From: a candidate division NC10 bacterium CSP1-5
Lineage (GTDB): Bacteria; Methylomirabilota; Methylomirabilia; Methylomirabilales; CSP1-5
Direction: 5' to 3'
DNA: 64,000 nucleotides
Assembly: GCA_001443495.1 (NCBI GenBank)
Contig: LDXR01000006.1
Coordinates: 11,059 to 75,058, forward strand
The notes beneath the pieces were generated by a model. That model had not been told where the DNA came from. It worked only from the letters and a program-made list of their open reading frames with translations, and searched no databases. Position numbers and translations under genes: made by a program. Below are positions 1 through 64,000 of the stretch, piece by piece; positions within the stretch are counted from its first letter, which is position 1; every line of letters begins with the position of its first letter.

Positions 1-1
1 C

Positions 2-850
2 GGCGGGCTGTTTGAAGACATCCTGGAGGGGATCTTCGGAGGGTTTGGCGGGCGGAGCGCCGCCCACCGGGGGGTCGACCTCCGCTATACGATGACCATC
101 ACGTTGGAGGAAGCCGCCAAGGGGTTGAAGAGGGAGATCACCGTTCCCCGGCTGGAGGCGTGTGAGAGCTGTCGGGGAACCGGCGCCCGGCCGGGGACGC
201 AACCGCAAGCCTGTCCGGCCTGTCGAGGTAGAGGCCAGATTCGATTTTCGCGAGGCTTTCTCACCGTCGACCAGACCTGTCATCGGTGCGGGGGGGAGGG
301 AAGCACCATCGGTTCCCCTTGTCCCGCATGTCAGGGCGAGGGGCGGAGCACCCAGGAACGGATGGTGGCGGTGAGGGTCCCCCCAGGAGTCGAGACGGGG
401 ATGCGGCTCCGGATCAGTGGCGAGGGAGAGGCCGGGCTCAAAGGTGGGCAGCCGGGCGATCTCTATGTGGTGATCCAGGTTGCGGAGCATCCGATCTTCC
501 GACGGGAGGGGGATGATTTGAGCTGCGAAGTCCCCATCAGCTTCACGCACGCGGCCCTGGGGGGCGAGGCCCAGGTCCCTACCCTCAACGGGATGATCCC
601 CCTTCACATTCCCCCCGGGACCCAACCGGGCGCCGAGTTTCGACTCGAGGGACGCGGTCTCCCGAATCTCAGAGGCTACGGTCGAGGGGACCTGAGGGTG
701 AAGGTCCTGGTCGAGATTCCTTCCCATCTCACCCACAAACAGCGGGAGCTCCTGGAAGAGCTGCATCGTCTGGAGAACGGCGAGGGGACCCCGCTGAGCA
801 GGAGCTTCTTCGAGAAGGTCCGCGAGCTCTTCGGTGGGGGAGTCGGTTGA
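2..850 (+). CDS. dnaJ: Chaperone DnaJ, C-terminal ~280 aa (5' end upstream of window)
   Basis: Frame open to window edge; four CxxCxGxG zinc-finger repeats (CESCRGTG, CPACRGRG, CHRCGGEG, CPACQGEG) followed by DnaJ C-terminal domains. Confidence 0.95.
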   Translation, partial: GGLFEDILEGIFGGFGGRSAAHRGVDLRYTMTITLEEAAKGLKREITVPRLEACESCRGTGARPGTQPQACPACRGRGQIRFSRGFLTVDQTCHRCGGEGSTIGSPCPACQGEGRSTQERMVAVRVPPGVETGMRLRISGEGEAGLKGGQPGDLYVVIQVAEHPIFRREGDDLSCEVPISFTHAALGGEAQVPTLNGMIPLHIPPGTQPGAEFRLEGRGLPNLRGYGRGDLRVKVLVEIPSHLTHKQRELLEELHRLENGEGTPLSRSFFEKVRELFGGGVG

Positions 851-1586
851 CGGACTACGCGTCGTGGATCGTTTCTACGTGACCGGGAAGCACGCCTTGG
901 GCGGTGACGTTCGGTTCAGCGCGGCTCAGGCTCGCCAGATCACCCGGGTCCTGCGGATGGGGGTGGGCAGCCGGGTGCTCACCTTCAACGGCATCGGGCA
1001 GGAGTGGGAGGTAGAGATTGTCGCGGCCTCTCCCCGACAGGTCCTTGGTCGGGTCGTGGCGGAGCGATCTGCGGCGCGAGAGTCCCCCCTTCGGGTTGTG
1101 TTGCTCCAGGGGCTTTTGAAGGGGCCCAAGATGGATTTTCTCATTCAGAAGGTGACGGAAATGGGGGTGGCCGAGGTCGTCCTTCTCACGACGAGGCGGA
1201 CGGTGGCCGAGGGGTCAGGAAAGGTGCCCCGGTGGGAGCGGATTGCCATCGAGGCGGCAGAGCAATCGGGTCGCCTCACGCTCCCGAGACTCACCGGCCC
1301 ACACCCCCTAGAGGAATACGTGACCGGACCCGGCCCCGGGGCGGCCCTGGTCCTCTGGGAGGGGGCGCGAGTGGGGACGCTCGGGGCACTGCTCGATCAG
1401 ATGCCCGCTCCGGATGAGGTCAAGATCGTGGTGGGTCCAGAGGGGGGGCTGGAGATGGACGAGGTCGCCCTCCTCACGCGGGCCGGTTTTGTGCCTGTCT
1501 CCCTGGGGCCCAGGACCTTGCGGGCGGAGACCGCCGCGGTGGCCGCCCTCGCTATTCTCCAGCACCGCTGGGGCGACCTCCGCTGA
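834..1586 (+). CDS. rsmE: 16S rRNA (uracil1498-N3)-methyltransferase RsmE
   Basis: RFYV N-terminus and SPOUT-type C-terminal half with GPEGGL motif (VVGPEGGLEMDEV). GTG 834 overlaps the dnaJ stop; alternative GTG 864 (VDRFYV). Confidence 0.85.
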   Translation: MGESVDGLRVVDRFYVTGKHALGGDVRFSAAQARQITRVLRMGVGSRVLTFNGIGQEWEVEIVAASPRQVLGRVVAERSAARESPLRVVLLQGLLKGPKMDFLIQKVTEMGVAEVVLLTTRRTVAEGSGKVPRWERIAIEAAEQSGRLTLPRLTGPHPLEEYVTGPGPGAALVLWEGARVGTLGALLDQMPAPDEVKIVVGPEGGLEMDEVALLTRAGFVPVSLGPRTLRAETAAVAALAILQHRWGDLR

Positions 1587-1610
1587 GCGACCTTGGTCGT
1601 CGGTCACACG

Positions 1611-2474
1611 ATGCAGCTCTACCTCATCGACGGTACCTCTTACATCTACCGAGCCTTCCACGCCCTGCCACCCTTGAGCAACTCTCGGGGGCTCCCGACC
1701 GGTGCGATCTACGGCGTTACCACGATGTTCCTCAAGATACTGCGTGAACGAGCACCGGAACATGTGGCCGTGGTTTTTGATGCCGGCGGCGAGACGGAGC
1801 GCCACCGGGAGTTCCAGGCCTACAAGGCCCAGCGTCCACCCATGCCTGAGACGCTGGCTCCCCAGATCCCCTATGTCTATCAGGTCGTGGGGGCCCTCAA
1901 TGTGCCGACCCTGATGGCGGAGGGCACCGAGGCGGACGACATTATCGGGACGGTCGCGACCAAGGCGGCTGCCGATGGGTTTCAGGTGACGATTGTCTCC
2001 GGCGACAAGGATCTCTTCCAGCTCGTGGGTCCTGCCATCCAGGTGTACGACCCGATGCGCGACAAGACCTATCGGGTCCGGGATGTCGAGGAGCGATACG
2101 GGGTGCCGCCGGAGGCGATGGCCGACCTGATGAGTCTCACCGGGGACGCCGTGGATAACATCCCCGGGGTCCCCGGAGTGGGAGAGAAGACCGCCAGCGC
2201 GCTGATTCAGGAATTCGGAACGGTGGAGAATCTCCTCCGGTCCTTGGATCGCGTGAAGCGGCCAAGGCTCCGCGAGGCGCTGAAGATGCACGCCGAGCAG
2301 ATCAGGAAAAACCGGACCCTCGTCGCCATCCGGACCGACGTTCCCCTGTCCGTCTCGGTGGAGGCCCTGCGACGCCCGCCTCCCGACTGGGAGCGACTGC
2401 GGGACCTCTTTCGGGAATTGGAGTTTACCCGTTTGCTCGCGGCCCTTGAAGGGGCGCAGCAGGAAATGCGATGA
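1611..2474 (+). CDS. Standalone 5'-3' exonuclease / flap endonuclease (Pol I N-terminal domain homolog, no polymerase domain)
   Basis: MQLYLIDGTSYIYRAFHALPPL, acidic metal-binding clusters (GTEADD, SGDKDL), H3TH segment LTGDAVDNIPGVPGVGEKTA. Stop at 2474 and the next gene is coaE. Confidence 0.88.
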   Translation: MQLYLIDGTSYIYRAFHALPPLSNSRGLPTGAIYGVTTMFLKILRERAPEHVAVVFDAGGETERHREFQAYKAQRPPMPETLAPQIPYVYQVVGALNVPTLMAEGTEADDIIGTVATKAAADGFQVTIVSGDKDLFQLVGPAIQVYDPMRDKTYRVRDVEERYGVPPEAMADLMSLTGDAVDNIPGVPGVGEKTASALIQEFGTVENLLRSLDRVKRPRLREALKMHAEQIRKNRTLVAIRTDVPLSVSVEALRRPPPDWERLRDLFRELEFTRLLAALEGAQQEMR

Positions 2475-2480
2475 TCATAC

Positions 2481-3092
2481 ATGATCCGGGTGGGGCTCAC
2501 GGGGGGGATCGCCACGGGCAAGAGTACCGTCGCCCGCATGTTCGCTCGGCGGGGGGCTGCTGTCATCGATGCGGATGAAATGGTCCGAGAATTGCAAAAG
2601 CGGGGATCGACTGTTTATGAAGCCATCGTCAACGCATTCGGGCCCCACATCCTCCGTGGCGACGGCACCATCGATCGCAGATCATTAGGAGAACTCGTCT
2701 TTCGCGATGAGCAGTTACGCAGGCGCCTCGAGACCATTGTGCATCCTGCCCTCATCAGTGCGGTGGAGCGACGGGTGGCTGAACTTCGGACACAGGGTGT
2801 TGCGGTATGCGTGGTGGAACTCCCCCTCCTCATGGAGGCTGAAGCCGAGCGTCGCTTCGATTGCGTGGTGGTCGTCACCGCCCCGGAAGAGGTGCAGATC
2901 GCTCGCCTCATGGCCGATCGAGGCCTAAGTCGGGAAGAGGCCTTAGCCCGCATCGGCAGTCAGATGCCCCTGGGGGAGAAAGAGCGACGGGGCGATTTCG
3001 TCATTGCAAATGGGGGAGCGCTGCCGGAGACCGAGCGGCGCGTGCAGGAGATCTACGAGTGGCTGCTCCGGAATGCCTCAAAAAAAGCTTGA
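2481..3092 (+). CDS. coaE: Dephospho-CoA kinase
   Basis: N-terminal P-loop GLTGGIATGKST; ~200 aa with CoaE layout. Confidence 0.9.
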   Translation: MIRVGLTGGIATGKSTVARMFARRGAAVIDADEMVRELQKRGSTVYEAIVNAFGPHILRGDGTIDRRSLGELVFRDEQLRRRLETIVHPALISAVERRVAELRTQGVAVCVVELPLLMEAEAERRFDCVVVVTAPEEVQIARLMADRGLSREEALARIGSQMPLGEKERRGDFVIANGGALPETERRVQEIYEWLLRNASKKA

Positions 3093-3117
3093 CAAGGTCT
3101 GGGTGGGTTCGTAGTAT
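3089..3117 (+). promoter_or_regulatory. Sigma70-type promoter for rho (TTGACA-17-TAGTAT)
   Basis: Perfect -35, 17-nt spacer and a good -10; it overlaps the coaE stop and gives a ~280-nt leader. Confidence 0.6.
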
Positions 3118-3403
3118 TTATTGTGGACATACCCATTTGAGGCATCTCCTCAGCACTTTCAAGGTTATTCCACCACAGTACTCCAGCCCTGAATCAGCCT
3201 CGGGAGATCCCCTGTATCGGGTAGTGCACATAGACGGAGAACGAGAATCCGCTCGACACGCTGGGTCCTGGGCAATCGCGCCCGATCATGCATCGCCGCG
3301 TGGTCACGAGGGGCGGTCCGGGGCTAGCGCGAGAGGGTAAGTAAGAGGACCGGGAGATCACGGGTTCCGCGACCGGAGCCACGCAGAGAGGGGAGAAAGC
3401 GCG

Positions 3404-4771
3404 ATGCCGTCCGAACGCCATGGGAGTGATGCCGTGAAGGAAGCGACCAAAGAGCAGAAAGAGACTAAAGAGGCCAAGGCGGTGCCCCGGGAGACGGCCA
3501 AGGACGCCCCCCGCGAGGGCCTCATGAACCTGGCCGAGTTGACCGATAGGACCATCCCCGAACTGACCACCATTGCGCGCTCCGTGGGCCTGGTGGGCGC
3601 CAGCGCGCTCAGGAAGCAGGATCTCATCTTCAAGATCCTGGAGGCCCAGGCGGAAAAGAATGGGCTCATTTTCGCCGAGGGGGTCCTGGAGGTCCTCCCG
3701 GATGGTTTCGGCTTCCTCCGGGCGCCCAACTATAACTACCTTCCCGGGCCTGACGATATCTACGTCTCCCCGTCCCAGATCCGGCGCTTCGATCTCCGCA
3801 CCGGCGATACGGTGTCGGGGCAGGTCCGACCGCCCAAGGAGGGGGAGCGGTATTTCGCCCTCCTCAAGGTGGAGGCGGTCAACTTTGAGAACCCCGAGGC
3901 GATCAAGGATAAGACCCTCTTCGATAACCTCACGCCCCTCTTCCCCAACGAGCGGTTCCGCCTGGAGACGACCGGGGATGAGATCAACATGCGGGTCATG
4001 GATCTGATCACGCCGATCGGGAAGGGGCAGCGGGGATTGATCGTGGCGCCGCCCCGGACCGGGAAGACGATCCTCCTGCAAAAGATTGCGAACAGTATCA
4101 CCAAGAATCATCCGGAGGCATTCCTCATCGTCCTCCTCATCGATGAACGCCCGGAGGAGGTGACCGACTTCCAGCGGTCGGTGAAGGCCGAGGTGATCAG
4201 CTCCACCTTCGACGAGCCGGCCAGCCGCCACGTGCAGGTGGCCGAGATGGTCCTGGAAAAGGCGAAGCGGCTCGTGGAGCACCGACGCGATGTGGTCATC
4301 CTCCTCGACTCGATCACCCGACTCGCCCGCGCGTATAACGCGGTCTGTCCGCCGAGCGGCAAGGTCCTCTCAGGCGGGGTCGATGCCAACGCGCTGCAGC
4401 GTCCCAAGCGTTTCTTTGGGGCGGCCCGGAACATCGAGGAGGGGGGGTCCCTCACCATCATCGCCACGGCCTTGGTCGATACCGGCAGCCGGATGGACGA
4501 TGTGATCTTTGAGGAGTTCAAGGGGACCGGGAATATGGAGCTACTTCTGGACCGCCGCTTGGTGGATAAGCGCATGTTCCCCGCCATCGACATCTTCCGG
4601 TCCGGGACCCGCAAGGAGGAGCTGCTCTTGACGCAGGAGGAGCTCAACCGGATGTGGGTGCTCCGGAAGGTCCTGGCCACCATGGGGGTGGTGGAGGCGA
4701 TGGAGCTTCTGCAGGGGAAGCTCTCCGAGGCCAAGTCCAACGCGGACTTTCTCCGGTCCATGAATACCTAG
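3404..4771 (+). CDS. rho: Transcription termination factor Rho
   Basis: Lys/Glu-rich N-terminal extension, RNA-binding domain, Walker A PPRTGKT, full-length RecA-type ATPase core, 455 aa. Confidence 0.97.
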
Positions 4772-4793
4772 GTGGGCGGAGAAGTCCAGGCAC

Positions 4794-4819
4794 AAAAGCA
4801 GCCGCGAGGCTGCTTTTTT
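4794..4819 (+). terminator. Intrinsic terminator after rho
   Basis: AAAA-GCAGCC-gcga-GGCTGC-TTTTTT. Confidence 0.8.
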
Positions 4820-4820
4820 G

Positions 4821-4848
4821 TTGCCCGGAGGACGGGGCGTGCTACAAT
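4821..4848 (+). promoter_or_regulatory. Sigma70-type promoter for rpmE (TTGCCC-16-TACAAT)
   Basis: Directly downstream of the rho terminator. Confidence 0.45.
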
Positions 4849-4902
4849 GCCTGACGTGTGGTGAGGCGGCAGTGCCTTGCATCGACGATGGGAGAGGTGG
4901 AG

Positions 4903-5118
4903 ATGAAGAAGGGTATCCACCCTGAGTATGTGGATTGTATGATTAGCTGCGCCTGCGGCGAGGTCATCCATACACGCTCGGTTGTGCCGACGCTCCGGGT
5001 CGAGATCTGCTCCAAATGTCATCCATTTTTTACCGGCCGTCAGAAGCTGGTGGATACCGAGGGGCGCGTGGAGCGATTCCAGCGGAGATATGGCCGCAAG
5101 ACAGCCCCGGGTTCATAA
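4903..5118 (+). CDS. rpmE: 50S ribosomal protein L31 (zinc-binding type)
   Basis: MKKGIHPEY..., CACG...[19 protein letters not shown] just upstream of ATG 4903; the ORF-table start 4858 adds non-homologous residues. Confidence 0.95.
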
Positions 5119-5181
5119 TTCACCGGTTGCCGGGCGGGCATGCGGTTCCACCAGTGACTGGTGAAGTGTGAACGAGCTCTC

Positions 5182-6261
5182 ATGTTGCCCTGGGTCGACA
5201 AGCTGCGGGAAATCGAGGAGCGGTACGAGGAGTTGAGCCGGAAGCTGGCCGATCCCTCCGTTCTCCAGGATCCCACTACCTTTCAGCGCCACGCGAAGGC
5301 CCACGCCAGTCTCCATCCTCTCGTCGAGAAATACCGGGCCCACCAGCGGCTGATGCGCGAGCAGGATGAGGCCGCCGCCCTCCTCGGGGAGGCGACCGAC
5401 CCAGAGATGCGGGCGTTGGCCGACGGGGAACTCAAGGCCCTCAAGGGGCGACGGGAGGCCTTGGAGCGCGAGCTGCAGGAGCTGCTGCTTCCCAAGGACC
5501 CGACCGACGAGAAGGGCGTGATCATGGAGATCCGAGCCGGGGCCGGAGGGAATGAGGCAGCGCTGTTCGCCGCCGATCTCCTCCGAATGTATACTCGGTA
5601 CGCGGAGGCGGCCCGCTTCAAGGTGGAGATGCTCTCGGCTCATCCTACGGGGATCGGCGGGATGAAAGAGGCCATCCTGGCGATTGAAGGCAAAGGGGCC
5701 TTCCGGAAGTTGCGTCACGAGAGTGGCGTCCATCGCGTCCAGCGGGTGCCCGCCACCGAGGCGAGCGGTCGGATCCACACGTCGACGGTGACGATCGCGG
5801 TCCTGCCTGAGGCGGAGGAGGTCGATGTGCAGATCGACCCGAAGGACCTCCAGATCGACGTCTTCCGGGCCAGCGGTGCCGGGGGACAGCACGTGAATGT
5901 CACCGACTCGGCGGTCCGGATCACCCACATCCCGACAGGTCTGGTGGTCTCTTGTCAGGACGAACGGTCCCAGCACAAGAACAAGGCCAAGGCCCTCAAG
6001 GTCCTCCGGGCGCGTCTCTTGGAGCGGGCCCGGGCCGAGCAGGACCGGGAGATCGCCGATGCCAGGCGCCAGCAGGTCGGGACGGGGGACCGGAGTGAGC
6101 GGATCCGGACATACAACTTTCCCCAAGGCCGGGTGACCGATCACCGTATCGGGCTGACGCTGCATAATCTCCCGGGGCTCCTCGACGGCAACCTGGACGA
6201 GTTGACGCAGGCCCTGATGGCTCATCATGAGGCGGAGCGGCTGAAGGCCCCCTCGGCATGA
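5182..6261 (+). CDS. prfA: Peptide chain release factor 1
   Basis: PAT codon-recognition tripeptide (RVPATE) and GGQ motif (SGAGGQHVN). ATG 5182 chosen over GTG 5161. Confidence 0.95.
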
Positions 6262-6312
6262 TGAGGCCCGGGGTGGAGAGGGGAGGGAATCCGCATTCCG
6301 AAGGATCCGTCT

Positions 6313-7233
6313 GTGGGCGAGATGGTCGTCTGGGCGACGGCGCTCCTGGAATCGAGCGGCGTGGAGTCCCCTCGGTTGGACGCCGAGTGTCTCTTGGCGT
6401 CCCTCCTCGGCAGGGATCGCCTCCATCTGTATGCGGCCGCTGAGGAACGGATGCCTCTTCCGGTGTTCGAGGTCTATCGGGCCCTCCTCGGCCGGCGGCA
6501 GGCCCGTGAGCCGCTCGCATATCTCACCCGGACGAGGGAGTTCTGGTCCCTCTCTTTCGCGGTGACCCCTGCTGTCCTGATCCCGCGTCCCGAGACCGAG
6601 ACGCTGGTCGAGACGGCGCTGGCGCGGCTCAGCGAGCTGCAGGCGCCGATCATTGCGGACATCGGCACCGGCTCCGGAGCCATCGCCGTGGCGGTGGCGA
6701 AGACCCTTCCCCACAGCCGGCTCTATGCGACGGACATTTCGAGCCGGGCCTTGGACGTCGCCCGAGAAAATGCCGCGAGACACGGGGTCCTCGAAAGAAT
6801 TACGTTCCTCCAGGGAGATCTGGTGGAGCCGCTCCTTTGCCTGGGTCTCGCCCATCACTGTGACCTCATGGTGAGCAACCCTCCCTACGTTGCCACCAAG
6901 GAATTGGGGGGGCTGCCGCCCGAGGTACGCTATGAGCCCCTGGAGGCTCTGCATGGGGGGCCGGACGGCCTTGACGTTCACCCGCGGCTCATCCGTGGGG
7001 CCTCGACGTTGCTCCGGCCCGGGGGATGGTTGGCCGTAGAGATGGCACCGGGACAGGGGCCTTCGCTCAGCAGACTTCTGCGGGAGCAGGGTGTCTTCGG
7101 CGACATCGAGGTGACCCCGGATTTGAGCGGACGCGAGCGGGTGATCGTCGCTCGGTGCACGGATCCTGGGTCGGCGCGGTCAGGGGTGGGGTTCGGTCTG
7201 CGTGAGACGGCCGGCCGCACGCATGGGGGATAA
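6313..7233 (+). CDS. prmC: Release factor glutamine N5-methyltransferase PrmC/HemK
   Basis: SAM-binding [10 protein letters not shown] and catalytic NPPY; located directly after prfA. Confidence 0.9.
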
Positions 7234-8491
7234 GGTGGACCGGTTGGTGATCCACGGGGGAAGGCCTCTCTGCGGCACCGTGACAGTGAGCGGGGCGAAG
7301 AATGCCGCGCTCCCCGCCATGGTGGCCGTTCTCCTTACCCCGCAGGAGCTCATCCTGGAAAATGTCCCCTCCCTTGGGGATGTGGCGACAATCAGGAGGC
7401 TTCTTGGGTTCATGGGGGTGGAGTCGCGCGATGTGGGTCCCGGGACGGTGCATCTCACCTCGCGGGCCGTTGAGCGGTGCGAGGCGCCCTACGATCTGGT
7501 GCGGACGATGCGGGCCGCGGTCTTAGTGCTCGGCCCCCTGCTCGCCAGGTTCGGCGAGGCGAGGGTCTCGCTTCCGGGGGGCTGTGCCATCGGCCCGCGG
7601 CCTATCAATATGCATCTCGCCGGGCTCCAGCGGATGGGAGCAGAGATCGATCTGGTGGAGGGATACGTGGTGGCCAAGGCGCGTCGTCTCAGCGGAGCGC
7701 GCCTTGCCTTCGAGACGGTGACGGTCACCGGGACCGAGAATCTCATGATGGCGGCGACGTTGGCGAAGGGGACGACGGTCCTCGAAAACGCCGCCTCTGA
7801 GCCGGAGGTGGTTGACCTGGCCCGCCTCCTCCAAGCGATGGGGGCGCGGATCGAGGGGGCAGGCACGTCCACCATCACGATCGGGGGGGGCGAGGCGCTC
7901 ACCGGTGCCCGGCACCGGGTCGTCCCGGATCGGATCGAGGCGGGAACCTTGGCGGTGGCGGCGGCCATTACGCTGGGAGATGTGTTGATCCTGGGCTGCG
8001 TCCCACACCACGTGGAGGCGGTGACGGCAAAGCTCCGCGAGGCAGGGGCATCCGTGACTGTCGAGGCGGGGGGAATTCGGGTCCGGATGGCTGCCCGACC
8101 CCGGGCGGTGGATATCAGCACCGCTCCCTTCCCCGGCTTCGCCACCGATATGCAGGCGCAGATCACAGCGCTCATGGCGATCGCCGACGGCAGATCCGTC
8201 ATCACCGAGACGGTCTTCGAGAATCGCTTTATGCACATCCCCGAGCTCGTACGGATGGGAGCAGACATTACGGTCGGAGGCCGGGAGGCCGTGGTCCAGG
8301 GTGTCCCCTTCCTCCGGGGGGCCCCCGTGATGGCGACCGATCTCCGCGCCAGCGCCTCCTTGGTGTTGGCGGGACTTCAGGCCCGGGGTGAAACGGTGGT
8401 CGATCAGATCTATCACCTGGATCGCGGCTACGAGCGATTAGAGGCGAAGCTGCAGTCCCTGGGGGGGGAGATCCGGCGGGTCGAGGGCTGA
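7223..8491 (+). CDS. murA: UDP-N-acetylglucosamine 1-carboxyvinyltransferase
   Basis: GAKNAALP N-terminal motif, active-site Cys loop [12 protein letters not shown], ~420 aa. ATG 7223 overlaps the prmC stop. Confidence 0.95.
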
Positions 8492-9148
8492 ATGCTGCGG
8501 GGACAGATCGCCATTGCTCTGCCGAAGGGGCGGCTTCTCCCCGAGGCCATCAAGCTCTTCGAGGCGACGGGGATCGAAGGGCTCGAGGGGCTCATGGAGT
8601 CGCGGCGCCTCCTGTGCGAGGACGTGACGGGGGCGTACCGCTTCATGGTGCTCCGCCCGGCCGATATTCCCACCTATGTGGAGCACGGGGCCACCGATAT
8701 CGGTGTGGTGGGCAAGGATATCCTCCTCGAGCAGGAGCGGGATGTCTACGAACCGCTGGACCTCAAGTTTGGGGCCTGTCGTCTGGTGGTGGCCCAGCCG
8801 AAGAATCTGCAGCAACGCTGGAGCCCGGGCGGCTTCTCGTCGGTGCGGGTGGCCACCAAGTATCCCAAACTGGCCGAACGGTACTTCGCCCAGCAGGGGG
8901 TGCAGGTCGAGATCATCCGTCTCTCGGGCTCCATCGAGCTGGCGCCGCTCGTGGGGCTGTCCGAGCGGATCGTGGATCTGGTCGACACGGGCCGGACCTT
9001 GCAGGAGAACGATCTGGAAGAAGTGGAAGAGATCGCCACCGCCACCGCGCGGCTCATTGTCAATCGGGCTGCCTTGAAGACCAAGCACCAGAAGGTCCGG
9101 GGCCTGATTGACCGCCTGGCGGCCGTCGTTCAGGGGGGGCGCGCATGA
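8492..9148 (+). CDS. hisG: ATP phosphoribosyltransferase, short form
   Basis: 218 aa HisG-like sequence (IALPKGRL..., VDLVDTGRTL) with no C-terminal regulatory domain; ATG abuts the murA stop. Confidence 0.9.
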   Translation: MLRGQIAIALPKGRLLPEAIKLFEATGIEGLEGLMESRRLLCEDVTGAYRFMVLRPADIPTYVEHGATDIGVVGKDILLEQERDVYEPLDLKFGACRLVVAQPKNLQQRWSPGGFSSVRVATKYPKLAERYFAQQGVQVEIIRLSGSIELAPLVGLSERIVDLVDTGRTLQENDLEEVEEIATATARLIVNRAALKTKHQKVRGLIDRLAAVVQGGRA

Positions 9149-10434
9149 TTCGAATCCTCCGCGCCGATGGAGACGAAGGGACTGCCTTTCTGAAAGAGCT
9201 CGCCGTGCGGCGGGCCGCGGTGTCCGCCGAGGCGGAGGAGGTGGTTCGCCCCATCCTCACTGAGGTGCGCGAGAAGGGCGATGCCGCGCTCTTGGAGTAT
9301 GCGAGGCGTTTCGATGGGGCCTCGCTCACGCCGGGCACCCTCCGGGTGACGCCGGACGAGGTGAAGCAGGCCGTTGACCATCTGCAGCCCGAGGCTATCG
9401 AGGCGCTCAGGCTTGCGGCGGCGCGGATCGAACACTTCCACCGCCGACAGCTCCCGCACTCGTGGTTCGTGACCGAGGAGGGGGCGGTCCTCGGCCAGCT
9501 CTGCCGGCCGCTGGATGCGGTCGGGATCTACATCCCGGGTGGGAAGGCCGTCTACCCTTCGACGGTGCTGATGAACGGCGTTCCCGCGGCGGTCGCAGGG
9601 GTGGAGAGGCGCGTCATCTGTACCCCGGTCAGTGCGGGTCTCGCGGTGCATCCCGCGGTCCTGGTGGCCGCCTCCCTCGCGGGGATCGCGGAGATCTACA
9701 AGGTGGGCGGGGCGCAGGCGATCGCCGCGTTGGCCTACGGGACCGATTCCATTCCGCGAGTGGACAAGATCGTCGGCCCGGGGAACATGTACGTGGCGAC
9801 CGCCAAGCGCCTGGTGGCCGGCGTGGTAGGGATCGATGGGATTGCCGGGCCGACCGAGGTGGTGGTGGTGGCGGACGAGACCGGCGATCCCGCATACATC
9901 GGGGCGGATCTGCTCGCCCAGGCTGAGCATGACGAAATGGCCATGACGGTGTGCATCACAGTCAGCGAGGCCCTGGCTGCCGCTGTGGTGATCGAGCTGA
10001 AACGACAACTCACCGATCTTCCGCGGCGCCGGATCGCCGAGGCGAGCCTCGCGCACAACGGGGCGGTCCTCGTGGTCCCGACGCTCGACGCTGCGTTCGC
10101 CCTCGTCAACCGCATCGCGCCCGAACATGTGGAGCTCCACTGTCAGAACCCGTGGTCCCATCTGGAGCGCATCCGGCATGCGGGGGCGGTCTGCATAGGT
10201 GCCTTCTCACCCGAGGCCCTGGGGGACTATCTGGCCGGCCCGAATCACGTGCTTCCCACCGGCGGGACGGCGCGTTTTGCCTCTCCCCTCTCGGTGGAAG
10301 ACTTCCTGCACCGCACCAGCCTCCTCCACTTCACCGAGGAGGGACTGAAGCGGCTGGGGGGCCCTGCCATGACGCTGGCCTCTCTCGAGGGGCTCGATGG
10401 TCATGCCCGAGCCGTACGGATTCGACAGCGGTGA
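9145..10434 (+). CDS. hisD: Histidinol dehydrogenase
   Basis: 429 aa; conserved QAEHD and GDYLAGPNHVLPT segments; ATGA overlap with hisG. Confidence 0.95.
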   Translation: MIRILRADGDEGTAFLKELAVRRAAVSAEAEEVVRPILTEVREKGDAALLEYARRFDGASLTPGTLRVTPDEVKQAVDHLQPEAIEALRLAAARIEHFHRRQLPHSWFVTEEGAVLGQLCRPLDAVGIYIPGGKAVYPSTVLMNGVPAAVAGVERRVICTPVSAGLAVHPAVLVAASLAGIAEIYKVGGAQAIAALAYGTDSIPRVDKIVGPGNMYVATAKRLVAGVVGIDGIAGPTEVVVVADETGDPAYIGADLLAQAEHDEMAMTVCITVSEALAAAVVIELKRQLTDLPRRRIAEASLAHNGAVLVVPTLDAAFALVNRIAPEHVELHCQNPWSHLERIRHAGAVCIGAFSPEALGDYLAGPNHVLPTGGTARFASPLSVEDFLHRTSLLHFTEEGLKRLGGPAMTLASLEGLDGHARAVRIRQR

Positions 10435-10446
10435 CGAGGAGGAGCC

Positions 10447-11055
10447 ATGGGGGCGAAGTCGAGACGCATGCCTCGCAAGGCAAAGGTCCGTCGCCGGACC
10501 ACCGAGACCGATGTGGCCGTTGAGCTCGAACTCGACGGGCAGGGGAGGTTCCGGGTCGAGACCGGTCTGCCGTTCTTCGATCACATGCTTGCACAACTGG
10601 CGAAACACGGCCTCTTCAACCTGACCCTTCGGGCCAAGGGAGATCTCGAGGTCGATCCCCACCACACCATGGAGGATGTGGGGTTGGCCCTGGGGGAGGC
10701 CTTTGCCCAGGCGCTGGGGAACCGGGCGAACATCCGGCGCTACGGTCAGGCGACGGTGCCGATGGACGACGCGCTCGGCTGGGTTGCGGTGGACGTGAGC
10801 GGTCGGCCCTTCCTCGCCTACCGGGCAGACGGGCTTGCAGGGAAGATCGGAGAGTTCGATGCGGCGCTCCTGAAGGAGTTCTTTCGGGCCTTCGCCACCG
10901 CGCTGAAGGCGAATGTCCATATCGGGGTCGCCTACGGCGAGAACACGCACCATATGGCTGAGTCGGTCTTCAAGGCCGCCGGTCGGGCCCTGGATGTCGC
11001 GACCACGCTCGATCCCCGCGTCAAGGGGATTCCCTCAACCAAGGGAAAGCTCTAG
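10447..11055 (+). CDS. hisB: Imidazoleglycerol-phosphate dehydratase
   Basis: RRTTETDV..., DPHHTMEDVGLALG, HHMAESVFKA motifs; ~200 aa. Confidence 0.95.
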   Translation: MGAKSRRMPRKAKVRRRTTETDVAVELELDGQGRFRVETGLPFFDHMLAQLAKHGLFNLTLRAKGDLEVDPHHTMEDVGLALGEAFAQALGNRANIRRYGQATVPMDDALGWVAVDVSGRPFLAYRADGLAGKIGEFDAALLKEFFRAFATALKANVHIGVAYGENTHHMAESVFKAAGRALDVATTLDPRVKGIPSTKGKL

Positions 11056-11072
11056 GACCGCTTCGCGGTCCT

Positions 11073-11189
11073 GGTTCAGAGTTTATGGTTCATGGTTCAT
11101 GAAAGTGCGTGGATCCAAAAAAACTTCCTTTCGTTTTGTGTCTTGGCTCTCACCTTCAACCCTGAACCCTGAACTATGAACCATGAACT
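11073..11189. repeat. Heptad-periodic inverted repeat element (4 heptads, 54-nt spacer, 5 complementary heptads)
   Basis: Left arm GGTTCAG AGTTTAT GGTTCAT GGTTCAT (11073-11100); right arm TTCAACC CTGAACC CTGAACT ATGAACC ATGAACT (11155-11189). A 7-bp hairpin GGACCGC-ttc-GCGGTCC (11055-11071) precedes it, and it ends 3 nt before the hisH ATG. Confidence 0.9.
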
Positions 11190-11192
11190 AAC

Positions 11193-11837
11193 ATGATTGC
11201 CATCATCGACAGCGGGATCGCCAATCTGCGGAGCGTCGAGAAGGGATTCGAGAAGGTAGGGGTCCCTGCCCGCGTGGTCAGGGAGCCTCACCTGCTCCGG
11301 GACGCGGCAGGAATCGTGCTGCCGGGGGTGGGGGCGTTTGCCGACGGGGTCGCGACACTGGAGAAGACAGGATTCATCGATCCGCTGCTCCGGGAGATCG
11401 AATCCCGGAAGCCGATCCTCGGGATCTGTCTCGGTCTACACTTTCTCTTTTCGGAGAGTGAGGAGTTCGGCCTCCACAAGGGCCTTGATCTTGTCCGAGG
11501 CCGGGTGCGTCGCTTCCCCCATGTTGCTCAGTCCTCAGAGCTGAGTCCTCAGTCCTGGGTTTTGAAGGTGCCTCATATGGGGTGGAACCGGGTGCATCTG
11601 ACCAGAGAGGCGCCGATCATGCAAGGGATCCCGGACGGCTCCTACTTTTACTTCGTGCACTCGTACTACGTGGAACCCGAAGATACAGGCGTCATCGCCG
11701 GCGTCACCGAATACGGGATCCCTTTCACCTCCATGATCTGGCGAGACAACCTCTTTGCCACCCAGTTTCATCCGGAAAAGAGCCAGGCCTTGGGCCTTCA
11801 GGTCCTTGCTAATTTTGGCCGACTGGTCGCCGGCTAG
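11193..11837 (+). CDS. hisH: Imidazole glycerol phosphate synthase, glutaminase subunit HisH
   Basis: MIAIIDSGIANLRSV N-terminus, nucleophile Cys in ILGICLGLH, PHMGWN, FHPEKS. No SD upstream because a repeat arm ends 3 nt before the ATG. Confidence 0.93.
   Translation: MIAIIDSGIANLRSVEKGFEKVGVPARVVREPHLLRDAAGIVLPGVGAFADGVATLEKTGFIDPLLREIESRKPILGICLGLHFLFSESEEFGLHKGLDLVRGRVRRFPHVAQSSELSPQSWVLKVPHMGWNRVHLTREAPIMQGIPDGSYFYFVHSYYVEPEDTGVIAGVTEYGIPFTSMIWRDNLFATQFHPEKSQALGLQVLANFGRLVAG
11526..11560 (+). repeat. Tandem heptads inside hisH (GCTCAGT CCTCAGA GCTGAGT CCTCAGT CCTGGGT)
   Basis: Five in-phase 7-nt units read directly from the sequence; they encode the AQSSELSPQS segment. Confidence 0.6.
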
Positions 11838-11840
11838 AGC

Positions 11841-11908
11841 TGTCGGCAGTCGGCTATCGGCGGTCAGCTTTTTTGGAGGAGTCCCGTGCTGACGGCTGAC
11901 AGCTGTGG
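11841..11908. repeat. Variant heptad hairpin: (NGTCGGC)x4 - T6 - SD - (GCTGACN)x3
   Basis: TGTCGGC AGTCGGC TATCGGC GGTCAGC (11841-11868), TTTTTT, GGAGGAG, then GCTGACG GCTGACA GCTGTGG (11888-11908), the complement of the GGTCAGC unit. Confidence 0.8.
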
Positions 11909-12656
11909 AGCCATCGCCATGTTGATCATTCCCGCGATCGATGTGAAGAACGGGCGCGCGGTCCGCCTCACCCAGGGGGATCCGGCTCGCGAGACGGTGT
12001 ACGGGGAGGACCCTGTGGCGGTCGCCAGGGCGTGGGAGGACCGAGGGGCGCCACGCCTGCACGTGGTCGACCTGGACGGGGCCTTCGCCGGGACCCCCAA
12101 GCAGGGCGCGCTGATCGGGGCAGTGGCGCGGTCGGTCACGATTCCGGTCCAGGCGGGGGGTGGCCTCAGAACCGTGGAATCGGTTGGGGCGGCCTTTGAG
12201 GCCGGTGTCGCCCTGGCGGTGGTCGGCACCTCCGCGATTCGGGACCCGCATTTTCTGGAGCAGATCTCTGCAGCCTATCCGAGGCGAATCATCCTCGCCC
12301 TGGATGCCAAGGAGGGAAGGGTGGCCATCGAGGGGTGGCGGGAACTTTCGGACCATTCGGTGACGGACGTGCTAGAAAGAGTCGCTTCGCTGGAGTTGGC
12401 GGCGATCCTCTATACCGATATCCTGAAGGATGGGACATTGGAGGGACCCAATTTCGAGGGACTGGAAACGATGGCGAGGCAAAGCCGGCACCCGGTTCTC
12501 GCCTCAGGGGGCATCGCCCGCCTGGACGACATTCGCCGGCTCCGCACCATCGCAGGCGTGGCGGGGGCCATCCTGGGCAAGGCCCTGTACAGCGGCGCGG
12601 TCACGCTCGAGACGGCGCTCGCCGTGGCGGCAGGGGAGACGGTTCGTCGATGCTAG
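11886..12656 (+). CDS. hisA: ProFAR isomerase HisA
   Basis: [17 protein letters not shown] core begins at ATG 11919. GTG 11886 lies 4 nt after a strong SD (GGAGGAG) and would add 11 aa encoded by repeat heptads, so the start is ambiguous. Confidence 0.9.
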
Positions 12657-13471
12657 CGAAGCGGATCATCCCCTGCCTTGATGTCAAGGATGGCCGGGTG
12701 GTGAAGGGGACCAGGTTCGTGGACCTGAGAGACGCGGGCGATCCAGCCGAGGTGGCTGAGCGGTACGATCGCGAGGGAGCCGACGAGCTGGTCTTCCTCG
12801 ACATCACCGCATCGGCGGAGCGCCGCAAGATCCTGATCGGGGTCGTCGAGCAGACAGCCGAACGGGCCTTCACCCCTCTCACGGTCGGGGGCGGCATCCG
12901 GGATCTGAAGGACATCCGCGCCCTCCTCCTGGCCGGGGCGGACAAGGTCTCTCTCAATACGGCGGCGGTAGAGAATCCGAGCCTCATCCGAGGGGCAGCG
13001 GAGCGATTCGGCAGTCAGTGCATCGTACTCGCCATCGACGCCAAACGCCGTCCGTTCAGGGTTCAGGGTTCAGGGTTCAGAGAAGGACCGAACCATGAAC
13101 CATCCACCATGAACTCTGAACTGACCTGGGAGGTGTACATCCACGGCGGTCGCACACCCACAGGTTTGGATGTGGTGGCCTGGGCAGAGCGGGGAGTGGC
13201 GTCGGGATCGGGGGAGATTCTCCTGACCAGCATGGACCGAGATGGAACCCGCGACGGGTACGATCTAGAACTGACGCGCGCGGTCGCTAGGCGCGTCGGT
13301 GTACCCGTGATCGCCTCGGGGGGGGCCGGGACGATGGAGCATCTGTACGAGGCCCTTGTCGAGGGGGGGGCCGATGCGGCCCTTGCCGCCTCTATCTTCC
13401 ATTTCCGGGAGATTTCTATCGGTGAGGCCAAGGCGTACCTGAAGGGGCGTGGGATCCCCGTCCGCTTGTGA
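12650..13471 (+). CDS. hisF: Imidazole glycerol phosphate synthase, cyclase subunit HisF (carries a ~23-aa repeat-encoded insertion)
   Basis: [20 protein letters not shown] start and near-full-length match to canonical HisF. ATG 12650 overlaps the hisA stop; the ORF-table start 12335 is an out-of-context extension. Confidence 0.95.
13053..13122. repeat. Heptad-periodic inverted repeat element inside the hisF coding sequence
   Basis: CGTTCAG plus 3x GGTTCAG (13053-13080), 7-nt loop, CCGAACC ATGAACC ATCCACC ATGAACT CTGAACT (13088-13122). Translated in frame as [23 protein letters not shown]. Confidence 0.9.
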
Positions 13472-13694
13472 GAATGTGTTGGAGCAACGCCTTCGGCCTC
13501 TCGCTCCGGGCCTCTCGCGGCGACCCTGTTCGGCGGCTTACGGCCTGGGTCTCTCCGTGTTCACGATCCATGCAATGAACAGCGGCACGGATCGCGCCTC
13601 GGTTTCCCAGGCCGTCGCCAGCCGAGGGGCCCCGCCGCTTTCGTCCATGTCGCTCGGGGCCTGCAGGCGCTCTTCTTTTTGTTAGTTCGCGTCA

Positions 13695-13715
13695 TCGAAC
13701 CGTGAACTGTGAACC
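13695..13715. repeat. Right-arm-type heptad array (TCGAACC GTGAACT GTGAACC) abutting the hisIE start
   Basis: Three in-phase units ending 2 nt before ATG 13718. A single TTCG/CGAA partner lies at 13686, and an isolated TGTTCA-N12-TGAACA pair at 13558-13581. Confidence 0.75.
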
Positions 13716-13717
13716 AC

Positions 13718-14449
13718 ATGGGGGCTATCGTGGCGAAAGGACCTGGCAAGCTGAAGTTTAGCAAGGACGGCTTGATACCGGCCATCGCCCAGGATGCCAG
13801 AAGCGGCCAGGTGTTGATGATGGCCTACATGAACCGGGAGGCCCTCCGACAGACCGTCGAGACCGGCTTCGCACACTACTACAGCCGGTCGCGGGGTCGG
13901 CTCTGGAAGAAGGGCGAAGAGTCGGGCCATGTGCAGCGGGTCGGAGAGGTCCGCGTTGACTGCGACGGCGATGCCCTCCTCCTCCAGGTGAACCAGCAGA
14001 CGGCCGCGTGTCATCTCGGCTATCGGTCGTGTTTCTTCCGGCGCGTGAAGAGGGACCTCAGCTCCTCCGCCCCGGTCATGGAGCAGGTCTTTCGGCCCGA
14101 GGCGGTCTACGGGCCCTCGTCTCATATCCTCGACACGGTCTATCGGACCATTCTGGAGCGCAAGAAGCGGCGGCCGCCGGGTTCGTACGTGGCCTCCCTC
14201 TTCCAGCAGGGGGAGGAGCAGATCCTCAGGAAGATCGCCGAGGAGGCCTCCGAGGTCCTCTTGAGTGTCAAGGGGGGCCGGCGCCAGGCGATCGTCCATG
14301 AGGTGGTAGACCTCTGGTTTCACACGATGGTCCTTCTCGGGGCATACGGCATCACGTTGGATCAGCTGTGGGGGGAGTTCCAGGCACGGGTGGGGAAAAG
14401 GAAGAAGGAATACACGAAGAGGCGTGCGAGGCGCCGAAAAAGGAATTGA
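13718..14449 (+). CDS. hisIE: Bifunctional phosphoribosyl-AMP cyclohydrolase / phosphoribosyl-ATP pyrophosphatase
   Basis: HisI half (GLIPAIAQD..., [20 protein letters not shown]) and HisE half (EEASEVL..., EVVDLWFH). Unusual Lys/Arg-rich C-terminal tail. Confidence 0.9.
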
Positions 14450-14474
14450 CAGGAAAACACGTATGATTTAGATT
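14446..14474 (+). promoter_or_regulatory. Sigma70-type promoter for rpsU operon (TTGACA-17-TAGATT)
   Basis: Perfect -35 overlapping the hisIE stop, within an AT-rich spacer. Confidence 0.6.
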
Positions 14475-14542
14475 GAAGTTTTAGATGATTTTACTTTCGA
14501 AGAAATGGTCTCATGAAATAGGCGGGTGAGGGGGTGTAGGCG

Positions 14543-14740
14543 GTGACGACGGTACTCGTCCGGGAGGACGAGAGCTTCGAAAGCGCGCTCCGGCGTTTCA
14601 AGAAGCAGGTGGAGAAGGCGGGGGTGCTTTCCGAGATGCGGAAGCGGCAGCATTATGAAAAGCCCAGCGTCCGTCGGAAGAAGAAGGCTCTCGCCGCTCG
14701 GAAAAAGCTGCTCAAGAAGATGCGCATGATGCAGGGGTAG
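14543..14740 (+). CDS. rpsU: 30S ribosomal protein S21
   Basis: 65 aa, [33 protein letters not shown]; GTG start. Confidence 0.93.
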
Positions 14741-14741
14741 G

Positions 14742-15194
14742 ATGGACTTCACGGACCGCCTCCACCGGGAACTTCAGGCAGCCTTGAAGGCCGGTCGGAA
14801 GGTGGAGGCCTCGACCCTTCGCTTGCTGCTCACCGCCGTCAAGAACCGCGAGGTGGAAAGACGGGGGCAGCTCGGCGAGCCCGAAATCCTGCAGGTCATC
14901 GTCAAGGAATGTAACCAGCGGCGCGAAGCGATCCAGCAGTTCCGTCAAGGACGGCGGGAGGATCTCGCCAGCAAGGAAGAGGCGGAGCTGCAGATCCTCG
15001 AGAAATTCCTGCCCCAGGCGATCTCCCCCGAAGAGCTGTCGACCAAGGTGCGGGAGGCGATTGCCGCGACGGGGGCCAGGTCTGTCAAGGACATGGGAAA
15101 GGTGATGAGCCACCTGATGGCTCAGCTGGCCGGGCGGGCTGACGGAAAGGTGGTTAGCCAGCTGGTGCGGCAGGAGCTTTCGGGGGAAGGATGA
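14742..15194 (+). CDS. yqeY: GatB/YqeY domain protein
   Basis: 150 aa, LKAGRKVEASTLRLLLTAVKNREVE pattern typical of YqeY; starts 1 nt after the rpsU stop. Confidence 0.85.
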   Translation: MDFTDRLHRELQAALKAGRKVEASTLRLLLTAVKNREVERRGQLGEPEILQVIVKECNQRREAIQQFRQGRREDLASKEEAELQILEKFLPQAISPEELSTKVREAIAATGARSVKDMGKVMSHLMAQLAGRADGKVVSQLVRQELSGEG

Positions 15195-15227
15195 GACGTT
15201 CAGGACGGGGCGGCAGGCATCACGGAA

Positions 15228-15264
15228 ATCGAGGGACCCAGCACGGGGTCCCTCGATGTTTTCT
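15228..15264 (+). terminator. Intrinsic terminator after yqeY
   Basis: 12-bp stem ATCGAGGGACCC / GGGTCCCTCGAT, 6-nt loop, then GTTTTCT. Clamped by the outer pair ACGTTCAG (15196) / CTGAACGT (15263). Confidence 0.65.
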
Positions 15265-15278
15265 GAACGTGTGGTGGG

Positions 15279-17669
15279 ATGGATGAGCGCTCCCGCAGCG
15301 GGCTAGAGTTTGTCGGCATCCTCGATGTTCTTCAGGAGGGGGCGGTCACCCCCCTCGGCAAGGAACGCGCGGGTTGCCTTGGGCCGCTTCAGGATGTGAA
15401 GCATGTGCAGGAGGCGCTGGCCGAAGCGGCGGAGGCACAGGCACTCCTGGAGCGGGGCGAGGAGCCTCCTTTCGCCCGGGTGGCCGATATCCGCCCTCAT
15501 CTGATCCAGGCAAGGGTCGAGGGGGCCTCGCTCGATCCGCGCTCCCTCTGGCAGATCTACGAGACACTCCAGGCAGCCCGTCTTCTCAGAGCTTTTTTCC
15601 ACCGAGAGAGGGAGGCGGCGCCGCTCCTCTGGAAGCGGGCGAGCGGTCTCGTTTCCCCCGAGGCCCTCTGCACCGCGATCGCAGAGGCGATTACGCCGGA
15701 GGGGGAGGTTTCGGACGCGGCCAGTCCGGGGCTTGGCCGGGTGCGGCGTGAGCTTCGCGCCCTGCGGGAGGCCATTGTGACGAGGCTCGAGCGCATGCTT
15801 GCCTCCCCGACCTACCAGCCGGCCCTGGCCGAACCCATCATCACGGTGCGCAACGATCGATACGTGATCCCGGTGAAGGCCTCTGCGAAGGGCCGGATCC
15901 GGGGGATCGTTCAGGATCAGTCGGGGAGCGGGCTTACGATTTTTCTGGAGCCGACCCCCGTGGTGGAGATGAACAACCGTCTGCGGATGCTTCTCCGCCG
16001 GGAAGAAGAGGAGGTGACCAATGTCCTCCGGTCCCTGACGGGTGAGGTCGGGCGAAACGCGGAGCGTATCGGGGCAGTGCTGGAGCGTGTGGGCGATCTG
16101 GATCTTCTGATCGCCAAGGGGCGTCTGGCGGTACGCCTGCGGGCGGGAATCCCCCGCGTGACCGAAGAACCTCGCCTGATCCTGCGTCAGGCCCGCCATC
16201 CCTTCCTGGTGCTCAGTCCTGCCCCCGAACAGGTGCCCGATGAGGACGGCACTGAGGCAGCGGGGGGTGCGGTCCCCATTGACCTCGAAGTGGGCGGTGC
16301 CTTCGCCGTGGTCGTCATTTCCGGACCGAATACGGGCGGAAAGACGGTTGCACTCAAGACCGCTGGGCTGCTCACCCTCATGACCTTGTCGGGTCTCCCG
16401 ATCCCGGCCTCTCCAGACAGCCAGGTGCCGTGTTACCGCGCGGTCTTCGCCGACATCGGGGATGAGCAGAGTATTGCAGAAAGCCTGAGCACCTTCTCCT
16501 CCCACATGAGCCAGATCGTCAAGATCCTGGCACGGGCCGGCCCCGAGACCCTGATCCTCCTCGATGAGGTCGGGGCCGGGACCGATCCCTCGGAGGGGGC
16601 CGCTCTCGGCATCGCCATTCTCGAGGCCCTCCGACAGCGAGGGGCTTCGGTGATCGCCACGACCCACCTGGAGGCGGTGAAGGCCTATGCCGCCCTCACG
16701 CCCGGCGTGGAGATTGCCAGTGTCGAGTTCGATCAAGAGCGTCTGACGCCACGGTACTCCATCCGGCTGGGTCTTCCGGGTCAGAGCTACGGGCTGGAGA
16801 TCGCCGGACGCCTTGGTCTGCCGGGGCCGATCTTGGAACAGGCACGTGAGGCCCTCCCCGAGGGGCACCACAAGGCGCACTCCCTCATCGAGGCGCTCGA
16901 GGTGGACCGACGGCACGTGGACGAACTCAGGGCGCGGCTTCAGGAAGAGGTCCAGCGGACCTCGATCCTCACGCGAGAAGCGGAGGAACTTGTGGTGCGG
17001 CTTCGCGAGGCAATGAGCACCCTGAGGCACCGGGCACGGGAGGAAGCGCTGCAGCTCCTCGCCGAAATCCGGCAGCAGGGGGAGGGGCTGATGCGAGCAC
17101 TCCGCGAGCAGGGGGCTCGGCCCGCGGAGGTCCGGGCCTTTCATCAGGGACTTGAGGCCTTGAGGGGGAAGGTCGAGGCGACCGAAGCACCGTCGTGGAG
17201 CGGACCTCGGGTGGCCGCCGAGCTTCGGCCCGGACAATGGGTGAGCGTGGCCGGCCACGAGCAGCATGGGCGGGTCCTGACCGAAGTCTCTGGCCAGGGG
17301 ACCGTAGAGGTTGAGCTGAAAATCGGCAGGGTACCCCTGCCGGTCTCGGCCCTCAGCGTGCTCAGCTCTCCTCCACCGCCTCGGGGAGAGGTGCCGCTCT
17401 TCGTAGAGAAAACCCAGTCCGTCTCCCCGGAGATCAACCTGGTCGGTTGTACCGTGGAGGAGGCCACCCGACGCCTGGACAAGTATCTGGATGGGGCCTT
17501 TGTCGAGGGGGTACGGCAGGTTCGGGTGATTCATGGCAAGGGGACGGGGATTCTCCGGAAAGCGGTGCATACGTATCTGGCGAGCCATCCCCTGGTGGAG
17601 GATTTTCACCTCGCCGAAGTGAATCAAGGGGGGAGCGGCGCGACCATCGCGGTGCTTCAGGATCGATAA
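15279..17669 (+). CDS. mutS2: Endonuclease MutS2 (MutS core plus C-terminal Smr domain)
   Basis: Walker A GPNTGGKT, DEVGAGTDP, long coiled coil, C-terminal Smr (VRVIHGKGTGILR). Confidence 0.93.
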   Translation: MDERSRSGLEFVGILDVLQEGAVTPLGKERAGCLGPLQDVKHVQEALAEAAEAQALLERGEEPPFARVADIRPHLIQARVEGASLDPRSLWQIYETLQAARLLRAFFHREREAAPLLWKRASGLVSPEALCTAIAEAITPEGEVSDAASPGLGRVRRELRALREAIVTRLERMLASPTYQPALAEPIITVRNDRYVIPVKASAKGRIRGIVQDQSGSGLTIFLEPTPVVEMNNRLRMLLRREEEEVTNVLRSLTGEVGRNAERIGAVLERVGDLDLLIAKGRLAVRLRAGIPRVTEEPRLILRQARHPFLVLSPAPEQVPDEDGTEAAGGAVPIDLEVGGAFAVVVISGPNTGGKTVALKTAGLLTLMTLSGLPIPASPDSQVPCYRAVFADIGDEQSIAESLSTFSSHMSQIVKILARAGPETLILLDEVGAGTDPSEGAALGIAILEALRQRGASVIATTHLEAVKAYAALTPGVEIASVEFDQERLTPRYSIRLGLPGQSYGLEIAGRLGLPGPILEQAREALPEGHHKAHSLIEALEVDRRHVDELRARLQEEVQRTSILTREAEELVVRLREAMSTLRHRAREEALQLLAEIRQQGEGLMRALREQGARPAEVRAFHQGLEALRGKVEATEAPSWSGPRVAAELRPGQWVSVAGHEQHGRVLTEVSGQGTVEVELKIGRVPLPVSALSVLSSPPPPRGEVPLFVEKTQSVSPEINLVGCTVEEATRRLDKYLDGAFVEGVRQVRVIHGKGTGILRKAVHTYLASHPLVEDFHLAEVNQGGSGATIAVLQDR

Positions 17670-17718
17670 GGAGAAGTCTCTTCCCGGCTCGGTGCGGGAG
17701 AGGCCGTCGAGGTCCCCT

Positions 17719-19455
17719 ATGGCGTTTATCCCCGAGGAAGTGATTGACCAGGTGCTCAGGACCTCGAACATCGTGGAGGTGATCGAGGGGTACGTTCCAT
17801 TGAAGCAGACCGGAAAATATTACCGAGCCCTCTGCCCCTTCCACACCGAAAAGACCCCGTCCTTCACCGTCAATCCGGAGCGACAGATCTTTTACTGTTT
17901 TGGGTGCGGGGAGGGAGGCGATGTCTTTCGATTCCTGATGCGACGGGAGGGGTTCAGCTTCCCCGACGCGGTTCGCCATCTCGCGGAGCGCGCAGGGATC
18001 CCGGTCCCGGAGCGGGGGCGCCCCCGCGAGGAGGGTCTCCTGAAGCTCTTCGAGCTTCAGCGGCTCGCCTGCGACCACTTCCGAAAGATCCTCAAGGGCC
18101 CGGAGGGAACGGCCGCGCGGGAATATCTGAGCCAGCGGGGAGTGGGGTCCGAGGCCGTGGAGCGCTTCCAGCTCGGCTACGCACCCGCGGAGTGGGATGG
18201 GCTTCTCCGGGAAATCACCAGATTGGGTTTGCCGCCCCGCCAGGTCGAGGCGGCCGGGCTGGCTCTTCCGAGGCAGGGGGGACGGGGATACTACGACCGG
18301 TTTCGGGATCGCCTCATGATCCCCATCTGCGATTCCACGGGAAAGATCGTCGGATTCGGGGGCCGCGCCCTCGGAGAGCAACAGCCCAAGTATATCAATT
18401 CGCCCGAGACGCCCGTCTACAAGAAGGGGGGCCACCTCTACGGGCTACACCTGGCCTCCCGGGCGATCCGGGAGACAAGGGTGGCGTTGGTAGTCGAGGG
18501 ATACTTCGATGCCATCTCCCTGCACAGCGCGGGCTTTCCGCAGACAGTCGCTTCCTTGGGGACGGCCCTGACGACCGACCAGGTGGCCCTGTTGCGCCGC
18601 TATGCCGACAAGGTGACGCTCATCTTTGATCCCGACCCCGCGGGGATCCAGGCCGCCTGGAGAGGACTGGAACTGTTGGTGGCTGAGGAGTTGGGGGTGG
18701 GCGTGGTGATCCTCCCCCACGGGAAAGATCCCGATACCTTCGCCCGGGAGTCCGGCAAGGATGCGCTCCTCACGCAGATTGCGGCGGCTCAGGATGTTGT
18801 CGATTTTCTCCTCAGTCGCGCGGAGGAGCGGACGGGACTGCAGGGGGTGGATGACCAGGCGGCCGCGGCTCGACAGGTCTTGCGCCTTATCGCCCTCATG
18901 CCGGAGGGGGTCCGGAGGGCAAAGTATATCCAGAAGCTCGCAGAGAGGTTGGGGGTCTCCGAGGGATCGGTCCTGGCGGAGCTTCGCCGTCTCGGTTCCC
19001 CCGACTCAACTGTGCCATCAGCCCCGCCGCCGTCGGCGCCGCTGCCGCCGGCGGAAAAGATCTTAATCCAGATCTGCCTCCTCTTTCCGGAGACTCGGCC
19101 CCTGGTGTGGGGAGCCATCCGGGAGGAGGAGCTTTCGGCATCCTCTCTGCGGTCGATCTATGGGGTCCTTCGAGAGTTCCGGGGCACTGAGGAGAGTTTG
19201 GCCCGGAGCCTCAACCATCATCCGGATCCACTGGTTCGCCAGGTGACGGCAGAGCTGTTCGTCCGGGGCATGGAAGAGTGCGCCGATCCGCATCGGATGG
19301 TGCAGGATTGCCTTCTCCGACTGAAGCTTCGGGAGGTTCAGGCCGAGCTCAAGAGCGCGCGGGAGCAGGGGGATCTTGTTCGGGTGCAGGCGCTTCTCGA
19401 TCAGAAACGGACGCTGACCAGTGGCCGAATTTCGGAAACGGACTATATTAGCTAA
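17719..19455 (+). CDS. dnaG: DNA primase
   Basis: Zinc finger CPFHTEKTPSFTV...CFGCGEGGD and TOPRIM region (LVVEGYFD, DPDPAG). ATG 17719. Confidence 0.95.
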   Translation: MAFIPEEVIDQVLRTSNIVEVIEGYVPLKQTGKYYRALCPFHTEKTPSFTVNPERQIFYCFGCGEGGDVFRFLMRREGFSFPDAVRHLAERAGIPVPERGRPREEGLLKLFELQRLACDHFRKILKGPEGTAAREYLSQRGVGSEAVERFQLGYAPAEWDGLLREITRLGLPPRQVEAAGLALPRQGGRGYYDRFRDRLMIPICDSTGKIVGFGGRALGEQQPKYINSPETPVYKKGGHLYGLHLASRAIRETRVALVVEGYFDAISLHSAGFPQTVASLGTALTTDQVALLRRYADKVTLIFDPDPAGIQAAWRGLELLVAEELGVGVVILPHGKDPDTFARESGKDALLTQIAAAQDVVDFLLSRAEERTGLQGVDDQAAAARQVLRLIALMPEGVRRAKYIQKLAERLGVSEGSVLAELRRLGSPDSTVPSAPPPSAPLPPAEKILIQICLLFPETRPLVWGAIREEELSASSLRSIYGVLREFRGTEESLARSLNHHPDPLVRQVTAELFVRGMEECADPHRMVQDCLLRLKLREVQAELKSAREQGDLVRVQALLDQKRTLTSGRISETDYIS

Positions 19456-19518
19456 ATGGGGTCTTAGGGCGTGCCAGAGGGAAGCATGAAGGATAGATAA
19501 AGGAGGGGAAAGGACGGT

Positions 19519-21285
19519 ATGACAAAGGAGGGGAGAGTGGAGGAGCTCCAGGCCCTGATCAGCTTGGGGAAGAAGAAGGGATATCTGACCTACGAGGAGA
19601 TCAATAACCGTCTCCCGGAGGACATCACCTCTCCCGAGCAAATTGATCGGATCCTGATCAAGCTGGACGAGATGGAGATCGAGGTCATCGACTCACCCCG
19701 CGAGGCGGGGCGGCCGCAGGCGAAGAAGGTGGCGGGGCCCCCGTCGGGCGGGGCCGAGCCAGAGGTGGACCTGTCCCCCGCGCCGGTGGGTCGGACCGAT
19801 GATCCGGTCCGGATGTACCTCCGAGAGATGGGAAAGACGCCGCTTCTCTCCCGCGAGGGGGAGATCGGGATCGCCAAGCGGATCGAGGAGGGGCGGCGCG
19901 AGGTCACCGAGGCGGTCTGCCGGGCCGGGATTGCCGTTCGGGAGGTGATCTTCTTGGGGGAGCGTCTGCTCCAGGGCCGGCTCCGGGTCAGCGATCTCAT
20001 CGCTTTGAACGATTTCGACGAGATCTCGGAGCAGAAGGAGAAGGAGCTGATTGCGGAACTGATGCCGGTCCTGAAGGGGCTCAGGCAGGAGCAGGAAAAG
20101 GTTGAGGAGCTGGCCAGGCGGCTGGAGCGGGCCGAGCAACACGGCAATACCAAGAGGGCGGAGCGGCTGGAGCACGAGATGCAGGAGCGAAAGGGCCGGC
20201 AGGCCGAGCTCCTGCGACGACTCAATCTCAACCAGCGGGTCATCGAGCGGGTCGTCGCCCGCATGCGGGGTACCCTGGAGCGGGTCGAGAAGGCGGAACA
20301 GGAGGTCAGGGAGCTCAGACGCTCCACGCGCTTGAGCGCCGCCAATTTCAAGGTGCTCCGCGATACCGCCATGGGCAACGGGGTCTCCATGCGGACCCTG
20401 ATGCGGCGGACCAGGTTCCCGCGGGAGAGGCTGGAGGAACTGGAGCGGCAGATTCAGGTCATTGCCAAGAAGATCCAGCGGGCCGAGCAAGAAGGCGGCG
20501 CCACCTCCGCCGAGCTGCACGACCTACTTCAGTCCAGCAGCCGGGGTGAGCGGAAGGCATTGAATGCCAAGCGGGAGATGGTGGAGGCGAACCTGCGCCT
20601 CGTCATCTCCATTGCGAAGAAGTACACGAACCGCGGGCTCCAGTTTCTGGATCTGATTCAGGAGGGGAACATCGGTCTCATGCGGGCCGTGGAGAAGTTC
20701 GAGTACCAGCGGGGCTATAAGTTCTCCACGTATGCCACGTGGTGGATCCGTCAGGCCATTACCCGGGCCATTGCGGATCAGGCTCGGACCATCCGGATCC
20801 CGGTCCATATGATCGAGACCATCAACAAATTGATTCGAGCCTCTCGTCAACTGGTGCAGGAGTACGGTCGGGAACCGAGCCCAGAAGAGATCGCGCAGAA
20901 GATCGATCTCCCCGTGGACAAGGTCCGGAAGGTCCTCAAGATCGCCCAGGAGCCGATCTCCCTGGAGACACCCATCGGGGAAGAAGAGGATTCGCACCTT
21001 GGGGATTTCATCGAAGACAAGGGGGCGACCTCCCCTCTCGATGCGGTCATCGGGATCAATCTGGGGCTCCAAACCGACGAGGTGCTGCATACCCTGACCG
21101 ACCGAGAGCGAAAGGTACTGCGCCTCCGTTTCGGGATCGGCGATGGCGTGGACCACACCCTGGAAGAGGTGGGCCAGCAATTCGACGTGACCCGAGAGCG
21201 GATCCGGCAGATCGAGGCCAAGGCGTTGCGCAAGCTTCGGCATCCCACTCGAGGCCGGAAGCTCCGGAGCTTCGTGGAATCCTAA
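19519..21285 (+). CDS. rpoD: RNA polymerase sigma-70 factor RpoD
   Basis: Regions 1.1-4.2 are recognisable ([38 protein letters not shown]...TLEEVG). Confidence 0.97.
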
Positions 21286-21293
21286 CGTGGAGG

Positions 21294-21356
21294 GGTTCAC
21301 AGTTCACGGCTCAGAGTTCACGCTGATCGACAGGTTTTCCCTGTGAACCGTGAACT
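21294..21356. repeat. Heptad-periodic inverted repeat element between rpoD and tRNA
   Basis: GGTTCAC AGTTCAC GGCTCAG AGTTCAC (21294-21321), 21-nt spacer, GTGAACC GTGAACT (21343-21356). It starts 8 nt after the rpoD stop and ends 6 nt before the tRNA. Confidence 0.9.
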
Positions 21357-21362
21357 CTCCGG

Positions 21363-21438
21363 GGGCCCATAGCTCAGCGGTCAGAGCCACCGGCTCATAA
21401 CCGGACGGTCCCTGGTTCGAATCCAGGTGGGCCCACCA
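21363..21438 (+). tRNA. tRNA with CAU anticodon, elongator type (Met or lysidine-modified Ile2), CCA encoded
   Basis: Hand-folded cloverleaf: acceptor GGGCCCA/TGGGCCC, D arm GCTC-AGCGGTCA-GAGC, anticodon loop CTCATAA, T arm CCTGG-TTCGAAT-CCAGG, discriminator A, CCA. The G1:C72 pair excludes an initiator. Confidence 0.9.
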
Positions 21439-21444
21439 TATCCA

Positions 21445-21475
21445 GTGCAGAGTGCAGAATGCAGAAAGGTGCAGA
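21445..21475 (+). repeat. Tandem heptads GTGCAGA GTGCAGA ATGCAGA (aag) GTGCAGA directly 3' of the tRNA
   Basis: Read directly from the sequence; begins 7 nt after the tRNA CCA end. Confidence 0.8.
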
Positions 21476-21522
21476 GTTGTGCGAAGGAGGGTGGTGGGCA
21501 CTGCGCTGGATGGCCCCGAAGC

Positions 21523-21550
21523 GTGAACTGTGAACGGTGAACCGTGAACC
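21523..21550. repeat. Right-arm-type heptad array GTGAACT GTGAACG GTGAACC GTGAACC
   Basis: Four in-phase units complementary to the left arm at 21294-21321; immediately followed by the SD and GTG of the zinc-ribbon gene. Confidence 0.85.
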
Positions 21551-21560
21551 GAGGGGGGAT

Positions 21561-22265
21561 GTGCGGGAGGACCTGGCTCAGGTAGTCGATTTGCAGGATC
21601 TCGATCTGGAGATCGCCGGGCTCCAGAGAGAGGTTCACAGAATCCCGCGGGAGGTCGCCGACGGGGAACAACTCCTGAACAGCTCCCGGGGGGCGTGGGA
21701 TCAGGCCCGCGAGCGCCTCGCCGCACTCGAACAGCTCCGCCGCCGCAAGGAGCGCGAGTTGGAAGATGTCACGGCGGAGCAACGAAAGCGGCAGGGACGT
21801 CTCTTTGAGATCAAGACGAATCAAGAGTATGCCGCCGTTCTGAAAGAGATCGAGGGGCTGAAGGAGCGCCGCTCGACACTCGAGGACGAGATCCTCGGAA
21901 CCTTCGATGACATTGAGGCAGCCCAATCCGCGGGCCGGGACGAGTCGGCCCGCTTTCAGGAGCGGGAGAAGATCTTTCAGCAGGAGCGGACGACCAAGGA
22001 GGGTGAGCTCAGACGGCTCCAGGGAGAGCTGGAGCGCCTTCAGGAGGAGCGGCGACGTCAGGCGAACCGGGTGGAGACCAGCCTGCTCCAGACCTATCAA
22101 CGCCTGCTGCGCAGCCGGGGTGGCCTTGCGGTCGTCCCAGTGAAGGACGGCTCCTGCCTCGGCTGTCACGTTGCCCTCACTCCCCAGACCTATAATGAGC
22201 TCCGTAAAGGGGAGGTGTTCCTCAGCTGTGCGAACTGCCAGCGGATCCTCTACTGGAAAGGGTGA
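21561..22265 (+). CDS. Coiled-coil protein with C-terminal C4 zinc ribbon (COG1579/DUF164-like)
   Basis: Long heptad-rich coiled coil, then CLGCHVALTPQ...CANCQRILY. GTG 21561 follows SD GAGGGGGG; the ORF-table GTG 21537 lies inside a repeat array. Confidence 0.75.
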   Translation: MREDLAQVVDLQDLDLEIAGLQREVHRIPREVADGEQLLNSSRGAWDQARERLAALEQLRRRKERELEDVTAEQRKRQGRLFEIKTNQEYAAVLKEIEGLKERRSTLEDEILGTFDDIEAAQSAGRDESARFQEREKIFQQERTTKEGELRRLQGELERLQEERRRQANRVETSLLQTYQRLLRSRGGLAVVPVKDGSCLGCHVALTPQTYNELRKGEVFLSCANCQRILYWKG

Positions 22266-22302
22266 GACGGATCTGCGACGACTCGCCGATATCCTCGGGG
22301 CG

Positions 22303-22893
22303 ATGGCCCACACCGAGGCCCTCGCCACCCTGAGCGAGGAGTTGCCCGATCTCAGTCCCGCCGCGCTGAGGATGGTTCTGGAGCAGGCCTCTCACCTCCT
22401 CCAGGAGGTGGCTGCTTCCCGCCGGTCTCGTCAGCCGGCGCCGCGGTCCCTCGTGCTTCACATCGACGGGGCGGCTCGAGGGAATCCGGGCCCGGCGGGG
22501 ATCGGTGTGGTCATGTGGGATGAGGCGGGCGATTTTCGGGAGGAGCACGAAGCGTACATCGGGGAGGCCACGAATAACGTGGCCGAGTACGAGGCGCTCC
22601 TTTTCGGGCTCCGAAAGGCGAGGGAATTGGGCTATACGGCCATCAAGGTCTTCTCCGACTCAGAGCTGATCGTGCGGCAGATCCGCGGCGAATACCGGGT
22701 CAAGCATCCGCGCTTACGGAAGTTCTACGATCAGGTGCAGGACCTCCTGCGGTCTTTCGATGCCGTCGAGATCGCCCATGTCCCTCGGGGGATGAACACC
22801 CGGGCCGATCTGTTAGCCAACCGGGCGATTGAGGCGGCGCTCCGCGACCGGCAGAAAGGGGCTGCCCCTCGTCGCGGGAGGGGAGCAGGGTGA
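22303..22893 (+). CDS. rnhA: Ribonuclease H (type 1, RNase HI-like) with ~45-aa N-terminal extension
   Basis: LHIDGAARGNPGPAGIG, ATNNVAEYEALLFGL, VFSDSELIVRQ, NTRADLLAN (DEDD-type catalytic residues). Confidence 0.85.
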   Translation: MAHTEALATLSEELPDLSPAALRMVLEQASHLLQEVAASRRSRQPAPRSLVLHIDGAARGNPGPAGIGVVMWDEAGDFREEHEAYIGEATNNVAEYEALLFGLRKARELGYTAIKVFSDSELIVRQIRGEYRVKHPRLRKFYDQVQDLLRSFDAVEIAHVPRGMNTRADLLANRAIEAALRDRQKGAAPRRGRGAG

Positions 22894-23354
22894 GTCATTC
22901 GGGCTTCACCCCTCTGCAGAAGGCCCTGGAGATGACGCTCCAGCGGCTGGGACTCGAGGTCGGCATGGCGAACGTCGTTGTGCACCGCGTCTGGCCTCAC
23001 GTGGTGGGTGAAGAGGTGGCGCGCCGGAGCCACCCGGGTCTTCTCAGGAATGGCCGTCTCCAGGTGACTGTTGCCGACGCGGTGTGGCTCCAGCAGCTCA
23101 CGATGTTGAAACCTGCGATCCTGGCGAGCCTGGAGTCCCACCTGGGCTCGCGGGCTGTCCGGGACATCTTCTTTACTCTCGGCACATGCCCGAATGCCGC
23201 CCCTCGGCCTGAACCCGCCTCTCGGGGGCAGGGCGATCCCCCACCATCTCCTGAGCTGGAGGAGCGTCTCACGCAAGTGCTCCAGCCTGTTCTGGACTCG
23301 GACTGCCGCGAGGTTCTCGCACGGATTCTGCGGAAGGCGTGGTTGGACGGCTGA
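22890..23354 (+). CDS. dciA: DUF721 / DciA-family protein (putative replicative helicase operator)
   Basis: VWPHVVGEEVARRSHPGLLRNGRLQVTVADAVWLQQL pattern typical of DUF721; GTGA overlap with the RNase H gene. Confidence 0.7.
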   Translation: MSHSGFTPLQKALEMTLQRLGLEVGMANVVVHRVWPHVVGEEVARRSHPGLLRNGRLQVTVADAVWLQQLTMLKPAILASLESHLGSRAVRDIFFTLGTCPNAAPRPEPASRGQGDPPPSPELEERLTQVLQPVLDSDCREVLARILRKAWLDG

Positions 23355-23527
23355 TCGTTTCGTGTGGTTTTCTTTCAACAGATGTGATATCTATCGTTGC
23401 ACGAATGCCACAAGCTTATAACGGTGTTTCTCGAGAGGATTCTTAAGCGTTTAAATCTAAAGGATTCTTGTCTACGAAAAAGAATGTTCGGCCCTGGTAT
23501 GGGCCTTGCAAGTGACTTCCGGCTTCA

Positions 23528-24493
23528 ATGGGGAATAGCTTCGTCTCTGAAGGCGATGCAAAGGGGGTAGGGGTGGGTCGGCAGAAGACGATTGGAAGCA
23601 CGATCCGCTGCTCTGGCGTCGGACTGCATACCGGCCAGGAGGTGACGATGACCATGCGCCCCTCGGGCCCCAACACCGGAATCGTCTTCCGGCGGGTGGA
23701 CCTCCCCCATACACCTGTGGTCGAGGCGCGGCCCGAAAACATCATGGATGTCCACTACGCCACGACCCTGGGGAAGGCCGGTGTCGAGGTCAAGACCGTG
23801 GAGCACCTTTTGGCCGCCCTGGCGGGCCTCGGGATTGATAACCTCATCGTAGAGGTTTCTGGACCCGAAATTCCCGTAATGGACGGGAGCGCAGCCCCCT
23901 TCGTGGACCTGCTCCTTCAGGCGGGAATCTGGAGGCATTACGTCCCTAAGACGTACATCCGGGTGACTCGACCCCTCGAGATCGAGATGGGGAGTCGAAG
24001 CATCCAGATCCTCCCCTCCAAGCGATTCCGGATTCAGTACTCCATGTGCTTTGACCATCCCTGTTTTCGCGAGCAATCGATCGAGTTCCAGGTCTCTCGA
24101 CGGAACTTCATCAGGGAGATTGCCCCCTCGCGGACCTACGGCTTTCTTCGGGATGTCGAATCGCTGTGGCGCCGAGGCCTGGCCCTGGGCGGTTCCCTCG
24201 AGAATGCCGTCGTCATTGGTGAGCAGGGTGCCCTCAATGACCTCCGCTTCAAGGACGAGCTGATTCGGCACAAGGTATTGGATCTGATCGGGGATCTCTA
24301 CCTCTTGGGGCGGCCGCTGCAAGGGACCGTGGTGGCGAAGGGGGCCGGTCATCTCCTCCATACGGCCCTCGTCAAGGAGATTCAGCGTCACCTCGAGTCG
24401 GACCAGGCTTCCCGATGCGTCGTCACGGCTCCCGCATCTGTCCGGTTTCCCGTCCCCGCCTCCCCGAAGCCCCTCGGCTCTCCTGCCCTGTAA
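23528..24493 (+). CDS. lpxC: UDP-3-O-acyl-N-acetylglucosamine deacetylase
   Basis: QKTIGSTIRCSGVGLHTG, TVEHLLAAL, HKVLDLIGDL motifs. Confidence 0.95.
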   Translation: MGNSFVSEGDAKGVGVGRQKTIGSTIRCSGVGLHTGQEVTMTMRPSGPNTGIVFRRVDLPHTPVVEARPENIMDVHYATTLGKAGVEVKTVEHLLAALAGLGIDNLIVEVSGPEIPVMDGSAAPFVDLLLQAGIWRHYVPKTYIRVTRPLEIEMGSRSIQILPSKRFRIQYSMCFDHPCFREQSIEFQVSRRNFIREIAPSRTYGFLRDVESLWRRGLALGGSLENAVVIGEQGALNDLRFKDELIRHKVLDLIGDLYLLGRPLQGTVVAKGAGHLLHTALVKEIQRHLESDQASRCVVTAPASVRFPVPASPKPLGSPAL

Positions 24494-24505
24494 GGCCGTT
24501 TCTCC

Positions 24506-24535
24506 TTGTCAGAATCTTCTCGTTTTGGCTATAGT
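24506..24535 (+). promoter_or_regulatory. Sigma70-type promoter for ntrY-like operon (TTGTCA-18-TATAGT)
   Basis: Motif match in the lpxC-ntrY spacer. Confidence 0.5.
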
Positions 24536-24626
24536 GAGACGATCGGGCGGGAGGATCCCCCGATCGCTGCGGGGTTTCCCCGGCTCGTCCCCTCGGAGAG
24601 ATCGGAGCGACGGAGGCTCGACGCGG

Positions 24627-26864
24627 ATGGTTGAGCATCGCCAGAGCGACATGGAGGAGCGGCGTCGGCGGACGCGACTGATCATCGCTGCGGTGGGAGG
24701 ACTCGTCGCGATCCTCACCGCAGTGCAGGTCCTGATCCAGGAGCTCCGGTTTCCCTCCCCGATTCCGAGTAACATCCTGATCTTCGCCCTGGTAAATGTG
24801 AACCTCATCCTCCTCATCCTCCTCATCGTCCTGCTGTTTCGGAGCCTGTTCAAGATCTATCTGGAGCGTCGCAACAACCTCTTGGGGTCCAAGTTCCGGG
24901 TCAAGTTGGTGGTGACCTTCTTGAGTCTCGCGCTGCTTCCTGCGGCCCTGCTCTTCCTCGTCGCCTCCAACCTGATCACCACCAGCGTGGACAGTTGGTT
25001 CAACGTCCGGGTGGAGGAGTCCCTCGAGCACTCCCTGGATGTGGCGCAGACCTATTATCGGGCTGCCGAAGACCGGGCCCTCCTTTCGGCGAGGCGGATC
25101 GCTCGGCGGGTCGCGGCTGAGGGGCTCTTGGACGCGAGTGAGCCCTACCTCAATCGGGTCGCCAAGGAGAGCCTTCAGGAACTGGAGCTGGCCACGGTGC
25201 AGATCTTTGACCGGAGGGGATCGGAGCGGGTGCGGGTCAGAGGAGGGGAGCCTCTGGAGGACGACGACGCGTTTCCGGCAGGCTCTCTCGCCGTTCAGGC
25301 CGCCCTGGGGGGACAGGAGCAGTCGCTCATCACCCAGACCTGGATGGGAGGGCTCGTTCGGGGGATCGTGCCGATCATTGTCGCTTCTGAGAAGGGCGAG
25401 GTCGTCGGGGCAGCAGCGGTGGGGTATCCCATCCCCGGCGGAATGGCGCAGAAGGCCTCGGACATCGCCACGGGGATCGCCGAATACAAACAGATGAAGA
25501 TGCTGAAGAACCCCATCAAGGGGATCTACGTTATGCTCTTCCTCATGGTCACGCTGGTGATCATTTTCGCCGCCGTATGGGTCGGCGTGAATATGGCTCG
25601 CCGGATCACCGTCCCCATCCAGGAGCTCGCCCAGGGAACGCGGGCGGTGGCGTCTGGACACCTCGACTATCGCGTGCAGGTGGAGGCCGATGATGAGATC
25701 GGGATGCTGGTGGAATCCTTCAACCGGATGACGGAGGACCTGCGCCGGGGCGAGGTGGAGCTCACGGAGACGAACCGGCATCTGCAGCAGACCAATGTCG
25801 AGCTAAATCAGCGGCGGGCGTACATGGAGACGGTCCTGGAGAGCATCGGGGCCGGCGTCCTCTCGGTGGACGCCGAGGGACGGATCAATACCGTGAATCG
25901 CGCCGCATCTCGGATGCTGGACTTTGACCCCGCGGAGGCCCTCCACCGTCACTATCGCGCGGTCTTCGCCGCTCAACCGCTGGCCCCTCTCTGCCATCTG
26001 ATGGACCGGATGGTGCAGGAGGGGCGGGGCACGGTGAATGAACAGGTGACCCTCTCGCTCCTCGGCCGGGGGGCGACCCTGGTCGTGAATGTCTCGAGCT
26101 TGCGAGATCGTGGTGGACAATATCTCGGGATGGTGGTGGTCTTCGACGACATCACCAAGCTCATTCGGGCCCAGCAGGCCATGGCGTGGGGGGAGGCCGC
26201 CCGGCGGATCGCGCACGAAATCAAGAATCCGTTGACCCCCATCAAGCTCTCCACCCAACGCCTCCGGAAGAAGTTTGCCGAAGGGTCCACCGAATTCTCG
26301 GACATCTTTGACCAGTGCACCCAGACCATCATTCATGAGGTGGATGCCCTGAAGGCGCTGGTGGATGAATTTTCGCGGTATGCGCGCATGCCGACCTCCT
26401 ATCCTCGACCGGGAGACCTTCATGCGCTCATTGAGAAGGTCCTCAATCTCTACTCCGGAGTCTCCCGACACATCCTCCTGACCACGGATCTCGACCCCCA
26501 GGTGCCTCCGGTAAACCTGGACCCGGACCATATGAAGCGGGCGCTGGTCAATCTGGTTGACAATGCGGTCGCGGCGGTCGGCGAGGCGGGGGTGATCTGC
26601 CTGAAGACGCAGTACATGGCGGAAGAGGGCAAGGTCCGTCTGGAAGTGAACGATACCGGTCCAGGCATTCCTCGGGAGGACCGGGAGCGTCTCTTTCTCC
26701 CGTATTTTTCCACCAAGAAGTCCGGGACTGGCCTGGGGCTAGCCATCGTCTACCGGATCGTCACGGAGCATAGTGGGACCGTTCGAGCGGAGGAGGGTCA
26801 CCCGAGGGGGACCCGCATGATCATGGAATTTCCCGCCCTGCCGGTGGCGGCACAGGTGGTGTGA
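24627..26864 (+). CDS. ntrY: Membrane sensor histidine kinase, NtrY-like (TM-HAMP-PAS-HisKA-HATPase)
   Basis: N-terminal TM helices, HAMP, PAS, H-box IAHEIKNPLTPI, G-boxes DTGPGI and GTGLGL. ATG 24627 lies downstream of the predicted promoter. Confidence 0.85.
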   Translation: MVEHRQSDMEERRRRTRLIIAAVGGLVAILTAVQVLIQELRFPSPIPSNILIFALVNVNLILLILLIVLLFRSLFKIYLERRNNLLGSKFRVKLVVTFLSLALLPAALLFLVASNLITTSVDSWFNVRVEESLEHSLDVAQTYYRAAEDRALLSARRIARRVAAEGLLDASEPYLNRVAKESLQELELATVQIFDRRGSERVRVRGGEPLEDDDAFPAGSLAVQAALGGQEQSLITQTWMGGLVRGIVPIIVASEKGEVVGAAAVGYPIPGGMAQKASDIATGIAEYKQMKMLKNPIKGIYVMLFLMVTLVIIFAAVWVGVNMARRITVPIQELAQGTRAVASGHLDYRVQVEADDEIGMLVESFNRMTEDLRRGEVELTETNRHLQQTNVELNQRRAYMETVLESIGAGVLSVDAEGRINTVNRAASRMLDFDPAEALHRHYRAVFAAQPLAPLCHLMDRMVQEGRGTVNEQVTLSLLGRGATLVVNVSSLRDRGGQYLGMVVVFDDITKLIRAQQAMAWGEAARRIAHEIKNPLTPIKLSTQRLRKKFAEGSTEFSDIFDQCTQTIIHEVDALKALVDEFSRYARMPTSYPRPGDLHALIEKVLNLYSGVSRHILLTTDLDPQVPPVNLDPDHMKRALVNLVDNAVAAVGEAGVICLKTQYMAEEGKVRLEVNDTGPGIPREDRERLFLPYFSTKKSGTGLGLAIVYRIVTEHSGTVRAEEGHPRGTRMIMEFPALPVAAQVV

Positions 26865-28267
26865 GGCAGGCCGTGCCACGGGAAGAGATCCTGGTCGTCG
26901 ACGACGAACCCAACATCCTTAAGGTGATCGAGGATATCCTCACCGATGAGGGGTATCGGGTGCGGACCGCGCACAGTGGGGAAGAGGCCGTCGCCGAGGT
27001 GAAGCGTTCGTCTCCCGACCTTGTGATCCTGGATATCTGGCTCCCAGGGATGGACGGAATGCAGGCCCTTGACGTTCTGAAGGGGATGGTTCCGGAGACC
27101 CCGGTGCTCATGATCTCCGGCCACGGGAACATCGAGACGGCGGTCCGGGCCATCAAGATGGGCGCCTACGACTTTATCGAGAAGCCTCCGACGATCGAGC
27201 GGACCCTGTTGGCGGTCCGGCACGCCCTGGAGCAAGAGCGCCTTCTGCGCGAGAACCGGGCGTTACGACAGCGCCTCGAGCAGCAGTACGAAATCGTCGG
27301 TGAGAGCCCGGCCATCCGGGGGATTCTGAGGCAGGTCCAGTCCGTCGCCCCAAGCCACGGGCGGATCTTGATCCGGGGGGAGAGCGGCACCGGCAAGGAG
27401 CTCATCGCCAGGGCCATCCATCAGGCGAGTCTCAGGCGGGAGGAGCCCTTTGTGGAGGTCAACTGTGCCGCCATCCCCGACGAATTGATCGAGAGTGAGC
27501 TGTTCGGCCACGAGAAGGGGGCCTTCACCGGAGCCCTGACCACGCGGCGAGGGAAATTTGAGCTCGCCGACGGGGGGACCATCTTTCTTGACGAGGTGGG
27601 CGACATGAGTCTCAGGACGCAGGCCAAAGTGCTGCGCGTGCTCCAGGAGCAGGCCTTTGAGCGGGTTGGGGGAACTGAGGCGATCCGGGTGGACGTGCGA
27701 GTCATCGCGGCCTCCAACAAGGATCTGGAAGAGGAGACCCACGGCGGCCGGTTCCGGGAGGATCTCTACTACCGGCTCAACGTGATTCCCATCGAGGTCC
27801 CGCCGCTCAGGGAGCGCCGGGAGGACATTCCGCTCCTGGCCAGGCACTTCCTGAAGGGGTTCTGCGCGGAGTACGGGAAGCGGGAAAGGAGCCTGGCGGC
27901 GGACACGATGGAACTATTCTTGCAACACCCCTGGCCTGGGAACGTTCGGGAGTTGAAAAACGTCGTCGAGCGGTTGGTGATCATGGTGCCTGAAGAGGTT
28001 ATTTGTCGGTCGGATGCGGAGCCGGCCTTGCAGGCCCGCCCGGGCCGGGAAGAGGAGATCCCCTGCGCCCCGGCGGACTGGCGGAGCGCCTCGCTCCGGG
28101 AGGCACGAAACCGGTTCGAGCGGGACTATATCCTGATGCACCTTCAGGAGAACCGGTGGAACGTCACACGGACGGCGGAGCGGCTGAAGATCGAGCGGTC
28201 GAACCTCCATCGGAAGCTGAAGGCCTATGGCATCAGGGCTCTTCCCGAAGGGGAGGGGCATTCATGA
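26861..28267 (+). CDS. ntrX: Sigma54-dependent response regulator (REC-AAA+-HTH), NtrX/NtrC-like
   Basis: Receiver domain, GESGTGKE Walker A, GAFTGA sigma54-contact loop, C-terminal Fis-type HTH; GTGA overlap with the kinase gene. Confidence 0.9.
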   Translation: MRQAVPREEILVVDDEPNILKVIEDILTDEGYRVRTAHSGEEAVAEVKRSSPDLVILDIWLPGMDGMQALDVLKGMVPETPVLMISGHGNIETAVRAIKMGAYDFIEKPPTIERTLLAVRHALEQERLLRENRALRQRLEQQYEIVGESPAIRGILRQVQSVAPSHGRILIRGESGTGKELIARAIHQASLRREEPFVEVNCAAIPDELIESELFGHEKGAFTGALTTRRGKFELADGGTIFLDEVGDMSLRTQAKVLRVLQEQAFERVGGTEAIRVDVRVIAASNKDLEEETHGGRFREDLYYRLNVIPIEVPPLRERREDIPLLARHFLKGFCAEYGKRERSLAADTMELFLQHPWPGNVRELKNVVERLVIMVPEEVICRSDAEPALQARPGREEEIPCAPADWRSASLREARNRFERDYILMHLQENRWNVTRTAERLKIERSNLHRKLKAYGIRALPEGEGHS

Positions 28268-28279
28268 GGTGGCAGGCCC

Positions 28280-28951
28280 GTGCGGTTTCTCGACCGAGGT
28301 GACGCCGGTCAGCGGCTGGCGGAGACGGTAGCCCAGGAGGACCTCCCGGATCCGGTCGTCTTGGCCATCCCGCGGGGTGGGGTTCCCATTGCAGCCTGCA
28401 TCGCGGGGGAGCTCGGTTGCGTGTGGGATGTGGTCGTCGTGCGGAAATTGGCCTTTCCATGGAATCCGGAGTTGGGGTTTGGGGCGGTGGCGCTGGACGG
28501 GACCACGGTCCACGATGGGAAACTCCTTGATCGGGCTCGGCTGGGTCTGGAGGAGGTTGTGCAGATCAAGCGGGAGGCGCTTCGGGAGGTCCAGCGTCGG
28601 GACCGGACCTATCGGGGGGGACGGCCGCTTCTCCCCACGGGGGGCTGTTCGGTCATCCTGACCGATGACGGGCTGGCGTCAGGCTATACCATGTTGGCGG
28701 CTGTGGAGTTTGTCAGGAAGTGGAAGCCCGGGTGCGTGGTCGTCGCCTCACCCGTCGCCTCCGGTTCTGCTGTAGGGCTGTTACGGCCGGCGGTGGACCG
28801 GTTGGTGACGCTTCACGTGAGCGACGCCTGCAGATTTGCGGTCGCGGGGTTTTATCACACATTCCCCCAGCTGACGGATGAGGAGGTCTTGACGTCCCTT
28901 GAGGCCGGTCAGGCCCATGCCTCCGCCGCCCACCAGGGACTCGTGGCGTGA
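28280..28951 (+). CDS. Phosphoribosyltransferase-family protein
   Basis: VVLAIPRGGVPIA and PRPP-binding loop VILTDDGLASGYTM. Confidence 0.75.
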   Translation: MRFLDRGDAGQRLAETVAQEDLPDPVVLAIPRGGVPIAACIAGELGCVWDVVVVRKLAFPWNPELGFGAVALDGTTVHDGKLLDRARLGLEEVVQIKREALREVQRRDRTYRGGRPLLPTGGCSVILTDDGLASGYTMLAAVEFVRKWKPGCVVVASPVASGSAVGLLRPAVDRLVTLHVSDACRFAVAGFYHTFPQLTDEEVLTSLEAGQAHASAAHQGLVA

Positions 28952-29013
28952 GGCGGCGGGCCAGACGGTAGACAGGTTGGCGGTTGGGGGAGATTGCTCA
29001 CAGGAGAGGTGAT

Positions 29014-29595
29014 ATGGATCGTCCATCGTTGCGGCGGCGCCGTTTTTACGTCCACGGGATCCAGCGGAAGTACATCTTCCTCTCTCTGGTTCCCTTGATC
29101 ATGTCCTCCTTCCTGATCATCGTCTTCCTCTTCGTCCCTCTCGATGTCCTCCTCTATTCGTCGGCCTCGCCCGCCGCCAAGGAGGCCATCGTGCAGGACC
29201 TCCGGGCCCTGGGGTTTCGGATCTGGCCGGCCATCTTTCTCGCCATGCTCGTTTCGGCTTTCCTGAGCGTCTTCGTCACCCACCGCTTTGCCGGTCCCCT
29301 CTACCGGTTCCACCAAGTGGTGGACCAGATTGCGGCAGGCGATCTCTCGACCGGGTTCAAGCTGCGGAAGGGAGATGATCTCGTTGAGCTGGAGACGGCG
29401 CTGAACCGGGCCATCGAAAGCCTGGCCGTGACCATCCAGGAGGCCCAGCGCCCTCTAGACGACCTCACCGTCCGGCTCGAGACACTCTCAAAGCAGGGGC
29501 GGGGAAGCCCTCTCGAGCAGGACCTCACCGCGCTCCTGGAGCGAGCACGGGAGGTGCACAAGGCCCTGGGGCGTCTCAAGATCGCGCAGCAATAG
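29014..29595 (+). CDS. Two-TM membrane protein with HAMP domain and coiled-coil tail
   Basis: Two hydrophobic helices, then a HAMP-like HRFAGPLYRFHQVVDQIAAGDLS. ATG 29014 follows SD AGGAGAGG. Confidence 0.6.
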   Translation: MDRPSLRRRRFYVHGIQRKYIFLSLVPLIMSSFLIIVFLFVPLDVLLYSSASPAAKEAIVQDLRALGFRIWPAIFLAMLVSAFLSVFVTHRFAGPLYRFHQVVDQIAAGDLSTGFKLRKGDDLVELETALNRAIESLAVTIQEAQRPLDDLTVRLETLSKQGRGSPLEQDLTALLERAREVHKALGRLKIAQQ

Positions 29596-29614
29596 GGAAA
29601 GTGACCTCCCTCCC

Positions 29615-29643
29615 TTGATCGGGATCCCACAATCCTGTACAAT
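29615..29643 (+). promoter_or_regulatory. Sigma70-type promoter for M48 protease gene (TTGATC-17-TACAAT)
   Basis: Motif match ~45 nt upstream of the TTG start. Confidence 0.5.
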
Positions 29644-29686
29644 TTTATCGTAAAGCCTGCCTGCGGGAAGAGGAGGGGAGATCCTT

Positions 29687-30832
29687 TTGCCGTTGCCAGT
29701 CATCGGGAGGGGCGCGAACGTGACATCCTGCCTCTGTGGTGGTGCCTTGAGCCGCCGGAGCTTCCTGCGAGGGGTGCTCCTGCTGGGCGGGACGATTGTC
29801 GGCGGGCTCTTGCGCGGCCTCGGGCCGGCCTGGGCCTTCTCGGTGATCTCCGAGGCCCAAGAGGAGGAAATCGGGAAGCGAGCCCACCCGCAGATCCTAG
29901 AGAAGTTCGGCTATTACAAGGATGCGAGCCTTCAGGCCTACGTGAGCCAGGTGGGTCAGCGGGTCTTGCGGCAGGCGGAATCGAGCCCCTTCACGTTTCA
30001 GTTCACCATCGTTGACCATCCGATGATCAACGCCTTTGCGGTCCCGGGGGGGTACGTCTATATCACCCGTGGGATGATGGCCGAGCTCAATAACGAGGCA
30101 GAGCTGGCGTCGATCCTCGGACACGAGATCGCCCACGTCACTTCCCATCATTCAGCCGAGCAGTTGACCCGCGCCATCGGAGCCCAGGTCTTGACGTTGG
30201 GCCTGGCCGTCCTGAGTCCGGGCGGCCGGGAGAACACCCCCGGTTGGCTGGCGCTCTCCAATGAGCTTTTTACCCAGATCCTGCTCGGGTACGGCCGAGA
30301 GGCAGAGTTGGAGTCGGACGAGAAGGGTCTCCGGTGGGCCGTCAAGGCGGGCTACGATCCTCAGGGGATGGTGAGCTTCATGCGGACCCTTGAGGTCCGG
30401 TATCGCCTGAGCGGCATCGGATACCACGCCCTCCGGGCAACCCATCCGCACACGTTAGAGCGGATGGATCGGGCTCGGGTCATGATCGGGATCCTGACCC
30501 CCCAACCGGGCAGAGCCCTTGAGGTGAACGCCGATGACTACAAGGCTCGCCTGGAGGGAATGGCCTACGGTGAGCCCGGCGAGGGGAAGCGCATCCGGAT
30601 CCTTGCCGCCCAGGAAGGAGAGAACGTAAAGGGGGTGGCTCGGAAACTCTGGGGAACAGAGAACCGGGCCTGGGATCTGGCACTCCTGAACGGGATCCGT
30701 GATGAGGACCGCCCCCTGCGCTCCGGTGAAAAGCTCAAGGTGATCTACGATCCCTTCGACGAATCCCCACTACGACCGGAACTGGATATCCATCTTCGTC
30801 TCCCGAAGGATCCCTCCCGGACGACCCCGTAG
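29687..30832 (+). CDS. M48-family zinc metalloprotease with Tat-type signal and C-terminal LysM-like domain
   Basis: SRRSFLRG twin-arginine signal, HEIAHVTSHH (HExxH), C-terminal segment GENVKGVARKLWG...LNGI...LRSGEKLKV. Confidence 0.85.
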   Translation: MPLPVIGRGANVTSCLCGGALSRRSFLRGVLLLGGTIVGGLLRGLGPAWAFSVISEAQEEEIGKRAHPQILEKFGYYKDASLQAYVSQVGQRVLRQAESSPFTFQFTIVDHPMINAFAVPGGYVYITRGMMAELNNEAELASILGHEIAHVTSHHSAEQLTRAIGAQVLTLGLAVLSPGGRENTPGWLALSNELFTQILLGYGREAELESDEKGLRWAVKAGYDPQGMVSFMRTLEVRYRLSGIGYHALRATHPHTLERMDRARVMIGILTPQPGRALEVNADDYKARLEGMAYGEPGEGKRIRILAAQEGENVKGVARKLWGTENRAWDLALLNGIRDEDRPLRSGEKLKVIYDPFDESPLRPELDIHLRLPKDPSRTTP

Positions 30833-30868
30833 ATACGGCCCAGAGATCTGGTGGGACACTCCCCGCCG

Positions 30869-31177
30869 TCACTCGAGGCCTTTGAGCGTTTCCTGATATT
30901 CCTCCGCCATACCCGGATGGTCGAATCGCCGCGCGGCCCGTATCCCCGCCTCGTAGGCCTGGCGTGCCTCTGCCATCCGGCCGAGCGTGGTCAGGGCCTG
31001 GGCTAACGTCCGGTAGGCTGCCCCCTCGTCTTCCGCCAAGCTCAGATACGTCTCCATGGCCTGGACACATTCCCGATACTGTCCGGCGTTGAAATACTCA
31101 TTCCCGAGCATGTAGTAGAGCAAGGCATCTCCGGGATCCTCTTGAATCATCGCTTGCAAGGCCTTCAGGCGACTCAT
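30869..31177 (-). CDS. Small TPR-repeat protein
   Basis: 102 aa of TPR-like helices (ALLYYMLGNEYFNAGQYRECVQAMETYL...). ATG 31177 follows SD AGGGGAG. Confidence 0.7.
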   Translation of the reverse strand: MSRLKALQAMIQEDPGDALLYYMLGNEYFNAGQYRECVQAMETYLSLAEDEGAAYRTLAQALTTLGRMAEARQAYEAGIRAARRFDHPGMAEEYQETLKGLE

Positions 31178-31376
31178 AGATGCTCCCCTTTCCGCGAATA
31201 TCCTCCATGCGCCCGCCGCCTGCTCCACCCCGGACCGGACCGCCTGGGCTATGGTAGACCGGATCGCCCCCCGAAGGAAGAGGCGGCTCCTCCTGCATGG
31301 GCACGGTCACCAGAAAGCCCTCGCCGCTGTATGGCTCGACAATTGCAAAGTGGAGAGACTGGAGACGAATGAGGCG

Positions 31377-31511
31377 ATGGCGAAGCAGGATATCCGGTTC
31401 TGTCCGTTCTGTTCCGTGATGCAGTTCGACATGGCAGAGGTGGGGGCCAGCGTCCACTGCGAGGTGTGCGGTATCGAGGTGGCAGCGGAGGAGCTGGTCG
31501 AGACCGTCTAA
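31377..31511 (+). CDS. Small zinc-ribbon protein (44 aa)
   Basis: CPFC...CEVC pair, GC-rich third codon positions, acidic tail. The TAA stop lies inside the 140-nt repeat. The longer ORF from 31251 has no support. Confidence 0.45.
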   Translation: MAKQDIRFCPFCSVMQFDMAEVGASVHCEVCGIEVAAEELVETV

Positions 31512-31647
31512 AGCAAACGCACAAAGTGCGTTTACTTTGGAGCAATGGAGCAGTGGAACAATAGAGTGATGTTGGAGGCGCAATGCCCCATTGCGGTCTA
31601 ATGTTCTATTGCTCGATTGTCACAAGATGAAATGCGTTTGTATTAGT
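31508..31647 (+). repeat. 140-nt AT-rich structured element, copy 1
   Basis: Gap-free alignment with 35702-35841 gives 126/140 identical by hand count. It begins CTAAAG on the TAA stop of the small zinc-ribbon ORF. Confidence 0.9.
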
Positions 31648-31685
31648 TGGAACGGGGGATCGGGTGTCCTCCGCCGTGCATTCGC

Positions 31686-31720
31686 AAGAAAAAGAATGGC
31701 CCCGCCGGAGCGGGGCCATT
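31686..31720 (-). terminator. Intrinsic terminator of cspA
   Basis: 11-bp stem AATGGCCCCGC / GCGGGGCCATT with 4-nt loop, followed on the minus strand by CTTTTTCTT. Confidence 0.8.
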
Positions 31721-31738
31721 CCAAGGAAAACGAGGCAA

Positions 31739-31948
31739 CTACACCTTGGTCACATTGGCGGCCTGCTTGCCCTTGGGGCCGTCGACGATGTCGAATTCCA
31801 CAGTCTGGCCTTCTGTGAGTGATCGGAACCCGCTCCCGGCAATGGCACTGTAGTGGACGAAGACGTCATCGCCGTCGGAACGCTCAATGAAGCCGTACCC
31901 CTTGGCGTCATTGAACCACTTCACCTTGCCCGTTACGCGCACCTCCAT
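31739..31948 (-). CDS. cspA: Cold-shock protein (CspA family)
   Basis: [15 protein letters not shown] (RNP1) and DVFVHYSAI (RNP2), 69 aa; SD GGAGGGAAAGGAGGG. Confidence 0.95.
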
Positions 31949-32010
31949 CCCTCCTTTCCCTCCGAGATTCCAGGCGTGGCAGCCCTGCGTCGCGCAAGGG
32001 CGCCAGGGCA

Positions 32011-32047
32011 GAAAAAAACCGCGAGGGTCCTGGATCTTCCCCCGCGG
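32011..32047 (-). terminator. Terminator-like hairpin plus U7 inside the cspA 5' leader (attenuator candidate)
   Basis: Minus strand reads CCGCGGGGG-aagatccagga-CCCTCGCGG-TTTTTTT, ending ~64 nt upstream of the cspA ATG. Confidence 0.55.
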
Positions 32048-32107
32048 TCAGGCGAATCGAGGTGACAAGCCAGACCGAGACGAATGGTGCTGCAGTCAAT
32101 AGACCAC

Positions 32108-32127
32108 CGATGTCGAGCGATGTCGAG
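32108..32127. repeat. Perfect tandem duplication CGATGTCGAG x2 in the cspA leader
   Basis: Read directly from the sequence. Confidence 0.85.
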
Positions 32128-32165
32128 CAACGTTCCAGGTCCCTGTCCTGCGAAAAACAGGCGGA

Positions 32166-32194
32166 AATCTACGGAATTTCCCGCATGCTGTCAA
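32166..32194 (-). promoter_or_regulatory. Sigma70-type promoter for cspA (TTGACA-17-TAGATT on minus strand)
   Basis: Reverse complement of 32166-32194 reads TTGACAgcatgcgggaaattccgTAGATT; implies a ~210-nt 5' UTR. Confidence 0.55.
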
Positions 32195-32216
32195 GTCTTT
32201 TTTCATGCGACTCGTA

Positions 32217-32245
32217 TTGACTTTCGTAGATCGGTCCGTTAGTCT
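32217..32245 (+). promoter_or_regulatory. Sigma70-type promoter for galU-lon (TTGACT-17-TAGTCT)
   Basis: Back-to-back with the cspA promoter. Confidence 0.55.
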
Positions 32246-32297
32246 TTGATTTTGTATCGGTGACGAAGGCACGATCGTCGAGAAGAAAGGGGAAGTC

Positions 32298-33221
32298 ATG
32301 AAGGTCCGCAAGGCGGTGTTTCCGGTCGCGGGCCTCGGGACCCGATTCCTGCCGGCCACGAAGGCGCAGCCCAAAGAGATGCTCCCTATCGTCGATAAGC
32401 CGGCGATCCAATACGCGGTCGAGGAGGCGCTGGCGGCCGGCATCGAGACCATCATCATGGTCACCGGCCGGGGGAAGGATGCTATTGAGAATCACTTTGA
32501 CCGCTCGGTGGAGCTTGAGCAGGTCCTGGGGGCCCAGGGAAAGGCGGACCTCCTCCGCGAGGTGCAACGGATCCCGGAGCTCGCCGCGTTCTGTTACATC
32601 CGCCAGAAGGCACCGCTCGGTCTCGGCCACGCCGTGCTGGTGACGAAGGACCTGGTCGGCGAGGAGCCCTTTGCCGTCCTGCTCGCGGATGACCTGATCG
32701 ATGCTCGGGTCCCGGGCATTCAGCAGATCCTCGAGGTCTTCGACCGGTATCGCGCCTCCGTGCTGGCCGTGTCTCCCGTCTCTCGCGAGGAGCTGAACAG
32801 CTACGGGATCATTGCCGGGCGGGAGGTCGCAGCCGGGGTCTACCAGGTGACCGATCTCGTGGAGAAGCCCGCTCCCCAGGACGCCCCCTCCAACTTGGGC
32901 ATCGTGGGGCGCTATGTGCTTACCCCGCAGATCTTTGAAGCGCTCGAGCAGACGCCGTCCGATGCGCGGGGAGAAGTCCAACTGACCCACGCCCTCAAGG
33001 GGCTCTTGCGGCGCCAGAAGGTGTATGCGGTCGAGCTCAAGGGTCGGCGGTACGATACAGGGAGCAAGTTGGGGTTTCTGCAGGCCACGGTGGAGTTGGC
33101 ACTCAAGCGGTCGGACATCGGAGAGGCCTTTCGGGCGTATCTCAGAGGGTTGAAATTGGCCCCAGGGGCTCGGAGGCCAGTGGTCGACAGGGCGAGGCGG
33201 ACCGCACAGAAAAAGCGGTAG
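32298..33221 (+). CDS. galU: UTP--glucose-1-phosphate uridylyltransferase
   Basis: KAVFPVAGLGTRFLPATKAQPKEMLPIVDKP signature. Confidence 0.95.
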   Translation: MKVRKAVFPVAGLGTRFLPATKAQPKEMLPIVDKPAIQYAVEEALAAGIETIIMVTGRGKDAIENHFDRSVELEQVLGAQGKADLLREVQRIPELAAFCYIRQKAPLGLGHAVLVTKDLVGEEPFAVLLADDLIDARVPGIQQILEVFDRYRASVLAVSPVSREELNSYGIIAGREVAAGVYQVTDLVEKPAPQDAPSNLGIVGRYVLTPQIFEALEQTPSDARGEVQLTHALKGLLRRQKVYAVELKGRRYDTGSKLGFLQATVELALKRSDIGEAFRAYLRGLKLAPGARRPVVDRARRTAQKKR

Positions 33222-33242
33222 ACGCCGAAGCGGGAGGTCGCG

Positions 33243-35705
33243 TTGGTGAAACGCATCAAAGAGAGCAAGGGCGTGGCGGACATAGCAGCCGAGGGGCAGG
33301 GGTTGGTGGGGTCGGAGCGGAAGATACCCGAGACGGTCCCCGTGCTTCCGGTGCGGGACATGGTGGTGTATCCATTTATGATCCTCCCCCTCTACGTGGG
33401 GCGGGAGAAGTCCATTCGGGCGGTCGAGGGGGCCCTGAGTCGGGATCGTCTCATCCTCCTGGTGGCCCAGAAGGATGCCGAGGTGGAGGATCCCAATTCC
33501 CAGGAGATCTATCCGGTCGGCACGGTCACCATGATCATGCGGGTCCTTAAGATGCCCGATGGTCGGGTGAAGATCCTCGTCCAGGGGCTTGCCCGGACCA
33601 GGATCCTGGAGTTCCTTCGGAAGGAACCGTACTTTGAGGCCCGGATTGCGGAAATCCTCGATGATGAGGTGCCGACGATGGGGGTGGAACTGGAGGCGCT
33701 GATCCGCACCGTCAAGGAGCAGGTCTCGCGCAGCGCCTCTGTGGGCAAGCAGATATCTCCCGACATCCTGGTGATTATCAATAACCTGGACCACCCCGGA
33801 CGGCTCGCTGATCTGGTCGCCTCGCATCTGGACCTCAAGGTGGAACAGGCGGTGGAGATTCTCGAGATCACCAGTCCGGAGGAGCGCCTGCGGCGGATCA
33901 GCGACTTCCTCCGGAAGGAGATCGAACTCCTGGAGGTGCAACAGCGCATCCAGAGCCAGGCCAAGGAGGAGATAGATAAGACGCAGCGGGAGTACTATCT
34001 CCGGGAGCAGCTCCGGGCCATTCAGAAGGAGTTGGGGGAAACCGACGAGCGGCAGCAAGAGATCGACGAGTTCTCGGCGAAGATCGAGAAGGCCAAAATG
34101 CCCTCCCCGGTCGCCGCAGAGGCCAAGACGCAACTGAATCGCCTCGCGCGGATGCATCCGGATGCCGCAGAGGCGTCTGTGGTTCGGACGTACCTCGAGT
34201 GGCTCATCGAGCTGCCCTGGAGCAAGCAGACGCGGGATAAGATCGATATCGAGCGGGCGCGGAAGATCCTGGACGAGGACCACTACAACCTGGAGAAGGT
34301 CAAGGAGCGGATCCTGGAGTACCTGGCGGTCCGCAAGCTTAAGAAAAATAAGATGAAGGGTCCCATCCTCTGCTTTGTGGGGCCGCCGGGGGTCGGCAAG
34401 ACCTCTCTGGGGCGCTCCATCGCCCGGGCGCTCGGCCGGAAGTTCGTGCGGATTTCGCTCGGCGGGGTCCGGGATGAGGCGGAGATCCGGGGCCACCGGC
34501 GGACATACATTGGGGCCCTCCCCGGCAAGATCGTTCAGGGGATCAAGACCGCCGGGACCAACAACCCCGTCTTCATGATGGATGAGGTCGATAAGGTCGG
34601 GGCGGACTTCCGGGGCGATCCTTCGGCGGCTCTGCTCGAGGTGCTGGATCCGGAACAGAATGTGGCCTTCACCGACCATTACCTGGGGGTGGCCTTCGAC
34701 CTCTCGAAGGTCATGTTCATTACGACGGCCAACATGGCTGACCCGATCCTTCCCGCCCTGAAGGATCGCATGGAGACCATCGAGATCTCCGGATACACGG
34801 AGGAGGAGAAGCTCCACATTGCCCGACGGTATCTCATTCCGCGGCAGCTCAAGGAGCACGGGATCACCGAGGGGCAACTGCAGCTCACGGACGAAGGCGT
34901 GCTCAAGATCATCCGGGGCTACACGCGGGAGGCGGGACTCAGGAATCTGGAGCGGGAGATTGCCACCGTCTGTCGGAAGGTGGCCAAAGAGGTGGCTGCG
35001 GGGAGGACGGAACCCTTCCGGGTGACCGCCCAGAATCTCCATCGATTCTTGAAGGCCCCCCGGTATCTCCCCGAGCCCGAGCAGGAACAGGATGAGGTGG
35101 GTGTCGGGACGGGCCTCGCCTGGACCCAGGCTGGCGGGGACATCATGTACGTCGAGGCGACGGTGATGAAGGGAAAGGGCCAACTCTTGCTGACGGGGCA
35201 TCTGGGTGAGGTGATGAAGGAATCGGCCCAGGCGGCCTTGAGCTACGCCAGGGCTCGCGCCCCGGAGCTCAGGGTCAAGGAGGACCTGTTCTCCAAGGTG
35301 GATATCCATATCCACGTGCCTGCGGGGGCCATCCCGAAGGACGGACCCTCGGCCGGGATCACCATGGCGACCGCACTGATCTCCGCCCTGACCCGGGTTG
35401 CGGTCAAGAGGAGCGTGGCCATGACGGGCGAGGTGACATTGCGGGGGAAGGTCTTGCCGGTCGGCGGGGTCAAGGAGAAGGTTCTGGCTGCCCGCCGGGG
35501 CGGCATCACCACCGTGCTCCTCCCGCAGAAGAACGACAAGGATGTCAAGGAGCTGCCCAAGACGATCCGCCGCGGGATGCACTTTGTCTTTGTGGAGCAC
35601 ATGGATCAGGTCCTCGCGGCGGCCCTGGTCAGGCCGGTCAAGGAGAAAGGCCAGGTCGGGATCGCCGCGGCGAAACGGCCGACCCCGGCCATGACGGTCC
35701 ACTAA
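33243..35705 (+). CDS. lon: ATP-dependent Lon protease
   Basis: LON N-domain, Walker A GPPGVGKTS, protease Ser in PKDGPSAGI, 820 aa; TAA stop lies inside the 140-nt repeat. Confidence 0.97.
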   Translation: MVKRIKESKGVADIAAEGQGLVGSERKIPETVPVLPVRDMVVYPFMILPLYVGREKSIRAVEGALSRDRLILLVAQKDAEVEDPNSQEIYPVGTVTMIMRVLKMPDGRVKILVQGLARTRILEFLRKEPYFEARIAEILDDEVPTMGVELEALIRTVKEQVSRSASVGKQISPDILVIINNLDHPGRLADLVASHLDLKVEQAVEILEITSPEERLRRISDFLRKEIELLEVQQRIQSQAKEEIDKTQREYYLREQLRAIQKELGETDERQQEIDEFSAKIEKAKMPSPVAAEAKTQLNRLARMHPDAAEASVVRTYLEWLIELPWSKQTRDKIDIERARKILDEDHYNLEKVKERILEYLAVRKLKKNKMKGPILCFVGPPGVGKTSLGRSIARALGRKFVRISLGGVRDEAEIRGHRRTYIGALPGKIVQGIKTAGTNNPVFMMDEVDKVGADFRGDPSAALLEVLDPEQNVAFTDHYLGVAFDLSKVMFITTANMADPILPALKDRMETIEISGYTEEEKLHIARRYLIPRQLKEHGITEGQLQLTDEGVLKIIRGYTREAGLRNLEREIATVCRKVAKEVAAGRTEPFRVTAQNLHRFLKAPRYLPEPEQEQDEVGVGTGLAWTQAGGDIMYVEATVMKGKGQLLLTGHLGEVMKESAQAALSYARARAPELRVKEDLFSKVDIHIHVPAGAIPKDGPSAGITMATALISALTRVAVKRSVAMTGEVTLRGKVLPVGGVKEKVLAARRGGITTVLLPQKNDKDVKELPKTIRRGMHFVFVEHMDQVLAAALVRPVKEKGQVGIAAAKRPTPAMTVH

Positions 35706-35841
35706 AGTAAACGCACTACGTGCGTTTACTTTAGAGCAATGGAGCAGTGGAACAATAGAGCAATTGTGTAGGCGAAATGCCCCATTGCGGTCTAATGGTC
35801 TAATGCTCCATTGTCACAAGATGAAATGCGTTTGTAATAGT
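35702..35841 (+). repeat. 140-nt AT-rich structured element, copy 2
   Basis: Same orientation and length as copy 1. It begins CTAAAG on the TAA stop of lon and ends 44 nt before the rnj start. Confidence 0.9.
35811..35840 (+). promoter_or_regulatory. Candidate promoter for rnj carried by the 140-nt element (TTGTCA-18-TAATAG)
   Basis: Motif match inside repeat copy 2. The equivalent TTGTCA-18-TATTAG is at 31617-31646 in copy 1. Confidence 0.4.
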
Positions 35842-35885
35842 GCCGTTCCAGACCCACAGACAGAATAGATTGGAGGGTGCCCGGT

Positions 35886-37562
35886 TTGCCGGAAAACGAA
35901 TGGGTGCGGATCATCCCCCTCGGTGGCCTCGGGGAGATCGGGATGAACATGTTTGTGGTCGAGACGACGGACGATATAGTCGTCATCGACGCCGGGCTGA
36001 TGTTCCCCGAGGAGGAGATGCTGGGGATTGATCTGGTGATCCCGGACTTCAGCTACCTGCTGGAGCACCGCGAAAAGGTTCGCGGACTCATCCTCACCCA
36101 CGGCCACGAGGACCACACCGGATCGCTCCCCTTCCTCCTCAAGGAGCTCCCCATCCCCGTCTACGGGACCCGCCTTTCCCTCGCCCTGGCGGCCGAGAAG
36201 ATTCACGAGCAGGGTCTCGACGCCGACCTGCGGCAGGTCGCGCCGCGGGAGTCCTTCCGCTTGGGAGGCCTGCAGGCGGAGTGCATGCGGGTCTGCCACA
36301 GCATCCCCGACGGGGTGGGGGTGGCCCTGGAGACGCCAGCAGGCCTCATCATCCACGCCGGGGATTTCAAGTTTGATCCCACCCCGGTGGATGGGAAGCT
36401 CACCGACTATCACAAATTCGCCGAACTAGGAGACCGTGGGGTGTTGGTTCTCCTCTCCGATTCGACGAATGCCCTTCGGCCTGGCTTCACGCCCTCGGAG
36501 CGGACGGTGGGGCAGGCCCTGGAGGAGATCTTTCGAGCGGCGAGACGGCGGATCGTCGTCGCCTGCTTTGCCAGCCACATCCATCGCATCCAGCAGGTCC
36601 TGGACGTTGCCGCCGGGATGGGGAGAAAGGTGGCCGTCCACGGTAAGAGCATGATCGCCAACACCCGGATTGGGGCCGATATGGGGTATCTGAAGATCCC
36701 GCCCGGCGTCTTGGTGCGGCTCGACGAGCTGAGACACGTGTCCCCGGCCGAGACGGTGATCATCGCGACCGGGTCCCAGGGCGAGCCCCTCTCCGCCATT
36801 GCACGGATCGCGGCGGGGGAGCACAAACAAATTGAAATCACCCCCGGAGACACGGTGGTCTTCTCCGCCAGGGTGATCCCGGGAAACGAGCGATCGATTG
36901 CGCGGACTATCAACCAGCTCCTCAGGCGGGGGGCAGAGGTGGTCACGGAGGAGCTGGCCCCCGTGCACGTGTCGGGTCACCCGTGTCAAGAGGAGCTCAA
37001 GTTGATGCTGAACCTCACCCGCCCGAAGTTCTTCCTCCCGATCCACGGCGAGTACCGGCATCGCCACCACCATGCGCGTCTCGCCGCGGCAGTAGGGATT
37101 GATCCGGAGCACATCTATCTGGCCGAGAACGGCGATATCCTCGAATTTACTCCCGACAAGGGGGGGATCGTTGGCAAGGTCGCCGGGGGTCGAGTCTTTG
37201 TGGATGGGAAGGGCGTCGGGGATGTGGGAGATGCCGTTCTCCGGGAGCGACAGCATCTGGCGAGGGATGGGATGGTGGTGGTGGTGGTGGGGCTGCATCG
37301 GGAAACGCGGGCCGTGGTCGCCGGTCCAGAGATCATCTCTCGAGGCTTCGTGCATCTCCAGGATCAGGACGCCCTCTGTGACGCGGCCAGACGGGTGGTG
37401 ACGGAGGTGCTGACAGGGGGTCCGGGGGAGGAACGGGGGGATGTGGCCCTGCTGAAGGAGGACGTCAAGGTGGCGCTTAGAAAGTTCATTCAGAAGACCT
37501 TTGATCGCCGACCCATGATCCTGCCGGTCATCGTCGAGATGGAGGGGGATGCCGGTGCCTAA
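35886..37562 (+). CDS. rnj: Ribonuclease J
   Basis: IIPLGGLGEIGMN, metallo-beta-lactamase HGHEDH, beta-CASP and C-terminal domain. TTG 35886 lies 9 nt after GGAGGG; GTG 35877 abuts the SD. Confidence 0.93.
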   Translation: MPENEWVRIIPLGGLGEIGMNMFVVETTDDIVVIDAGLMFPEEEMLGIDLVIPDFSYLLEHREKVRGLILTHGHEDHTGSLPFLLKELPIPVYGTRLSLALAAEKIHEQGLDADLRQVAPRESFRLGGLQAECMRVCHSIPDGVGVALETPAGLIIHAGDFKFDPTPVDGKLTDYHKFAELGDRGVLVLLSDSTNALRPGFTPSERTVGQALEEIFRAARRRIVVACFASHIHRIQQVLDVAAGMGRKVAVHGKSMIANTRIGADMGYLKIPPGVLVRLDELRHVSPAETVIIATGSQGEPLSAIARIAAGEHKQIEITPGDTVVFSARVIPGNERSIARTINQLLRRGAEVVTEELAPVHVSGHPCQEELKLMLNLTRPKFFLPIHGEYRHRHHHARLAAAVGIDPEHIYLAENGDILEFTPDKGGIVGKVAGGRVFVDGKGVGDVGDAVLRERQHLARDGMVVVVVGLHRETRAVVAGPEIISRGFVHLQDQDALCDAARRVVTEVLTGGPGEERGDVALLKEDVKVALRKFIQKTFDRRPMILPVIVEMEGDAGA

Positions 37563-37635
37563 TGGGCCGTTCTTGGAGGGGCCTGCGCAGTTGTGCTAGG
37601 CTTATGGCCATGACTGTGTCGGGAGACGGTCACCG

Positions 37636-39873
37636 GTGAAGGGTGCACGAGGGAGTATGAGGCTCGCCGCGGTGTTGTCCACGATCTTTCGCCATCCGAA
37701 GGCGAGAGAGGTCATCGGCCTTCTCGTGACGGCCTCTGCCCTCCTGTTGCTGGTCAGCCTGGTCTCCTTCAGTCCGCACGATCCCTCCTTTTTCCACTAT
37801 GTCTCCCGCGAGGAGGCCCCGCGCAACTTCGGGGGTTTGGTGGGGGCCCACGTGGCCGGAGATCTCCTGGGGATCGTGGGGATTGCCGCGTTCCTGTTCC
37901 CACCGGCCCTCTTCTGGCTTGGCTTTACCCTCATTGTTGGAGGGAACCGGGAGCCCCGGGCCGTCGAGGTCGTCGGCTTCTTCTGTCTCTTCATCTCCAC
38001 CTGCCTCCTGTTCAGCCTGCTCCAGCACCAGGGAATTGTCACTTCGTTTCGGGGGGGGCAGCCCGGGGGGTTCCTGGGCGCGCTCCTCTTCCACGTGCTC
38101 CGTCCCGCCCTGGGTCCCTTCGGTCTGTACCTGGCGACCCTGACCGGGATGCTTCTTTGTGTGATCCTGATCTCGCAGGGTTCCTTTGTCGGGCTCATCC
38201 GTTCTCTCCGGGAAATCGTGGCGTGGCTGGGTTCGGGCCTCGCCGGGGTTTTCCAGTCTGCCCGGAGAGCGATCCCGACAGCACCCTTGCCGGAGGGCCA
38301 GGTCGGTCGGCGTGAAAGACCACGCCGCGAGCGCCCGTCCCGGATCGCCCCGCCGGAGACGCCCCAGGATAGTGCCGGCGAGGCACCGGGGACGACTCGG
38401 CGGGTCGCTCGGGAGATGGGAGAACATGAGCTGCCCCCCCTCTCCCTGCTCGACGCTGCAGGCCCGCCCTCTTCCAGACCCTTGGATCACGAGCGGGACG
38501 AGAACAAGAAAATCCTCGAGAAGACCCTGCGCGATTTTGGGGTTGAAGGGCGGGTGAGCGAGACCCAATCGGGACCGGTGATCACCCGCTACGAGATTGA
38601 ACCCGCGCCCGGGATCAAGGTCAACCGGATCGTGAGTTTGGCGGATGACCTGGCCCTCAGCCTGAAGGCCTTGAGCGTTCGCATCGTCGCTCCGATACCC
38701 GGAAAGGCTGCGGTCGGGGTGGAGATTCCCAACAAGAATCGCGCGGTCGTCCCCCTCAGGGATGTCCTCGCCTCTGAGGCGTTTGAAAAATGTCGGTCCC
38801 CGCTGCCAATCGCGCTGGGCAAAGACACCGCCGGCGATCCGTATGTGGCGGACCTCCAGCAGATGCCGCACCTGCTGATTGCGGGAGCCACCGGCAGCGG
38901 CAAGAGTGTCTGTATCCACAGCATCATTCTCGGTTTCCTCTACCGTTCCGCGCCGGAGGCGTTGCGGCTGCTCTTGATCGATCCCAAACGGGTCGAACTC
39001 TCCGTCTACAACCATATTCCCCATCTGGTCGACGATCCGTTGGTGGCCGGGACGAACGGAGGGGACCAGGCGTGGCAGGTCATCACGGACGCCCGGCAGG
39101 CCGCCAAGTGTCTGCAGATGGTCGTGAAGCATATGGAGGGGCGGTACAAGCTTTTCGCGGAGGTCGGCGCGCGCTCGCTCGAGGCCTACAACACGGCGCG
39201 GTCTATGGAGAAGCCCCGCCTCGCGCATCTGGTGGTGGTCATCGATGAGCTCGCGGATCTGATCTTCTCGGAATCGTCGTTGGTGGAAAATAGTATCGCC
39301 CGGTTGGCCCAGATGGCGCGGGCGGTGGGGATCCATCTCGTGGTGGCGACCCAGCGGCCGTCCGTGGACGTGATCACGGGCGTCATCAAGGCCAATTTCC
39401 CCGCCAGGATTTCCTTTCAGGTCTCCTCGAAGGTCGATTCGCGCACGATCCTGGACACGAACGGCGCGGAGCAGTTGCTGGGCGGCGGTGACATGCTCTT
39501 CCTGCCTCCGGTGAGCTCGAAGCCGACCCGGATTCACGGGTGCTACGTGTCGGATCAGGAGATCGCCCGCGTGGTCGAATCCTTGAAGGCGAAGAATGTC
39601 TTCGAACCCTTTCCATGGGCGCTCCAGGTCGCTGAGGACACGCAGAGCGACGGCGGAGAGATCGCTGATGAAGACGAAACCCTCTATCGCGAGGCCGAAC
39701 GGATTGTGCGCCAGACAGGACAGCCGTCGATCTCGCTGCTTCAGAGGCGACTCCGAATTGGTTTTAACAGGGCGGGCCGTATGATTGACCGCATGGAACG
39801 CGAAGGGATCGTCAGTCATCCCGATGCGAGAGGACACCGGGTGGTCCTCAAGCCGTGGTCGGCCGGGGTGTGA
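37636..39873 (+). CDS. ftsK: DNA translocase FtsK
   Basis: N-terminal TM helices, Pro/Arg-rich linker, motor domain with GATGSGKS, C-terminal gamma winged helix. Alternative ATG 37657. Confidence 0.93.
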   Translation: MKGARGSMRLAAVLSTIFRHPKAREVIGLLVTASALLLLVSLVSFSPHDPSFFHYVSREEAPRNFGGLVGAHVAGDLLGIVGIAAFLFPPALFWLGFTLIVGGNREPRAVEVVGFFCLFISTCLLFSLLQHQGIVTSFRGGQPGGFLGALLFHVLRPALGPFGLYLATLTGMLLCVILISQGSFVGLIRSLREIVAWLGSGLAGVFQSARRAIPTAPLPEGQVGRRERPRRERPSRIAPPETPQDSAGEAPGTTRRVAREMGEHELPPLSLLDAAGPPSSRPLDHERDENKKILEKTLRDFGVEGRVSETQSGPVITRYEIEPAPGIKVNRIVSLADDLALSLKALSVRIVAPIPGKAAVGVEIPNKNRAVVPLRDVLASEAFEKCRSPLPIALGKDTAGDPYVADLQQMPHLLIAGATGSGKSVCIHSIILGFLYRSAPEALRLLLIDPKRVELSVYNHIPHLVDDPLVAGTNGGDQAWQVITDARQAAKCLQMVVKHMEGRYKLFAEVGARSLEAYNTARSMEKPRLAHLVVVIDELADLIFSESSLVENSIARLAQMARAVGIHLVVATQRPSVDVITGVIKANFPARISFQVSSKVDSRTILDTNGAEQLLGGGDMLFLPPVSSKPTRIHGCYVSDQEIARVVESLKAKNVFEPFPWALQVAEDTQSDGGEIADEDETLYREAERIVRQTGQPSISLLQRRLRIGFNRAGRMIDRMEREGIVSHPDARGHRVVLKPWSAGV

Positions 39874-39903
39874 AGACGGTGATCCCCGTGGGTGGCGAGC
39901 GCC

Positions 39904-40545
39904 ATGAAGAGTGGTCGATGGTTTCTGGCCTTGAGTCTCCTGGCCGTCGGATTGACCCCTCCGGGACAGGGGGTGGTTGAGCGGATTCAGGGCTTTTATG
40001 AGGGGACCCGGGCGCTGAAGGGCCAGTTTTCGCAACGGGTCGAGTTGGCGATGGGACAGGTAGAGGAGGCCCGGGGGGCCTTCTACCTCAAACGCCCCGG
40101 GATGATGCGTTGGGAATATGAACAGCCCGAGCGGCGCTTGCTGGTGACCAACGGGAACACCCTGTGGGCGTACACCCCCACGGATCGGCAGGTCATTGTC
40201 CAGGATCTGAAAACAGCGGTGAGCTCCATCCCCTTTGACTTCCTGGTGGGGGCGGGGCGATTGACCGACCAGTTCGTGCTGCGCCAGGTCAATCTTCAGG
40301 GAGATTCCTACCGCCTGGTTCTGATCCCGCGCCGGGCTGATCCGCACCTCAGTCAGATGGAGATGGAGGTCGATGAGGCCACCCTGTACATCCGGTCCCT
40401 GACGATTCAGGATCCCTATGAGAATCGGACGGTCATGCGCTTCTCTCATGTCGAGGTGACCAAAGATCTCCCGGCCGATCTCTTCTCTTTTGTCCCGCCA
40501 CCCGGGGTCAAGGTTCTCCGGGCAGAGGAGCTTTTCCCCCGCTAA
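39904..40545 (+). CDS. lolA: Outer-membrane lipoprotein carrier LolA
   Basis: Signal peptide, then FSQRV...RGAFYLKRPGMMRWEY pattern typical of LolA. Confidence 0.85.
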   Translation: MKSGRWFLALSLLAVGLTPPGQGVVERIQGFYEGTRALKGQFSQRVELAMGQVEEARGAFYLKRPGMMRWEYEQPERRLLVTNGNTLWAYTPTDRQVIVQDLKTAVSSIPFDFLVGAGRLTDQFVLRQVNLQGDSYRLVLIPRRADPHLSQMEMEVDEATLYIRSLTIQDPYENRTVMRFSHVEVTKDLPADLFSFVPPPGVKVLRAEELFPR

Positions 40546-40771
40546 GGCGTTGCCAGAGAGGTGATACGCAGAACGAGGGAAACAACTCCCCGTCGGTATC
40601 TGGGCATGGTCTTTGCAAACCGCCAAACAAGGCCTGCCTCGCCTCCCCCCTAGAGCTCGATGACGTGGGGATGAGGGATATGCCGAGGGAGTCCGATCGA
40701 CAGATAGGGCAGGCTCTCGACGAGGCGGACCAGAAACTCCAATTGATCTATTGAGTGAGTCCCTGAAGGGT

Positions 40772-43327
40772 ATGGAGCAGCACGGGAAATCCAGAAGACC
40801 CCTGGATGTCTCGCAAGAGAAGCGGAAACCTGCGGACGGCCCCGGTATCCGGGAGCTGAGCCTCTTGAACGCCGTTGCCGAGGCCGTCGGCCGGTCGTTG
40901 AACCAGGAGGAGGTGCTCCGGGCGGCCCTGGAGAAGATCGTAGAGTTGGAGGAGGTGCGCTCCGCCTATGTCCTCCTGAAAGATCTGGAGGAAGGGGGGA
41001 TGAAGATCGTCGGAGATGAGGCAGCTGCCGGCCGGGGTGCGACGCCGACTGCTGTCGAGGCGGAGATCCTCCAGGAGGGTGTCCCCCGCTGCTACCCCGA
41101 TGTCTCGCACGCCCCCGAGCTCACGCCGATACCCATCCCTGCGGGGGCCGGCTCCTTTCTGATCATTCCTCTGCCGGGCACCGTGGGGATCGCGGGGGTC
41201 TTGGGGGTCTTTAGTCGCCTTCCCACCCGGTTCGACGAGGCGGCGGTGCGACTCTTCACCGCGGTGGGCCACCATCTCACCAGGGCATTGACCAACGCCG
41301 CGCTCTATACCAGCCTGAGGCGGCAGCTGAGCCAGACCCAAACCCTTTCGCCGATAAGGGCCCCGGCGGTCGCTGCCCCGGTCAGAGATCAGGGCATGTG
41401 GGGCATCATCAAGCGGTTCCTCGAGACGATGCAGGTGGACCGGTGCGCCATCACCCTCGCGGCACCGGGAGAGACGACAGCCCATCTAATCGCCGGATAT
41501 GACCAGTCGAAAGAGAATCCCTGGGTTCAAGGAATCTACTTGTCCTTGGACCGGTACCCGGAGATCCGGCGGGTCCTCGAGACGCGGCAGCCTCTCGTCG
41601 TCCCCGATGTGGCGGCGGAACCGGTGCTTTCCGATATCCGTGATCTCCTCCTCTCTCTCCCGATCCGTTCAATGCTGGTCGTCCCACTCATCAAGCAGAA
41701 TCAGGGCATCGGGGTGGTGAGCTTGAGTAGTCGGGGGCCGGCGCGGGCCTTTACGCGCGACGAGATCGAGTTCTGCCAAACCTTGGCGAACCAGGCGGCC
41801 CTCGCCATTGAGAAGAGCACCCTCTTTCAAGAGATCCAGGAGCGGGCCAATAAACTGCAGGCCCTCATTCATCTGACGAAGCTGATGACCGCCTCCCTAA
41901 ACCTCCACGAGGTCTATGACTTCGCGGTGAAGGCGGCGGCGGAGTTTCTCGAGGTTCCCGGGGTCTGGCTGTTGGTGGCAGACGACGAGGCACGCGAGGT
42001 CAAGGTGGAGGCGAGTCACGGCCTGCAGGAGTTTGCCGGATTGATAGGGGACCGGATCCCGTACACGAGTGGGGTCGTTGGAAGGATCATGGAGCGGGGA
42101 GAGCCCCAGTACATCGCCGATGTGAGGCAGGAATCGCGTTGGCCGAGCAAGCGCTTCTTGGACCAGGCGGGCATCATCTCCTTCGCGGGCATTCCCCTGT
42201 TGAGCGAGGGTCGTGTCCTCGGGGTCCTCGCCATCTTCACGAGACAGCGACGACTCTTCAGCCCGGATGAACGGGCGTTGATGAGTGCCCTTGCCAGCCA
42301 GGCGGCCATCGCCGTTGCCAACGCCAGGGCGTACCAACAGATCCAGCGGTACGCGTCGACGGTGGCGGAGTTGTACGAGGCCGCCACTCAGGTCAGCGGG
42401 TCCCTGGACCTGGACGAGACGCTTCAGAAGATTGCTCGGGGCGCGGCGGCTTCGACCGACGCCGCCTCCAGCACGATCATCCTGTTCGACGAGTGGGGCG
42501 AAATCACTCACGTGGTCGACTGGGAGGTGGGAGAGATCGAGGTGCGGAAGTCGGGCGTCTCGCGCCAAGTCTGGGAGACCTGTCGGCCCGTCGTCCTTCC
42601 CGATTTCGGGGCGGTCCCGGCTGGCACGGTGAATCCCCGACTGCTGGCGTTGGGGCGGAGGGCGGCGGTCTGTCTCCCCCTGCAGGTGCGGGAGCGGGTT
42701 CGCGGGGTCATGTGGGTGCACTACAATGAACCCCGCCGGGTCGCCGAAGAGGATCTCCACCTCCTCGCCTCTTTCGCGAACCAGGCGGCCATCGCTATCG
42801 AGAACGCTCGCCTGTTTGCGGAGACGCGGCGGCTCGCCAACACCGATGCCTTGACGGGACTCTACAATCACCGCTACTTCTACCACCTCCTCGATGCGGA
42901 AATGAAGCGGGCTCGTCGGTACGGCCGCGCCCTTTCCCTGATCATGATCGATATCGATCACTTCAAGCAGTACAATGATCGCTACGGGCATCTGGCGGGC
43001 GATGAGGCCTTGCGCTGCTTGGCCCAGGTCCTCCGGAAGAATTCCCGTCGGGTGGATTCGGCTGCTCGGTATGGCGGAGAGGAGTTCGCCATCATCCTGC
43101 CGGAGACCGAACTCAGCCAGGCCGCGGTGCAAGCCGAGCGCATGCGCACGGCGGCCGTGGAACAGCCGTGGCCTGAAGGTCATCTCACGATCAGTGCCGG
43201 GGCGGCTGCCCTCACATCGACTATGTCCAAGGTAGAAGATTTGGTCCGGGAGGCGGATCGAGCCCTCTATCAAGCCAAGGCGGCCGGGCGGAACCAAGTG
43301 TGCCTGAGCCCGCCCCATTCCCCGTGA
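40772..43327 (+). CDS. Multi-GAF diguanylate cyclase (GGDEF)
   Basis: Tandem GAF-like domains, then DALTGLYNHRYF and active-site GGEEF, with an RxxD I-site (RRVD) five residues upstream. Confidence 0.9.
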   Translation: MEQHGKSRRPLDVSQEKRKPADGPGIRELSLLNAVAEAVGRSLNQEEVLRAALEKIVELEEVRSAYVLLKDLEEGGMKIVGDEAAAGRGATPTAVEAEILQEGVPRCYPDVSHAPELTPIPIPAGAGSFLIIPLPGTVGIAGVLGVFSRLPTRFDEAAVRLFTAVGHHLTRALTNAALYTSLRRQLSQTQTLSPIRAPAVAAPVRDQGMWGIIKRFLETMQVDRCAITLAAPGETTAHLIAGYDQSKENPWVQGIYLSLDRYPEIRRVLETRQPLVVPDVAAEPVLSDIRDLLLSLPIRSMLVVPLIKQNQGIGVVSLSSRGPARAFTRDEIEFCQTLANQAALAIEKSTLFQEIQERANKLQALIHLTKLMTASLNLHEVYDFAVKAAAEFLEVPGVWLLVADDEAREVKVEASHGLQEFAGLIGDRIPYTSGVVGRIMERGEPQYIADVRQESRWPSKRFLDQAGIISFAGIPLLSEGRVLGVLAIFTRQRRLFSPDERALMSALASQAAIAVANARAYQQIQRYASTVAELYEAATQVSGSLDLDETLQKIARGAAASTDAASSTIILFDEWGEITHVVDWEVGEIEVRKSGVSRQVWETCRPVVLPDFGAVPAGTVNPRLLALGRRAAVCLPLQVRERVRGVMWVHYNEPRRVAEEDLHLLASFANQAAIAIENARLFAETRRLANTDALTGLYNHRYFYHLLDAEMKRARRYGRALSLIMIDIDHFKQYNDRYGHLAGDEALRCLAQVLRKNSRRVDSAARYGGEEFAIILPETELSQAAVQAERMRTAAVEQPWPEGHLTISAGAAALTSTMSKVEDLVREADRALYQAKAAGRNQVCLSPPHSP

Positions 43328-43332
43328 CACCG

Positions 43333-43361
43333 TTGACAGACTAGGCCCCTGGGTCTACTCT
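43333..43361 (+). promoter_or_regulatory. Candidate promoter for pgpA (TTGACA-17-TACTCT)
   Basis: Perfect -35. The -10 lies only ~7 nt before GTG 43368, so the transcript would be leaderless or the true start lies downstream. Confidence 0.35.
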
Positions 43362-43367
43362 CACACC

Positions 43368-43826
43368 GTGAGCACCCATCCCCTTTCCCACACGCTCGTG
43401 GTGGCGATCGCGACCGGGGGCTACGTGGGCACCGTGTCTCGGGCCCCGGGAACGCTCGGGAGCCTCCTCGGGCTGGTGCTTCTCTGGCCCTTGGGCGCCG
43501 GAATGGCCCAGGCCCTGGCGACCGCTTTCCTCATCGGGGCCGGGATCGTGATTGCCGGTCGGGCGGCGCGGATCATGGGGGTCCGGGATCCCCCAGCTGT
43601 CATTATCGATGAGGTCGCCGGCATCGCGGTGGCGACCGCCCTCCTTCCCTCTCGGCTGCTGGAGCGCACCGTGGCCTTTGTGCTCTTTCGCCTCTTCGAC
43701 GTCACCAAGCCCTTCCCCGCCCGGCAGGCGGAGCGTCTTGCGGGAGGGCTGGGGATCGTCGGCGATGATCTGGTGGCCGGACTCTATGCCAACCTCGTTG
43801 TCCAGGTGTGGCTGCTCTTCTCATGA
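43368..43826 (+). CDS. pgpA: Phosphatidylglycerophosphatase A
   Basis: GGYVGTVSRAPGTLGSL, VIIDEVAG, FRLFDVTKPFP motifs. Confidence 0.85.
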   Translation: MSTHPLSHTLVVAIATGGYVGTVSRAPGTLGSLLGLVLLWPLGAGMAQALATAFLIGAGIVIAGRAARIMGVRDPPAVIIDEVAGIAVATALLPSRLLERTVAFVLFRLFDVTKPFPARQAERLAGGLGIVGDDLVAGLYANLVVQVWLLFS

Positions 43827-45079
43827 AGGCCAAGAATGCAGAGATCGTCGGCATCGGGACCGAGCTCCTCCAGGGGGGGCTTGAGGACACCAACGGTCGC
43901 TTTCTCGCGGAGGCGCTCCACGGGATCAGTATCGAGGTCGTATACCGGACGACGGTTGGGGACGACCGGCAACGGATCCGTGAAGTGCTGCGACAAGCCC
44001 TCGATCGCGCTGCCGTCGTCGTGGCAACTGGCGGGCTGGGCCCGACCGAGGATGATCGCACCCTGGGTGCGCTGGCGGATGTCACCGGCAGGCCCCTGAT
44101 CCTCCACGGGGAGACCCTGAAACGGATTGAGGAGCGATTCGCCCGCCGGCGGGTCGTGATGCCGGAATCCGTCAGGCGGCAGGCCATGGTCCCGGAGGGC
44201 GTCCTCGTCTTGCCGAACCGGCATGGGACGGCCCCGGGTCTGGTGTGGCAGGAGGACAGGCGCCTCCTCGTCGTCCTGCCCGGCCCGCCGCGCGAGATGC
44301 GGCCACTCTTCAACGAGCAGGTCTTGCCGATCCTTCTCAGGAGGACCGGGCGCGGCCGCCGGATCCGCACCCGGACCATCAAGGTCTGCGGACTCCTCGA
44401 ATCGCAAGTGGAAGAGCGGATCATCGATCTGCTCCGTGCCGACCCTGGGACCGTCGGCCTTCTCGCGCGTCTGGGGGAGATCCACGCGCGGGTCACGGTA
44501 TCCGGACCGGCCGGGCGGGTGGTGTCTCAGCTTGACGCATGGGAGCGAAAACTTCGGGACCGGTTGGGCGATGCGGTCTTTGGGGTCGATGACGAGCGTC
44601 TGGAGGAGGTGGTGGGACGCCTTCTCCGCCTCCAGGGGAAAACCGTGGCGGTGGCCGAGTCGTGCACCGGCGGTCTCATTGTCCATCGGATCACCAACGT
44701 TCCCGGCAGCTCCGAGTATTTCGAGCGAGGGATCGTTGCATATAGCAACCGGGCCAAGGAGGAATTGCTCCAGGTGCCCTCCTCTCTCATCGAGCAACAC
44801 GGGGCGGTGAGTCCAGAGGCGGCGTGTGCCATGGCGGCCGGGGTTCGGCGCCTCGCCAGGGCCGATCTGGGCCTGGGGGTTACCGGGATTGCGGGTCCAG
44901 GGGGCGGTACCAAAGCCAAGCCGGTGGGGCTCACATACATTGCCCTCGCCGACCCGCAGGGGGAGGAGTGGTGTGAGCACCGGTTTCGGTTCGCCCGGGA
45001 GGAGAACAAGCTCTGGGGTTCGCAGATGGCCCTGGAGATGCTGCGAAGATCCCTGCTCAAGGCGACCGTAAAGATGTGA
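43823..45079 (+). CDS. cinA: CinA-family protein (MoCF-binding domain plus NMN deamidase PncC domain)
   Basis: AEIVGIGTELLQG N-terminus, ATGGLGPTEDD, C-terminal AVAESCTGGL...GVTGIAGPGGG; ATGA overlap with pgpA. Confidence 0.9.
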   Translation: MKAKNAEIVGIGTELLQGGLEDTNGRFLAEALHGISIEVVYRTTVGDDRQRIREVLRQALDRAAVVVATGGLGPTEDDRTLGALADVTGRPLILHGETLKRIEERFARRRVVMPESVRRQAMVPEGVLVLPNRHGTAPGLVWQEDRRLLVVLPGPPREMRPLFNEQVLPILLRRTGRGRRIRTRTIKVCGLLESQVEERIIDLLRADPGTVGLLARLGEIHARVTVSGPAGRVVSQLDAWERKLRDRLGDAVFGVDDERLEEVVGRLLRLQGKTVAVAESCTGGLIVHRITNVPGSSEYFERGIVAYSNRAKEELLQVPSSLIEQHGAVSPEAACAMAAGVRRLARADLGLGVTGIAGPGGGTKAKPVGLTYIALADPQGEEWCEHRFRFAREENKLWGSQMALEMLRRSLLKATVKM

Positions 45080-45110
45080 AACGGTCGGCGCCGCTTCGCA
45101 TGCCACGCTC

Positions 45111-45677
45111 ATGAGACTGTTTGTCGCCGTCAACGTCGATCCCGCCCTGCAAGCTCCCCTGGCAGCGGTCCAGGCGAACCTCAAGACAACGGCGGCGCCG
45201 GTGAGCTGGGTCAAGCCGGAGAACCTTCATTTCACCCTCAAGTTCCTGGGAGAAGTGCCTGAGCTGCGCCTTCCGGCCCTCCAGGAGACCTTTCGCTCCT
45301 CCGTGGCGGGTATAGACCGCTTCACCCTGTCGCTCGCCGGTCTCGGGACCTTTCCGCCGAGGGGAAGGCCTCGCGTGGTCTGGGTCGGGGTGGCGCAGGG
45401 GGTCGAGGAGATGAGGCGGTTGCAAGGGCGAATCGACGACACCCTCCTTCCCCTCGGCTTCGGTCGGGAGGCGCGGCCCTTTCAGCCCCATCTCACCCTG
45501 GGTCGCGTCAGGGATGTTGGGCGGCTCGATGCACTGCTCACATATCTCCGCGGTGCGGAGATCGGGCAGGTGGGACAGATGCAGGTCCGGTGTGTGGACC
45601 TCATGCGGAGTAAGCTGCACCCGGCTGGGGCCGTCTACACGCGGGTCGAGTCGGTTCCATTGTCGGAGGAGATATGA
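45111..45677 (+). CDS. thpR: RNA 2',3'-cyclic phosphodiesterase (2H family, ThpR/LigT)
   Basis: Two HxT motifs (HFTLKFLG and HLTLGR). Confidence 0.85.
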   Translation: MRLFVAVNVDPALQAPLAAVQANLKTTAAPVSWVKPENLHFTLKFLGEVPELRLPALQETFRSSVAGIDRFTLSLAGLGTFPPRGRPRVVWVGVAQGVEEMRRLQGRIDDTLLPLGFGREARPFQPHLTLGRVRDVGRLDALLTYLRGAEIGQVGQMQVRCVDLMRSKLHPAGAVYTRVESVPLSEEI

Positions 45678-47014
45678 TGTCCGGCCCGAGGGGGACGGAA
45701 GACCTCAGGAAGGCGGCCGGGGAGATCTTCCAGGCAGCGCTTGATGCGGCCAATCCGCGGATTGCGATTCATCGCCATGTCCGTCGGGAGGGGGAGAGGC
45801 TGCTGGCGAATGGAGCGGTGTACGATCTCAGCCGGGGAAGGGTGTATGTCGTCGGCGCGGGGAAGGCCTGTGCCGCGATGGCGGCCGCCGTGGAGGAGGT
45901 CCTCGGGGATCGGATTCGCGACGGGGTGGTGGTGGTGAAGGATGGGTACGCCATTCCCCTGCGGCGTATCCGGGTCACCCAGGCGGGCCATCCCGTCCCC
46001 GATGCGCGCGGGGCGGAGGGGACCTCGGCCATCCTCGCGCTGCTCACCGAGACCGGACCGGAGGACCTGGTGATCGTCCTCATCTCGGGCGGTGGCTCGG
46101 CCCTGCTTCCTGCCCCCGTCGCGGGGATCGACCTTATCGATAAGCAGACGATGACCCGCGTGCTGCTCGCCTGCGGTGCGACTATTGAAGAGATCAACGC
46201 CGTCAGGAAACATTGCTCGCGGATCAAGGGTGGGCAGATGGCGAGGGCGCTCTTCCCGGCCCGCTCCCTCACCCTGATCCTCTCCGATGTGATCGGCGAT
46301 CCGGTCGATGCGATCGCCTCCGGCCCGACCGTGCCGGACACGACGACCTATGGGGAGGCGCTGGAGGTCCTTCGCCGGTACCGCATCGAGGACCGCATCC
46401 CGGTGAGCATTCTGCGGCATCTCGAGCGGGGCGCGAGAGGCGAGATTCCGGAGACGCCCAAGGCCGGCGACCCATGCTTCGCGACGGCGCATCATCGCAT
46501 CGTCGGGAACAACCTCCAGTCGCTCTTGGCGGCCCGCGATCGGGCAGCGCGACTGGGATTTCAGGCCCTCATTCTGACGACGGAGCTCAAAGGGGAGAGT
46601 CGGGAGGTGGCCAAGGTGTTGACCGCCCTGCTGCTGGAGATGCGCCGATCCGGTCACCCCGTGTCGCCGCCCGCCTGTCTCCTCCTCGGCGGAGAGACCA
46701 CGGTGACGGTCCGCGGGAAAGGAAAGGGGGGCCGTAGTCAAGAGCTCGTGCTGGCGGGTGCCATCGCCATCGCCGGTGGGCGGGACCTGGTCATCTGGAG
46801 CGCCGGGACCGATGGGACCGACGGACCGACCGACGCAGCGGGGGCAGTCGCGGATGGTGACACCTGGGCTCGGGCGAAAGAGGTCGGGCTCGATCCCCTG
46901 CGCGCCCTCGAGGAGAATGACGCCTATCACTTTTTCGAAGGACTCGGCGATCTGATCAAGACCGGCCCAACCCTGACCAACGTCATGGACATCCTCCTCC
47001 TCCTGGCCGGCTGA
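45674..47014 (+). CDS. Glycerate 2-kinase / hydroxypyruvate reductase-like protein (MOFRL family)
   Basis: VVGAGKA, SGGGSALL, CSRIKGG, SAGTDGTDGPTDAAGA motifs of the DUF4147-MOFRL family. Confidence 0.8.
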   Translation: MMSGPRGTEDLRKAAGEIFQAALDAANPRIAIHRHVRREGERLLANGAVYDLSRGRVYVVGAGKACAAMAAAVEEVLGDRIRDGVVVVKDGYAIPLRRIRVTQAGHPVPDARGAEGTSAILALLTETGPEDLVIVLISGGGSALLPAPVAGIDLIDKQTMTRVLLACGATIEEINAVRKHCSRIKGGQMARALFPARSLTLILSDVIGDPVDAIASGPTVPDTTTYGEALEVLRRYRIEDRIPVSILRHLERGARGEIPETPKAGDPCFATAHHRIVGNNLQSLLAARDRAARLGFQALILTTELKGESREVAKVLTALLLEMRRSGHPVSPPACLLLGGETTVTVRGKGKGGRSQELVLAGAIAIAGGRDLVIWSAGTDGTDGPTDAAGAVADGDTWARAKEVGLDPLRALEENDAYHFFEGLGDLIKTGPTLTNVMDILLLLAG

Positions 47015-47039
47015 GCGAAACTCTCGAGGAAATTGCTTG

Positions 47040-47068
47040 TTGACGCAGGAAATACCATCATATAGTTT
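47040..47068 (+). promoter_or_regulatory. Candidate promoter for ffh (TTGACG, then TATAGT at 15 nt or TAGTTT at 17 nt)
   Basis: Motif match in the AT-rich spacer upstream of ffh. Confidence 0.35.
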
Positions 47069-47105
47069 AGAGCTTTATGCGAGGCCTCTCCCATAGGGCG
47101 CACCG

Positions 47106-48431
47106 ATGTTTCAGCGCTTGACCGACCGGCTTCAGGCAATATTCAAGAGGCTTCGCGGCCACGGGAAGCTCACCGAAGATGAGATTAACACTGCGCTGCG
47201 GGAGATCCGTCTCGCCCTGCTCGAGGCGGATGTCCACTACGGCGTGGCGAAGGACTTTCTGAATCGGGTCCGGGAGCGGGCCATTGGCCGCGAGGTCCTT
47301 CAGTCGCTCACCCCGGGGCAGCAGGTCGTCAAGATCGTCTTTGAGGAGCTGACCCTGCTCTTGGGCGGGCAGGGGACCGGCTTGGCCTCCGCGCCCCACC
47401 CGCCGTCGGTGGTGCTGCTGGTCGGGCTTCAGGGGTCCGGGAAGACCACCACGGCGGGGAAGCTGGCCACGCTCCTCAAGGGCCAGGGGCGGACGCCTCT
47501 TCTCGTCGCGGCGGATACGCGTCGGCCCGCAGCAGCATCGCAACTTCAAGTGGTCGCGGGAAAGATCGGGGTCGAGGTCTTTACCGATCCTCACGCCTCA
47601 CCCCCGGACATGTGTCAGGAAGCGGTCCGATACGCCCGAGGGAGGGGCCTCGACCCGGTTCTCGTGGACACCCAAGGGAGGCTACACATTGATGATGGCC
47701 TCATGGCAGAACTCCGGGCCGTCACGGAGGCGGTCCGTCCGGGTGAGACCCTCCTGGTGTTGGATGCCATGACCGGTCAGGACGCCCTGGGCGTCGCCAC
47801 CACATTTCATCGGCGTGTGACCCTCAGCGGTGTGATCCTCACCAAGCTGGATGGGGATGCCCGAGGAGGGGCGGCCCTCTCTGTTCGGGCCGTGACGGGA
47901 TGTCCCATCAAGTTCATCGGCGTCGGAGAGAAGCTGGACGCGCTCGAGCCGTTTCATCCAGAACGAATGGCCTCGCGGATCCTCGGGATGGGCGATGTCC
48001 TGTCCCTGGTGGAGCGGGCAGAGGCCGCGGTGGATCGGGTGCGGGCTGAGGAGCTGGCGCGAAAGATCCAGCGGGATGCGTATACGCTCGAGGACTTTCG
48101 CGAACAGCTCGTCCAGATGCGAGGGATGGGGTCGATCGAGGAGATCCTGGGGATGCTCCCGGGCTTCCCCGCGGGGATGGGCGGCCTGCAGACGGACGGC
48201 AGGGCGTTCACCCGGATGGAGGCCATTCTGAATTCCATGACCCGGGAGGAACAGCGCAACCCGGCGATCCTGAATGGGAGCCGGCGTCAGCGCATTGCCA
48301 AGGGGTCCGGGACATCGGTGGCGGAGGTGAACCAGCTTTTGCGGCAGTTTCAACAGACCCAGCGACTGATGCGACAGGTGCTCCAGGCGGGGAAAAAGAG
48401 GAAGGGACCGGGCATATTCCCTCTGGGGTAG
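47106..48431 (+). CDS. ffh: Signal recognition particle protein Ffh
   Basis: NG domain with GLQGSGKTTT, DTRRPAA, LTKLDGDARGG; Met-rich M domain. Confidence 0.97.
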   Translation: MFQRLTDRLQAIFKRLRGHGKLTEDEINTALREIRLALLEADVHYGVAKDFLNRVRERAIGREVLQSLTPGQQVVKIVFEELTLLLGGQGTGLASAPHPPSVVLLVGLQGSGKTTTAGKLATLLKGQGRTPLLVAADTRRPAAASQLQVVAGKIGVEVFTDPHASPPDMCQEAVRYARGRGLDPVLVDTQGRLHIDDGLMAELRAVTEAVRPGETLLVLDAMTGQDALGVATTFHRRVTLSGVILTKLDGDARGGAALSVRAVTGCPIKFIGVGEKLDALEPFHPERMASRILGMGDVLSLVERAEAAVDRVRAEELARKIQRDAYTLEDFREQLVQMRGMGSIEEILGMLPGFPAGMGGLQTDGRAFTRMEAILNSMTREEQRNPAILNGSRRQRIAKGSGTSVAEVNQLLRQFQQTQRLMRQVLQAGKKRKGPGIFPLG

Positions 48432-48467
48432 GGTCGGATCCATAGGCTGGGAAAGGGAGGTGGTCGG

Positions 48468-48749
48468 ATGGCCGTACGGCTCAGGTTGAAGCGGATCGGA
48501 ACCAACAAGCGGCCCATCTTTCGGATTGTGGTGGCGGATGTTCGAACCCCACGGGATGGCCGCGTCATCGAGAGCATCGGGGTCTACAATCCTCTCCAGA
48601 AGTCCGCAGCACTGACCCTTGATGAGGAGAAGGCCCTCTCCTGGCTGCAGAGGGGTGCGCGGCCGACGGCGACGGTGCGTGAGCTCCTTTCGACCGCCGG
48701 GGTTTTGGAGCGGTTTGCCGGCCTCAGGAAGGCTCGGAAAAGCGCTTGA
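48468..48749 (+). CDS. rpsP: 30S ribosomal protein S16
   Basis: MAVRLRLKRIGTNKRPIFRIVVAD. Confidence 0.95.
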   Translation: MAVRLRLKRIGTNKRPIFRIVVADVRTPRDGRVIESIGVYNPLQKSAALTLDEEKALSWLQRGARPTATVRELLSTAGVLERFAGLRKARKSA

Positions 48750-48842
48750 CGTCGAGCGGCTCATTGATCGGAGCCTGGGGGTCGAGGGCCACCTCCCTCA
48801 GGGTTTCCCGGGACGGGCCGCGACGGCACTGAGGAGACGGAC

Positions 48843-49076
48843 GTGTTGAAGGAACTGGTGGAGTATGTCGCGAAGGCCTTGGTGGACAACCCCGATGCGG
48901 TGGTCGTGGAGGCGGTCGAGGACGAGAAAACGACGATGCTCAGGCTCAAGGTGGCCCAGGCGGATTTGGGGCGGGTGATCGGAAAGCAGGGACGGACCGC
49001 GAGGGCGATGCGGACGCTTCTTCACGCGACAGCGGCCAAGTCTCGGCGACGGGCGGTGCTTGAGATCGTCGAGTAG
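48843..49076 (+). CDS. KH-domain RNA-binding protein (YlqC/UPF0109 family)
   Basis: 77 aa, VIGKQGRTARAMRTLL (GxxG KH loop); conserved position between rpsP and rimM. Confidence 0.8.
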   Translation: MLKELVEYVAKALVDNPDAVVVEAVEDEKTTMLRLKVAQADLGRVIGKQGRTARAMRTLLHATAAKSRRRAVLEIVE

Positions 49077-49079
49077 GTC

Positions 49080-49604
49080 GTGACGTCTCAAGAGTTATTG
49101 GTCCTGGGCCGGGTGCTCGGGCCCTGGGGGCTCCGTGGGGCGGTGAAGGTCCAGTCCCACGCCGAGTCTCGCTCGGTCTTATCTCCGGGGAATGTGGTCA
49201 TCCTCCGCGGGCCGCGGGGCAGTTCGGAGGCGCTTCTCACAGCGATCCGGCCTCTCAGGCATCTGCTGGTGGCCACCTTCCAGGGTATCGACAGCCGGAA
49301 GGCGGCGGAGGCGGTGCGGGGCTTCGAGATCTGCATTTCGCGGACGGCAGCCCCGGCGCTGCCGGAGGCGACGTATTATCATCACGACATCCTCGGCCTG
49401 ACGGTCCAGACGGAGGCGGGGGAGGGGCTCGGCGAGATCGTGGACATCTGGCCATCGGCTGCTCACGACCTGTACGTGGTTCGGCGGGATGCCGGGGAGT
49501 GGCTCCTGCCCGCCGTCCGGGCTTTCATCCTGCGGGTTGATTTGGCGAGGCGCGTGATGGTCGTTCGGCCGATAGAAGGGTTGGTGGACGCTGAGACGGT
49601 ATGA
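49080..49604 (+). CDS. rimM: 16S rRNA processing protein RimM
   Basis: [19 protein letters not shown]-terminus and PRC-barrel C-terminal half. Confidence 0.9.
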
Positions 49605-50364
49605 TATCGTAACGATCTTCCCCGGGATGTTTTCCGGGCCCCTCGACCAGAGCATCCTGAGGCGGGCCCAGGAAAAGAATCTGGTAGAGATTCGGGTTCA
49701 TGACCTGAGAGATTGGACCCATGACCGGCATCGGGTGGTGGATGACGTCCCGTACGGCGGCGGGGCGGGGATGGTACTGAAGCCGGAACCTTTCTTTGAA
49801 GCCGCGGATGCCCTGCGGCAGGATGAGAGTCAGGTACTCCTCCTGACCCCTCAAGGGGAGCGATTCAATCACGCGACGGCCTGCCGGCTGGCGGAGGCGA
49901 GGCATCTCATCTTCCTCTGTGGGCGATACGAGGGCTTTGATGAACGGGTCCGGACCTTGGCAGACCGTGAGATCTCCATTGGCGACTACGTGGTGAGCGG
50001 CGGCGAGCTGCCGGCCCTGGTGTTGATCGATGCGACCGTCCGACTGATCCCCGGGGTGCTCGGGGATCAGGACTCGGCGGGGCAGGATTCCTTTGCCGGT
50101 GCCGGGGGCCTGCTCGACTATCCCCAATATACCCGGCCTCCCCTGTATCGGGGGCTCCGGGTTCCCGAGGTGCTGCTCTCGGGGGATCACGAACAAATTC
50201 GGCGTTGGCGGCGGAAAGAGGCGTTACACCGAACACTGCAGCGTCGACCGGATCTCTTGGACCGGGCGGCCCTTTCCGTCGAGGATCAAGGACTCCTGTC
50301 TGAGATACGGGCCAAGGAGGACGGCGAGATGTCCAACACACGGAGAGGTCATGAACATCGATAA
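49591..50364 (+). CDS. trmD: tRNA (guanine37-N1)-methyltransferase TrmD (start codon unresolved, CTG 49591 proposed)
   Basis: [11 protein letters not shown]..., [24 protein letters not shown] motifs. The conserved N-terminal strand lies upstream of the first in-frame ATG (49627). Confidence 0.9.
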
Positions 50365-50722
50365 ACACATGAAGTCGGTTGAGGCCCCGTCCTTGCGGGT
50401 CGATCTCCCCCCGTTCAGGCCCGGCGATACTGTTCGGGTCCATGTCAAGGTGAGGGAGGCAGAGAAGGAGCGGCTTCAGGTGTTCGAGGGGATCGTGCTC
50501 CGGCGGCGGGCGGCGGGCCTCGGGTCTACCTTTACGGTCCGGAAGGTGAGCTACGGCGTCGGGGTGGAACGCACCTTTCCCCTCCATTCCCCCGTGATCG
50601 AGCGGATCGAGCGCGTGCGGACTGGCCGTGTGCGCCGGGCGAAGCTTTACTATTTGCGGGGGCGGCGAGGGAAGGCGGCGCGCATTCGCGAGACGAGGAC
50701 AGGCGCCGACACCAAGAGGTGA
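50351..50722 (+). CDS. rplS: 50S ribosomal protein L19
   Basis: [29 protein letters not shown]...; ATG 50351 after SD GGAGAGG. Confidence 0.95.
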
Positions 50723-50786
50723 GGTGCCTCCGCAAGGGCGGCTCGGAGCAGACCTTGAGCGGCTCGACTGAACTCGCCGAAGTCCT

Positions 50787-51434
50787 GTGGAAGGGCGGGG
50801 AGGGATGAGGGGAATCGAGGGGGCGATCCGCCGGAGGGGATTTCGCCGGCTCGCAGGGGTAGATGAGGCGGGGCGAGGAGCGCTGGCCGGGCCGGTGGTG
50901 GCGGCGGCGGTGATTCTGAGGGATGGCCGACCGATTCCCGGGGTGACCGATTCCAAGCTGCTGAGTGAAGAGCGGCGCGAAGGGCTCTACCAGCAGATCG
51001 TGGACGAGGCCCTGGCGGTGGCCATAGGGATCGTGGAGGTCCCCATCATTGAGCTGCGGAATATTCTCCAGGCGACGCTCCTGGCCATGGAGCGGGCCGT
51101 GGCGGAACTCAGGGTAGCCCCCGACGGGATCGTCGTCGACGGGCTGGCCGTTCCCCAGGTTGAACCGACCGTCTTTCCCGTGCCCCGAGGCGATCTCCAG
51201 TGTCCGTCTGTCGGTGCCGCCTCCATCGTGGCCAAGGTGACCCGAGACCGGATGATGAGAGAGTATCACCAGACGTATCCAGTCTACGGCTTCGATCGGC
51301 ACAAGGGATACGGCACGGAGGCGCATCTTCGCGCGATCGCAGAGCACGGGCTGAGCCCTATCCATCGGCGGACCTTCGCGCGGGTCCGGCAGATCCCGCT
51401 TCCCCTGGTGGCGGCGGGGAGGCAGCGGTGCTAG
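50787..51434 (+). CDS. rnhB: Ribonuclease HII
   Basis: AGVDEAGRGALAGPVVAAAV, DSKLLS, IVAKVTRD motifs. Alternative ATG 50805. Confidence 0.9.
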   Translation: MEGRGGMRGIEGAIRRRGFRRLAGVDEAGRGALAGPVVAAAVILRDGRPIPGVTDSKLLSEERREGLYQQIVDEALAVAIGIVEVPIIELRNILQATLLAMERAVAELRVAPDGIVVDGLAVPQVEPTVFPVPRGDLQCPSVGAASIVAKVTRDRMMREYHQTYPVYGFDRHKGYGTEAHLRAIAEHGLSPIHRRTFARVRQIPLPLVAAGRQRC

Positions 51435-51814
51435 ATCGGCGGGCGGTCGGGATCGAGGGGGAGGCGGTGGCTCGCCGGTTCCTGGAGGACCTCGGGTTCC
51501 GCATCGTGGAGGAGAACTTCAGCTGTGCGCTAGGGGAGATTGATCTCATCGCCGAGGAGGGGGACGTCCTCGTCTTCGTGGAGGTGAAGACAAGACGCTC
51601 CGCCCGTTTTGGGACGCCGGCGGAGGCCGTGCATGCGAGGAAGCAGCGGCAGATCCTGCGGGTCGCCGAGGCGTATATGAGAGAGCGCCGCCTCCGGGGT
51701 CCCTGTCGCGTGGATGTGGTGGGCGTCGAGTTTCCGGGGCAGGGGACCGAGGCGCGGGTCGAGCTGATCCGGAATGCGGTCCAGGGGACCGGGCGGCAGT
51801 GGGGGGGAACATGA
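51428..51814 (+). CDS. yraN: YraN-family endonuclease (UPF0102)
   Basis: GEAVARRFLEDLGFRIVEENF...GEIDLIA...LVFVEVKTR pattern. GTG 51428 overlaps the rnhB stop. Confidence 0.85.
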   Translation: MLDRRAVGIEGEAVARRFLEDLGFRIVEENFSCALGEIDLIAEEGDVLVFVEVKTRRSARFGTPAEAVHARKQRQILRVAEAYMRERRLRGPCRVDVVGVEFPGQGTEARVELIRNAVQGTGRQWGGT

Positions 51815-51996
51815 AACCGACGGGTGCCGGAGAGGCTGCGGAGGAGAAAGACCGGATCATTGCGTACACGTGTCACGCCTGTAGGAGCCGAGGGATGGAC
51901 CCCCCGAAGAGCAAAAAAGGGAACTACACCTGCCCCGAATGCGGCGACCAGGTCGAGATCAGTGAGAAGCGGGTGGTGAAAAAGAAGGGGCGGTAG
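51811..51996 (+). CDS. Small zinc-ribbon protein (61 aa)
   Basis: CHAC...CPEC pair and Lys-rich tail; ATGA overlap with the yraN stop suggests translational coupling. Confidence 0.5.
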   Translation: MKPTGAGEAAEEKDRIIAYTCHACRSRGMDPPKSKKGNYTCPECGDQVEISEKRVVKKKGR

Positions 51997-52039
51997 GCGA
52001 AGTTGACGGCGGCCTCCCCCTCTGGTATCCTGAACAGAC

Positions 52040-52061
52040 CCTCGAAGGCGAGGTTTTTTTT
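52040..52061 (+). terminator. Short hairpin plus T8 downstream of the yraN/zinc-ribbon operon
   Basis: CCTCG-aagg-CGAGG followed by TTTTTTTT. The stem is only 5 bp. Confidence 0.45.
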
Positions 52062-52090
52062 GGGGCCGAAGCTTACCGAACGGTAGGTAA

Positions 52091-52669
52091 ATGACGACCA
52101 AAGCCCGGATCGCGCAGGTGGCCAGGCGGGAGTTCGCCCGGCGGGGGTTCGACGCGACGTCGATCCGCCAGATCGTGGCCGAGGCCCGCGTCACCAAGCC
52201 GGTCCTCTACTACTACTTCAAGAACAAGAGGGATCTCTTCCTGAGTCTTCTCGAGGAGGCCGTCGCCCCCCTGTGCGATGAGGTGGAACGGATCGCCAGC
52301 GGGGACGGCACGCCGCGCGATCGGATGGCCGAAATTATCGCGGCCGTCCTCCGGTTTGCGGAGAAGAGGTCTGACGAGTTCAGGCTCCTGCATCGCGCGG
52401 TAGAGCGCCGTGAGCGGGAAGTGCAGGTCCTCGCCCAAAAGTACTTCCGTCGGAACTTCCAGGCAATTTCGGGCGTCCTCCAGGAGGGCGTGGACCGGGG
52501 AGACTTCCGCTCCCTCAACGTCCCCCAGGCCACCTTCAGCGTCATTGCCATCCTGATCTATTTCCTGACCCGTGAGCATGTCATCGATGAGGTTCTGGGG
52601 GAGCGGGGGGCGTGGAAGGCCCTGATGGAGACCCTGCATGGCCACATTCTCGCCCTCGTGGCGGTCTGA
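52091..52669 (+). CDS. TetR-family transcriptional regulator
   Basis: N-terminal HTH (ARREFARRGFDATSIRQIVAEARVTKPVLYYYF). Confidence 0.85.
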   Translation: MTTKARIAQVARREFARRGFDATSIRQIVAEARVTKPVLYYYFKNKRDLFLSLLEEAVAPLCDEVERIASGDGTPRDRMAEIIAAVLRFAEKRSDEFRLLHRAVERREREVQVLAQKYFRRNFQAISGVLQEGVDRGDFRSLNVPQATFSVIAILIYFLTREHVIDEVLGERGAWKALMETLHGHILALVAV

Positions 52670-52678
52670 GGTGCGGAC

Positions 52679-53761
52679 GTGACCGGCTGGCGCGAGGTGG
52701 CTGGAGCGGTGCTGGGGCTGATGGTGGTGGGGAGCCGGGCGCCGGTCCATGCCCAGGGGCCGCCGGCCGTTGCCGTCGAGGTGGCACCGGTCGTCGAACG
52801 GGCGGTGGAGCGCGAGATCCAGGCGGTGGGGACCGTGGAGGCAAACCTCACCACGACGGTCAGCGCCGAGGTGGCCGGTGCCGTCGCCCGGTTCGATCTC
52901 CGGGAAGGGGAGCATCTGACAAAGGGTCAGGTCCTCGCCCGCCTGCGCCGCAGTGACCTTGAGATCGGGCTCAAGGAGGCGGAGGCGAACCTGGACGAGA
53001 AGCGAGCGCTCTTCGTACGGGCGGAGCAGGACCATCAACGCTTCCAGGCCCTCTTTACCGAGGGCGCCATCAGCGCGGCCGAACTCGATCGCGTCGGTGC
53101 GGGCGCGCGGGCGGCCAAGGCGCAGAAGGAATCGGCGGAGGAGGCCTTGCGCAGGGTCGCGGACCAGCTCCGTCGGACGACCGTGGTAGCCCCCTTCAGC
53201 GGCTACCTGGTGAAGAAGCACGCCGAGGTCGGTCAGTGGATCGAGGAGGGGGGGAAGGTCGCGGACCTGGTGGACATCGACATCGTCTACGTCATGATCC
53301 CCGTCAACGAGCGGGACATCGGCAGGGTCCGGCAGGGAAATGAGGCGACCCTCACGGTAGATACGTATCCCGGTCGGGTCTTCCGGGGTCGGGTCACCCA
53401 CATCGTCCCCCAGGCCGACGTGGCGAGCCGGAACTTTCCCGTGCGGATCAAGGTCGATAACCTCCCCGATCGCCTCTTGAAGGCGGGGATGTTCGCGCGC
53501 GTGGCGGTCCGATACGGGGAGCCGCGGCAGGGTCTCTTTATCCCGAAAGACGCCGTGGTCGTCCGGGGGCGGGACCAGGTGGTCTTCGTGGTGCAGGATG
53601 GGAAGGCCCGCATGCTCCCCGTCAAGGCGGGGCGGCCGCACGAAGGATTCACTGAGGTGGTCGAAGGCAGCCTGAAGTCGGGTGACACCGTCGTCGTCAC
53701 GGGCAACGAGGCGCTGCTGGATCAGGCGGCCGTCGTGGTGAAGGAGCGTCTGCGCAACTGA
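52679..53761 (+). CDS. RND efflux periplasmic adaptor (membrane fusion protein)
   Basis: Signal/anchor, lipoyl and coiled-coil hairpin, beta-barrel segments (VVAPFSGYL, RVFRGRVTHIVPQAD). Confidence 0.88.
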   Translation: MTGWREVAGAVLGLMVVGSRAPVHAQGPPAVAVEVAPVVERAVEREIQAVGTVEANLTTTVSAEVAGAVARFDLREGEHLTKGQVLARLRRSDLEIGLKEAEANLDEKRALFVRAEQDHQRFQALFTEGAISAAELDRVGAGARAAKAQKESAEEALRRVADQLRRTTVVAPFSGYLVKKHAEVGQWIEEGGKVADLVDIDIVYVMIPVNERDIGRVRQGNEATLTVDTYPGRVFRGRVTHIVPQADVASRNFPVRIKVDNLPDRLLKAGMFARVAVRYGEPRQGLFIPKDAVVVRGRDQVVFVVQDGKARMLPVKAGRPHEGFTEVVEGSLKSGDTVVVTGNEALLDQAAVVVKERLRN

Positions 53762-53771
53762 GGAGCCCGCC

Positions 53772-56700
53772 GTGAAGCTGGTCGATTTCTGCATCCGATA
53801 TCCCGTCACGGTCATCGTCGGCGTGTTGCTCGCCCTCCTCTTCGGGGTGATCTCGCTCTTCCGCCTTCCTCTGCAGATGACCCCGACCGTGGAGCGTCCC
53901 GAGATCTCGGTGGAAACGGTCTACCGGGGAGCCGCCCCCCAAGAGGTCGAGCACGAGATCGTGGACCGACAGGAGGAGAAGCTCACCTCCGTGCAAAACC
54001 TCCGGGAAATGGTCTCGACCTCGTCCGAAGGCCGCGGCGTGATCACCCTCCGCTTCGACTGGGGCGTGAACAAGGACGTGGCGCGTCTCGACGTGGCGGA
54101 GAAGCTGGACCTGGTGCAGGAGGTCCCCCTGGACGCGGAGCGGCCCGTCATCCGGGCGGTCAGCTCGGACGAGGAGACCCCGATCGCCTGGATCATCGTG
54201 CAGACCATGCGGGATATCAACGAGGTGCGGCTCGAGGCCGAGGACGTCATCAAGCCGCGCCTGGAACGAATCGAAGGGGTGGGATCGGTCTTGATGTTCG
54301 GCGGGGAAGAGCGCGAGGTGCACGTCGTCCTGGATTATCAGGCGATGACCGCTCGGGGGATCACCATCACCCAGGTCCGCGAGGCCTTGCTGCGGGAAAA
54401 CCGGAACACCAAAGGGGGGAACATCGACGAGGGAAAAAAACGCTACCTCGTGCGCACGGTCGGCCAGTTCACGGACCTCCGACAGATCGAGGAGGTGGTC
54501 GTCGCCACCCAGAACGGGAGGCCGGTATATGTCCGCGACATCGCCGCCGCGCGGTTCGGCCTCAAGGAGCGAGACCGGGACATCCGCGCCTCGGGCGTCC
54601 CGACCCTGGGCTTCGGCGTGCTCCGGCGGACCGGGGCCAACACCGTCGAGGTGATGAAGGGGATCAAGGGGGAAGTGGCCCACCTGAACAGCGTCTATGC
54701 CGACAAGGGAATCCAGTTCCGGCAGGTCTATGATGAGACCGACTACATCTACGATGCGCTCAGCCTCGTGACCGATAACGTCTATGAGGCCTCGCTCATC
54801 ACGGTGGGGGTGTTGCTCTTCTTCCTGCGCAGCGTGAGCAGCATCCTCGTCATCGCCCTGTCGATCCCGGTCTCGGTCATCGCGACCTTCGTCGTCCTGG
54901 ATGCCCTGGGCCGATCCCTGAACATCGTGATGCTCGCCGGGCTCGCCTTCGCCGTCGGCAATGTGGTGGACAATTCGATCGTGGTGTTAGAGAACATCTT
55001 CCGGCATCGAGAGATGGGCAAGTCGCGCGTCCAGGCGTCCCTGGACGGGGCGACCGAGGTCTGGGGGGCCATCCTGGCCTCCACGCTGACCAACCTGGCG
55101 GTCTTTCTCCCCATCATCTTTGTGAGGGAGGAGGCGGGGCAACTCTTCCGCGACATCGCCATCGCCACGTCGATTTCGACCGCCCTCTCTCTGGTCGTGG
55201 CCCTCACCATCGTCCCGATGATGGCCTCCCGGGTCCTGAAGGTGGGCACCGAGGTCTCGCGGTATCCTCGCCTCAATCGGATCCTGGACGTCTTGCAGTT
55301 GAGCTGGCTGGGGGAGGCGTTCAGCGCTGGCCTCGTTCGCTGGCTCTTCTGGCTGCGCCAGGGGGTGAGGCGCCGCCTTCTCGTCGCCGCCGGGATGACG
55401 CTCGGTTCCCTCGGCCTCAGCTTCCTCTTGATGCCCCCCATCGACTACCTGCCGAAGGGGAACCGGAACCTGATCCTCTCCATCGTGAAGGTCCCGCCGG
55501 GGTTCAACATGGACCAGATCGATCGCATCCTCGCCGAGCTCGAGCAGCGGTACATGCGGAGGCCGGAGATCGAGCGCCTCTTCGCGGTGGTCCGCACCGA
55601 GAGCCCTCTGCTCGGGGTCATAGTAAAGAGGGAGTACGCGGATATCCAAGGGATGCAGCGCATGGTCCGCGAATTATGGCAACTGTCCGGCGGGATCCCC
55701 GGGGTGCGCGCCGTTTTCGTGACCCAATCGCCCCTGTTCCGGCGATTCCGGCAACTGGTGGGCGGGACCAATATCGAGATCGATGTGAAGGGACGCGGCC
55801 TCGACGAAGTGCGGGAGGTCGCGGCCGCCATCGAGCAGCAGGTCCGCCCCCTGCCGGGGGTGAATTTTGTGGACACGAGCTTCGAGTGGGGCAGCCCGGA
55901 ATTGCAGGTCACCGTGGATCGGAAGAAGGCCGCGGATCTGGGCCTCGCGGCAGGTGAGGTGGGCTATGCGGTGGAAACGCTCATCGCGGGGACCTTGGCA
56001 GGGAGATTCCGCGAGGGGGGGCGGGAGCGGGACCTGACCCTTATCGGGACGGCCCGCGGGGACATGCGGACCCAGGGGCTCGACAATGTCATTTTCTACC
56101 CCCCGAAGGGGGGGCCGCTTCGACTGACGGACATCGCTGCCGTCCAGGAGGCGGAGGGGCCGACCAGGATTGAACATATCGACCGTGATCGCGCCATCAA
56201 GCTGACGGTGAACATCAAGGATGAGGTGCCCCTGCAAACCGCCATCGAGACCATCAACAGCCAGGTGCTGTCCCAGGTCCGCCGGCAGCTCCCCCCGGGC
56301 TACAGCATCAACGTCACCGGCCAGGCCCGCGACCTGGATCAGACCTGGGACTCGCTCAAATGGTCCTTCCTGCTGGCGCTCGTCATCACCTACTTGGTCA
56401 TGAGCTCCCTGTACGAGTCCTTCACCTATCCCTTCATTATCATCTTCAGCATCCCGCCGGCGATGATCGGCGGGGTGTTGGGTCTCCGGATCATGCACAC
56501 CATCGAGCCGACGGTGAAGATGGACATCCTCGCGATGCTGGGGTTCATCATCATGGCCGGCGTCGTGGTGAACGCCGCGATCCTGCTGGTCGAGCAGGCC
56601 CTGAACCACATGCGGGAGGGGATGGCGCCCCAGGATGCCGTTATCGAGAGTGCCCGAAATCGGCTGCGCCCCATCTTCATGACCGCGAGCAGTCTCTTCG

Positions 56701-56990
56701 GCTTTCTTCCTCTGATCATGTCGACCGGCCCGGGCTCAGAGCTGTACCGGGGGATGGGTGCCGTTCAGCTGGGGGGCATGGTGGTCTCAACCCTGTTCAC
56801 CCTTATCCTGGTCCCCACGGTCTTCTCCCTCTGGATCGATGCCGAGTCAGCCCTCCTCGCCCTCCGCGGGCGAAAGCGCAAGCGGAAGGAAGCGCCAGGC
56901 GAGCTGGCCCCCGGCGTGCCGAGTCATCAGCCTCCGGAGGCCGTCGCGGCCGCCGTGAGCGATGGCCCGGTGCACCGGGATCGGGACTAA
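53772..56990 (+). CDS. RND efflux permease (AcrB/HAE1-like)
   Basis: 1072 aa with two 6-TM bundles and two large periplasmic loops; FAVGNVVDNSIVVLENI motif. Confidence 0.93.
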   Translation: MKLVDFCIRYPVTVIVGVLLALLFGVISLFRLPLQMTPTVERPEISVETVYRGAAPQEVEHEIVDRQEEKLTSVQNLREMVSTSSEGRGVITLRFDWGVNKDVARLDVAEKLDLVQEVPLDAERPVIRAVSSDEETPIAWIIVQTMRDINEVRLEAEDVIKPRLERIEGVGSVLMFGGEEREVHVVLDYQAMTARGITITQVREALLRENRNTKGGNIDEGKKRYLVRTVGQFTDLRQIEEVVVATQNGRPVYVRDIAAARFGLKERDRDIRASGVPTLGFGVLRRTGANTVEVMKGIKGEVAHLNSVYADKGIQFRQVYDETDYIYDALSLVTDNVYEASLITVGVLLFFLRSVSSILVIALSIPVSVIATFVVLDALGRSLNIVMLAGLAFAVGNVVDNSIVVLENIFRHREMGKSRVQASLDGATEVWGAILASTLTNLAVFLPIIFVREEAGQLFRDIAIATSISTALSLVVALTIVPMMASRVLKVGTEVSRYPRLNRILDVLQLSWLGEAFSAGLVRWLFWLRQGVRRRLLVAAGMTLGSLGLSFLLMPPIDYLPKGNRNLILSIVKVPPGFNMDQIDRILAELEQRYMRRPEIERLFAVVRTESPLLGVIVKREYADIQGMQRMVRELWQLSGGIPGVRAVFVTQSPLFRRFRQLVGGTNIEIDVKGRGLDEVREVAAAIEQQVRPLPGVNFVDTSFEWGSPELQVTVDRKKAADLGLAAGEVGYAVETLIAGTLAGRFREGGRERDLTLIGTARGDMRTQGLDNVIFYPPKGGPLRLTDIAAVQEAEGPTRIEHIDRDRAIKLTVNIKDEVPLQTAIETINSQVLSQVRRQLPPGYSINVTGQARDLDQTWDSLKWSFLLALVITYLVMSSLYESFTYPFIIIFSIPPAMIGGVLGLRIMHTIEPTVKMDILAMLGFIIMAGVVVNAAILLVEQALNHMREGMAPQDAVIESARNRLRPIFMTASSLFGFLPLIMSTGPGSELYRGMGAVQLGGMVVSTLFTLILVPTVFSLWIDAESALLALRGRKRKRKEAPGELAPGVPSHQPPEAVAAAVSDGPVHRDRD

Positions 56991-56997
56991 GTTTTGC

Positions 56998-57027
56998 TTG
57001 ATCGACAGCCATTGCATCCACTAAGAT
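56998..57027 (+). promoter_or_regulatory. Candidate promoter for metF (TTGATC-18-TAAGAT)
   Basis: Motif match in the RND-metF spacer. Confidence 0.4.
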
Positions 57028-57082
57028 GAGCCGCACTTCGCCGCCGCCGGGGCCTCGATAACGGGAGTGCGTATCACTCTCT

Positions 57083-57952
57083 ATGAAAAGGATTAGAGAT
57101 CTATTTCACCATCAAGAAAAGACGTATTCGTTTGAACTCTTTCCGCCGAAAACCGACAAAGGGTTTGAAAATCTGCTGAAGACGATCGCACAGCTCTGTG
57201 AGCTGAAACCCGATTACATCTCGTGTACGTATGGTGCCGGTGGAGGGAATCGGGAGAAAACCTTTGATGTCGTCCAACACATCGAAGCGCGACATCAGGT
57301 CATTGGCATGGCGCATCTCACCTGTGTTCTGAATACGAAAGATGACATCGGGGCGATCGTGGAAAACATTAAGTCCCGGGGAATCAGGAATATTCTGGCC
57401 CTACGGGGTGATCCACCCAAGGATCAGCCGGACTGGCAGCCGACCGAGGACAATTTCAAATACAGCAGTGAACTCGCTGCGTTTATCCGTGCACAGTACG
57501 GTGACTATTTCGGGATTACGGTGGCTGGATTCCCCGAAGGACATCTCCTGTGTCCGGACAGAGACAAAGATGCAGAATTTCTCAAACTGAAGATTGACGC
57601 CGGAGCTGATTTTGTCATTACGCAGTTGTTCTTTGATAACAGGGATTATTTCGCGTACATCGAGAGGCTACGCAAGATTGGCGTTGAAGTGCGGGTGATC
57701 CCCGGCATTCTGCCTATTACGGACTATAAGGCTTTGCAACGATTCTGCGCGGTATGCGGCGCAACCGTCACCGACGAAGTGAAAAGGATGTTTGAGCCGT
57801 TACAGGATGACCAGGATGCTACGGTACAGGCTGGTACTGAGTTTGCCATCCGCCAATGCCAGGAACTCTTGCGTGGCGGTGCTCCTGGGATTCATTTCTA
57901 TTGCCTCAATAAAGTGCATCCCACTGCCGATATTCTAGAGGCGGTGAGATGA
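57083..57952 (+). CDS. metF: 5,10-methylenetetrahydrofolate reductase
   Basis: YSFELFPPKT, TCTYGAGG, LALRGDPP, ITQLFFD motifs; markedly AT-richer than its neighbours. Confidence 0.93.
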   Translation: MKRIRDLFHHQEKTYSFELFPPKTDKGFENLLKTIAQLCELKPDYISCTYGAGGGNREKTFDVVQHIEARHQVIGMAHLTCVLNTKDDIGAIVENIKSRGIRNILALRGDPPKDQPDWQPTEDNFKYSSELAAFIRAQYGDYFGITVAGFPEGHLLCPDRDKDAEFLKLKIDAGADFVITQLFFDNRDYFAYIERLRKIGVEVRVIPGILPITDYKALQRFCAVCGATVTDEVKRMFEPLQDDQDATVQAGTEFAIRQCQELLRGGAPGIHFYCLNKVHPTADILEAVR

Positions 57953-57982
57953 ATTGCCCGCAAAGAAGGTGCGTGGTCCCAC

Positions 57983-58013
57983 GAAAGGGGTCACCGTTCC
58001 GGTGACCCCTTTC
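57983..58013 (+). terminator. Strong hairpin after metF (weak U-tract)
   Basis: 13-bp stem GAAAGGGGTCACC / GGTGACCCCTTTC with loop GTTCC, followed by CTCTTGG. Confidence 0.5.
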
Positions 58014-58039
58014 CTCTTGGAAGGGAGAGGCTGACGCTG

Positions 58040-58080
58040 GTGTGACAACTTTGCAGGGTCGACCCGACCGTCTGTCACAC
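58040..58080. promoter_or_regulatory. Nested inverted repeat GTGTGACA-N25-TGTCACAC with central palindrome GGGTCGACCC (UAS candidate)
   Basis: 8-bp perfect arms and a 10-bp perfect central palindrome, ~150-190 nt upstream of the sigma54-like element. Confidence 0.3.
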
Positions 58081-58187
58081 TGCCCTCACCTTCAGGGTTC
58101 GCACCTTCTATGGATCGGTTTCCCACAGGACATTCGGCCCGATTCGTAGAAGGAATAGTACAGGGTCATTGGCCTGTTTATCCTGAT

Positions 58188-58200
58188 AAATCAATAGGTT
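58188..58200 (+). promoter_or_regulatory. IHF-consensus site AATCAATAGGTTG (WATCAANNNNTTR)
   Basis: Exact match to the consensus ~25 nt upstream of the -24 element. Confidence 0.3.
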
Positions 58201-58219
58201 GCGATCATTTCCTCAACAA

Positions 58220-58236
58220 TTGGTCTGCAGATTGCA
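58220..58236 (+). promoter_or_regulatory. Candidate sigma54 (-24/-12) promoter TTGGTCTGCAGATTGCA upstream of the PilZ gene
   Basis: GG and GC dinucleotides are at the canonical spacing of YTGGCACGrNNNTTGCW; the TTGCA -12 element is exact. Confidence 0.4.
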
Positions 58237-58293
58237 GGACAACTTGTCATGGCCCTGTGGAAGGGTCGATTTCGAGGGCAGTCGGAAAGGGCA

Positions 58294-58728
58294 ATGATGG
58301 ACGACCGTGACGAATTGACGCAACTCGAAACAGTGGCACTCACCGATGTTGGCGAAGATGCTGGGCTGCTACACGAAACGAACGGAGGTAGACGGCGTTA
58401 TCGCCGGTGGGTCATCCGGGGCGGCCTGAGCGGGTGCATCGACGCGGCGCATGGGGCCTCGTTCGTCAATATCAGCCTGGGCGGGGCCCTGATCGAGCAC
58501 TCGAGCATGATCCGGCCAGGGAGCATCGCGTTCCTGACCGTTGCCTTCCAAGGGCAAGAGGCGGGGCTGAAGTGCCGGGTGGTCCGCTCAGAGGTCCATC
58601 GCTACGGCGTCAGGCCTACCGAGGACAGACACCTCGTCTATCGGTCTGGTCTTGAGTTCGTGGACACCTCCGAGGCGTCCCTGCGAGTCATCGACAAAAC
58701 CATCGAATCCTTGAAAGTCGCGGCCTAG
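58294..58728 (+). CDS. PilZ-domain protein (c-di-GMP receptor candidate)
   Basis: RxxxR (RRRYRR) and N-x-S-x-x-G (NISLGG) PilZ motifs. ATG 58294/58297 follow SD GGAAAGGG; ORF-table ATG 58249 would be almost leaderless. Confidence 0.72.
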   Translation: MMDDRDELTQLETVALTDVGEDAGLLHETNGGRRRYRRWVIRGGLSGCIDAAHGASFVNISLGGALIEHSSMIRPGSIAFLTVAFQGQEAGLKCRVVRSEVHRYGVRPTEDRHLVYRSGLEFVDTSEASLRVIDKTIESLKVAA

Positions 58729-58730
58729 TC

Positions 58731-59273
58731 TTAGGCGACCGGTTTACATAAGCCGATTGTGCGAAGAGCGGGCCTCTCTCTCACCGAGTCGGACCAATGC
58801 GTCCAACTGAGCCACAGCCCGAGGACCGCCAGGATCAGGAAACCCTCCCACATGACAGAGTGGGCGAAGTTGAAGGCGGCCGGATTATGCGCGCCGAGGT
58901 AGAACAGGTGCGCGAGGCGCGTCAGGTTGAGCGCAATCAAGAGGGGCACGCCGACGACCAGTCCGACGAGCTTTCGTCGCCAGCGTCCGGGATAGGCCAG
59001 GATGGCCGTCGTGAGGAAGGCAACCGGCAAGAATCCGGTGCAGCGGTAGTAGATCTCGTAGGCAAAGCCGCTCGGGTGGCTGACCACGGTCGCCACCCGG
59101 GTCGCCTCCATTCCTAACCAGTGAAGCAATGCGAGCGTCGCCCGTGCCGTCCACATCGTCACAGGGGCAAGGGGCGCCCCGAGAACGTCCTCACGATACG
59201 TGAGCAGGGCGACGCCCGCAAATCCCACCATCACCGCGACGAAACGGAGATTCAGTTGCCTGGTCACGTGCAT
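58731..59273 (-). CDS. Minimal exosortase/archaeosortase-family transpeptidase (180 aa)
   Basis: Polytopic membrane protein with candidate Cys (YYRCTG), Arg (LNLTRLAH) and His (FAHSVMWEG) in the order seen in exosortases. SD AGGAG sits in the 15-nt gap after the S8 gene. Confidence 0.75.
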   Translation of the reverse strand: MHVTRQLNLRFVAVMVGFAGVALLTYREDVLGAPLAPVTMWTARATLALLHWLGMEATRVATVVSHPSGFAYEIYYRCTGFLPVAFLTTAILAYPGRWRRKLVGLVVGVPLLIALNLTRLAHLFYLGAHNPAAFNFAHSVMWEGFLILAVLGLWLSWTHWSDSVRERPALRTIGLCKPVA

Positions 59274-59288
59274 GGGATACTCCTGAGC

Positions 59289-61112
59289 CTACTCCTCCGC
59301 CAGCCGCGACCGCCTGCGAAGTACCCCGAACAGCAGAACAGAGACCACGAGAACAGCAACCCCGATCAGCGACAGGTCAGGCACTCGCACAGGTGCGGAG
59401 GCGCTGCTCCCGTCGGCCCCCGCCGTTACCGTCGTGTTCCCTTGCGATTCGCCCCGCACCGTGACCTGTGCCCTCCCGCTCGAATCGGTCACAGCAGAGG
59501 CCGGCGAGACCGAGGCCACGCTGGGATTCGCGGTGCTGAATGTGACCGCCTTACCCGCCTGCGGCGCCGCGCCCAACGTGACCGTCGCCCTGGCGGTCGT
59601 CGTTTCGCCCTGGTCGAGCTCCCTGTCGGGGTCCAGCACCAGACTCACGGCTAACTGGGGCCCTCCTCGGACCGCGCTCAGCAGACCTGCGCCACAGGGC
59701 TGGGGACACTGGCTCGATGTCCTGGGAAGGGCGTTGTTTCGGAGCTCGGCGGTGAGCTGCGCCGGGGTCAGCGTGGGGTTCTGGGCGAGATAGAGGGCGG
59801 CCACGCCCGCCACGTGGGGGGTCGCCATCGACGTGCCGTTATAGCGAGCGTAGGTTCCAGCGTTGGGGTGAACCATGCTGAGCACCCCGTCGTTGTTGCC
59901 GTCCCCATCGTCGTCCCGCTGCACGTCCCCGCCGGGTGCCATGATCTCGACTGTCGCGCCGAAATTCGAGTACCGGGTCACCAGGTGGCCGCGAGCGTCG
60001 CTCGCTGCCACGGTGATCACATTGTCGCAGCTCGCTGGGAAGACCTGGGATGCATCCACCGCATCATTCCCGGCGGCCACCACGACTGCGGCGCCCGCCC
60101 CTACCGCATCATTGATCGCCGCCTGGGTGGACGGGGAGGCCGAGCAAGGATTGCCGGGCGGGGTACCGAGGCTCATGTTGATCACCCTGGCCGGCGTCGC
60201 ATTTGCCGGCACGCCGGGGACGGCGAGGCCTGCGGCCCACCGGATGCCGTCGTTGATGTCGGCGATGGTGCCCCCGCATTTCCCCAGGACGCGCACGGCC
60301 TGAACCCGCACGGTCCAATTGGCGCCTGCGACCCCGACGCCGTTGTCGGTTCTTCCGACGCCGATGGTCCCGGCCACATGGGTCCCATGCCAGCTAGCGG
60401 GTTGGGCAGGATCGCCCGGGAAGCACTCGTCCGCGGCGACGGCATCGCCGGGGTCCGTGGGATCGTTGTCGCGACCGCTTCCGTCGTTGGCGATCGCCGG
60501 GTCGCTGATCATGTCAAAGCCGGCGATCAGGTTCGGGGATCCCGCGATGTCGGGATGGTTCGGGAGGACCCCGGTATCGATGACCGCCACAACGATGCTA
60601 CTGCTTCCCGTGGTCGTGTCCCAGGCTCTCGGGAGGCTGATCCCGCCCGGAGACTGGCCGGTGCCGGTGCCGTTGTCGCGGTAGTGCCACTGCTCAGGAA
60701 AACGGGGATCGTTCGGGGTTCTCACGATGCGCAATATATAGTTCGGTTGCGCATACTGGACATTGGGGTCTGCGCGTAGTTGCCGGAGGACCTCCAGTGT
60801 GCGATCCCGCGCCTGGGTGGGCGAGAGGGTCTTTAGGGCGGTCGGCGGGATGCGGTAGAGCAGCTCGCCGCCGGATGTCACGCGCTTGCCGTCCTCGACT
60901 CCGAACCGCTTGAGGTCTGCGGGACCAAGGGTCCGGGCCGGCTTCATCTTCACGATGACCTCTCCAGGGACGAACTGGGCCTGAGGGGGGATGGTCCTGC
61001 GCTCAAGAAGCCTGCGGACCTCCTCCGGCGTGCGTTCCTGGGCCTCTCCAGGGAGAGTGCCGTAGGCCAAGCTTGCCAGGGCAACCATGACTGCCAGTAG
61101 AGAGGTGCTCAT
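59289..61112 (-). CDS. Secreted subtilisin-like S8 serine protease with prodomain, Ig-like domain and PEP-CTERM-like sorting tail
   Basis: Signal peptide; prodomain ending AQPNYILRI; triad VAVIDTGV / HGTHVAGTIG / GTSMATPHVAG; Ig-like repeat; tail VPDLS plus hydrophobic helix plus RRRSR. Confidence 0.92.
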   Translation of the reverse strand: MSTSLLAVMVALASLAYGTLPGEAQERTPEEVRRLLERRTIPPQAQFVPGEVIVKMKPARTLGPADLKRFGVEDGKRVTSGGELLYRIPPTALKTLSPTQARDRTLEVLRQLRADPNVQYAQPNYILRIVRTPNDPRFPEQWHYRDNGTGTGQSPGGISLPRAWDTTTGSSSIVVAVIDTGVLPNHPDIAGSPNLIAGFDMISDPAIANDGSGRDNDPTDPGDAVAADECFPGDPAQPASWHGTHVAGTIGVGRTDNGVGVAGANWTVRVQAVRVLGKCGGTIADINDGIRWAAGLAVPGVPANATPARVINMSLGTPPGNPCSASPSTQAAINDAVGAGAAVVVAAGNDAVDASQVFPASCDNVITVAASDARGHLVTRYSNFGATVEIMAPGGDVQRDDDGDGNNDGVLSMVHPNAGTYARYNGTSMATPHVAGVAALYLAQNPTLTPAQLTAELRNNALPRTSSQCPQPCGAGLLSAVRGGPQLAVSLVLDPDRELDQGETTTARATVTLGAAPQAGKAVTFSTANPSVASVSPASAVTDSSGRAQVTVRGESQGNTTVTAGADGSSASAPVRVPDLSLIGVAVLVVSVLLFGVLRRRSRLAEE

Positions 61113-61190
61113 TGCTTCCTCCTTCCGCTCTTGATAAGCTATTCGATGCCGAGGCCGCTTTTGATTGCGGTAGATATTGAGGGCAAGGTA

Positions 61191-61835
61191 ATGACTATTT
61201 TGCTCGGTCTCGTGCTTCCAGGCATCCTCCTCGGGACCTCACCGGTGTCATCGCCTCGGTTTGTCCCCGGCGAGGTCCTCGTCAAGTTCGTTCCTGGATC
61301 GGACGGAGGCGCCGCCGTCATGCAAGCCAGTCGCGTCAGCCCTCCGGACCTAGGCGCGTTGGCGCAGGTGATCGACCGCTTACAGGCCAAGGTCAATATC
61401 CCTCTCAGGGCAAAGCAGGTGACGGGCGGCCAATGGGTCCTGTTGTCTGTCGATGGGGAAAAGCTGACAGATCAACTTCTCGAGAAACTCCGCGGGCGGG
61501 AAAGCGTCGCGGAGGTCCAACCCAGCGCCGGGAAACCCGAAGCCCATGTGAGCGTCTCGTTGCCGAAAAAGCTCGTCATCAGGTTCTCACCGGGCAGCGC
61601 AGAATCCCAGGCGGTCGCACGAAAGCTGGCAGATCCCAACGACATGGGCTTTTCTCGCCTCCTCCGCGATCTGGAAAAGGCGGTTGGCCTACCCTTACAG
61701 GGTGAGGTCGATGAAGACGCCACGGCTGTTGTGCAGATCGATCTTGCGGCCCTCACCCTGAAGCTCTCCGAGCAACTCAAGGCCCTGGCCGATGTCGAGT
61801 CGGCCCAGCCGAACTACATCTTGAGGATTCAGTAA
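61191..61835 (+). CDS. Secreted standalone protein made of two subtilisin-prodomain-like modules
   Basis: Signal peptide, then FVPGEVLVKF... and a second module ending LADVESAQPNYILRIQ-stop. This mirrors the start (FVPGEVIVKM) and end (AQPNYILRI) of the neighbouring protease's prodomain. Confidence 0.6.
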   Translation: MTILLGLVLPGILLGTSPVSSPRFVPGEVLVKFVPGSDGGAAVMQASRVSPPDLGALAQVIDRLQAKVNIPLRAKQVTGGQWVLLSVDGEKLTDQLLEKLRGRESVAEVQPSAGKPEAHVSVSLPKKLVIRFSPGSAESQAVARKLADPNDMGFSRLLRDLEKAVGLPLQGEVDEDATAVVQIDLAALTLKLSEQLKALADVESAQPNYILRIQ

Positions 61836-61869
61836 CTCGACCTCGCCGGTGCGACCCCGCGATATCCTG

Positions 61870-62140
61870 TCAGGCTTCTTTCACGGCAGATATGGCGATG
61901 AGATTTTCCAGCGGCCTATGGCCGTGGTCAGGGAGACATCGGGTGTCCGGGATCACATCAACGCGCACGGTGTTTCGAAGGACGTGCCGAACGGGGAAGA
62001 CGGTACCCGAGGGCCATGCGAAAGTCAAATCCGTCGCCAGCCCACTCGGAACAAGATCGTCAAAAAGCAAGTTCGGTGCCAACACCCTCCCCTTCCGCCA
62101 TCCGCCGATTGAGCTTGCGGGGGGCGGGCGAATCGGGTAA
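61870..62140 (-). pseudogene. Possible 3' remnant of an alpha/beta-hydrolase gene
   Basis: Minus-strand frame open for ~90 codons with no upstream context. It ends ...LLFDDLVPSGLA...VDVIPDTRCLPDHGHRPLENLIAISAVKEA-stop, resembling a degraded hydrolase C-terminus (Asp, then His, then short tail). Confidence 0.25.
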
Positions 62141-62196
62141 GAGTAGGGCCACCCATTCCCGCCCGGTTGGGGCTGGATGCCTGCCGTGAGAGTCCC

Positions 62197-63732
62197 ATGT
62201 TAGCCAAGGTCCTCAGTGGCGCGGTCCTCGGGGTCGATGCCTACGTGGTCGAGGTCGAGGTGGACATCGCCCTGGGCCTCCCCTCCTTCAACACCGTGGG
62301 CCTCCCTGACGTGGCCGTCAAGGAGAGCCGCGACCGGGTCAAGGCCGCCATCAAGAACTGCGGCTTTGACTTCCCCCCGCGGCGGATCACCGTCAATCTT
62401 GCCCCCGCCGACATCAAGAAGGAGGGCGCCGCCTTTGATCTGCCGATGGCCATCGGGGTGTTGGCGGCACAGGGGGTGGTGAAGCCGGACCGGCTGTCGG
62501 AGGTCCTGGTCCTTGGCGAGCTGGCGCTGGACGGGCTCGTCCGCCCCATTCGGGGAGCCCTGCCGATGGCCGTGGCCGCAGCCGAGGTGGGTCTCCAGGG
62601 CATCGTGCTTCCGGTCGACAACGCCCCGGAGGCCGCCGTCGTCAAGGGGATCAAGGTTTACGGGGTGCAGAGCCTCGCCCAGACGGTCGAGATCTTGAAC
62701 GGCGAGGTCACCCTCGAGCCCACCAGCATCGATCTCGAGGCGGCGTTTGCTGAGTCCTCCCAGTATGCGGTCGACTTTACCGATGTCAGGGGACAAGAGC
62801 ATGCCAAACGGGGCCTCGAGGTGGCCGCGGCGGGAGGTCACAACATCCTGCTCATCGGTCCCCCGGGGTCGGGGAAGACGATGCTGGCCAAGCGCCTGCC
62901 GACCATTCTCCCACCCCTCGGCCTGGAGGAGGCGATCCAGACCACCAAAATCCACAGTGTCTCCGGACTCCTCCCACCCCGCGCTCCCCTCATTGCCATC
63001 CGACCCTTCCGGGCCCCTCACCACACCATCTCGGATGCCGGGCTGATCGGCGGTGGCAACATCCCCCGTCCGGGTGAGGTGAGCCTGGCCCATCACGGGG
63101 TCCTCTTTCTGGACGAACTCCCGGAGTTCAAGCGGCACGTCCTCGAGGTGCTTCGACAGCCGCTCGAGGACGGCCAGGTCACCATCGCTCGGGCCGCCAC
63201 GTCCCTCACCTATGCGGCGTCATTCATGCTGGCGGCGGCTATGAACCCATGTCCGTGCGGATACCTGACCGATCCCCAACGGGAGTGCGGTTGCACCCAC
63301 GGAGAGATCCAGCGCTATCTCAGCCGGATCTCCGGGCCCCTCCTCGACCGCATCGATATCCACATCGAGGTGCCACCGCTCAGGTATCGGGACATGACGG
63401 CAGAGACGGCGGGCGAGCCCTCACCCGTGATTCGGGAGCGGGTGCGACGGGCCCGGGCGATCCAGGCCGAGCGCTTCAAGAAGAGCAAGATCTTTTACAA
63501 TGCGGCGATGAGCCCCAAACAGATCCGCCGCTATTGTCAGACGGCCGGGGAGGGGCAGCGCCTCCTGGAGACCGCGATGGAGCGGCTGGGGCTCAGCGCC
63601 CGCGCGTACGATCGCATCTTGAAGGTCGCCCGCACGATCGCCGATCTCACCCCAGAGGAGACCATTCGCCCCGAGCACATTGCCGAGGCCATTCAGTACC
63701 GGAGTCTGGATCGCGGAATTCGGAGGGCTTGA
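62197..63732 (+). CDS. comM: Mg-chelatase-like AAA+ ATPase YifB/ComM
   Basis: Lon-like N-domain ([21 protein letters not shown]), Walker [19 protein letters not shown]-terminal [17 protein letters not shown]. Confidence 0.93.
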
Positions 63733-63735
63733 GGT

Positions 63736-63927
63736 ATGAGCGCCGTTCCACCCAAGTGTCTTCACTGCAAGCGGGATCTCCGTTACGATCTGGCCCACCT
63801 GCGATACCGCTGTCCCGCGTGCGACGCAAGCGACGCCCCGGCGGATATCTGGCGGACCGGGGGAAAGGCCTTGGGACGCCAAGTCGCCCGCCTCCTGCAC
63901 CAGGTCGAGCAGTGGCTTGGGAAATGA
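63736..63927 (+). CDS. Small zinc-ribbon protein (63 aa), hypothetical
   Basis: CLHC...CPAC pair; starts 3 nt after the comM stop. Confidence 0.4.
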   Translation: MSAVPPKCLHCKRDLRYDLAHLRYRCPACDASDAPADIWRTGGKALGRQVARLLHQVEQWLGK

Positions 63928-64000
63928 GGGTTCGGCTCGGCCTGCTCCCGCTCGGCATTGCCATCAGCCTCCTCGGCCTCGGGGCCTGTGGGACAGGCGA
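63924..64000 (+). CDS. Putative lipoprotein, N-terminal fragment (continues past window)
   Basis: MRVRLGLLPLGIAISLLGLGACGTG, a signal peptide with lipobox LGAC; ATGA overlap with the preceding ORF. Confidence 0.5.
   Translation, partial: MRVRLGLLPLGIAISLLGLGACGTG

Follow-up and report, generated by a model that had tools for sequence, protein, structure and literature searches.

The window, the 64-kb stretch of DNA analysed here, belongs to an NC10/Methylomirabilales host and carries arrays of 7-nt units in the spacers of the his operon and in the rpoD–tRNA-Met–CT398 region. These arrays raise the question of whether they are copies of a mobile element, signals in a transcript, binding sites of a protein, or products of replication slippage.

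Period-7 arrays and their positions

Nine period-7 regions were reported in the window by Tandem Repeats Finder (TRF): 11072-11101, 11158-11188, 11527-11556, 13054-13080, 13090-13114, 13697-13715, 21295-21321, 21444-21465 and 21518-21551. Exact GTTCA/TGAAC cores in 7-nt phase are confined to these places within the 64 kb. Autocorrelation at lags 4 to 12, scored in windows of 21 nt with a threshold of 17 matches, found 6 regions at lag 7 and 0-2 at the other lags, and 30 first-order Markov simulations gave 0 lag-7 regions against the real 6. Period 7 is the sole enriched period in the window. Period-7 arrays had been placed here by the initial annotation, and both methods bear this out. Five contigs of the NC10 clade hold 32 period-7 arrays in 121 kb, with 0-8 for other periods; other HisF loci hold 6 in 374 kb, and multiples of 3 predominate there. 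Other Methylomirabilota (L031, L032) have further heptad copies in surroundings unlike those of the window, at priA-DAHP synthase and at mlaD-ABC. The features of the window are as follows.

11055-11071, + strand: short perfect GC hairpin GGACCGC-TTC-GCGGTCC, adjoining the hisB stop codon at 11053-11055 (sequence, fold)
11072-11101, + strand: hisB-hisH left arm, TGGTTCAG AGTTTAT GGTTCAT GGTTCAT (TRF period 7, 4.3 copies; lag-7 scan)
11102-11151, + strand: hisB-hisH loop, A/T-rich (sequence, fold)
11152-11190, + strand: hisB-hisH right arm, (NNTGAAC) x5, stopping 2 nt short of the hisH ATG at 11193 (TRF)
11527-11556, + strand: hisH in-frame array, GCTCAGT CCTCAGA GCTGAGT CCTCAGT (TRF; translation)
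11838-11868, + strand: hisH-hisA left arm of the GTC-core family, AGCTGTC GGCAGTC GGCTATC GGCGGTC AGC (lag-7 scan at lower threshold; sequence)
11887-11906, + strand: hisH-hisA right arm, TGCTGAC GGCTGAC AGCTGT (fold)
13049-13126, + strand: hisF in-frame heptad hairpin, codons 134-159 (translation; fold z = -4.0)
13053-13080 and 13088-13122, + strand: its left arm, (GGTTCAG) x4, and its right arm, NNTGAAC-type
13695-13715, + strand: orphan TGAAC array, CGAACCG TGAACTG TGAACCA, immediately 5' of the hisI Shine-Dalgarno and start (TRF, 2.7 copies)
21294-21321, + strand: rpoD-tRNA left arm, GGTTCAC AGTTCAC GGCTCAG AGTTCAC (TRF; inverted repeat I23)
21341-21356, + strand: rpoD-tRNA right arm, CTGTGAAC CGTGAAC, ending 6 nt short of tRNA-Met (fold z = -2.15)
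21363-21438, + strand: tRNA-Met (CAT), context and not a repeat, with heptad arrays on either side (ARAGORN; Rfam tRNA)
21443-21471, + strand: AGTGCAG array (TRF; allele alignment; fold)
21518-21551, + strand: orphan TGAAC array (x4-5), without complementary partner, running up to the Shine-Dalgarno (GAGGGGGG) of a CT398-family gene (Pfam) with GTG start at 21561 (TRF, 4.9 copies, 85% matches)

Each element was folded against 200 dinucleotide shuffles. The whole hisB-hisH element reaches -51.3 kcal/mol (z = -6.4), and a Shine-Dalgarno sequence is absent between its right arm and the hisH ATG. The hisH-hisA element (-38.6 kcal/mol, z = -2.1) contains GGAGGAG within its loop at 11869-11886, the hisA ATG being at 11919. 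Arrays of other heptads had been said to share the GGTTCAN layout. At 11841-11908 two facing arms are present, the hisH-internal array (11526-11560) is not significant as a hairpin (z = -0.8), and the partner of the AGTGCAG array (21445-21475) is non-heptad sequence at about 21495-21510 and not the TGAAC array. The description of the arms as reverse complements is correct for the 5-nt core GTTCA/TGAAC, to which complementarity is limited, and usually not for the two variable positions. No complementary partner exists for 13695-13715 and 21518-21551, which are orphans; around the former, the region 13640-13720 folds no better than its shuffles (z = 0.17). A single-unit pair at 15196/15263, initially included in the family, is not counted here because a canonical intrinsic terminator occupies 15228-15257 and the pair only adds to its stem, and because the pair is not conserved in L215, a relative of 91-95% identity.

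The complementary core families in convergent pairs are GTTCA/TGAAC and also GTCAGC, GTCCGA and GAGAC. In every listed GTTCA/TGAAC pair of the NC10 clade (14 distinct pairs), GTTCA is the 5' arm, as it is in 19 vs 6 in other phyla. In the spacers that separate cistrons, the arrays come to within 0-10 nt of the start codon or Shine-Dalgarno site downstream. The recurring order places a short GC hairpin after the stop codon, then the left arm, the loop, the right arm and the start. Comparable GC hairpins lead into heptad elements in L208, L211 and L215.

Two arrays are intragenic and in frame, in the histidine-synthesis genes hisF and hisH; this location in coding sequence had been missed initially. 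The hisH array codes for part of a 14-residue loop, HVAQSSELSPQSWV, where other HisH proteins have 4-8 residues. The hisF insert is missing from solved HisF structures (26 residues here vs 4 in 4evz), and is predicted to be a disordered loop: in the AlphaFold model, strands 125-133 and 160-164 flank residues 138-156, for which pLDDT is below 50 and no secondary structure is given. Among 24 aligned Methylomirabilales HisF homologues, most have a length-variable insert of 10-45 residues and a few almost none. The hisF arrays stay open for reading through point changes that eliminate in-frame TGA. In the window, the sole hisF unit that would bring TGA in frame is the mutated ATCCACC, and such stop avoidance is seen in four lineages.

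Variation between strains and relatives

Array length changes by whole 7-nt units between near-identical strains. At two loci, the difference between the window and contigs of 99.3-99.9% identity is exactly one unit. Unit-number polymorphism had been suggested as a check, and whole-heptad differences were indeed found in a background of 99.6-99.9% identity: one additional ATGAACC in the hisB-hisH right arm of L203 and L205, the rest of the sequence being identical, and one additional TGCTGAC in the hisH-hisA element of L204. Also, L201 has one unit more than L215. A single variant unit is able to take over an entire array: the AGTGCAG array is the counterpart of a GGTTCAG array in the L201/L207/L215 allele, and in the allele alignment the T-to-G change (GGTTCAG to AGTGCAG) is common to each clear unit. 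The proposal of a slippage-driven family gains support from the one-heptad differences, this uniform change and the copies in L031/L032.

Whole alleles vary as well. At three spacers, the 99.3-99.9% identical contigs have replacement alleles that cannot be aligned with those of the window. The rpoD-tRNA spacer comes in three unalignable forms (window type, L201 and L207) among contigs of 97.5-99.9% identity to the window, each form being a heptad hairpin with a folding energy of -30 to -46 kcal/mol. The replacement in L201 has about 124 differences in 280 bp, compared with 0-3 per 100 bp in the genes beside it, and 21600-23299 is identical. Its replacement alleles match those of L215, which points to recombination; whole spacer alleles are exchanged between co-existing strains, at least one of them apparently in this way.

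Over at least 21% nucleotide divergence, arrays are retained at identical sites, in the spacers as in the two protein loops, while their sequence turns over. L211 (79% nucleotide identity) has heptad arrays in all five spacers and both coding sites. The hisB-hisH loop is kept in L215 and not in L211, the hisH-hisA unit family is unchanged in L211, and in the spacer upstream of hisI, L208, L211 and L215 have complete heptad hairpins that are of three kinds. The hisH site has a GACTTCG array in L211 and a longer array in L215, and at the hisF site at least 10 different heptad units are found in metagenome relatives. Changes in L215 include both hisF arms (now CGTCCGA/CCTCGGA), a CCAGAGA/TCCAGTC hairpin that is new and lies nested within the loop of the old hisH-hisA element, and a 178-nt insert between mutS2 and dnaG.

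Comparison with known repeats

In many genomes, heptanucleotide repeats are cited as outnumbering every other long SSR (Mrazek 2007 via PMC4679880, PMC4692102). As these arrays are summarised there, the NC10 arrays resemble the LSSR of Mrazek and the cyanobacterial STRR (Mazel et al. 1990) in their few to a dozen contiguous 7-nt units, mostly intergenic position, specific over-representation of period 7, few genome-specific unit families and length differences between relatives, with slippage the proposed origin. They differ in host (NC10/Methylomirabilota), in their GTTCA-core and other units, in the complementary partner of most arrays, and in the two arrays held in frame in conserved enzymes. 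Paired complementary heptad arrays were thought to be without description; this is wrong, because Xanthomonas GGGAATC heptamers form 70-75 convergent plus/minus-strand pairs per genome, with stem-loop potential noted (Rehm et al. 2015, PMC4692102). This GC-rich genome has about 180 intergenic heptamer arrays. Sister species share their positions but differ in array length and sequence, and an array usually stays singular or paired. Nearby convergent arrays on opposite strands, kept in position while varying in length and sequence, are thus common to both. However, Xanthomonas units are G-tracts forming G-quadruplexes, which GGTTCAN cannot do, and polymorphism of single units between strains, nested births and edits that preserve an ORF are not known to have been described for them.

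Heptamers in Beggiatoaceae lie just 5' of start codons (MacGregor 2015, PMC4679880). The TAACTGA arrays of marine Beggiatoaceae, cyanobacteria and Bacteroidetes likewise end a few nt before starts, often without Shine-Dalgarno, provide stops in all three frames (as NC10 TGAAC arrays do via TGA), and have occasional intra-ORF copies (PMC4679880). In contrast to NC10, nearly all of them are lone direct arrays, with a single indirect repeat among 170 sets, and their coding copies lie at protein termini and not in the internal loop of a conserved enzyme (PMC4679880). The NC10 arrays belong to an already described, poorly understood class of bacterial heptanucleotide repeats and are not a new kind of element.

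The Rickettsia palindromic elements (RPE), reportedly described by Ogata et al. in 2000, are said to be hairpin repeats in frame in conserved genes, with the peptide in a surface loop and function intact; they are also said to be consensus copies of 100-150 bp, true dispersed elements. The NC10 inserts are likewise hairpin-forming and in frame in conserved coding genes, but they have no consensus beyond the repeated unit, and the unit family changes at one site. REP/BIME and REPIN elements are short palindromes in the intergenic space of co-directional genes, frequently as inverted pairs, and possible mRNA 3'-end stabilisers (PMC2817692, PMC3116915), an arrangement that the NC10 arrays share. 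REPs have a conserved sequence of 20-40 nt whose 5' tetranucleotide is fixed, are associated with a Y1 transposase, and are not composed of tandem 7-nt units (PMC2817692, PMC3116915); the NC10 arrays show neither such a conserved sequence nor a Y1 transposase in the window.

Origin and possible role of the arrays

It is improbable that the arrays are REP/REPIN/MITE-like, with complete hairpins copied by a trans-acting enzyme encoded elsewhere and modified afterwards by slippage; a REP/MITE-like family had been considered by the initial annotation. Copying would explain one unit family at several loci, including those of L031 and L032, as well as whole-allele replacement, presence/absence (the mutS2–dnaG insert), the nested hairpin and the paired replacement of the hisF arms in L215; the window also contains a true dispersed hairpin element, present in two copies, whose arms have an 8-nt period. 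However, termini and internal sequence are not conserved, loops are non-homologous between loci, arm lengths and unit variants are unconstrained, target-site duplications were not seen, and homologous recombination with a related lineage accounts for at least one of the allele replacements. A search for a RAYT/IS200-type Y1 enzyme had been recommended, and no Y1/RAYT, IS200/IS605 or other transposase is present among roughly 50 domain-assigned genes in the 64-kb window (36 of 38 scanned ORFs received a Pfam assignment; gene calls of overlapping same-species contigs span 2650-23454). A multimeric binding array, in which a TRAP-, Csp- or S1-like protein would read UGAAC/GUUCA in single-stranded RNA or DNA at 7-nt spacing and regulate downstream genes, is very improbable. 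The conserved 5-nt core with its free 2-nt spacer, the orphan TGAAC arrays immediately 5' of start sites and the fixed 5'-GTTCA ... TGAAC-3' order in the clade are consistent with it, and the same was proposed for TAACTGA (PMC4679880). Nevertheless, equivalent positions are filled by several unit families that are unrelated, one such family can take the place of another at a single site, the downstream genes (his genes, tRNA, CT398-family gene) share no function, and no candidate protein was identified. Moreover, other-core arrays of the same composition were equally easy to find in a large collection (at least 120, at least 120 and 110 viral loci), so the TGAAC core is not special.

A role as RNA hairpins between cistrons is a plausible candidate function. 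That the long imperfect stems were selected as a processing or stability signal in a polycistronic transcript is nonetheless rather unlikely. In one variant, RNase III could cut the stem, the GC hairpin capping the upstream mRNA and the start codon or tRNA being freed; alternatively, the stem could adjust how translation of the following cistron is initiated. Comparable roles have been proposed for TAACTGA (PMC4679880) and Nostoc heptamers (bioRxiv 10.1101/2022.06.06.494920). The elements fill whole spacers of co-directional genes, from the GC hairpin after the stop to the next start, Shine-Dalgarno or tRNA end; the unchanged occupancy of spacers over 21% divergence, the folding of all three rpoD-tRNA alleles and z values down to -6.4 also agree with selection. 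On the other hand, the sense strand folds better in only 8 of 21 elements, the strands are equal on average, and several antisense strands are better by 12-26 kcal/mol. The two variable positions per unit show no compensatory change, partnerless orphans occupy equivalent positions, stem length differs among strains, and like hairpins lie within hisF and hisH, where ribosomes would melt them. The heptad elements have no Rfam family match.

The arrays are probably slippage-driven tandem heptanucleotide repeats of the LSSR/STRR class, specific here to NC10/Methylomirabilales and mostly in convergent pairs. Pure slippage does not account for the 7-nt step size, the dominance of GTTCA at several loci and its clade-wide persistence, its fixed 5'-arm orientation, the hairpin potential in all unalignable alleles of one spacer, or the joint unit-family switch of both hisF arms. 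Additionally, the recurring stop-to-start layout looks organised, and persistence in an essential gene over order-level divergence is odd for neutral, deletion-prone sequence. In the slippage reading, replication slippage would be the engine of array change, facing arrays would form hairpins that promote it, and new arm pairs would be born within the loops of older pairs. Arrays would survive where anything is tolerated, in intercistronic spacers and disordered surface loops; within polycistronic mRNA, the long imperfect stems may, possibly as a side effect, punctuate the operon through processing or 3'-end protection.

Location, layout and folding of the arrays

As seen with Tandem Repeats Finder, 7-nt units stand head to tail at nine places in the window, in 2.7-4.9 copies each:

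11072-11101, forward strand, period-7 array
11158-11188, forward strand, period-7 array
11527-11556, forward strand, period-7 array
13054-13080, forward strand, period-7 array
13090-13114, forward strand, period-7 array
13697-13715, forward strand, period-7 array
21295-21321, forward strand, period-7 array
21444-21465, forward strand, period-7 array
21518-21551, forward strand, period-7 array

Over the whole 64 kb, GTTCA and TGAAC cores in strict 7-nt phase were confined to these arrays, and the positions proposed in the initial annotation are borne out both by the repeat finder and by the exact cores in phase. A lag-autocorrelation scan of the window gave 6 regions at lag 7 against 0-2 at the other lags from 4 to 12, and none in Markov simulations. 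The names attached to its HisF homologues place the window in an NC10/Methylomirabilales bacterium. The gene order is hisG-hisD-hisB-hisH-hisA-hisF-hisIE, then rpsU-yqeY-mutS2-dnaG-rpoD-tRNA-Met-CT398-family gene, all on the + strand, and the following spacers are filled by arrays:

hisB-hisH spacer, + strand genes
hisH-hisA spacer, + strand genes
hisF-hisI spacer, + strand genes, filled in part
rpoD-tRNA spacer, + strand genes
spacer from the tRNA to the CT398-family gene, + strand genes

Two arrays are intragenic and in frame, one in hisF and one in hisH, a placement overlooked by the initial annotation. The intergenic elements run from the stop codon through a short perfect GC hairpin, a GGTTCAN-type left arm and a loop of 16-60 nt to an NNTGAAC right arm, which ends 0-10 nt 5' of the next start codon, Shine-Dalgarno site or tRNA end. 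The GTTCA core is found at 5 of the 8 array loci in the window and at the majority in L211 (a 79% relative), the sample being 64 kb plus relatives of about 20 kb. Convergent pairs of the same unit on opposite strands number 4 in the window, and in all 14 distinct pairs listed from NC10-clade loci GTTCA is the 5' arm.

Folding of the hisB-hisH element (z = -6.4) and of the hisF insert (z = -4.0) lies far beyond that of shuffled sequences, and the hisH-hisA and rpoD-tRNA elements fold modestly (z about -2.1). The proposal that the two arms are reverse complements holds for the 5-nt core and fails for the two variable positions, which are usually non-complementary. The arms in NC10 are not mirror copies, and the stems consist of blocks of 5-6 bp interrupted by small mismatches. 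Compensatory covariation of the two variable positions was rejected: 11 full matches were counted against 5.3 expected, yet shuffles reach 14. The arrays at 13695-13715 and 21518-21551 have no partner, and that of the AGTGCAG array, at about 21495-21510, is non-heptad sequence. The single-unit pair ACGTTCAG/CTGAACGT at 15196/15263, once counted in the family, turned out to be a mere extension of the canonical terminator at 15228-15257 and is not conserved in L215, a relative 91-95% identical to the window. That terminator was the only strong one in the terminator scan, in which no heptad hairpin qualified as an intrinsic terminator (GC-rich stem plus U-tract). Rfam 15 covariance models, run over 10500-22500 with E up to 1, matched nothing but tRNA-Met, apart from a sub-threshold antisense hit on that tRNA gene. 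Across 21 elements folded both ways, no strand bias was found; the sense strand is favoured in 8, the antisense strand is better by 12-26 kcal/mol in several, and nothing pointed to selection on G·U pairing in the mRNA. Sense-strand selection on RNA structure was rejected on these unbiased fold energies. A Chi-like reading, in which convergent GTTCA arrays would protect DNA ends once a hairpin is cleaved, was considered and set aside.

Two observations concern reading frames within the arms. Depending on the contig, gene callers start hisA at GTG 11886 (256 aa), which lies within the right arm of a heptad hairpin, or at ATG 11919 (245 aa), both within 11886-11921; the latter is favoured because of the conserved N-terminus. 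In the hisB-hisH right arm, the mini-ORF ATGAACCATGAACTAACATGA at 11170-11196, reading from ATG through AAC, CAT, GAA, CTA and ACA to TGA, arises from CATGAAC units and its stop overlaps the hisH ATG (ATGA). As it is not conserved in L215, it is probably incidental.

Variation from near-identical contigs to other phyla

Ten contigs with an identical HisF protein, 97.5-99.9% identical to the window, were compared. The hisB-hisH right arm has gained exactly one ATGAACC unit (7 nt) in L203 and L205, and the hisH-hisA right arm exactly one TGCTGAC unit (7 nt) in L204, against a background identity of 99.6-99.9%. Among the same ten contigs, the rpoD-tRNA spacer has three unalignable alleles, one of which is made of AGCTGTC units, and the spacer from the tRNA to the CT398-family gene has two. 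In L208, the hisF-hisI spacer is swapped for a full GTTCA/TGAAC hairpin. Where the window has its AGTGCAG array, the other allele has GGTTCAG; the T-to-G change is identical in each clear unit, the signature of homogenisation within the array. In L201, about 124 differences fall in a replaced segment of 280 bp, against 0-3 per 100 bp in the adjoining genes and none over 21600-23299. The tRNA-flanking alleles of L215 are of the L201 type, shorter by one unit, and because L215 carries them L201 is best read as a recombinant.

A second strain-variable spot lies at about 23300-23400 (3' end of the DciA gene; spacer 23355-23527), where L201, L203 and L207 show 8-38 differences per 100 bp and neighbouring sequence about 0. 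The spacer 23355-23527 is strikingly AT-rich against a genome of 64% GC.

In L215, both arms of the hisF insert now consist of CGTCCGA / CCTCGGA units. Between the old GCTGTCG arms of its hisH-hisA spacer sits a new, nested CCAGAGA/TCCAGTC hairpin, and its hisF-hisI spacer holds yet another unit family. A hairpin-rich insert of 178 nt between mutS2 and dnaG (L215 8117-8295), missing from the window at about 17689, is a presence/absence polymorphism of a palindrome-rich, non-heptad hairpin element. In the relatives of 79% nucleotide identity (L211-L214), every orthologous spacer contains GTTCA/TGAAC or GTCAGC-type hairpins, and both coding sites carry heptad arrays. GTTCA/TGAAC pairs also occur in unrelated contexts of other Methylomirabilota, between priA and DAHP synthase (L031) and between mlaD and an ABC ATPase (L032). 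In five contigs of the clade (121 kb), 32 arrays were found at lag 7 versus 0-8 at other lags. The HisF loci of other lineages gave 6 period-7 arrays in 374 kb, and periods in multiples of 3 prevail there. A nested double palindrome resembling the nested hairpin of the L215 hisH-hisA spacer was seen in a Thermoanaerobaculia MAG (L041 2807-2960), built from two heptad families, GGATTTT, ACGATGA / TTCATCG, AAATCCA.

When 185,000 species genomes were searched for four in-phase TGAAC units, at least 119 loci came up. Among other groups, the matches listed include Acidobacteriota, Planctomycetota, Verrucomicrobiota, Bacteroidota, Cyanobacteria and Desulfobacterota, and the paired layout recurs in some of them. 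The idea of a TGAAC element conserved between phyla was rejected: the listed loci hold as many arrays of other units (174 vs 170), often paired or nested as well, and the control cores TCAAG and AGACT, of the same base composition, are equally findable in viral contigs. Genomes rich in heptads occur in many phyla, and each has unit families of its own. Extreme TGAAC-phase density, with 5-6 four-unit matches within 2.8-9.3 kb, was observed in L239 (a 2.8-kb IMG/VR contig), L259 and L050 (a Desulfobacterales MAG), predicted viral contigs included.

Arrays within hisF and hisH

The array in hisF encodes residues 134-159, and the one in hisH contributes to a 14-residue loop that has 4-8 residues in other lineages. 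In most of 24 aligned Methylomirabilales HisF homologues, AIDAKR and WEVY are separated by an insert of variable length, from 10 to about 45 residues; a few homologues are nearly without it. Solved HisF structures have 4 residues here versus 26 in the window protein, and lack codons 134-159. In the AlphaFold model (mean pLDDT 83), the insert, lying between two strands, has no secondary structure and pLDDT falls below 50 at 138-156; it is modelled as a disordered loop. The same site in metagenome relatives carries heptad-periodic DNA made of at least 10 different units (including GTTCACA, GCCGAGA, CGCCTAT, CCAGTGG, CAGTCAA, CTACAAA, CAAAAAC, GCCGACC and CACAACN), which form hairpins in some relatives and single arrays in others.

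A repeated TGAAC core necessarily sets TGA in frame at every third unit. The would-be stop unit is altered to TCCAC in the window, TCAAC in L211, and TTAAC and TCAAC in two further hisF lineages (L121 and L122, respectively). The ATCCACC unit, initially described as drifted, is explained in this way, as the in-frame TGA unit is the altered one. Its alteration in four lineages also shows selection holding the hisF ORF open through an otherwise freely evolving insert.

Apparent giant hisF inserts in L125, L186, L195 and L196 were artefacts in which matches to an adjacent hisA paralogue had been joined. In another lineage (L139, L153, L154, L157, L161 and L174), the same HisF loop contains an insert of 33-42 residues whose sequence is conserved and protein-like (..ATGE.WFDD.SLK.V.L..) and lacks a 7-nt period, and the loop therefore hosts an ordinary conserved insertion as well.

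Relation to known repeats and origin of the arrays

Tandem heptanucleotides (STRR) of cyanobacteria were reportedly described in 1990. The NC10 arrays share with the LSSR/STRR class contiguous 7-nt units in at least 3 copies, over-representation of period 7 relative to other periods and to chance, and unit-number variation among close relatives, the signature of slippage. Heptanucleotides are the most abundant long SSR in many genomes, and polymerase slippage over a 7-nt contact was proposed, according to the accounts of Mrazek et al. 2007 in PMC4679880 and PMC4692102. TAACTGA arrays stop just short of start codons, often without a Shine-Dalgarno site, and are rarely intra-ORF (MacGregor 2015, PMC4679880); in Nostoc, heptamers lie close to the recF and recO start codons (bioRxiv 10.1101/2022.06.06.494920). 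Each Xanthomonas genome has 70-75 convergent opposite-strand pairs of GGGAATC arrays, conserved in position and variable in length, with stem-loop potential noted (Rehm et al. 2015, PMC4692102), so the earlier statement that paired complementary heptad arrays were undescribed is incorrect. Close, convergent arrays of the same unit on opposite strands are common to both systems; the Xanthomonas unit has a G-quadruplex G-tract, whereas the NC10 units GGTTCAN, GCNGTCG and AGTGCAG lack any stretch of at least three G.

REP, BIME and REPIN elements keep a conserved palindromic consensus in all copies, whereas the NC10 arms vary in length and at variable positions. Loops are neither alignable nor homologous between loci, and loop homology was rejected as evidence of copying. 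No RAYT (Y1) or other transposase occurs among about 50 window genes with a domain assignment, and the RAYT/IS200-type Y1 transposase that the initial annotation suggested looking for is not found among them; Pfam assigned housekeeping domains to 36 of 38 scanned window ORFs, the remaining two having no match. MITEs have terminal inverted repeats, target-site duplications and precise ends, unlike the NC10 arrays: no locus read has duplicated flanks, and since the variable segment is bounded by the stop codon on one side and the tRNA end or start codon on the other, its limits fall at selected features and not at element termini. Like the Rickettsia elements, the hisF and hisH arrays place a hairpin repeat in frame in the surface loop of conserved proteins, but the Rickettsia elements are copies of one 100-150-bp consensus, whereas the NC10 inserts share only a repeated unit, and the unit family at the same coding site differs between relatives. 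The arrays have the features that define heptanucleotide LSSR/STRR repeats and the convergent-pair arrangement. They differ from REP/REPIN in having no shared consensus, and they lack what defines MITEs, terminators and consensus elements of the Rickettsia type, although in behaviour the coding inserts are like the latter.

A separate dispersed element of about 130 bp, with two copies in the same orientation at 31510-31640 and 35703-35830, has a short terminator-like hairpin (aaagtaaacgcac...gtgcgtttacttt), followed by a second hairpin with 8-nt periodic arms (GAGCAATG GAGCAGTG GAACAATA / CATTGCGG TCTAATGG TCTAATGC) and a conserved tail. Because its loop and flanks are conserved between the copies, unlike those of the heptad arrays, it looks like a true miniature repeat element.

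Most likely, the heptad arrays are driven by slippage and shuffled by recombination. They would persist wherever sequence is unconstrained, and hairpin folding would be a consequence of the paired arrangement. Slippage leaves unexplained why one core dominates, why the order 5'-GTTCA...TGAAC-3' is fixed, why alleles that cannot be aligned all keep hairpin potential, why the two hisF arms switched jointly, and why the number is 7. These features give room for a functional RNA role of the hairpins, which is possible though unlikely, or for an unknown generative process, which seems very improbable. A specific form of the latter, hardly more probable, is that the arrays are not passive slippage products and instead come from an undescribed process that needs no transposase and writes the two complementary arms jointly. 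New hairpins would then be born in old loops and replace them even in an essential gene, and the 7-nt step would be set by the footprint of a replication or repair enzyme. Since 7 is not divisible by 3, the arrays in hisF and hisH would also work as frameshift switches and, if this were true, would be phase-variation switches for histidine prototrophy in natural populations.

Slippage with recombination remains the preferred reading. To our knowledge, neither a mechanism nor a function has been demonstrated for the heptanucleotide excess of many bacterial genomes, though it has been known since 1990 and 2007. This locus and its metagenomic relatives form a natural time series of heptad array evolution, from single-unit gains, a variant unit spreading and recombinational exchange of spacer alleles to a nested hairpin and a joint switch of the hisF arms with the ORF open. 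The arrays are also hotspots of assembly and strain-resolution differences, inflate length variation of HisF and HisH, and could be used as markers to tell strains apart at fine scale in Methylomirabilis populations. NC10 bacteria are therefore a useful comparative system for the generation of such arrays and their possible role.

Follow-up and report, generated by a model that had tools for sequence, protein, structure and literature searches.

A probable TA-targeting miniature transposon at stop codons of the NC10 bacterium CSP1-5

Two repeats flanking the cold-shock protein, GalU-like and lon genes of the NC10 (Methylomirabilota) bacterium CSP1-5 very probably arose when one family of non-autonomous DNA transposon, a MITE about 133 nt long, inserted independently at two sites. 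This MITE is a new family within a well-known kind of element. The repeats provide a clean sequence-level example of a TA-specific transposon surviving in a GC-rich genome by landing in TAG stops, and gene ends that are annotated in these lineages as a TAA followed by a conserved hairpin would be insertion scars, not native signals.

The repeats and their insertion sites

The window, which is the whole 64,000-nt stretch of DNA analysed, hosts the repeats at 31508-31647 and 35702-35841. Proper alignment upholds the original prediction of two direct copies about 90% identical, as they match without gaps at 126 of 140 positions (90%). No other repeat in the window comes near this length, the next families measuring 29-47 nt (63-83%), and no third copy occurs there. 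The elements had been described as AT-rich, which holds relative to the surroundings (the GC fraction of 140-nt intervals is 0.47-0.51 over the elements and about 0.58-0.70 around) but not in absolute terms. Both copies open with CTAAAG, and its TAA is indeed the stop codon of the upstream plus-strand gene, the small ORF (31251..31511) or lon. The small ORF product weakly matches the Pfam A2L zinc-ribbon, and its orthologues are 44-46 aa long in L060-L063, L065 and L067. Features are listed in Table 1.

Site occupancy differs between relatives. At the end of lon, L062 and L066 are unoccupied, and read caCTAGTGCCGTTCC where the window has caCTA[AAGT...TGTAA]TAGTGCCGTTCC; in codons, caC-TAG-TGCCGTTCC in L062 corresponds to caC-TA[133 nt]TA-G-TGCCGTTCC in the window. 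The unoccupied small-ORF site is gtCTAG in L060 and L062, and gtTTAG in L063. Further pairs of empty and filled sites are L032 (tcGTAG) and L004 (tcGTAAAGT...), and L047 and L035. In L067 both sites are empty, and both the small ORF and lon stop at TGA. C precedes the left TA in 20 of 28 copies, and G follows the right TA in 15 of 17 full copies; this preference is found also at sites other than stop codons. As empty sites feature a single C-TA-G, and the window copies have TA on both sides, the element targets TA, prefers C-TA-G and duplicates TA. Duplications of 3 bp (TAA) or 4 bp (CTAA or CTAG) were rejected, because only TA flanks both sides and empty sites contain one TA.

It had been proposed that the element either targets TAA or donates the stop codon. 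Each option is right in part: the target is TA in C-TA-G, usually in a pre-existing TAG, and only the third base of the stop (TAA) is donated, the gene end being unmoved. Lon terminates in ...TVH, at the same point, whether or not a relative carries the element. A donated or truncating stop codon was rejected, since the C-termini of both Lon and the small ORF product are identical in empty-site relatives. Insertion therefore converts TAG into TAA, leaving the upstream protein unchanged: TA is followed by the first A of the element (A(AG...)), and the old G is moved to the far side. In a genome of about 63% GC, many of the TA/CTAG sites tolerant to insertion are TAG stop codons, and insertion into these explains why both window copies start on TAA.

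Table 1. Features identified at and around the two repeats (positions in the window)
Feature	Position	Strand	Basis or remark
Small CxxC...CxxC ORF, stop at copy A left end	31377..31511	+	44 aa from conserved ATG; 86 aa from first start
Left TA of target-site duplication, copy A; with A31511, TAA stop of the small Zn-ribbon ORF	31509..31510	+	Empty sites gtC-TAG (L060, L062) and gtT-TAG (L063) vs gtC-TA-AAGC... in window
Hairpin 1, copy A: 12 bp, A-tract/stem/T-tract, stop codon in 5' arm	31509..31539	+	Consensus fold, 3 covarying pairs
Probable MITE copy A proper, 133 nt between two TA	31511..31643	+	Window sequence, copy alignment, empty sites
Left terminal inverted repeat AAGCAAACGCA, copy A	31511..31521	+	Inverted match to right end TGCGTTTGTAT
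Hairpin 2, copy A: 23 pairs, several G·U pairing only on + strand	31540..31614	+	Predicted fold
Right terminal inverted repeat TGCGTTTGTAT, copy A	31633..31643	+	
Right TA of target-site duplication, copy A; then G31646, old third base of TAG	31644..31645	+	
TTGGAACGG, MITE2 right terminal repeat remnant	31647..31655	+	L058 reads TTGGAACGGTAC there
Cold-shock protein gene (CSD)	31739..31948	-	Pfam
NTP_transferase (GalU-like) gene	32298..33221	+	Pfam
lon; stop is TA (duplicated target) plus first A of copy B	33243..35705	+	Pfam, relatives' Lon ends
Left TA of target-site duplication, copy B; with A35705, lon TAA stop	35703..35704	+	L062, L066 empty site caC-TAG-TGCCGTTCC
Hairpin 1, copy B	35703..35733	+	Predicted fold
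Probable MITE copy B proper, 133 nt	35705..35837	+	Window sequence, copy alignment, empty sites
Hairpin 2, copy B	35734..35808	+	Predicted fold
Right terminal inverted repeat TGCGTTTGTAA, copy B	35827..35837	+	
Right TA of target-site duplication, copy B	35838..35839	+	
GTGCCGTTCCAG, MITE2 left terminal repeat remnant	35840..35851	+	Complete MITE2 at same site in L062, L066
RNase J gene, 37 nt 3' of copy B right TA	35877..37562	+	Pfam

Dispersal and mode of transposition

By using as seed the exact core 20-mer GGAGCAGTGGAACAATAGAG, 59 further loci have been identified, 6 in species-representative genomes (MAGs labelled Methylomirabilota, Binatia and Nitrospirae) and 53 in metagenomes. These form 29 left-flank groups, corresponding to about 25 distinct, unrelated sites. 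The right end is absent from several copies. No diverged copies beyond the seeded ones were detected by nhmmer in the DNA examined, and searches for phage or plasmid carriage gave no match among viral contigs or in PLSDB. No paper joining Methylomirabil* with 'miniature inverted' was found in the literature, and NC10 is not mentioned in a 2024 MITE survey.

The terminal inverted repeats, AAGYAAACGCA at the left and TGCGTTTGTAT at the right end, are complementary at about 9 of 11 positions and are conserved across copies, in agreement with the imperfect inverted repeat already noticed. The element is 133 nt long and is crossed only by mechanical ORFs, and falls within the size range of MITEs (<300 bp, non-coding). 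The initial MITE-like reading is upheld by the scatter of copies over unrelated sites, by the inverted termini, by the unoccupied sites of relatives and by the 2-bp TA duplication.

The insertion style matches that of the IS630/Tc1-mariner group, and mobilisation in trans by a DDE transposase of this type may be envisaged. For IS630, a published table (PMC2577343 Table 1, citing Tenzen and Ohtsubo 1991) gives a duplication of 2 bp and CTAG as target, and the element shares both the TA duplication and the preference for CTAG. The element, in contrast, is 133 nt long and has no transposase; the putative transposase family is suggested by the TA/CTAG signature, not by the ends. Neither an autonomous IS with these ends nor a further occurrence of either end turned up in the 525 kb examined.

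A similar case is that of RUP, a MITE of pneumococcus of about 107 bp thought to be mobilised by IS630-Spn1, which is AT-rich relative to the host, carries terminal inverted repeats, inserts at TA, gives rise to stem-loop transcripts, and clusters with, or inserts into, other small repeats (PMC2229807; PMC3049150; PMC10969869). Small size, relative AT-richness, terminal inverted repeats, TA target, stem-loops and stacking with other repeats are all shared by the element. The two are not similar in sequence, and their hosts belong to different phyla, that of the element being NC10/Methylomirabilota and allies. RUP has been linked to its transposase by terminal-repeat similarity, whereas no parent was found for the element; RUP is moreover reported mostly 50-150 bp from genes, whereas the element sits on stop codons.

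The repeats could alternatively be IS200/IS605-type palindrome-associated (or REP/RAYT-type) elements, which insert in single-stranded form on the 3' side of an asymmetric target (TAA, for instance) and do not duplicate it. This would account for the strongly biased orientation relative to the stop codon, and a prominent left-end hairpin and a structure fitting one strand only are in keeping with it; TA at both ends is, in addition, formally indistinguishable from an element itself carrying one TA. Flank preference is however symmetric about TA (C before, G after), as for palindromic CTAG and not for a 5'-only target, and TAG is found at empty sites as well as TAA. The ends are mutually inverted, and are not two like-oriented subterminal hairpins, and at two sites the element is reversed, and the gene ends on its right end instead. 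Lack of duplication, 5'-only asymmetric target and subterminal hairpins, the traits of the IS200/IS605 and REP/RAYT systems, are therefore not what was found, and this origin is improbable.

RNA structure and orientation

The MITE copies are predicted to fold into two consecutive hairpins. In the consensus structure 98.8% of cells are paired, and hairpin 1 features 3 compensatory pairs; the left arm of hairpin 2 holds the search seed, and is unable to vary in the sample. G·U cells are 100 and A·C cells 2, a structure that fits the sense strand only. Sense RNA is more stable by 11 kcal/mol on average (17 of 19 copies), these strand-asymmetry statistics being not independent, as copies are mutually related. 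Compared with shuffled sequences, the folds of both strands are much more stable (z = -6.2 to -7.3). At 14 sites the left TAA closes a high-GC3 plus-strand ORF, and at 2 sites the right end closes a minus-strand ORF (binomial p = 0.004), with genes in dispersed loci called by an ORF/GC3 heuristic. Orthologous copies are 88-99% identical, and the adjacent right-hand spacer 46-90%.

Sense bias, sense-only structure and slow divergence hint at a role at the RNA level. The inserted element would most likely be transcribed with the upstream gene, and the two hairpins, one of which has the stop codon in its stem, would be better formed in sense RNA. The better sense fold and the sense bias may indicate that the RNA is under selection, or subject to a bias linked to transcription, for instance in the role of a 3' hairpin, terminator or processing site. 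It is conceivable, though rather doubtful, that hosts keep the element as a portable sense-strand module at gene ends, in which the stop-enclosing hairpin and the long G·U-rich hairpin would determine how transcripts terminate, are processed or are stabilised at the 3' end between genes transcribed together, such as lon and that of RNase J; near-exclusive sense orientation, one-strand pairing and slow divergence would then reflect function. An appearance of selection could also come from transcription-linked C-to-T bias, or from palindromes being 'corrected' through template switching. Should selection indeed underlie the asymmetries of orientation and strand, this family would lend itself to studies of how, in an uncultured phylum, mobile hairpins are co-opted as operon-internal or 3'-end RNA signals.

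Comparable roles are described for ERIC/IRU of enterobacteria and Correia/CREE of Neisseria, palindromic MITEs of about 100-160 bp co-transcribed with their neighbours, as their RNA hairpins alter transcript stability or processing, in an orientation-dependent manner for ERIC (according to PMC2229807; PMC2649163). The orientation bias of the element is in contrast a genomic census, not a measured effect, and unlike ERIC and Correia repeats the element has no convincing promoter at its ends by scan. SPRITE is a small repeat enriched near gene 3' ends, with a terminator-like hairpin possibly co-opted as terminator (PMC3049150). It has no demonstrated target duplication, whereas for the element both duplication and empty sites have been identified, and the stop codon itself is overlapped.

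The scan for intrinsic terminators revealed a terminator-like site at 31693-31722, beside the cold-shock protein gene. The element was not called; its inner stem AAACGCAC-AAA-GUGCGUUU (-8.9 kcal/mol) precedes UUUACUUU only if the outer A-U pairs open. A candidate outward sigma-70-type promoter at the right end (TTGTCA-N18-TATTAG) was rejected, as it lacks the final -10 T and was not called by scan; the right end is also missing in several copies having a gene start just downstream, which argues against an outward promoter. In L065, a close relative (Lon 95%), only 11 nt are left of the small-ORF copy, and this copy is therefore dispensable. Hairpin 1 was also considered as a separately dispersed mini-element, and rejected, since in the sole 'solo' case, again L065, a deletion has left a remnant joined to native flanking sequence.

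That the repeats are not mobile DNA but two duplicates of a fixed functional RNA, be it an sRNA gene or a structure of cis-regulatory or 3'-UTR type, is largely refuted as their origin and very improbable, and the fixed 3'-UTR element initially considered finds no support. Folds exceeding shuffles on both strands, compensatory pairs in hairpin 1, sense-orientation bias with G·U asymmetry, and divergence slower than that of the neighbouring spacer would all fit such an RNA, but about 25 unrelated insertion sites, precise single-TA empty sites in syntenic relatives, terminal inverted repeats, and the nearly whole deletion in L065 would not. Searches of Rfam similarly argue against it: at gathering score only a tRNA was found in the window, and at E<=1 the element matched only MIR6135, a weak plant miRNA hairpin hit of 31 bits (gathering score, 99).

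Gene order and a second repeat family

The order small ORF-CSD-NTP_transferase-Lon-RNase J-FtsK is retained in relatives lacking one or both copies. Since gene order is kept in element-free relatives, the csp-galU-lon block is native, and its origin as a composite transposon was rejected on synteny. It is hardly credible that the block was brought in by a composite transposon made of the two copies, or is rearranged by recombination between them. They are direct repeats 4.2 kb apart, and elsewhere the element links, in single contigs, the left flank of one site with the right flank of another (L033 versus L004 and L001; L025 versus L007), but these chimeric contigs may have been misassembled across the repeat, synteny is kept, and each site has a separate history of filling and emptiness. 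It had also been suggested that the copies could mediate deletion or duplication of the block; no recombinant contig joining the window flank at 31.5 kb to that at 35.8 kb was seen.

A second family, MITE2, flanked by TA and with ends GTRCCGTTCCAA and TTGGAACGGYAC, stacks on the same sites as the 133-nt MITE. The 8 nt found after the two copies, TGGAACGG at 31648 and CCGTTCCA at 35843, are reverse complements of each other, as had been noticed, and this is explained by decayed MITE2 ends. The element and MITE2 mark spots where NC10-type metagenome assemblies can be mis-joined. Complete MITE2 copies (GTRCCGTTCCAA...TTGGAACGGTAC, flanked by TA) have been identified in L061 and L062.

The repeats around the csp-galU-lon block

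The two direct repeats originally described on either side of the csp-galU-lon block (copies A and B) align without gaps at 126 of 140 positions, and the names given to the enclosed genes are upheld by Pfam matches. Both copies begin with CTAAAG, where TAA is the stop codon of the plus-strand ORF upstream. They are AT-rich only by comparison with their surroundings: 140-nt windows over the elements have a GC of about 0.47-0.51, and the flanking sequence has 0.58-0.70. The next repeat families in the window are far smaller (29-47 nt, 63-83% identity), and an nhmmer family profile detected no third copy there. Lon matches, at 100% identity, a protein named 'candidate division NC10 bacterium CSP1-5', and the window therefore comes from an uncultured Methylomirabilota lineage. 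The true product of the mechanically called 86-aa ORF upstream of copy A probably has only 44 aa, with its start at 31377 (MAKQDIRFCPFCS...CEVCG...); in all the relatives examined, the same place upstream of csp holds an orthologue that is 44-46 aa long and has two CxxC pairs. The csp gene and its leader (minus strand, 31691-32034) match the Rfam cspA thermoregulator below threshold (38 bits, E = 2e-7; gathering score 78).

Features of the window and of the compared loci (L numbers: contigs from MAGs, metagenomes and relatives)
Feature	Position	Strand	Remarks
Copy A	31508-31647		after first ORF
Copy B	35702-35841		after lon
First (small) ORF	31251-31511	plus	upstream of copy A; weak Pfam zinc-ribbon match
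Cold-shock protein gene		minus	between copies; Pfam CSD
GalU-like gene			between copies; Pfam NTP_transferase
lon	33243-35705	plus	Pfam Lon
RNase J gene			downstream of lon and copy B; Pfam
MITE2, right-end remnant TTGGAACGG	31647-31655		after copy A, only right end kept; L058 reads TTGGAACGGTAC
MITE2, left-end remnant GTGCCGTTCCAG	35840-35851		after copy B, only left end kept
MITE2, complete	L061:1216-1318		right after first element, small-ORF site
MITE2, complete	L062:5500-5605		right after lon stop, no first element
MITE2, complete	L066		right after lon stop, no first element
MITE2, complete	L033:~1837-1945
MITE2, complete	L001

Insertion at TA and the fate of the stop codon

The gene order small ORF-CSD-NTP_transferase-Lon-RNase J-FtsK is kept in close relatives, so that sites could be compared one by one. 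The lon site is empty in L062 and L066 (Lon 86-87% identical), reading ...gta cac TAG TGCCGTTCCAAC..., and filled in the window, reading ...gtc cac TA(AAGTAAAC...TTTGTAA)TA G TGCCGTTCCAG.... The small-ORF site is empty as gtC TAG (L060, L062) or gtT TAG (L063), and filled in the window as gtC TA(AAGCAAAC...). Two further pairs, L032 (tcG TAG) vs L004 (tcG TAA AGT...) and L047 vs L035, behave alike; in L067 both genes end with TGA and neither insertion is present. The first element is therefore the 133 nt lying between a duplicated TA, which is single in empty sites. Its ends form the imperfect inverted repeat already suspected (AAGYAAACGCA at the left, TGCGTTTGTAT at the right). C precedes the left TA in 20 of 28 copies, and of the 17 full-length ones 15 have G after the right TA; non-stop sites show these preferences too.

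When the element lands in the TA of a TAG stop, its own first base completes a TAA, and the old G is displaced to its far side. The upstream protein is unchanged by the insertion: Lon keeps its end (...TVH) in every relative, down to 83% identity, element present or absent, and the small protein ends in ...V in all of them. Of the two original alternatives, that the element targets TAA or donates the stop, each is right in part: the target is a TA usually already within a stop codon, and apart from the third base nothing is donated.

IS630 is tabulated with a 2-bp TA duplication within CTAG (PMC2577343, Table 1), and pneumococcal RUP has been tied to IS630-Spn1 on the basis of insertion at TA (PMC2229807). 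Because the first element shares these traits, it was assigned to the IS630/Tc1-mariner style of transposition, its insertion signature being the only basis. No parent element with the same ends was found in 525 kb of compared sequence. All testable defining features of MITEs and of TA/CTAG-type insertion were found, and the element is counted as a new family within a known type; those defining IS200/IS605- or REP-type elements were not found. Rfam holds no matching family, viral contigs and plasmids gave no match, and a literature search retrieved no paper linking Methylomirabilota with MITEs.

Dispersal, stacking and exchange between copies

An exact 20-mer of the conserved core (GGAGCAGTGGAACAATAGAG), used as search seed, matches 6 loci in species-representative genomes, MAGs labelled in the records as Methylomirabilota, Binatia, Nitrospirae and 'uncultured bacterium', and 53 loci in metagenome contigs. 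The loci form 29 left-flank groups, corresponding to about 25 distinct insertion sites once orthologues are merged, with one copy per locus. The MITE-like nature of the repeats is borne out by this dispersal, by the inverted-repeat ends and by the TA duplicated relative to empty sites. The Binatia-labelled copy, the most diverged, lies immediately past a tRNA 3' end on a 409-kb contig. An insert of about 40 nt (TGGTTCGACAGGCTSACCACCCCGAGGAAGATCGAGGGGYG) occurs at one and the same position of the second predicted stem-loop (hairpin 2) in L042 (~5430-5610), L047, L049, L050, L061 and L065 (4959-5145). L042 and L054 (10163-10304) have 100% identical flanks and differ by this insert, a sign of recent mobility, of gene conversion or of an assembly effect. 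A second type of insert (GGTTCGAC...CTGTCGAAGGG) interrupts the core in L005, L047 and L061.

The reverse-complementary 8-mers noticed beyond copies A and B are real, and are end remnants of a second family, MITE2. The complete unit is about 100 nt long, has ends GTRCCGTTCCAA ... TTGGAACGGTAC, and is flanked by TA on both sides. At five independent loci it abuts the right TA of the first element, so that the two families are stacked in the same C-TA-G sites; insertions that each restore a TA junction would be expected to do this. In L066 (4837-5316) the last 94 lon codons and part of MITE2 are tandemly duplicated (~430 nt); the junction falls inside MITE2, and gene calling made the duplicate a 94-aa Lon_C gene of its own. 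In L060 (5322-5458) and L063 (5596-5797) the spacer between lon and the RNase J gene hosts neither MITE, and is filled instead with low-complexity CAGC/TCAGC runs and GGAACG/CTAG-rich runs; this spacer is turning over quickly. Runs of CTGAACC/ATGAACC type (e.g. GTTCAGGGTTCAGGGTTCAG) occur twice in the window, 1.9 kb from each other and in inverted orientation (11162-11188 and 13054-13080); similar runs adjoin several first-element copies, including those of L035 and L046, and may represent yet another family of small repeats.

Synteny is kept in relatives without elements, and the csp-galU-lon block is therefore native. The two sites have separate histories: L062 has no first-family copy, L061 only that at the small ORF, L065 the lon copy plus a remnant. 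None of the compared loci joins the outer flanks of copies A and B. Elsewhere, L033 combines through the element the left flank of L004, L012 and L048 with the right flank of L001 and L041, and in L025, compared with L007 and L044, the left and right flanks joined by the element likewise come from different sites. Such joins are due either to copies having recombined or to contigs having been assembled wrongly across the repeat.

Folding and orientation

Both strands fold much more stably than shuffled sequences (z = -6.2 to -7.3). The consensus of 26 distinct copies features a 12-bp hairpin starting on the stop codon (hairpin 1) and a 23-pair imperfect hairpin (hairpin 2). Overall, 98.8% of the cells are paired, the left arm of hairpin 2 including the search seed and being thus unable to vary in the sample. 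Three pairs of hairpin 1 are changed on both sides, and L065 carries a fourth compensatory variant. Among non-Watson-Crick cells, 100 are G·U (10 pairs) vs 2 A·C (1 pair), and the G·U cells pair on the plus strand only. Stability is higher for the plus-strand RNA, by 11 kcal/mol on average and in 17 of the 19 copies. At 14 sites the left TAA ends a high-GC3 plus-strand ORF, and at 2 the right end terminates a minus-strand ORF (p = 0.004); in these counts, as in those by strand, copies share ancestry. The bias is not accounted for by the stop codon as such, because either orientation would regenerate TAA; copies away from stops also run in the direction of the genes or tRNAs closest to them. 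Identity between orthologous copies is 88-99%, vs 46-90% in the adjacent right-hand spacer.

Taken together, fold, G·U asymmetry, orientation and slow divergence suggest that transcripts of the gene upstream run on through the element and that its sense-strand folding matters. Passages in PMC2229807, PMC2649163 and PMC3049150 describe ERIC, Correia and possibly SPRITE repeats as co-transcribed, with RNA folding of importance, and the first element may act likewise. The same patterns could result from transcription-linked C-to-T bias, gene conversion among copies or palindrome 'correction'. Against a role of the sense RNA, the right end is missing in several copies, and in L065, a close relative, a deletion has left just 11 nt of the copy at the small ORF. 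Landing on stop codons and the strong sense bias point slightly past a textbook MITE. Hairpin 1 is a possible terminator, although a terminator scan did not call it; a promoter at the right end was unsupported by a promoter scan. In L065 (886-915; Lon 95% identical) the left 11 nt, gtCTAG AGCAAACGCA, are joined to the native flank, and the fusion happens to complete, by chance, a small hairpin.

Follow-up and report, generated by a model that had tools for sequence, protein, structure and literature searches.

A probable dedicated sorting cassette in candidate division NC10 bacterium CSP1-5: an XrtH-like mini-exosortase gene paired with the gene of an S8 protease bearing a VPDLS-type C-terminal tail

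Most exosortase systems serve dozens of substrates and are tied to large exopolysaccharide (EPS) loci, and the EPS-associated XrtA typically has twenty or more targets per genome. The acceptor to which bacterial exosortases pass their cargo, and the cargo's exit from the periplasm, are still unresolved in the literature. For archaeosortase A (ArtA), an archaeal homolog, conserved residues are reported in a 2018 Mol Microbiol paper to be critical for catalytic activity. In the phylum to which the bacterium considered here belongs, an S-layer protein with a canonical IPTL-CTERM domain, the signal of the XrtH subtype, has been reported from Methylomirabilis lanthanidiphila. Neither dedicated systems nor the sorting of proteases is new as a concept: a survey of rhombosortases found that a target gene beside the enzyme gene is usual in single-target genomes and occurs in no multi-target genome, and S8/S53 proteases are listed among GlyGly-CTERM cargo. 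Here we describe a gene pair from candidate division NC10 bacterium CSP1-5 that we interpret, with a probability of roughly 0.65, as a two-gene sorting cassette whose enzyme is most likely dedicated to the adjacent cargo.

The pair lies within a 64-kb window, by which we mean the whole stretch of DNA analysed, and both genes occupy the minus-strand positions given in the first-pass annotation. The upstream ORF (59289..61112, minus strand) encodes a 607-aa S8 protease precursor (Pfam Peptidase_S8) whose sequence is that of KRT70170.1 (candidate division NC10 bacterium CSP1-5), and the downstream ORF (58731..59273, minus strand) encodes a 180-aa polytopic protein, an exosortase H-like mini-exosortase identical to KRT70169.1. 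Read directly, the junction between them is gag-TAG-gctcAGGAGtatccc-ATG, a 15-nt intergenic spacer (59274..59288, minus strand) containing the AGGAG Shine-Dalgarno of the downstream gene; the gap between the called protease and enzyme genes is likewise short, 8-28 nt, in loci L001, L004 and L006-L009. A promoter and terminator scan found neither a promoter-like nor a terminator-like site between the two genes, and over the region it returned zero promoter-like sites and two terminator-like matches that are at chance level and fall outside the cassette. This layout suggests that the protease and enzyme genes are co-transcribed. Around the cassette lie genes for an RND efflux pump, for MTHFR, for a PilZ protein and for a Mg-chelatase-like ATPase; there are no EPS genes at the CSP1-5 locus.

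From its N-terminus, the protease comprises a hydrophobic signal-like segment, a Fervidolysin-type prodomain, a catalytic domain, a Big_1 Ig-like domain and the sorting tail. The N-terminus reads MSTSLLAVMVALASLAYG and ortholog alignments begin at residue 1; we call this segment signal-like on the strength of hydrophobicity and alignments rather than of a dedicated signal-peptide predictor. The prodomain (residues ~42-129, Pfam Fervidolysin_NPro-like, 1.3e-06) ends in AQPNYILRIV and is followed by the catalytic domain at residues 171-476 (PF00082 Peptidase_S8, E 4.5e-53, 180.9 bits against a cut-off of 21.8), in which the S8 triad is intact as Asp179 (DTG), His242 (HGTH) and Ser428 (GTSMA), placing the protein within Peptidase S8. 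The Big_1 domain (residues 501-575, 2.5e-08) is just sub-threshold, at 34.3 bits against the Pfam cut-off of 34.9. Existing annotation lists the partner proteases simply as generic S8 peptidases and records no sorting signal on them.

The protease ends in ...SAPVRVPDLSLIGVAVLVVSVLLFGVLRRRSRLAEE (translation of 59289-61112), of which residues 575-607 (59292..59390, minus strand) form the tail: the motif V-R-V-P-D-L-S, with the VPDLS codons at 59370-59384, the 17-residue hydrophobic helix LIGVAVLVVSVLLFGVL and the basic cluster RRRSR. As expected of an IPTL-CTERM protein, the tripartite architecture of motif, helix and basic cluster stands at the extreme C-terminus of a protein that also has the N-terminal signal-like segment. 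In 17 aligned ortholog tails V-x-V-P-D-x-S is invariant, as is an Arg exactly 17 residues past the Ser; in locus L026, outside this alignment, Ala replaces the motif Ser. The V-x-V part may be no more than the closing strand of the Ig-like domain, and the VPDLS portion resembles the V-P-E-P-S core of the PEP-CTERM consensus. The tail is retained where the protease body is only 32-38% identical and the enzyme 37%.

Searches with CTERM-signal models, which had been proposed as a check, leave the VPDLS tail below the cut-off of every curated model apart from one generic helix-only match. Against IPTL-CTERM (TIGR04174, the XrtH signal) the CSP1-5 tail scores 14.4 bits where 20.5 are required for membership, and of ten ortholog tails three reach 13-15 bits and the remainder give no match. 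The IPTLxxWG signature is likewise poorly represented in the clade, whose tails lack the Trp throughout, while the Gly is not conserved and is missing in many members. The PEP_CTERM model yields at most 12.9 bits against a cut-off of 16, through the helix only, so that the tails fall outside PEP-CTERM/XrtA; PEP-CTERM, VPDSG-CTERM and LPXTG were all rejected as identities for the tail, their matches being sub-threshold or confined to the helix. The first-pass annotation was therefore right to call the C-terminal signal non-canonical: it is tripartite and conserved, and no curated CTERM model recognises it. This signal is the new part of the system, a conserved motif outside all curated CTERM models.

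When the six frames of the window were scanned for ORFs of 100 aa or more, a C-terminal hydrophobic helix followed by a basic cluster was found in the protease alone. Extending the search to as much as 10 kb of flanking sequence from each relative, for 380 kb and 3,167 ORFs, revealed no second real gene with such a tail. A profile search with a 45-aa tail query returned two short fragments only and missed known orthologs. A longer query combining Big_1 and tail returned only short proteins, of which two on longer contigs are protease genes cut by contig starts, each followed by an exosortase gene; in this non-exhaustive search we found no non-S8 protein with the tail.

The 180-aa protein belongs to the exosortase family, as first proposed from the order of its Cys, Arg and His motifs. 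It scores 55.3 bits on the exosortase/archaeosortase signature TIGR04178 (cut-off 23), which places it in the superfamily, 39 bits on Pfam PF09721 (cut-off 25.7) and 101 bits on the XrtH NCBIfam model TIGR04177 (curated cut-off 86), its best-scoring curated subfamily. These matches rule out an unrelated membrane family. Because the enzyme passes the curated XrtH cut-off its subtype is already known; it is not an enzyme of a new kind, and public pipelines have already given the XrtH name to its relatives. KRT70169.1 itself is deposited as 'hypothetical protein', whereas JGI and NCBI list relatives as 'exosortase H (IPTLxxWG-CTERM-specific)'. Nor is it exceptionally small: the suggestion that it is one of the smallest exosortase-like proteins was overstated, 180 aa being normal beside mini-subtype profiles of 150 (XrtM), 153 (ArtE), 156 (ArtB), 158 (XrtH), 160 (XrtR) and 168 residues (XrtX and XrtY). 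Members of the clade fall on both sides of the XrtH cut-off, with verified protease-linked members at 68-101 bits and ten sampled representatives at 50-85 bits, and the enzyme of locus L022 gives no XrtH match at E below 1e-8.

The putative catalytic set consists of Cys78 in YYRCTG (codon 59040-59042), Arg119 in NLTR (58917-58919) and His138 in FAHS (58860-58862), all three invariant in an alignment of 16 relatives. Among 45 distant representatives the Cys, the Arg and an Asn never vary, and the His is at least 90% conserved. Hydropathy reveals four strong hydrophobic segments, at residues ~7-27, 76-96, 99-125 and 136-160, with a GRWRRK loop at 96-101; from this pattern the loop is predicted to be cytoplasmic and Cys78, Arg119 and His138 to lie toward the outer membrane face. 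An AlphaFold model has pLDDT block means of 83-93 over residues 81-160, so that the catalytic core is confidently modelled. Because no solved structure matched the enzyme either by sequence or by fold (best E 2.7, TM-score <0.35), structure contributed the helix layout only.

In all 29 related loci, which belong to Methylomirabilota, Desulfobacterota and one metagenome-assembled genome (MAG) labelled Hyphomicrobiales, the gene immediately upstream of the XrtH-like gene bears the tail; some of these loci came from a metagenome scan with a tight five-member side clade. The genes flanking the pair vary, and the enzyme-protease pairing proposed in the first-pass annotation is borne out by this consecutive arrangement in otherwise different surroundings. 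The regularly consecutive or nearby enzyme and target genes by which Haft recognises a dedicated system are thus present in every locus. That the pair is a coincidence or an artefact of ORF calling has a negligible probability and may be regarded as already refuted: both ORFs have strong family matches, exact copies of both are deposited at NCBI and present on up to 22 contigs, and the pair is conserved in these 29 loci. The tail could also be a permanent anchor that is never cleaved, with the membrane protein linked to the protease in another way, for example as its partner, regulator or substrate. The failure of the tail to reach any curated signal cut-off beyond the one helix-only match speaks for such an anchor, as does the fact that several tails match many unrelated helix-plus-basic models equally weakly. 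However, a plain anchor needs no invariant V-x-V-P-D-x-S at a fixed 17 residues from an invariant Arg in proteases whose bodies are only 32% identical; moreover, the full Cys/Arg/His set of the partner is invariant, which argues for its catalytic activity. We consider a permanent anchor very improbable.

A more serious alternative is that the XrtH-like enzyme serves several scattered IPTL-type proteins, such as an S-layer protein, and that the adjacent protease is either one linked substrate or a helper that trims other cargo. In its favour, the enzyme passes a model publicly described as IPTLxxWG-CTERM-specific, and the tail form of Methylomirabilota, VPDLSLIG, is in register with IPTLxxWG at P, L and G, its alignment to the IPTL-CTERM model covering positions 2-25. 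The canonical IPTL-CTERM S-layer protein of M. lanthanidiphila likewise speaks against a dedicated enzyme. Adjacency in all 29 loci is nevertheless difficult to reconcile with many targets, given that the rhombosortase survey saw none in multi-target genomes, and no second tail-bearing gene turned up in the 380 kb around the pairs. In one MAG there are two copies of the enzyme, each beside its own protease gene. Finally, with no more than 68-101 bits on the 158-position XrtH model, the clade is peripheral to the curated XrtH family. On balance we regard a many-target enzyme as unlikely, and favour an enzyme dedicated to the adjacent protease, a reading further supported because published criteria recognise a one-to-one relationship by the enzyme gene and its target gene standing side by side.

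Divergent from the protease gene, on the plus strand at 61191..61835, lies a gene for a tandem prodomain-like protein of ~214 aa that is predicted to be secreted (Pfam Fervidolysin_NPro-like, 1.8e-06). Its ATG start is preceded by a GAGGG Shine-Dalgarno-like site in a direct reading; were a TTG at 61131 used instead, the product would have 234 aa. Two modules in tandem, each resembling the protease prodomain, make up the protein, which ends in AQPNYILRIQ; BLASTP matches it to protease residues 46-58 and 105-129, and in hhalign comparisons module 1 matches module 2 at 97.3% (E 2e-11) and the modules match the protease prodomain at 94% and 97%. Eleven loci keep the gene at this place and in this divergent orientation; it was not found in loci of the Desulfobacterales type. 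Where the locus is of the Methylomirabilota type, it probably belongs to the cassette as a third component. The protein may inhibit the protease or act as its chaperone. A broader proposal, which we advance tentatively and at somewhat less than even odds, is that the protease-linked enzymes form their own uncurated exosortase subfamily with its own signal ('VPDLS-CTERM') and, with the prodomain-like protein, a self-contained three-gene cassette for protease deployment (inhibitor or chaperone, protease, dedicated sortase) across Methylomirabilota and Desulfobacterota, whose enzymes pipelines mislabel as 'IPTLxxWG-specific' XrtH.

Under the dedicated reading, the N-terminal signal would export the S8 protease across the inner membrane, where the C-terminal helix would tether it with RRRSR in the cytoplasm and VPDLS at the outer face. 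The presumably co-transcribed XrtH-like enzyme would be an integral-membrane cysteine transpeptidase or protease, with Cys78, Arg119 and His138 predicted at the same outer face, that recognises V-x-V-P-D-x-S and takes off the helix and basic tail. The protease might then be released, or transferred to an acceptor and so displayed on the cell envelope. In Methylomirabilota-type loci the secreted two-module prodomain-like protein probably maintains the protease in a folded or inhibited state before sorting. We infer, as did the first-pass annotation, that the mature protease may be anchored on the cell surface; this display is a conjecture because nothing in the cassette would obviously carry the protease across the outer membrane.

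With a 180-aa enzyme, one adjacent and assayable protease cargo and a seven-residue motif, the pair offers a tractable model for exosortase chemistry, and if the enzymes are indeed their own subfamily within a three-gene cassette, it would be a minimal system in which to reconstitute the bacterial reaction. It also calls for a correction of annotation, the 'IPTLxxWG-CTERM-specific' label having been passed to a clade whose only visible partner lacks that motif. Ecologically, the cassette suggests a protease on or near the envelope in NC10/Rokubacteria-type and sulfate-reducer lineages of soil and sediment.

Among known systems, PEP-CTERM/XrtA (EpsH) shares with the CSP1-5 pair the superfamily, PF09721 and TIGR04178 being passed, and the motif-helix-basic design of the signal. 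It differs in that XrtA has eight predicted helices and far exceeds the 180 aa of the enzyme here, XrtA-type models are not the best matches, the CSP1-5 locus has no EPS genes and the tail does not reach the PEP-CTERM model. XrtH/IPTL-CTERM is closer: both have a small enzyme with the same Cys/Arg/His core, the CSP1-5 enzyme passes the XrtH cut-off, and the tails share a tripartite design with a P-x-L core. By contrast, the clade straddles that cut-off, its tails fail the IPTL-CTERM model (13-15 against 20.5 bits), and its cargo is always one adjacent S8 protease; canonical XrtH is represented in this comparison by its models, and a plasmid tblastn found no canonical XrtH/IPTL-CTERM locus.

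In gene arrangement the pair matches dedicated systems such as GlyGly-CTERM with rhombosortase, JDVT-CTERM with its intramembrane protease, and Gram-negative sortase with LPXTG, in which enzyme and single target are likewise consecutive and co-oriented and the distribution is sporadic. The enzymes of those systems come from unrelated families (rhomboid, Rce1-like and sortase), and a single target per genome is only putative here. VesB of Vibrio cholerae is similarly a secreted serine protease with a C-terminal tripartite signal that is processed by a membrane enzyme, rhombosortase, and is reported to stay associated with the cell surface; unlike the CSP1-5 protease it is trypsin-like, its enzyme is of another family and its motif is another, and rhombosortase serves several V. 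cholerae targets. ArtA/PGF-CTERM of Haloferax volcanii is archaeal, with a larger enzyme (profile length 271), many substrates and lipid-anchored cargo, but it is distantly homologous to the enzyme described here and the best experimental model for how that enzyme may work.

Two adjacent genes on the minus strand of the window encode a 607-aa S8 protease (59289-61112), with the C-terminus ...SAPVRVPDLSLIGVAVLVVSVLLFGVLRRRSRLAEE, and a 180-aa exosortase-like enzyme (58731-59273). Direct reading of the ORFs and of their junction, TAG-gctcAGGAGtatccc-ATG, a 15-nt gap that includes a Shine-Dalgarno sequence, confirms the placement of both genes and the separate ribosome-binding site of the second, as proposed in the first-pass annotation. 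Its description of the protease as a subtilase also holds: the Pfam S8 match is strong (E 4.5e-53), the catalytic triad Asp179/His242/Ser428 is complete, Pfam recognizes a Fervidolysin-type prodomain at the N-terminus, and a Big_1 Ig-like match falls slightly below the Pfam cut-off. When every stop-to-stop ORF of 100 aa or more was screened across all six frames of the window, only the protease had a C-terminal hydrophobic helix with a basic cluster after it. In the CSP1-5 deposit the protease carries the generic name S8/S53 peptidase, and the enzyme is a 'hypothetical protein'.

The pairing of protease and enzyme recurs in 29 of 29 loci. An S8 protease lies directly upstream in all six metagenomic contexts found from the enzyme, the other genes differing, and in all 12 reference-genome loci, which belong to Methylomirabilota, Thermodesulfobacteriota/Desulfobacterales and one MAG labelled Hyphomicrobiales. 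In a side clade whose enzyme is ~37% identical to that of the window, the protein directly upstream is again S8 plus Big_1 and ends in V-L-VPDLS, a helix and a basic cluster. A search for Big_1 plus tail yielded matches that, where context was examined, are the 3' portions of protease genes truncated where the contig begins, with an exosortase gene next in each case. The tail is retained even where the rest of the protease shares only 32-38% identity. When the window and the 29 loci (3,167 ORFs, 380,428 bases) were scanned with a relaxed pattern, P-[TDES]-[LPVMI] followed by helix and basic cluster, only the proteases of these pairs matched among real genes; the remaining matches were antisense shadow ORFs or the C-terminus of the enzyme itself. 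One MAG (MFD09964.bin.2.252) carries two enzyme copies on different contigs (L020, L021), each with its own protease gene; in L020 the protease reading frame appears disrupted, and a pseudogene, a frameshift or faulty assembly could each account for this.

The 180-aa protein is an exosortase-family enzyme, as the subtype-model searches called for in the first-pass annotation make clear: it scores above the cut-offs of both the exosortase/archaeosortase signature model (55.3 bits against 23) and Pfam PF09721 (39 bits against 25.7), and its top curated subtype is exosortase H (XrtH, TIGR04177; 101 bits, cut-off 86). The Cys/Arg/His set noticed earlier corresponds to Cys78, Arg119 and His138, invariant in 16 relatives; across 45 far more distant representatives Cys, an Asn and Arg are invariant and His is at least 90% conserved. 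Hydropathy defines four strong hydrophobic segments; Cys78 opens one helix, Arg119 closes the one that follows, and His138 lies in the loop beyond. With orientation fixed by the GRWRRK loop (residues 96-101), all three would be turned toward the exterior of the membrane, where the cargo motif would sit. The AlphaFold model of the core is confident (pLDDT block means 83-93, residues 81-160); neither sequence nor fold comparison found a solved structure resembling the enzyme. Its small size, thought unusual at first, is not special, the curated mini-subtype profiles being 150-168 residues long. Some XrtH-like representatives exceed the usual 170-200 aa, namely P0141 (637 aa), P0227 (355 aa), P0233 (401 aa) and P0249 (351 aa); in P0227 the XrtH part is preceded by an S8 motif, AVRVLGKCGGTI. 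These long proteins may be run-on gene calls or genuine cargo-enzyme fusions.

In 17 ortholog tails the motif region of the sorting signal aligns without gaps, V-x-V-P-D-x-S is invariant, and exactly 17 mostly hydrophobic residues separate it from an invariant Arg. The proposed motif variant with PEP replaced by PDL is a reasonable description. One further locus departs from the pattern: the L026 tail (2-496) has the sequence VRVPDLALPAA, in which Ala replaces the motif Ser that does not vary otherwise. Curated CTERM models reached no cut-off against the tails save for one generic helix-only match, and a Pfam search of the tails returned no match. Against IPTL-CTERM (TIGR04174), the curated signal of XrtH, the window tail gives an in-register alignment over positions 2-25 of the model but only 14.4 bits (cut-off 20.5), which bears out a non-canonical signal; three of ten other tails match this model at 13-15 bits, and such tails score equally weakly against unrelated helix-plus-basic models. 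Methylomirabilota tails (VPDLSLIG) share P, L and G with IPTLxxWG, and Desulfobacterota tails have lost the Gly. The Big_1 match of the protease stops just where the motif starts, so V-x-V may belong to that domain as its final strand, leaving P-D-x-S as the specific element.

Judged by profile scores, the enzyme clade belongs to XrtH only marginally. Exhaustive profile searching recovered 1,996 representatives at E <=1e-10, with scores declining smoothly; for ten spread down the ranking XrtH was the best or near-best curated family, yet at 50-85 bits. Ten verified protease-linked enzymes scored 68-101 bits, except that of locus L022, which did not match the XrtH model at E <1e-8. The clade straddles the curated cut-off, since these scores fit peripheral rather than core members of the 158-position model. 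JGI and NCBI label relatives 'exosortase H (IPTLxxWG-CTERM-specific)', a name that newer pipelines pass to the clade in place of the original 'hypothetical protein'. The label may overstate specificity, given that the motif is missing from the sole visible partner and that the clade's scores fall on both sides of the cut-off.

A survey of rhombosortases found that genomes with a single target mostly have it beside the enzyme, and genomes with multiple targets never do. On this criterion, adjacency as uniform as that seen here argues for a dedicated pair, whereas an XrtH-like enzyme that also served other substrates would be expected to lack an adjacent target, against 29 of 29 loci. We nonetheless leave about a quarter of the probability to such a many-to-one system, because our view of the CSP1-5 genome spans 64 kb and because the S-layer protein of Methylomirabilis lanthanidiphila is reported with a predicted canonical IPTL-CTERM domain (PMC8671808, supplementary figure 6). 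The C-terminal tail is the sole part of that protein that proteomics never detected (PMC8671808), which fits tail removal in vivo within the same phylum. Of the one-enzyme, one-substrate module proposed in the first-pass annotation, the observations stand and the interpretation is partly supported: exosortase, signal and pairing are upheld, the small size is not.

The cassette probably has a third component. Divergent from the protease, a plus-strand gene (61191-61835) most likely starts at the ATG at 61191, behind GAGGG, with an alternative TTG at 61131. Its product, predicted to be secreted, is hydrophobic at the N-terminus and contains two modules in tandem that match each other (hhalign probability 97.3%, E 2e-11) and the protease's own prodomain (94% and 97%); it ends in AQPNYILRIQ, the prodomain counterpart being AQPNYILRIV. 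The gene holds the same divergent position in 11 loci and was not found in Desulfobacterales-type loci. Free-standing subtilase prodomains are known to serve as inhibitors or folding chaperones, and by analogy this protein may play either role for the sorted protease.

Other neighbors vary. Desulfobacterota-type loci carry, directly after the enzyme gene, a well-conserved, unannotated gene for a ~215-aa protein (L007 10694-11356; L026 1030-1674; also L015-L021, 67-91% identical to those two) whose only family hints, transglutaminase-like or vasohibin, fall below threshold; neither the window nor the other Methylomirabilota loci contain this gene. A PilZ-domain gene (58249-58728, plus strand; Pfam 6.3e-07) converges on the enzyme gene in the window, with stop codons 2 nt apart, and probably lies outside the cassette, because it keeps this position only among close relatives (L004, L010, L011, L027, L028). 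An Exo_endo_phos (endonuclease/exonuclease/phosphatase) family gene adjoins the pair in the branch whose proteases diverge most, on opposite sides in L006 (6840-7886) and L008 (3363-4412); just downstream in L006 (10624-12834) is a 736-aa TIG/CARDB protein without a sorting tail.

Starting from the anatomy documented here, we infer the remaining steps as follows. The protease would be exported via the Sec pathway, and its C-terminal helix would keep it tethered in the inner membrane, RRRSR lying on the cytoplasmic side; V-x-V-P-D-x-S would be recognized by the outer-face Cys/Arg/His site, and helix and basic tail cut off, so that the protease would be released or passed to an acceptor. Meanwhile the tandem prodomain-like protein would restrain or fold it. 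Genetics on cyanoexosortase B provide experimental ground for such chemistry. Part of that ground also comes from archaeosortase A.

In the curated libraries and the literature searched, we found neither the VPDLS-type signal, nor its strict association with a single S8 plus Big_1 family of proteases throughout a large radiation of XrtH-like enzymes, nor the tandem prodomain-like partner. The enzyme subtype is already established, as are dedicated sorting systems and the sorting of proteases as cargo.
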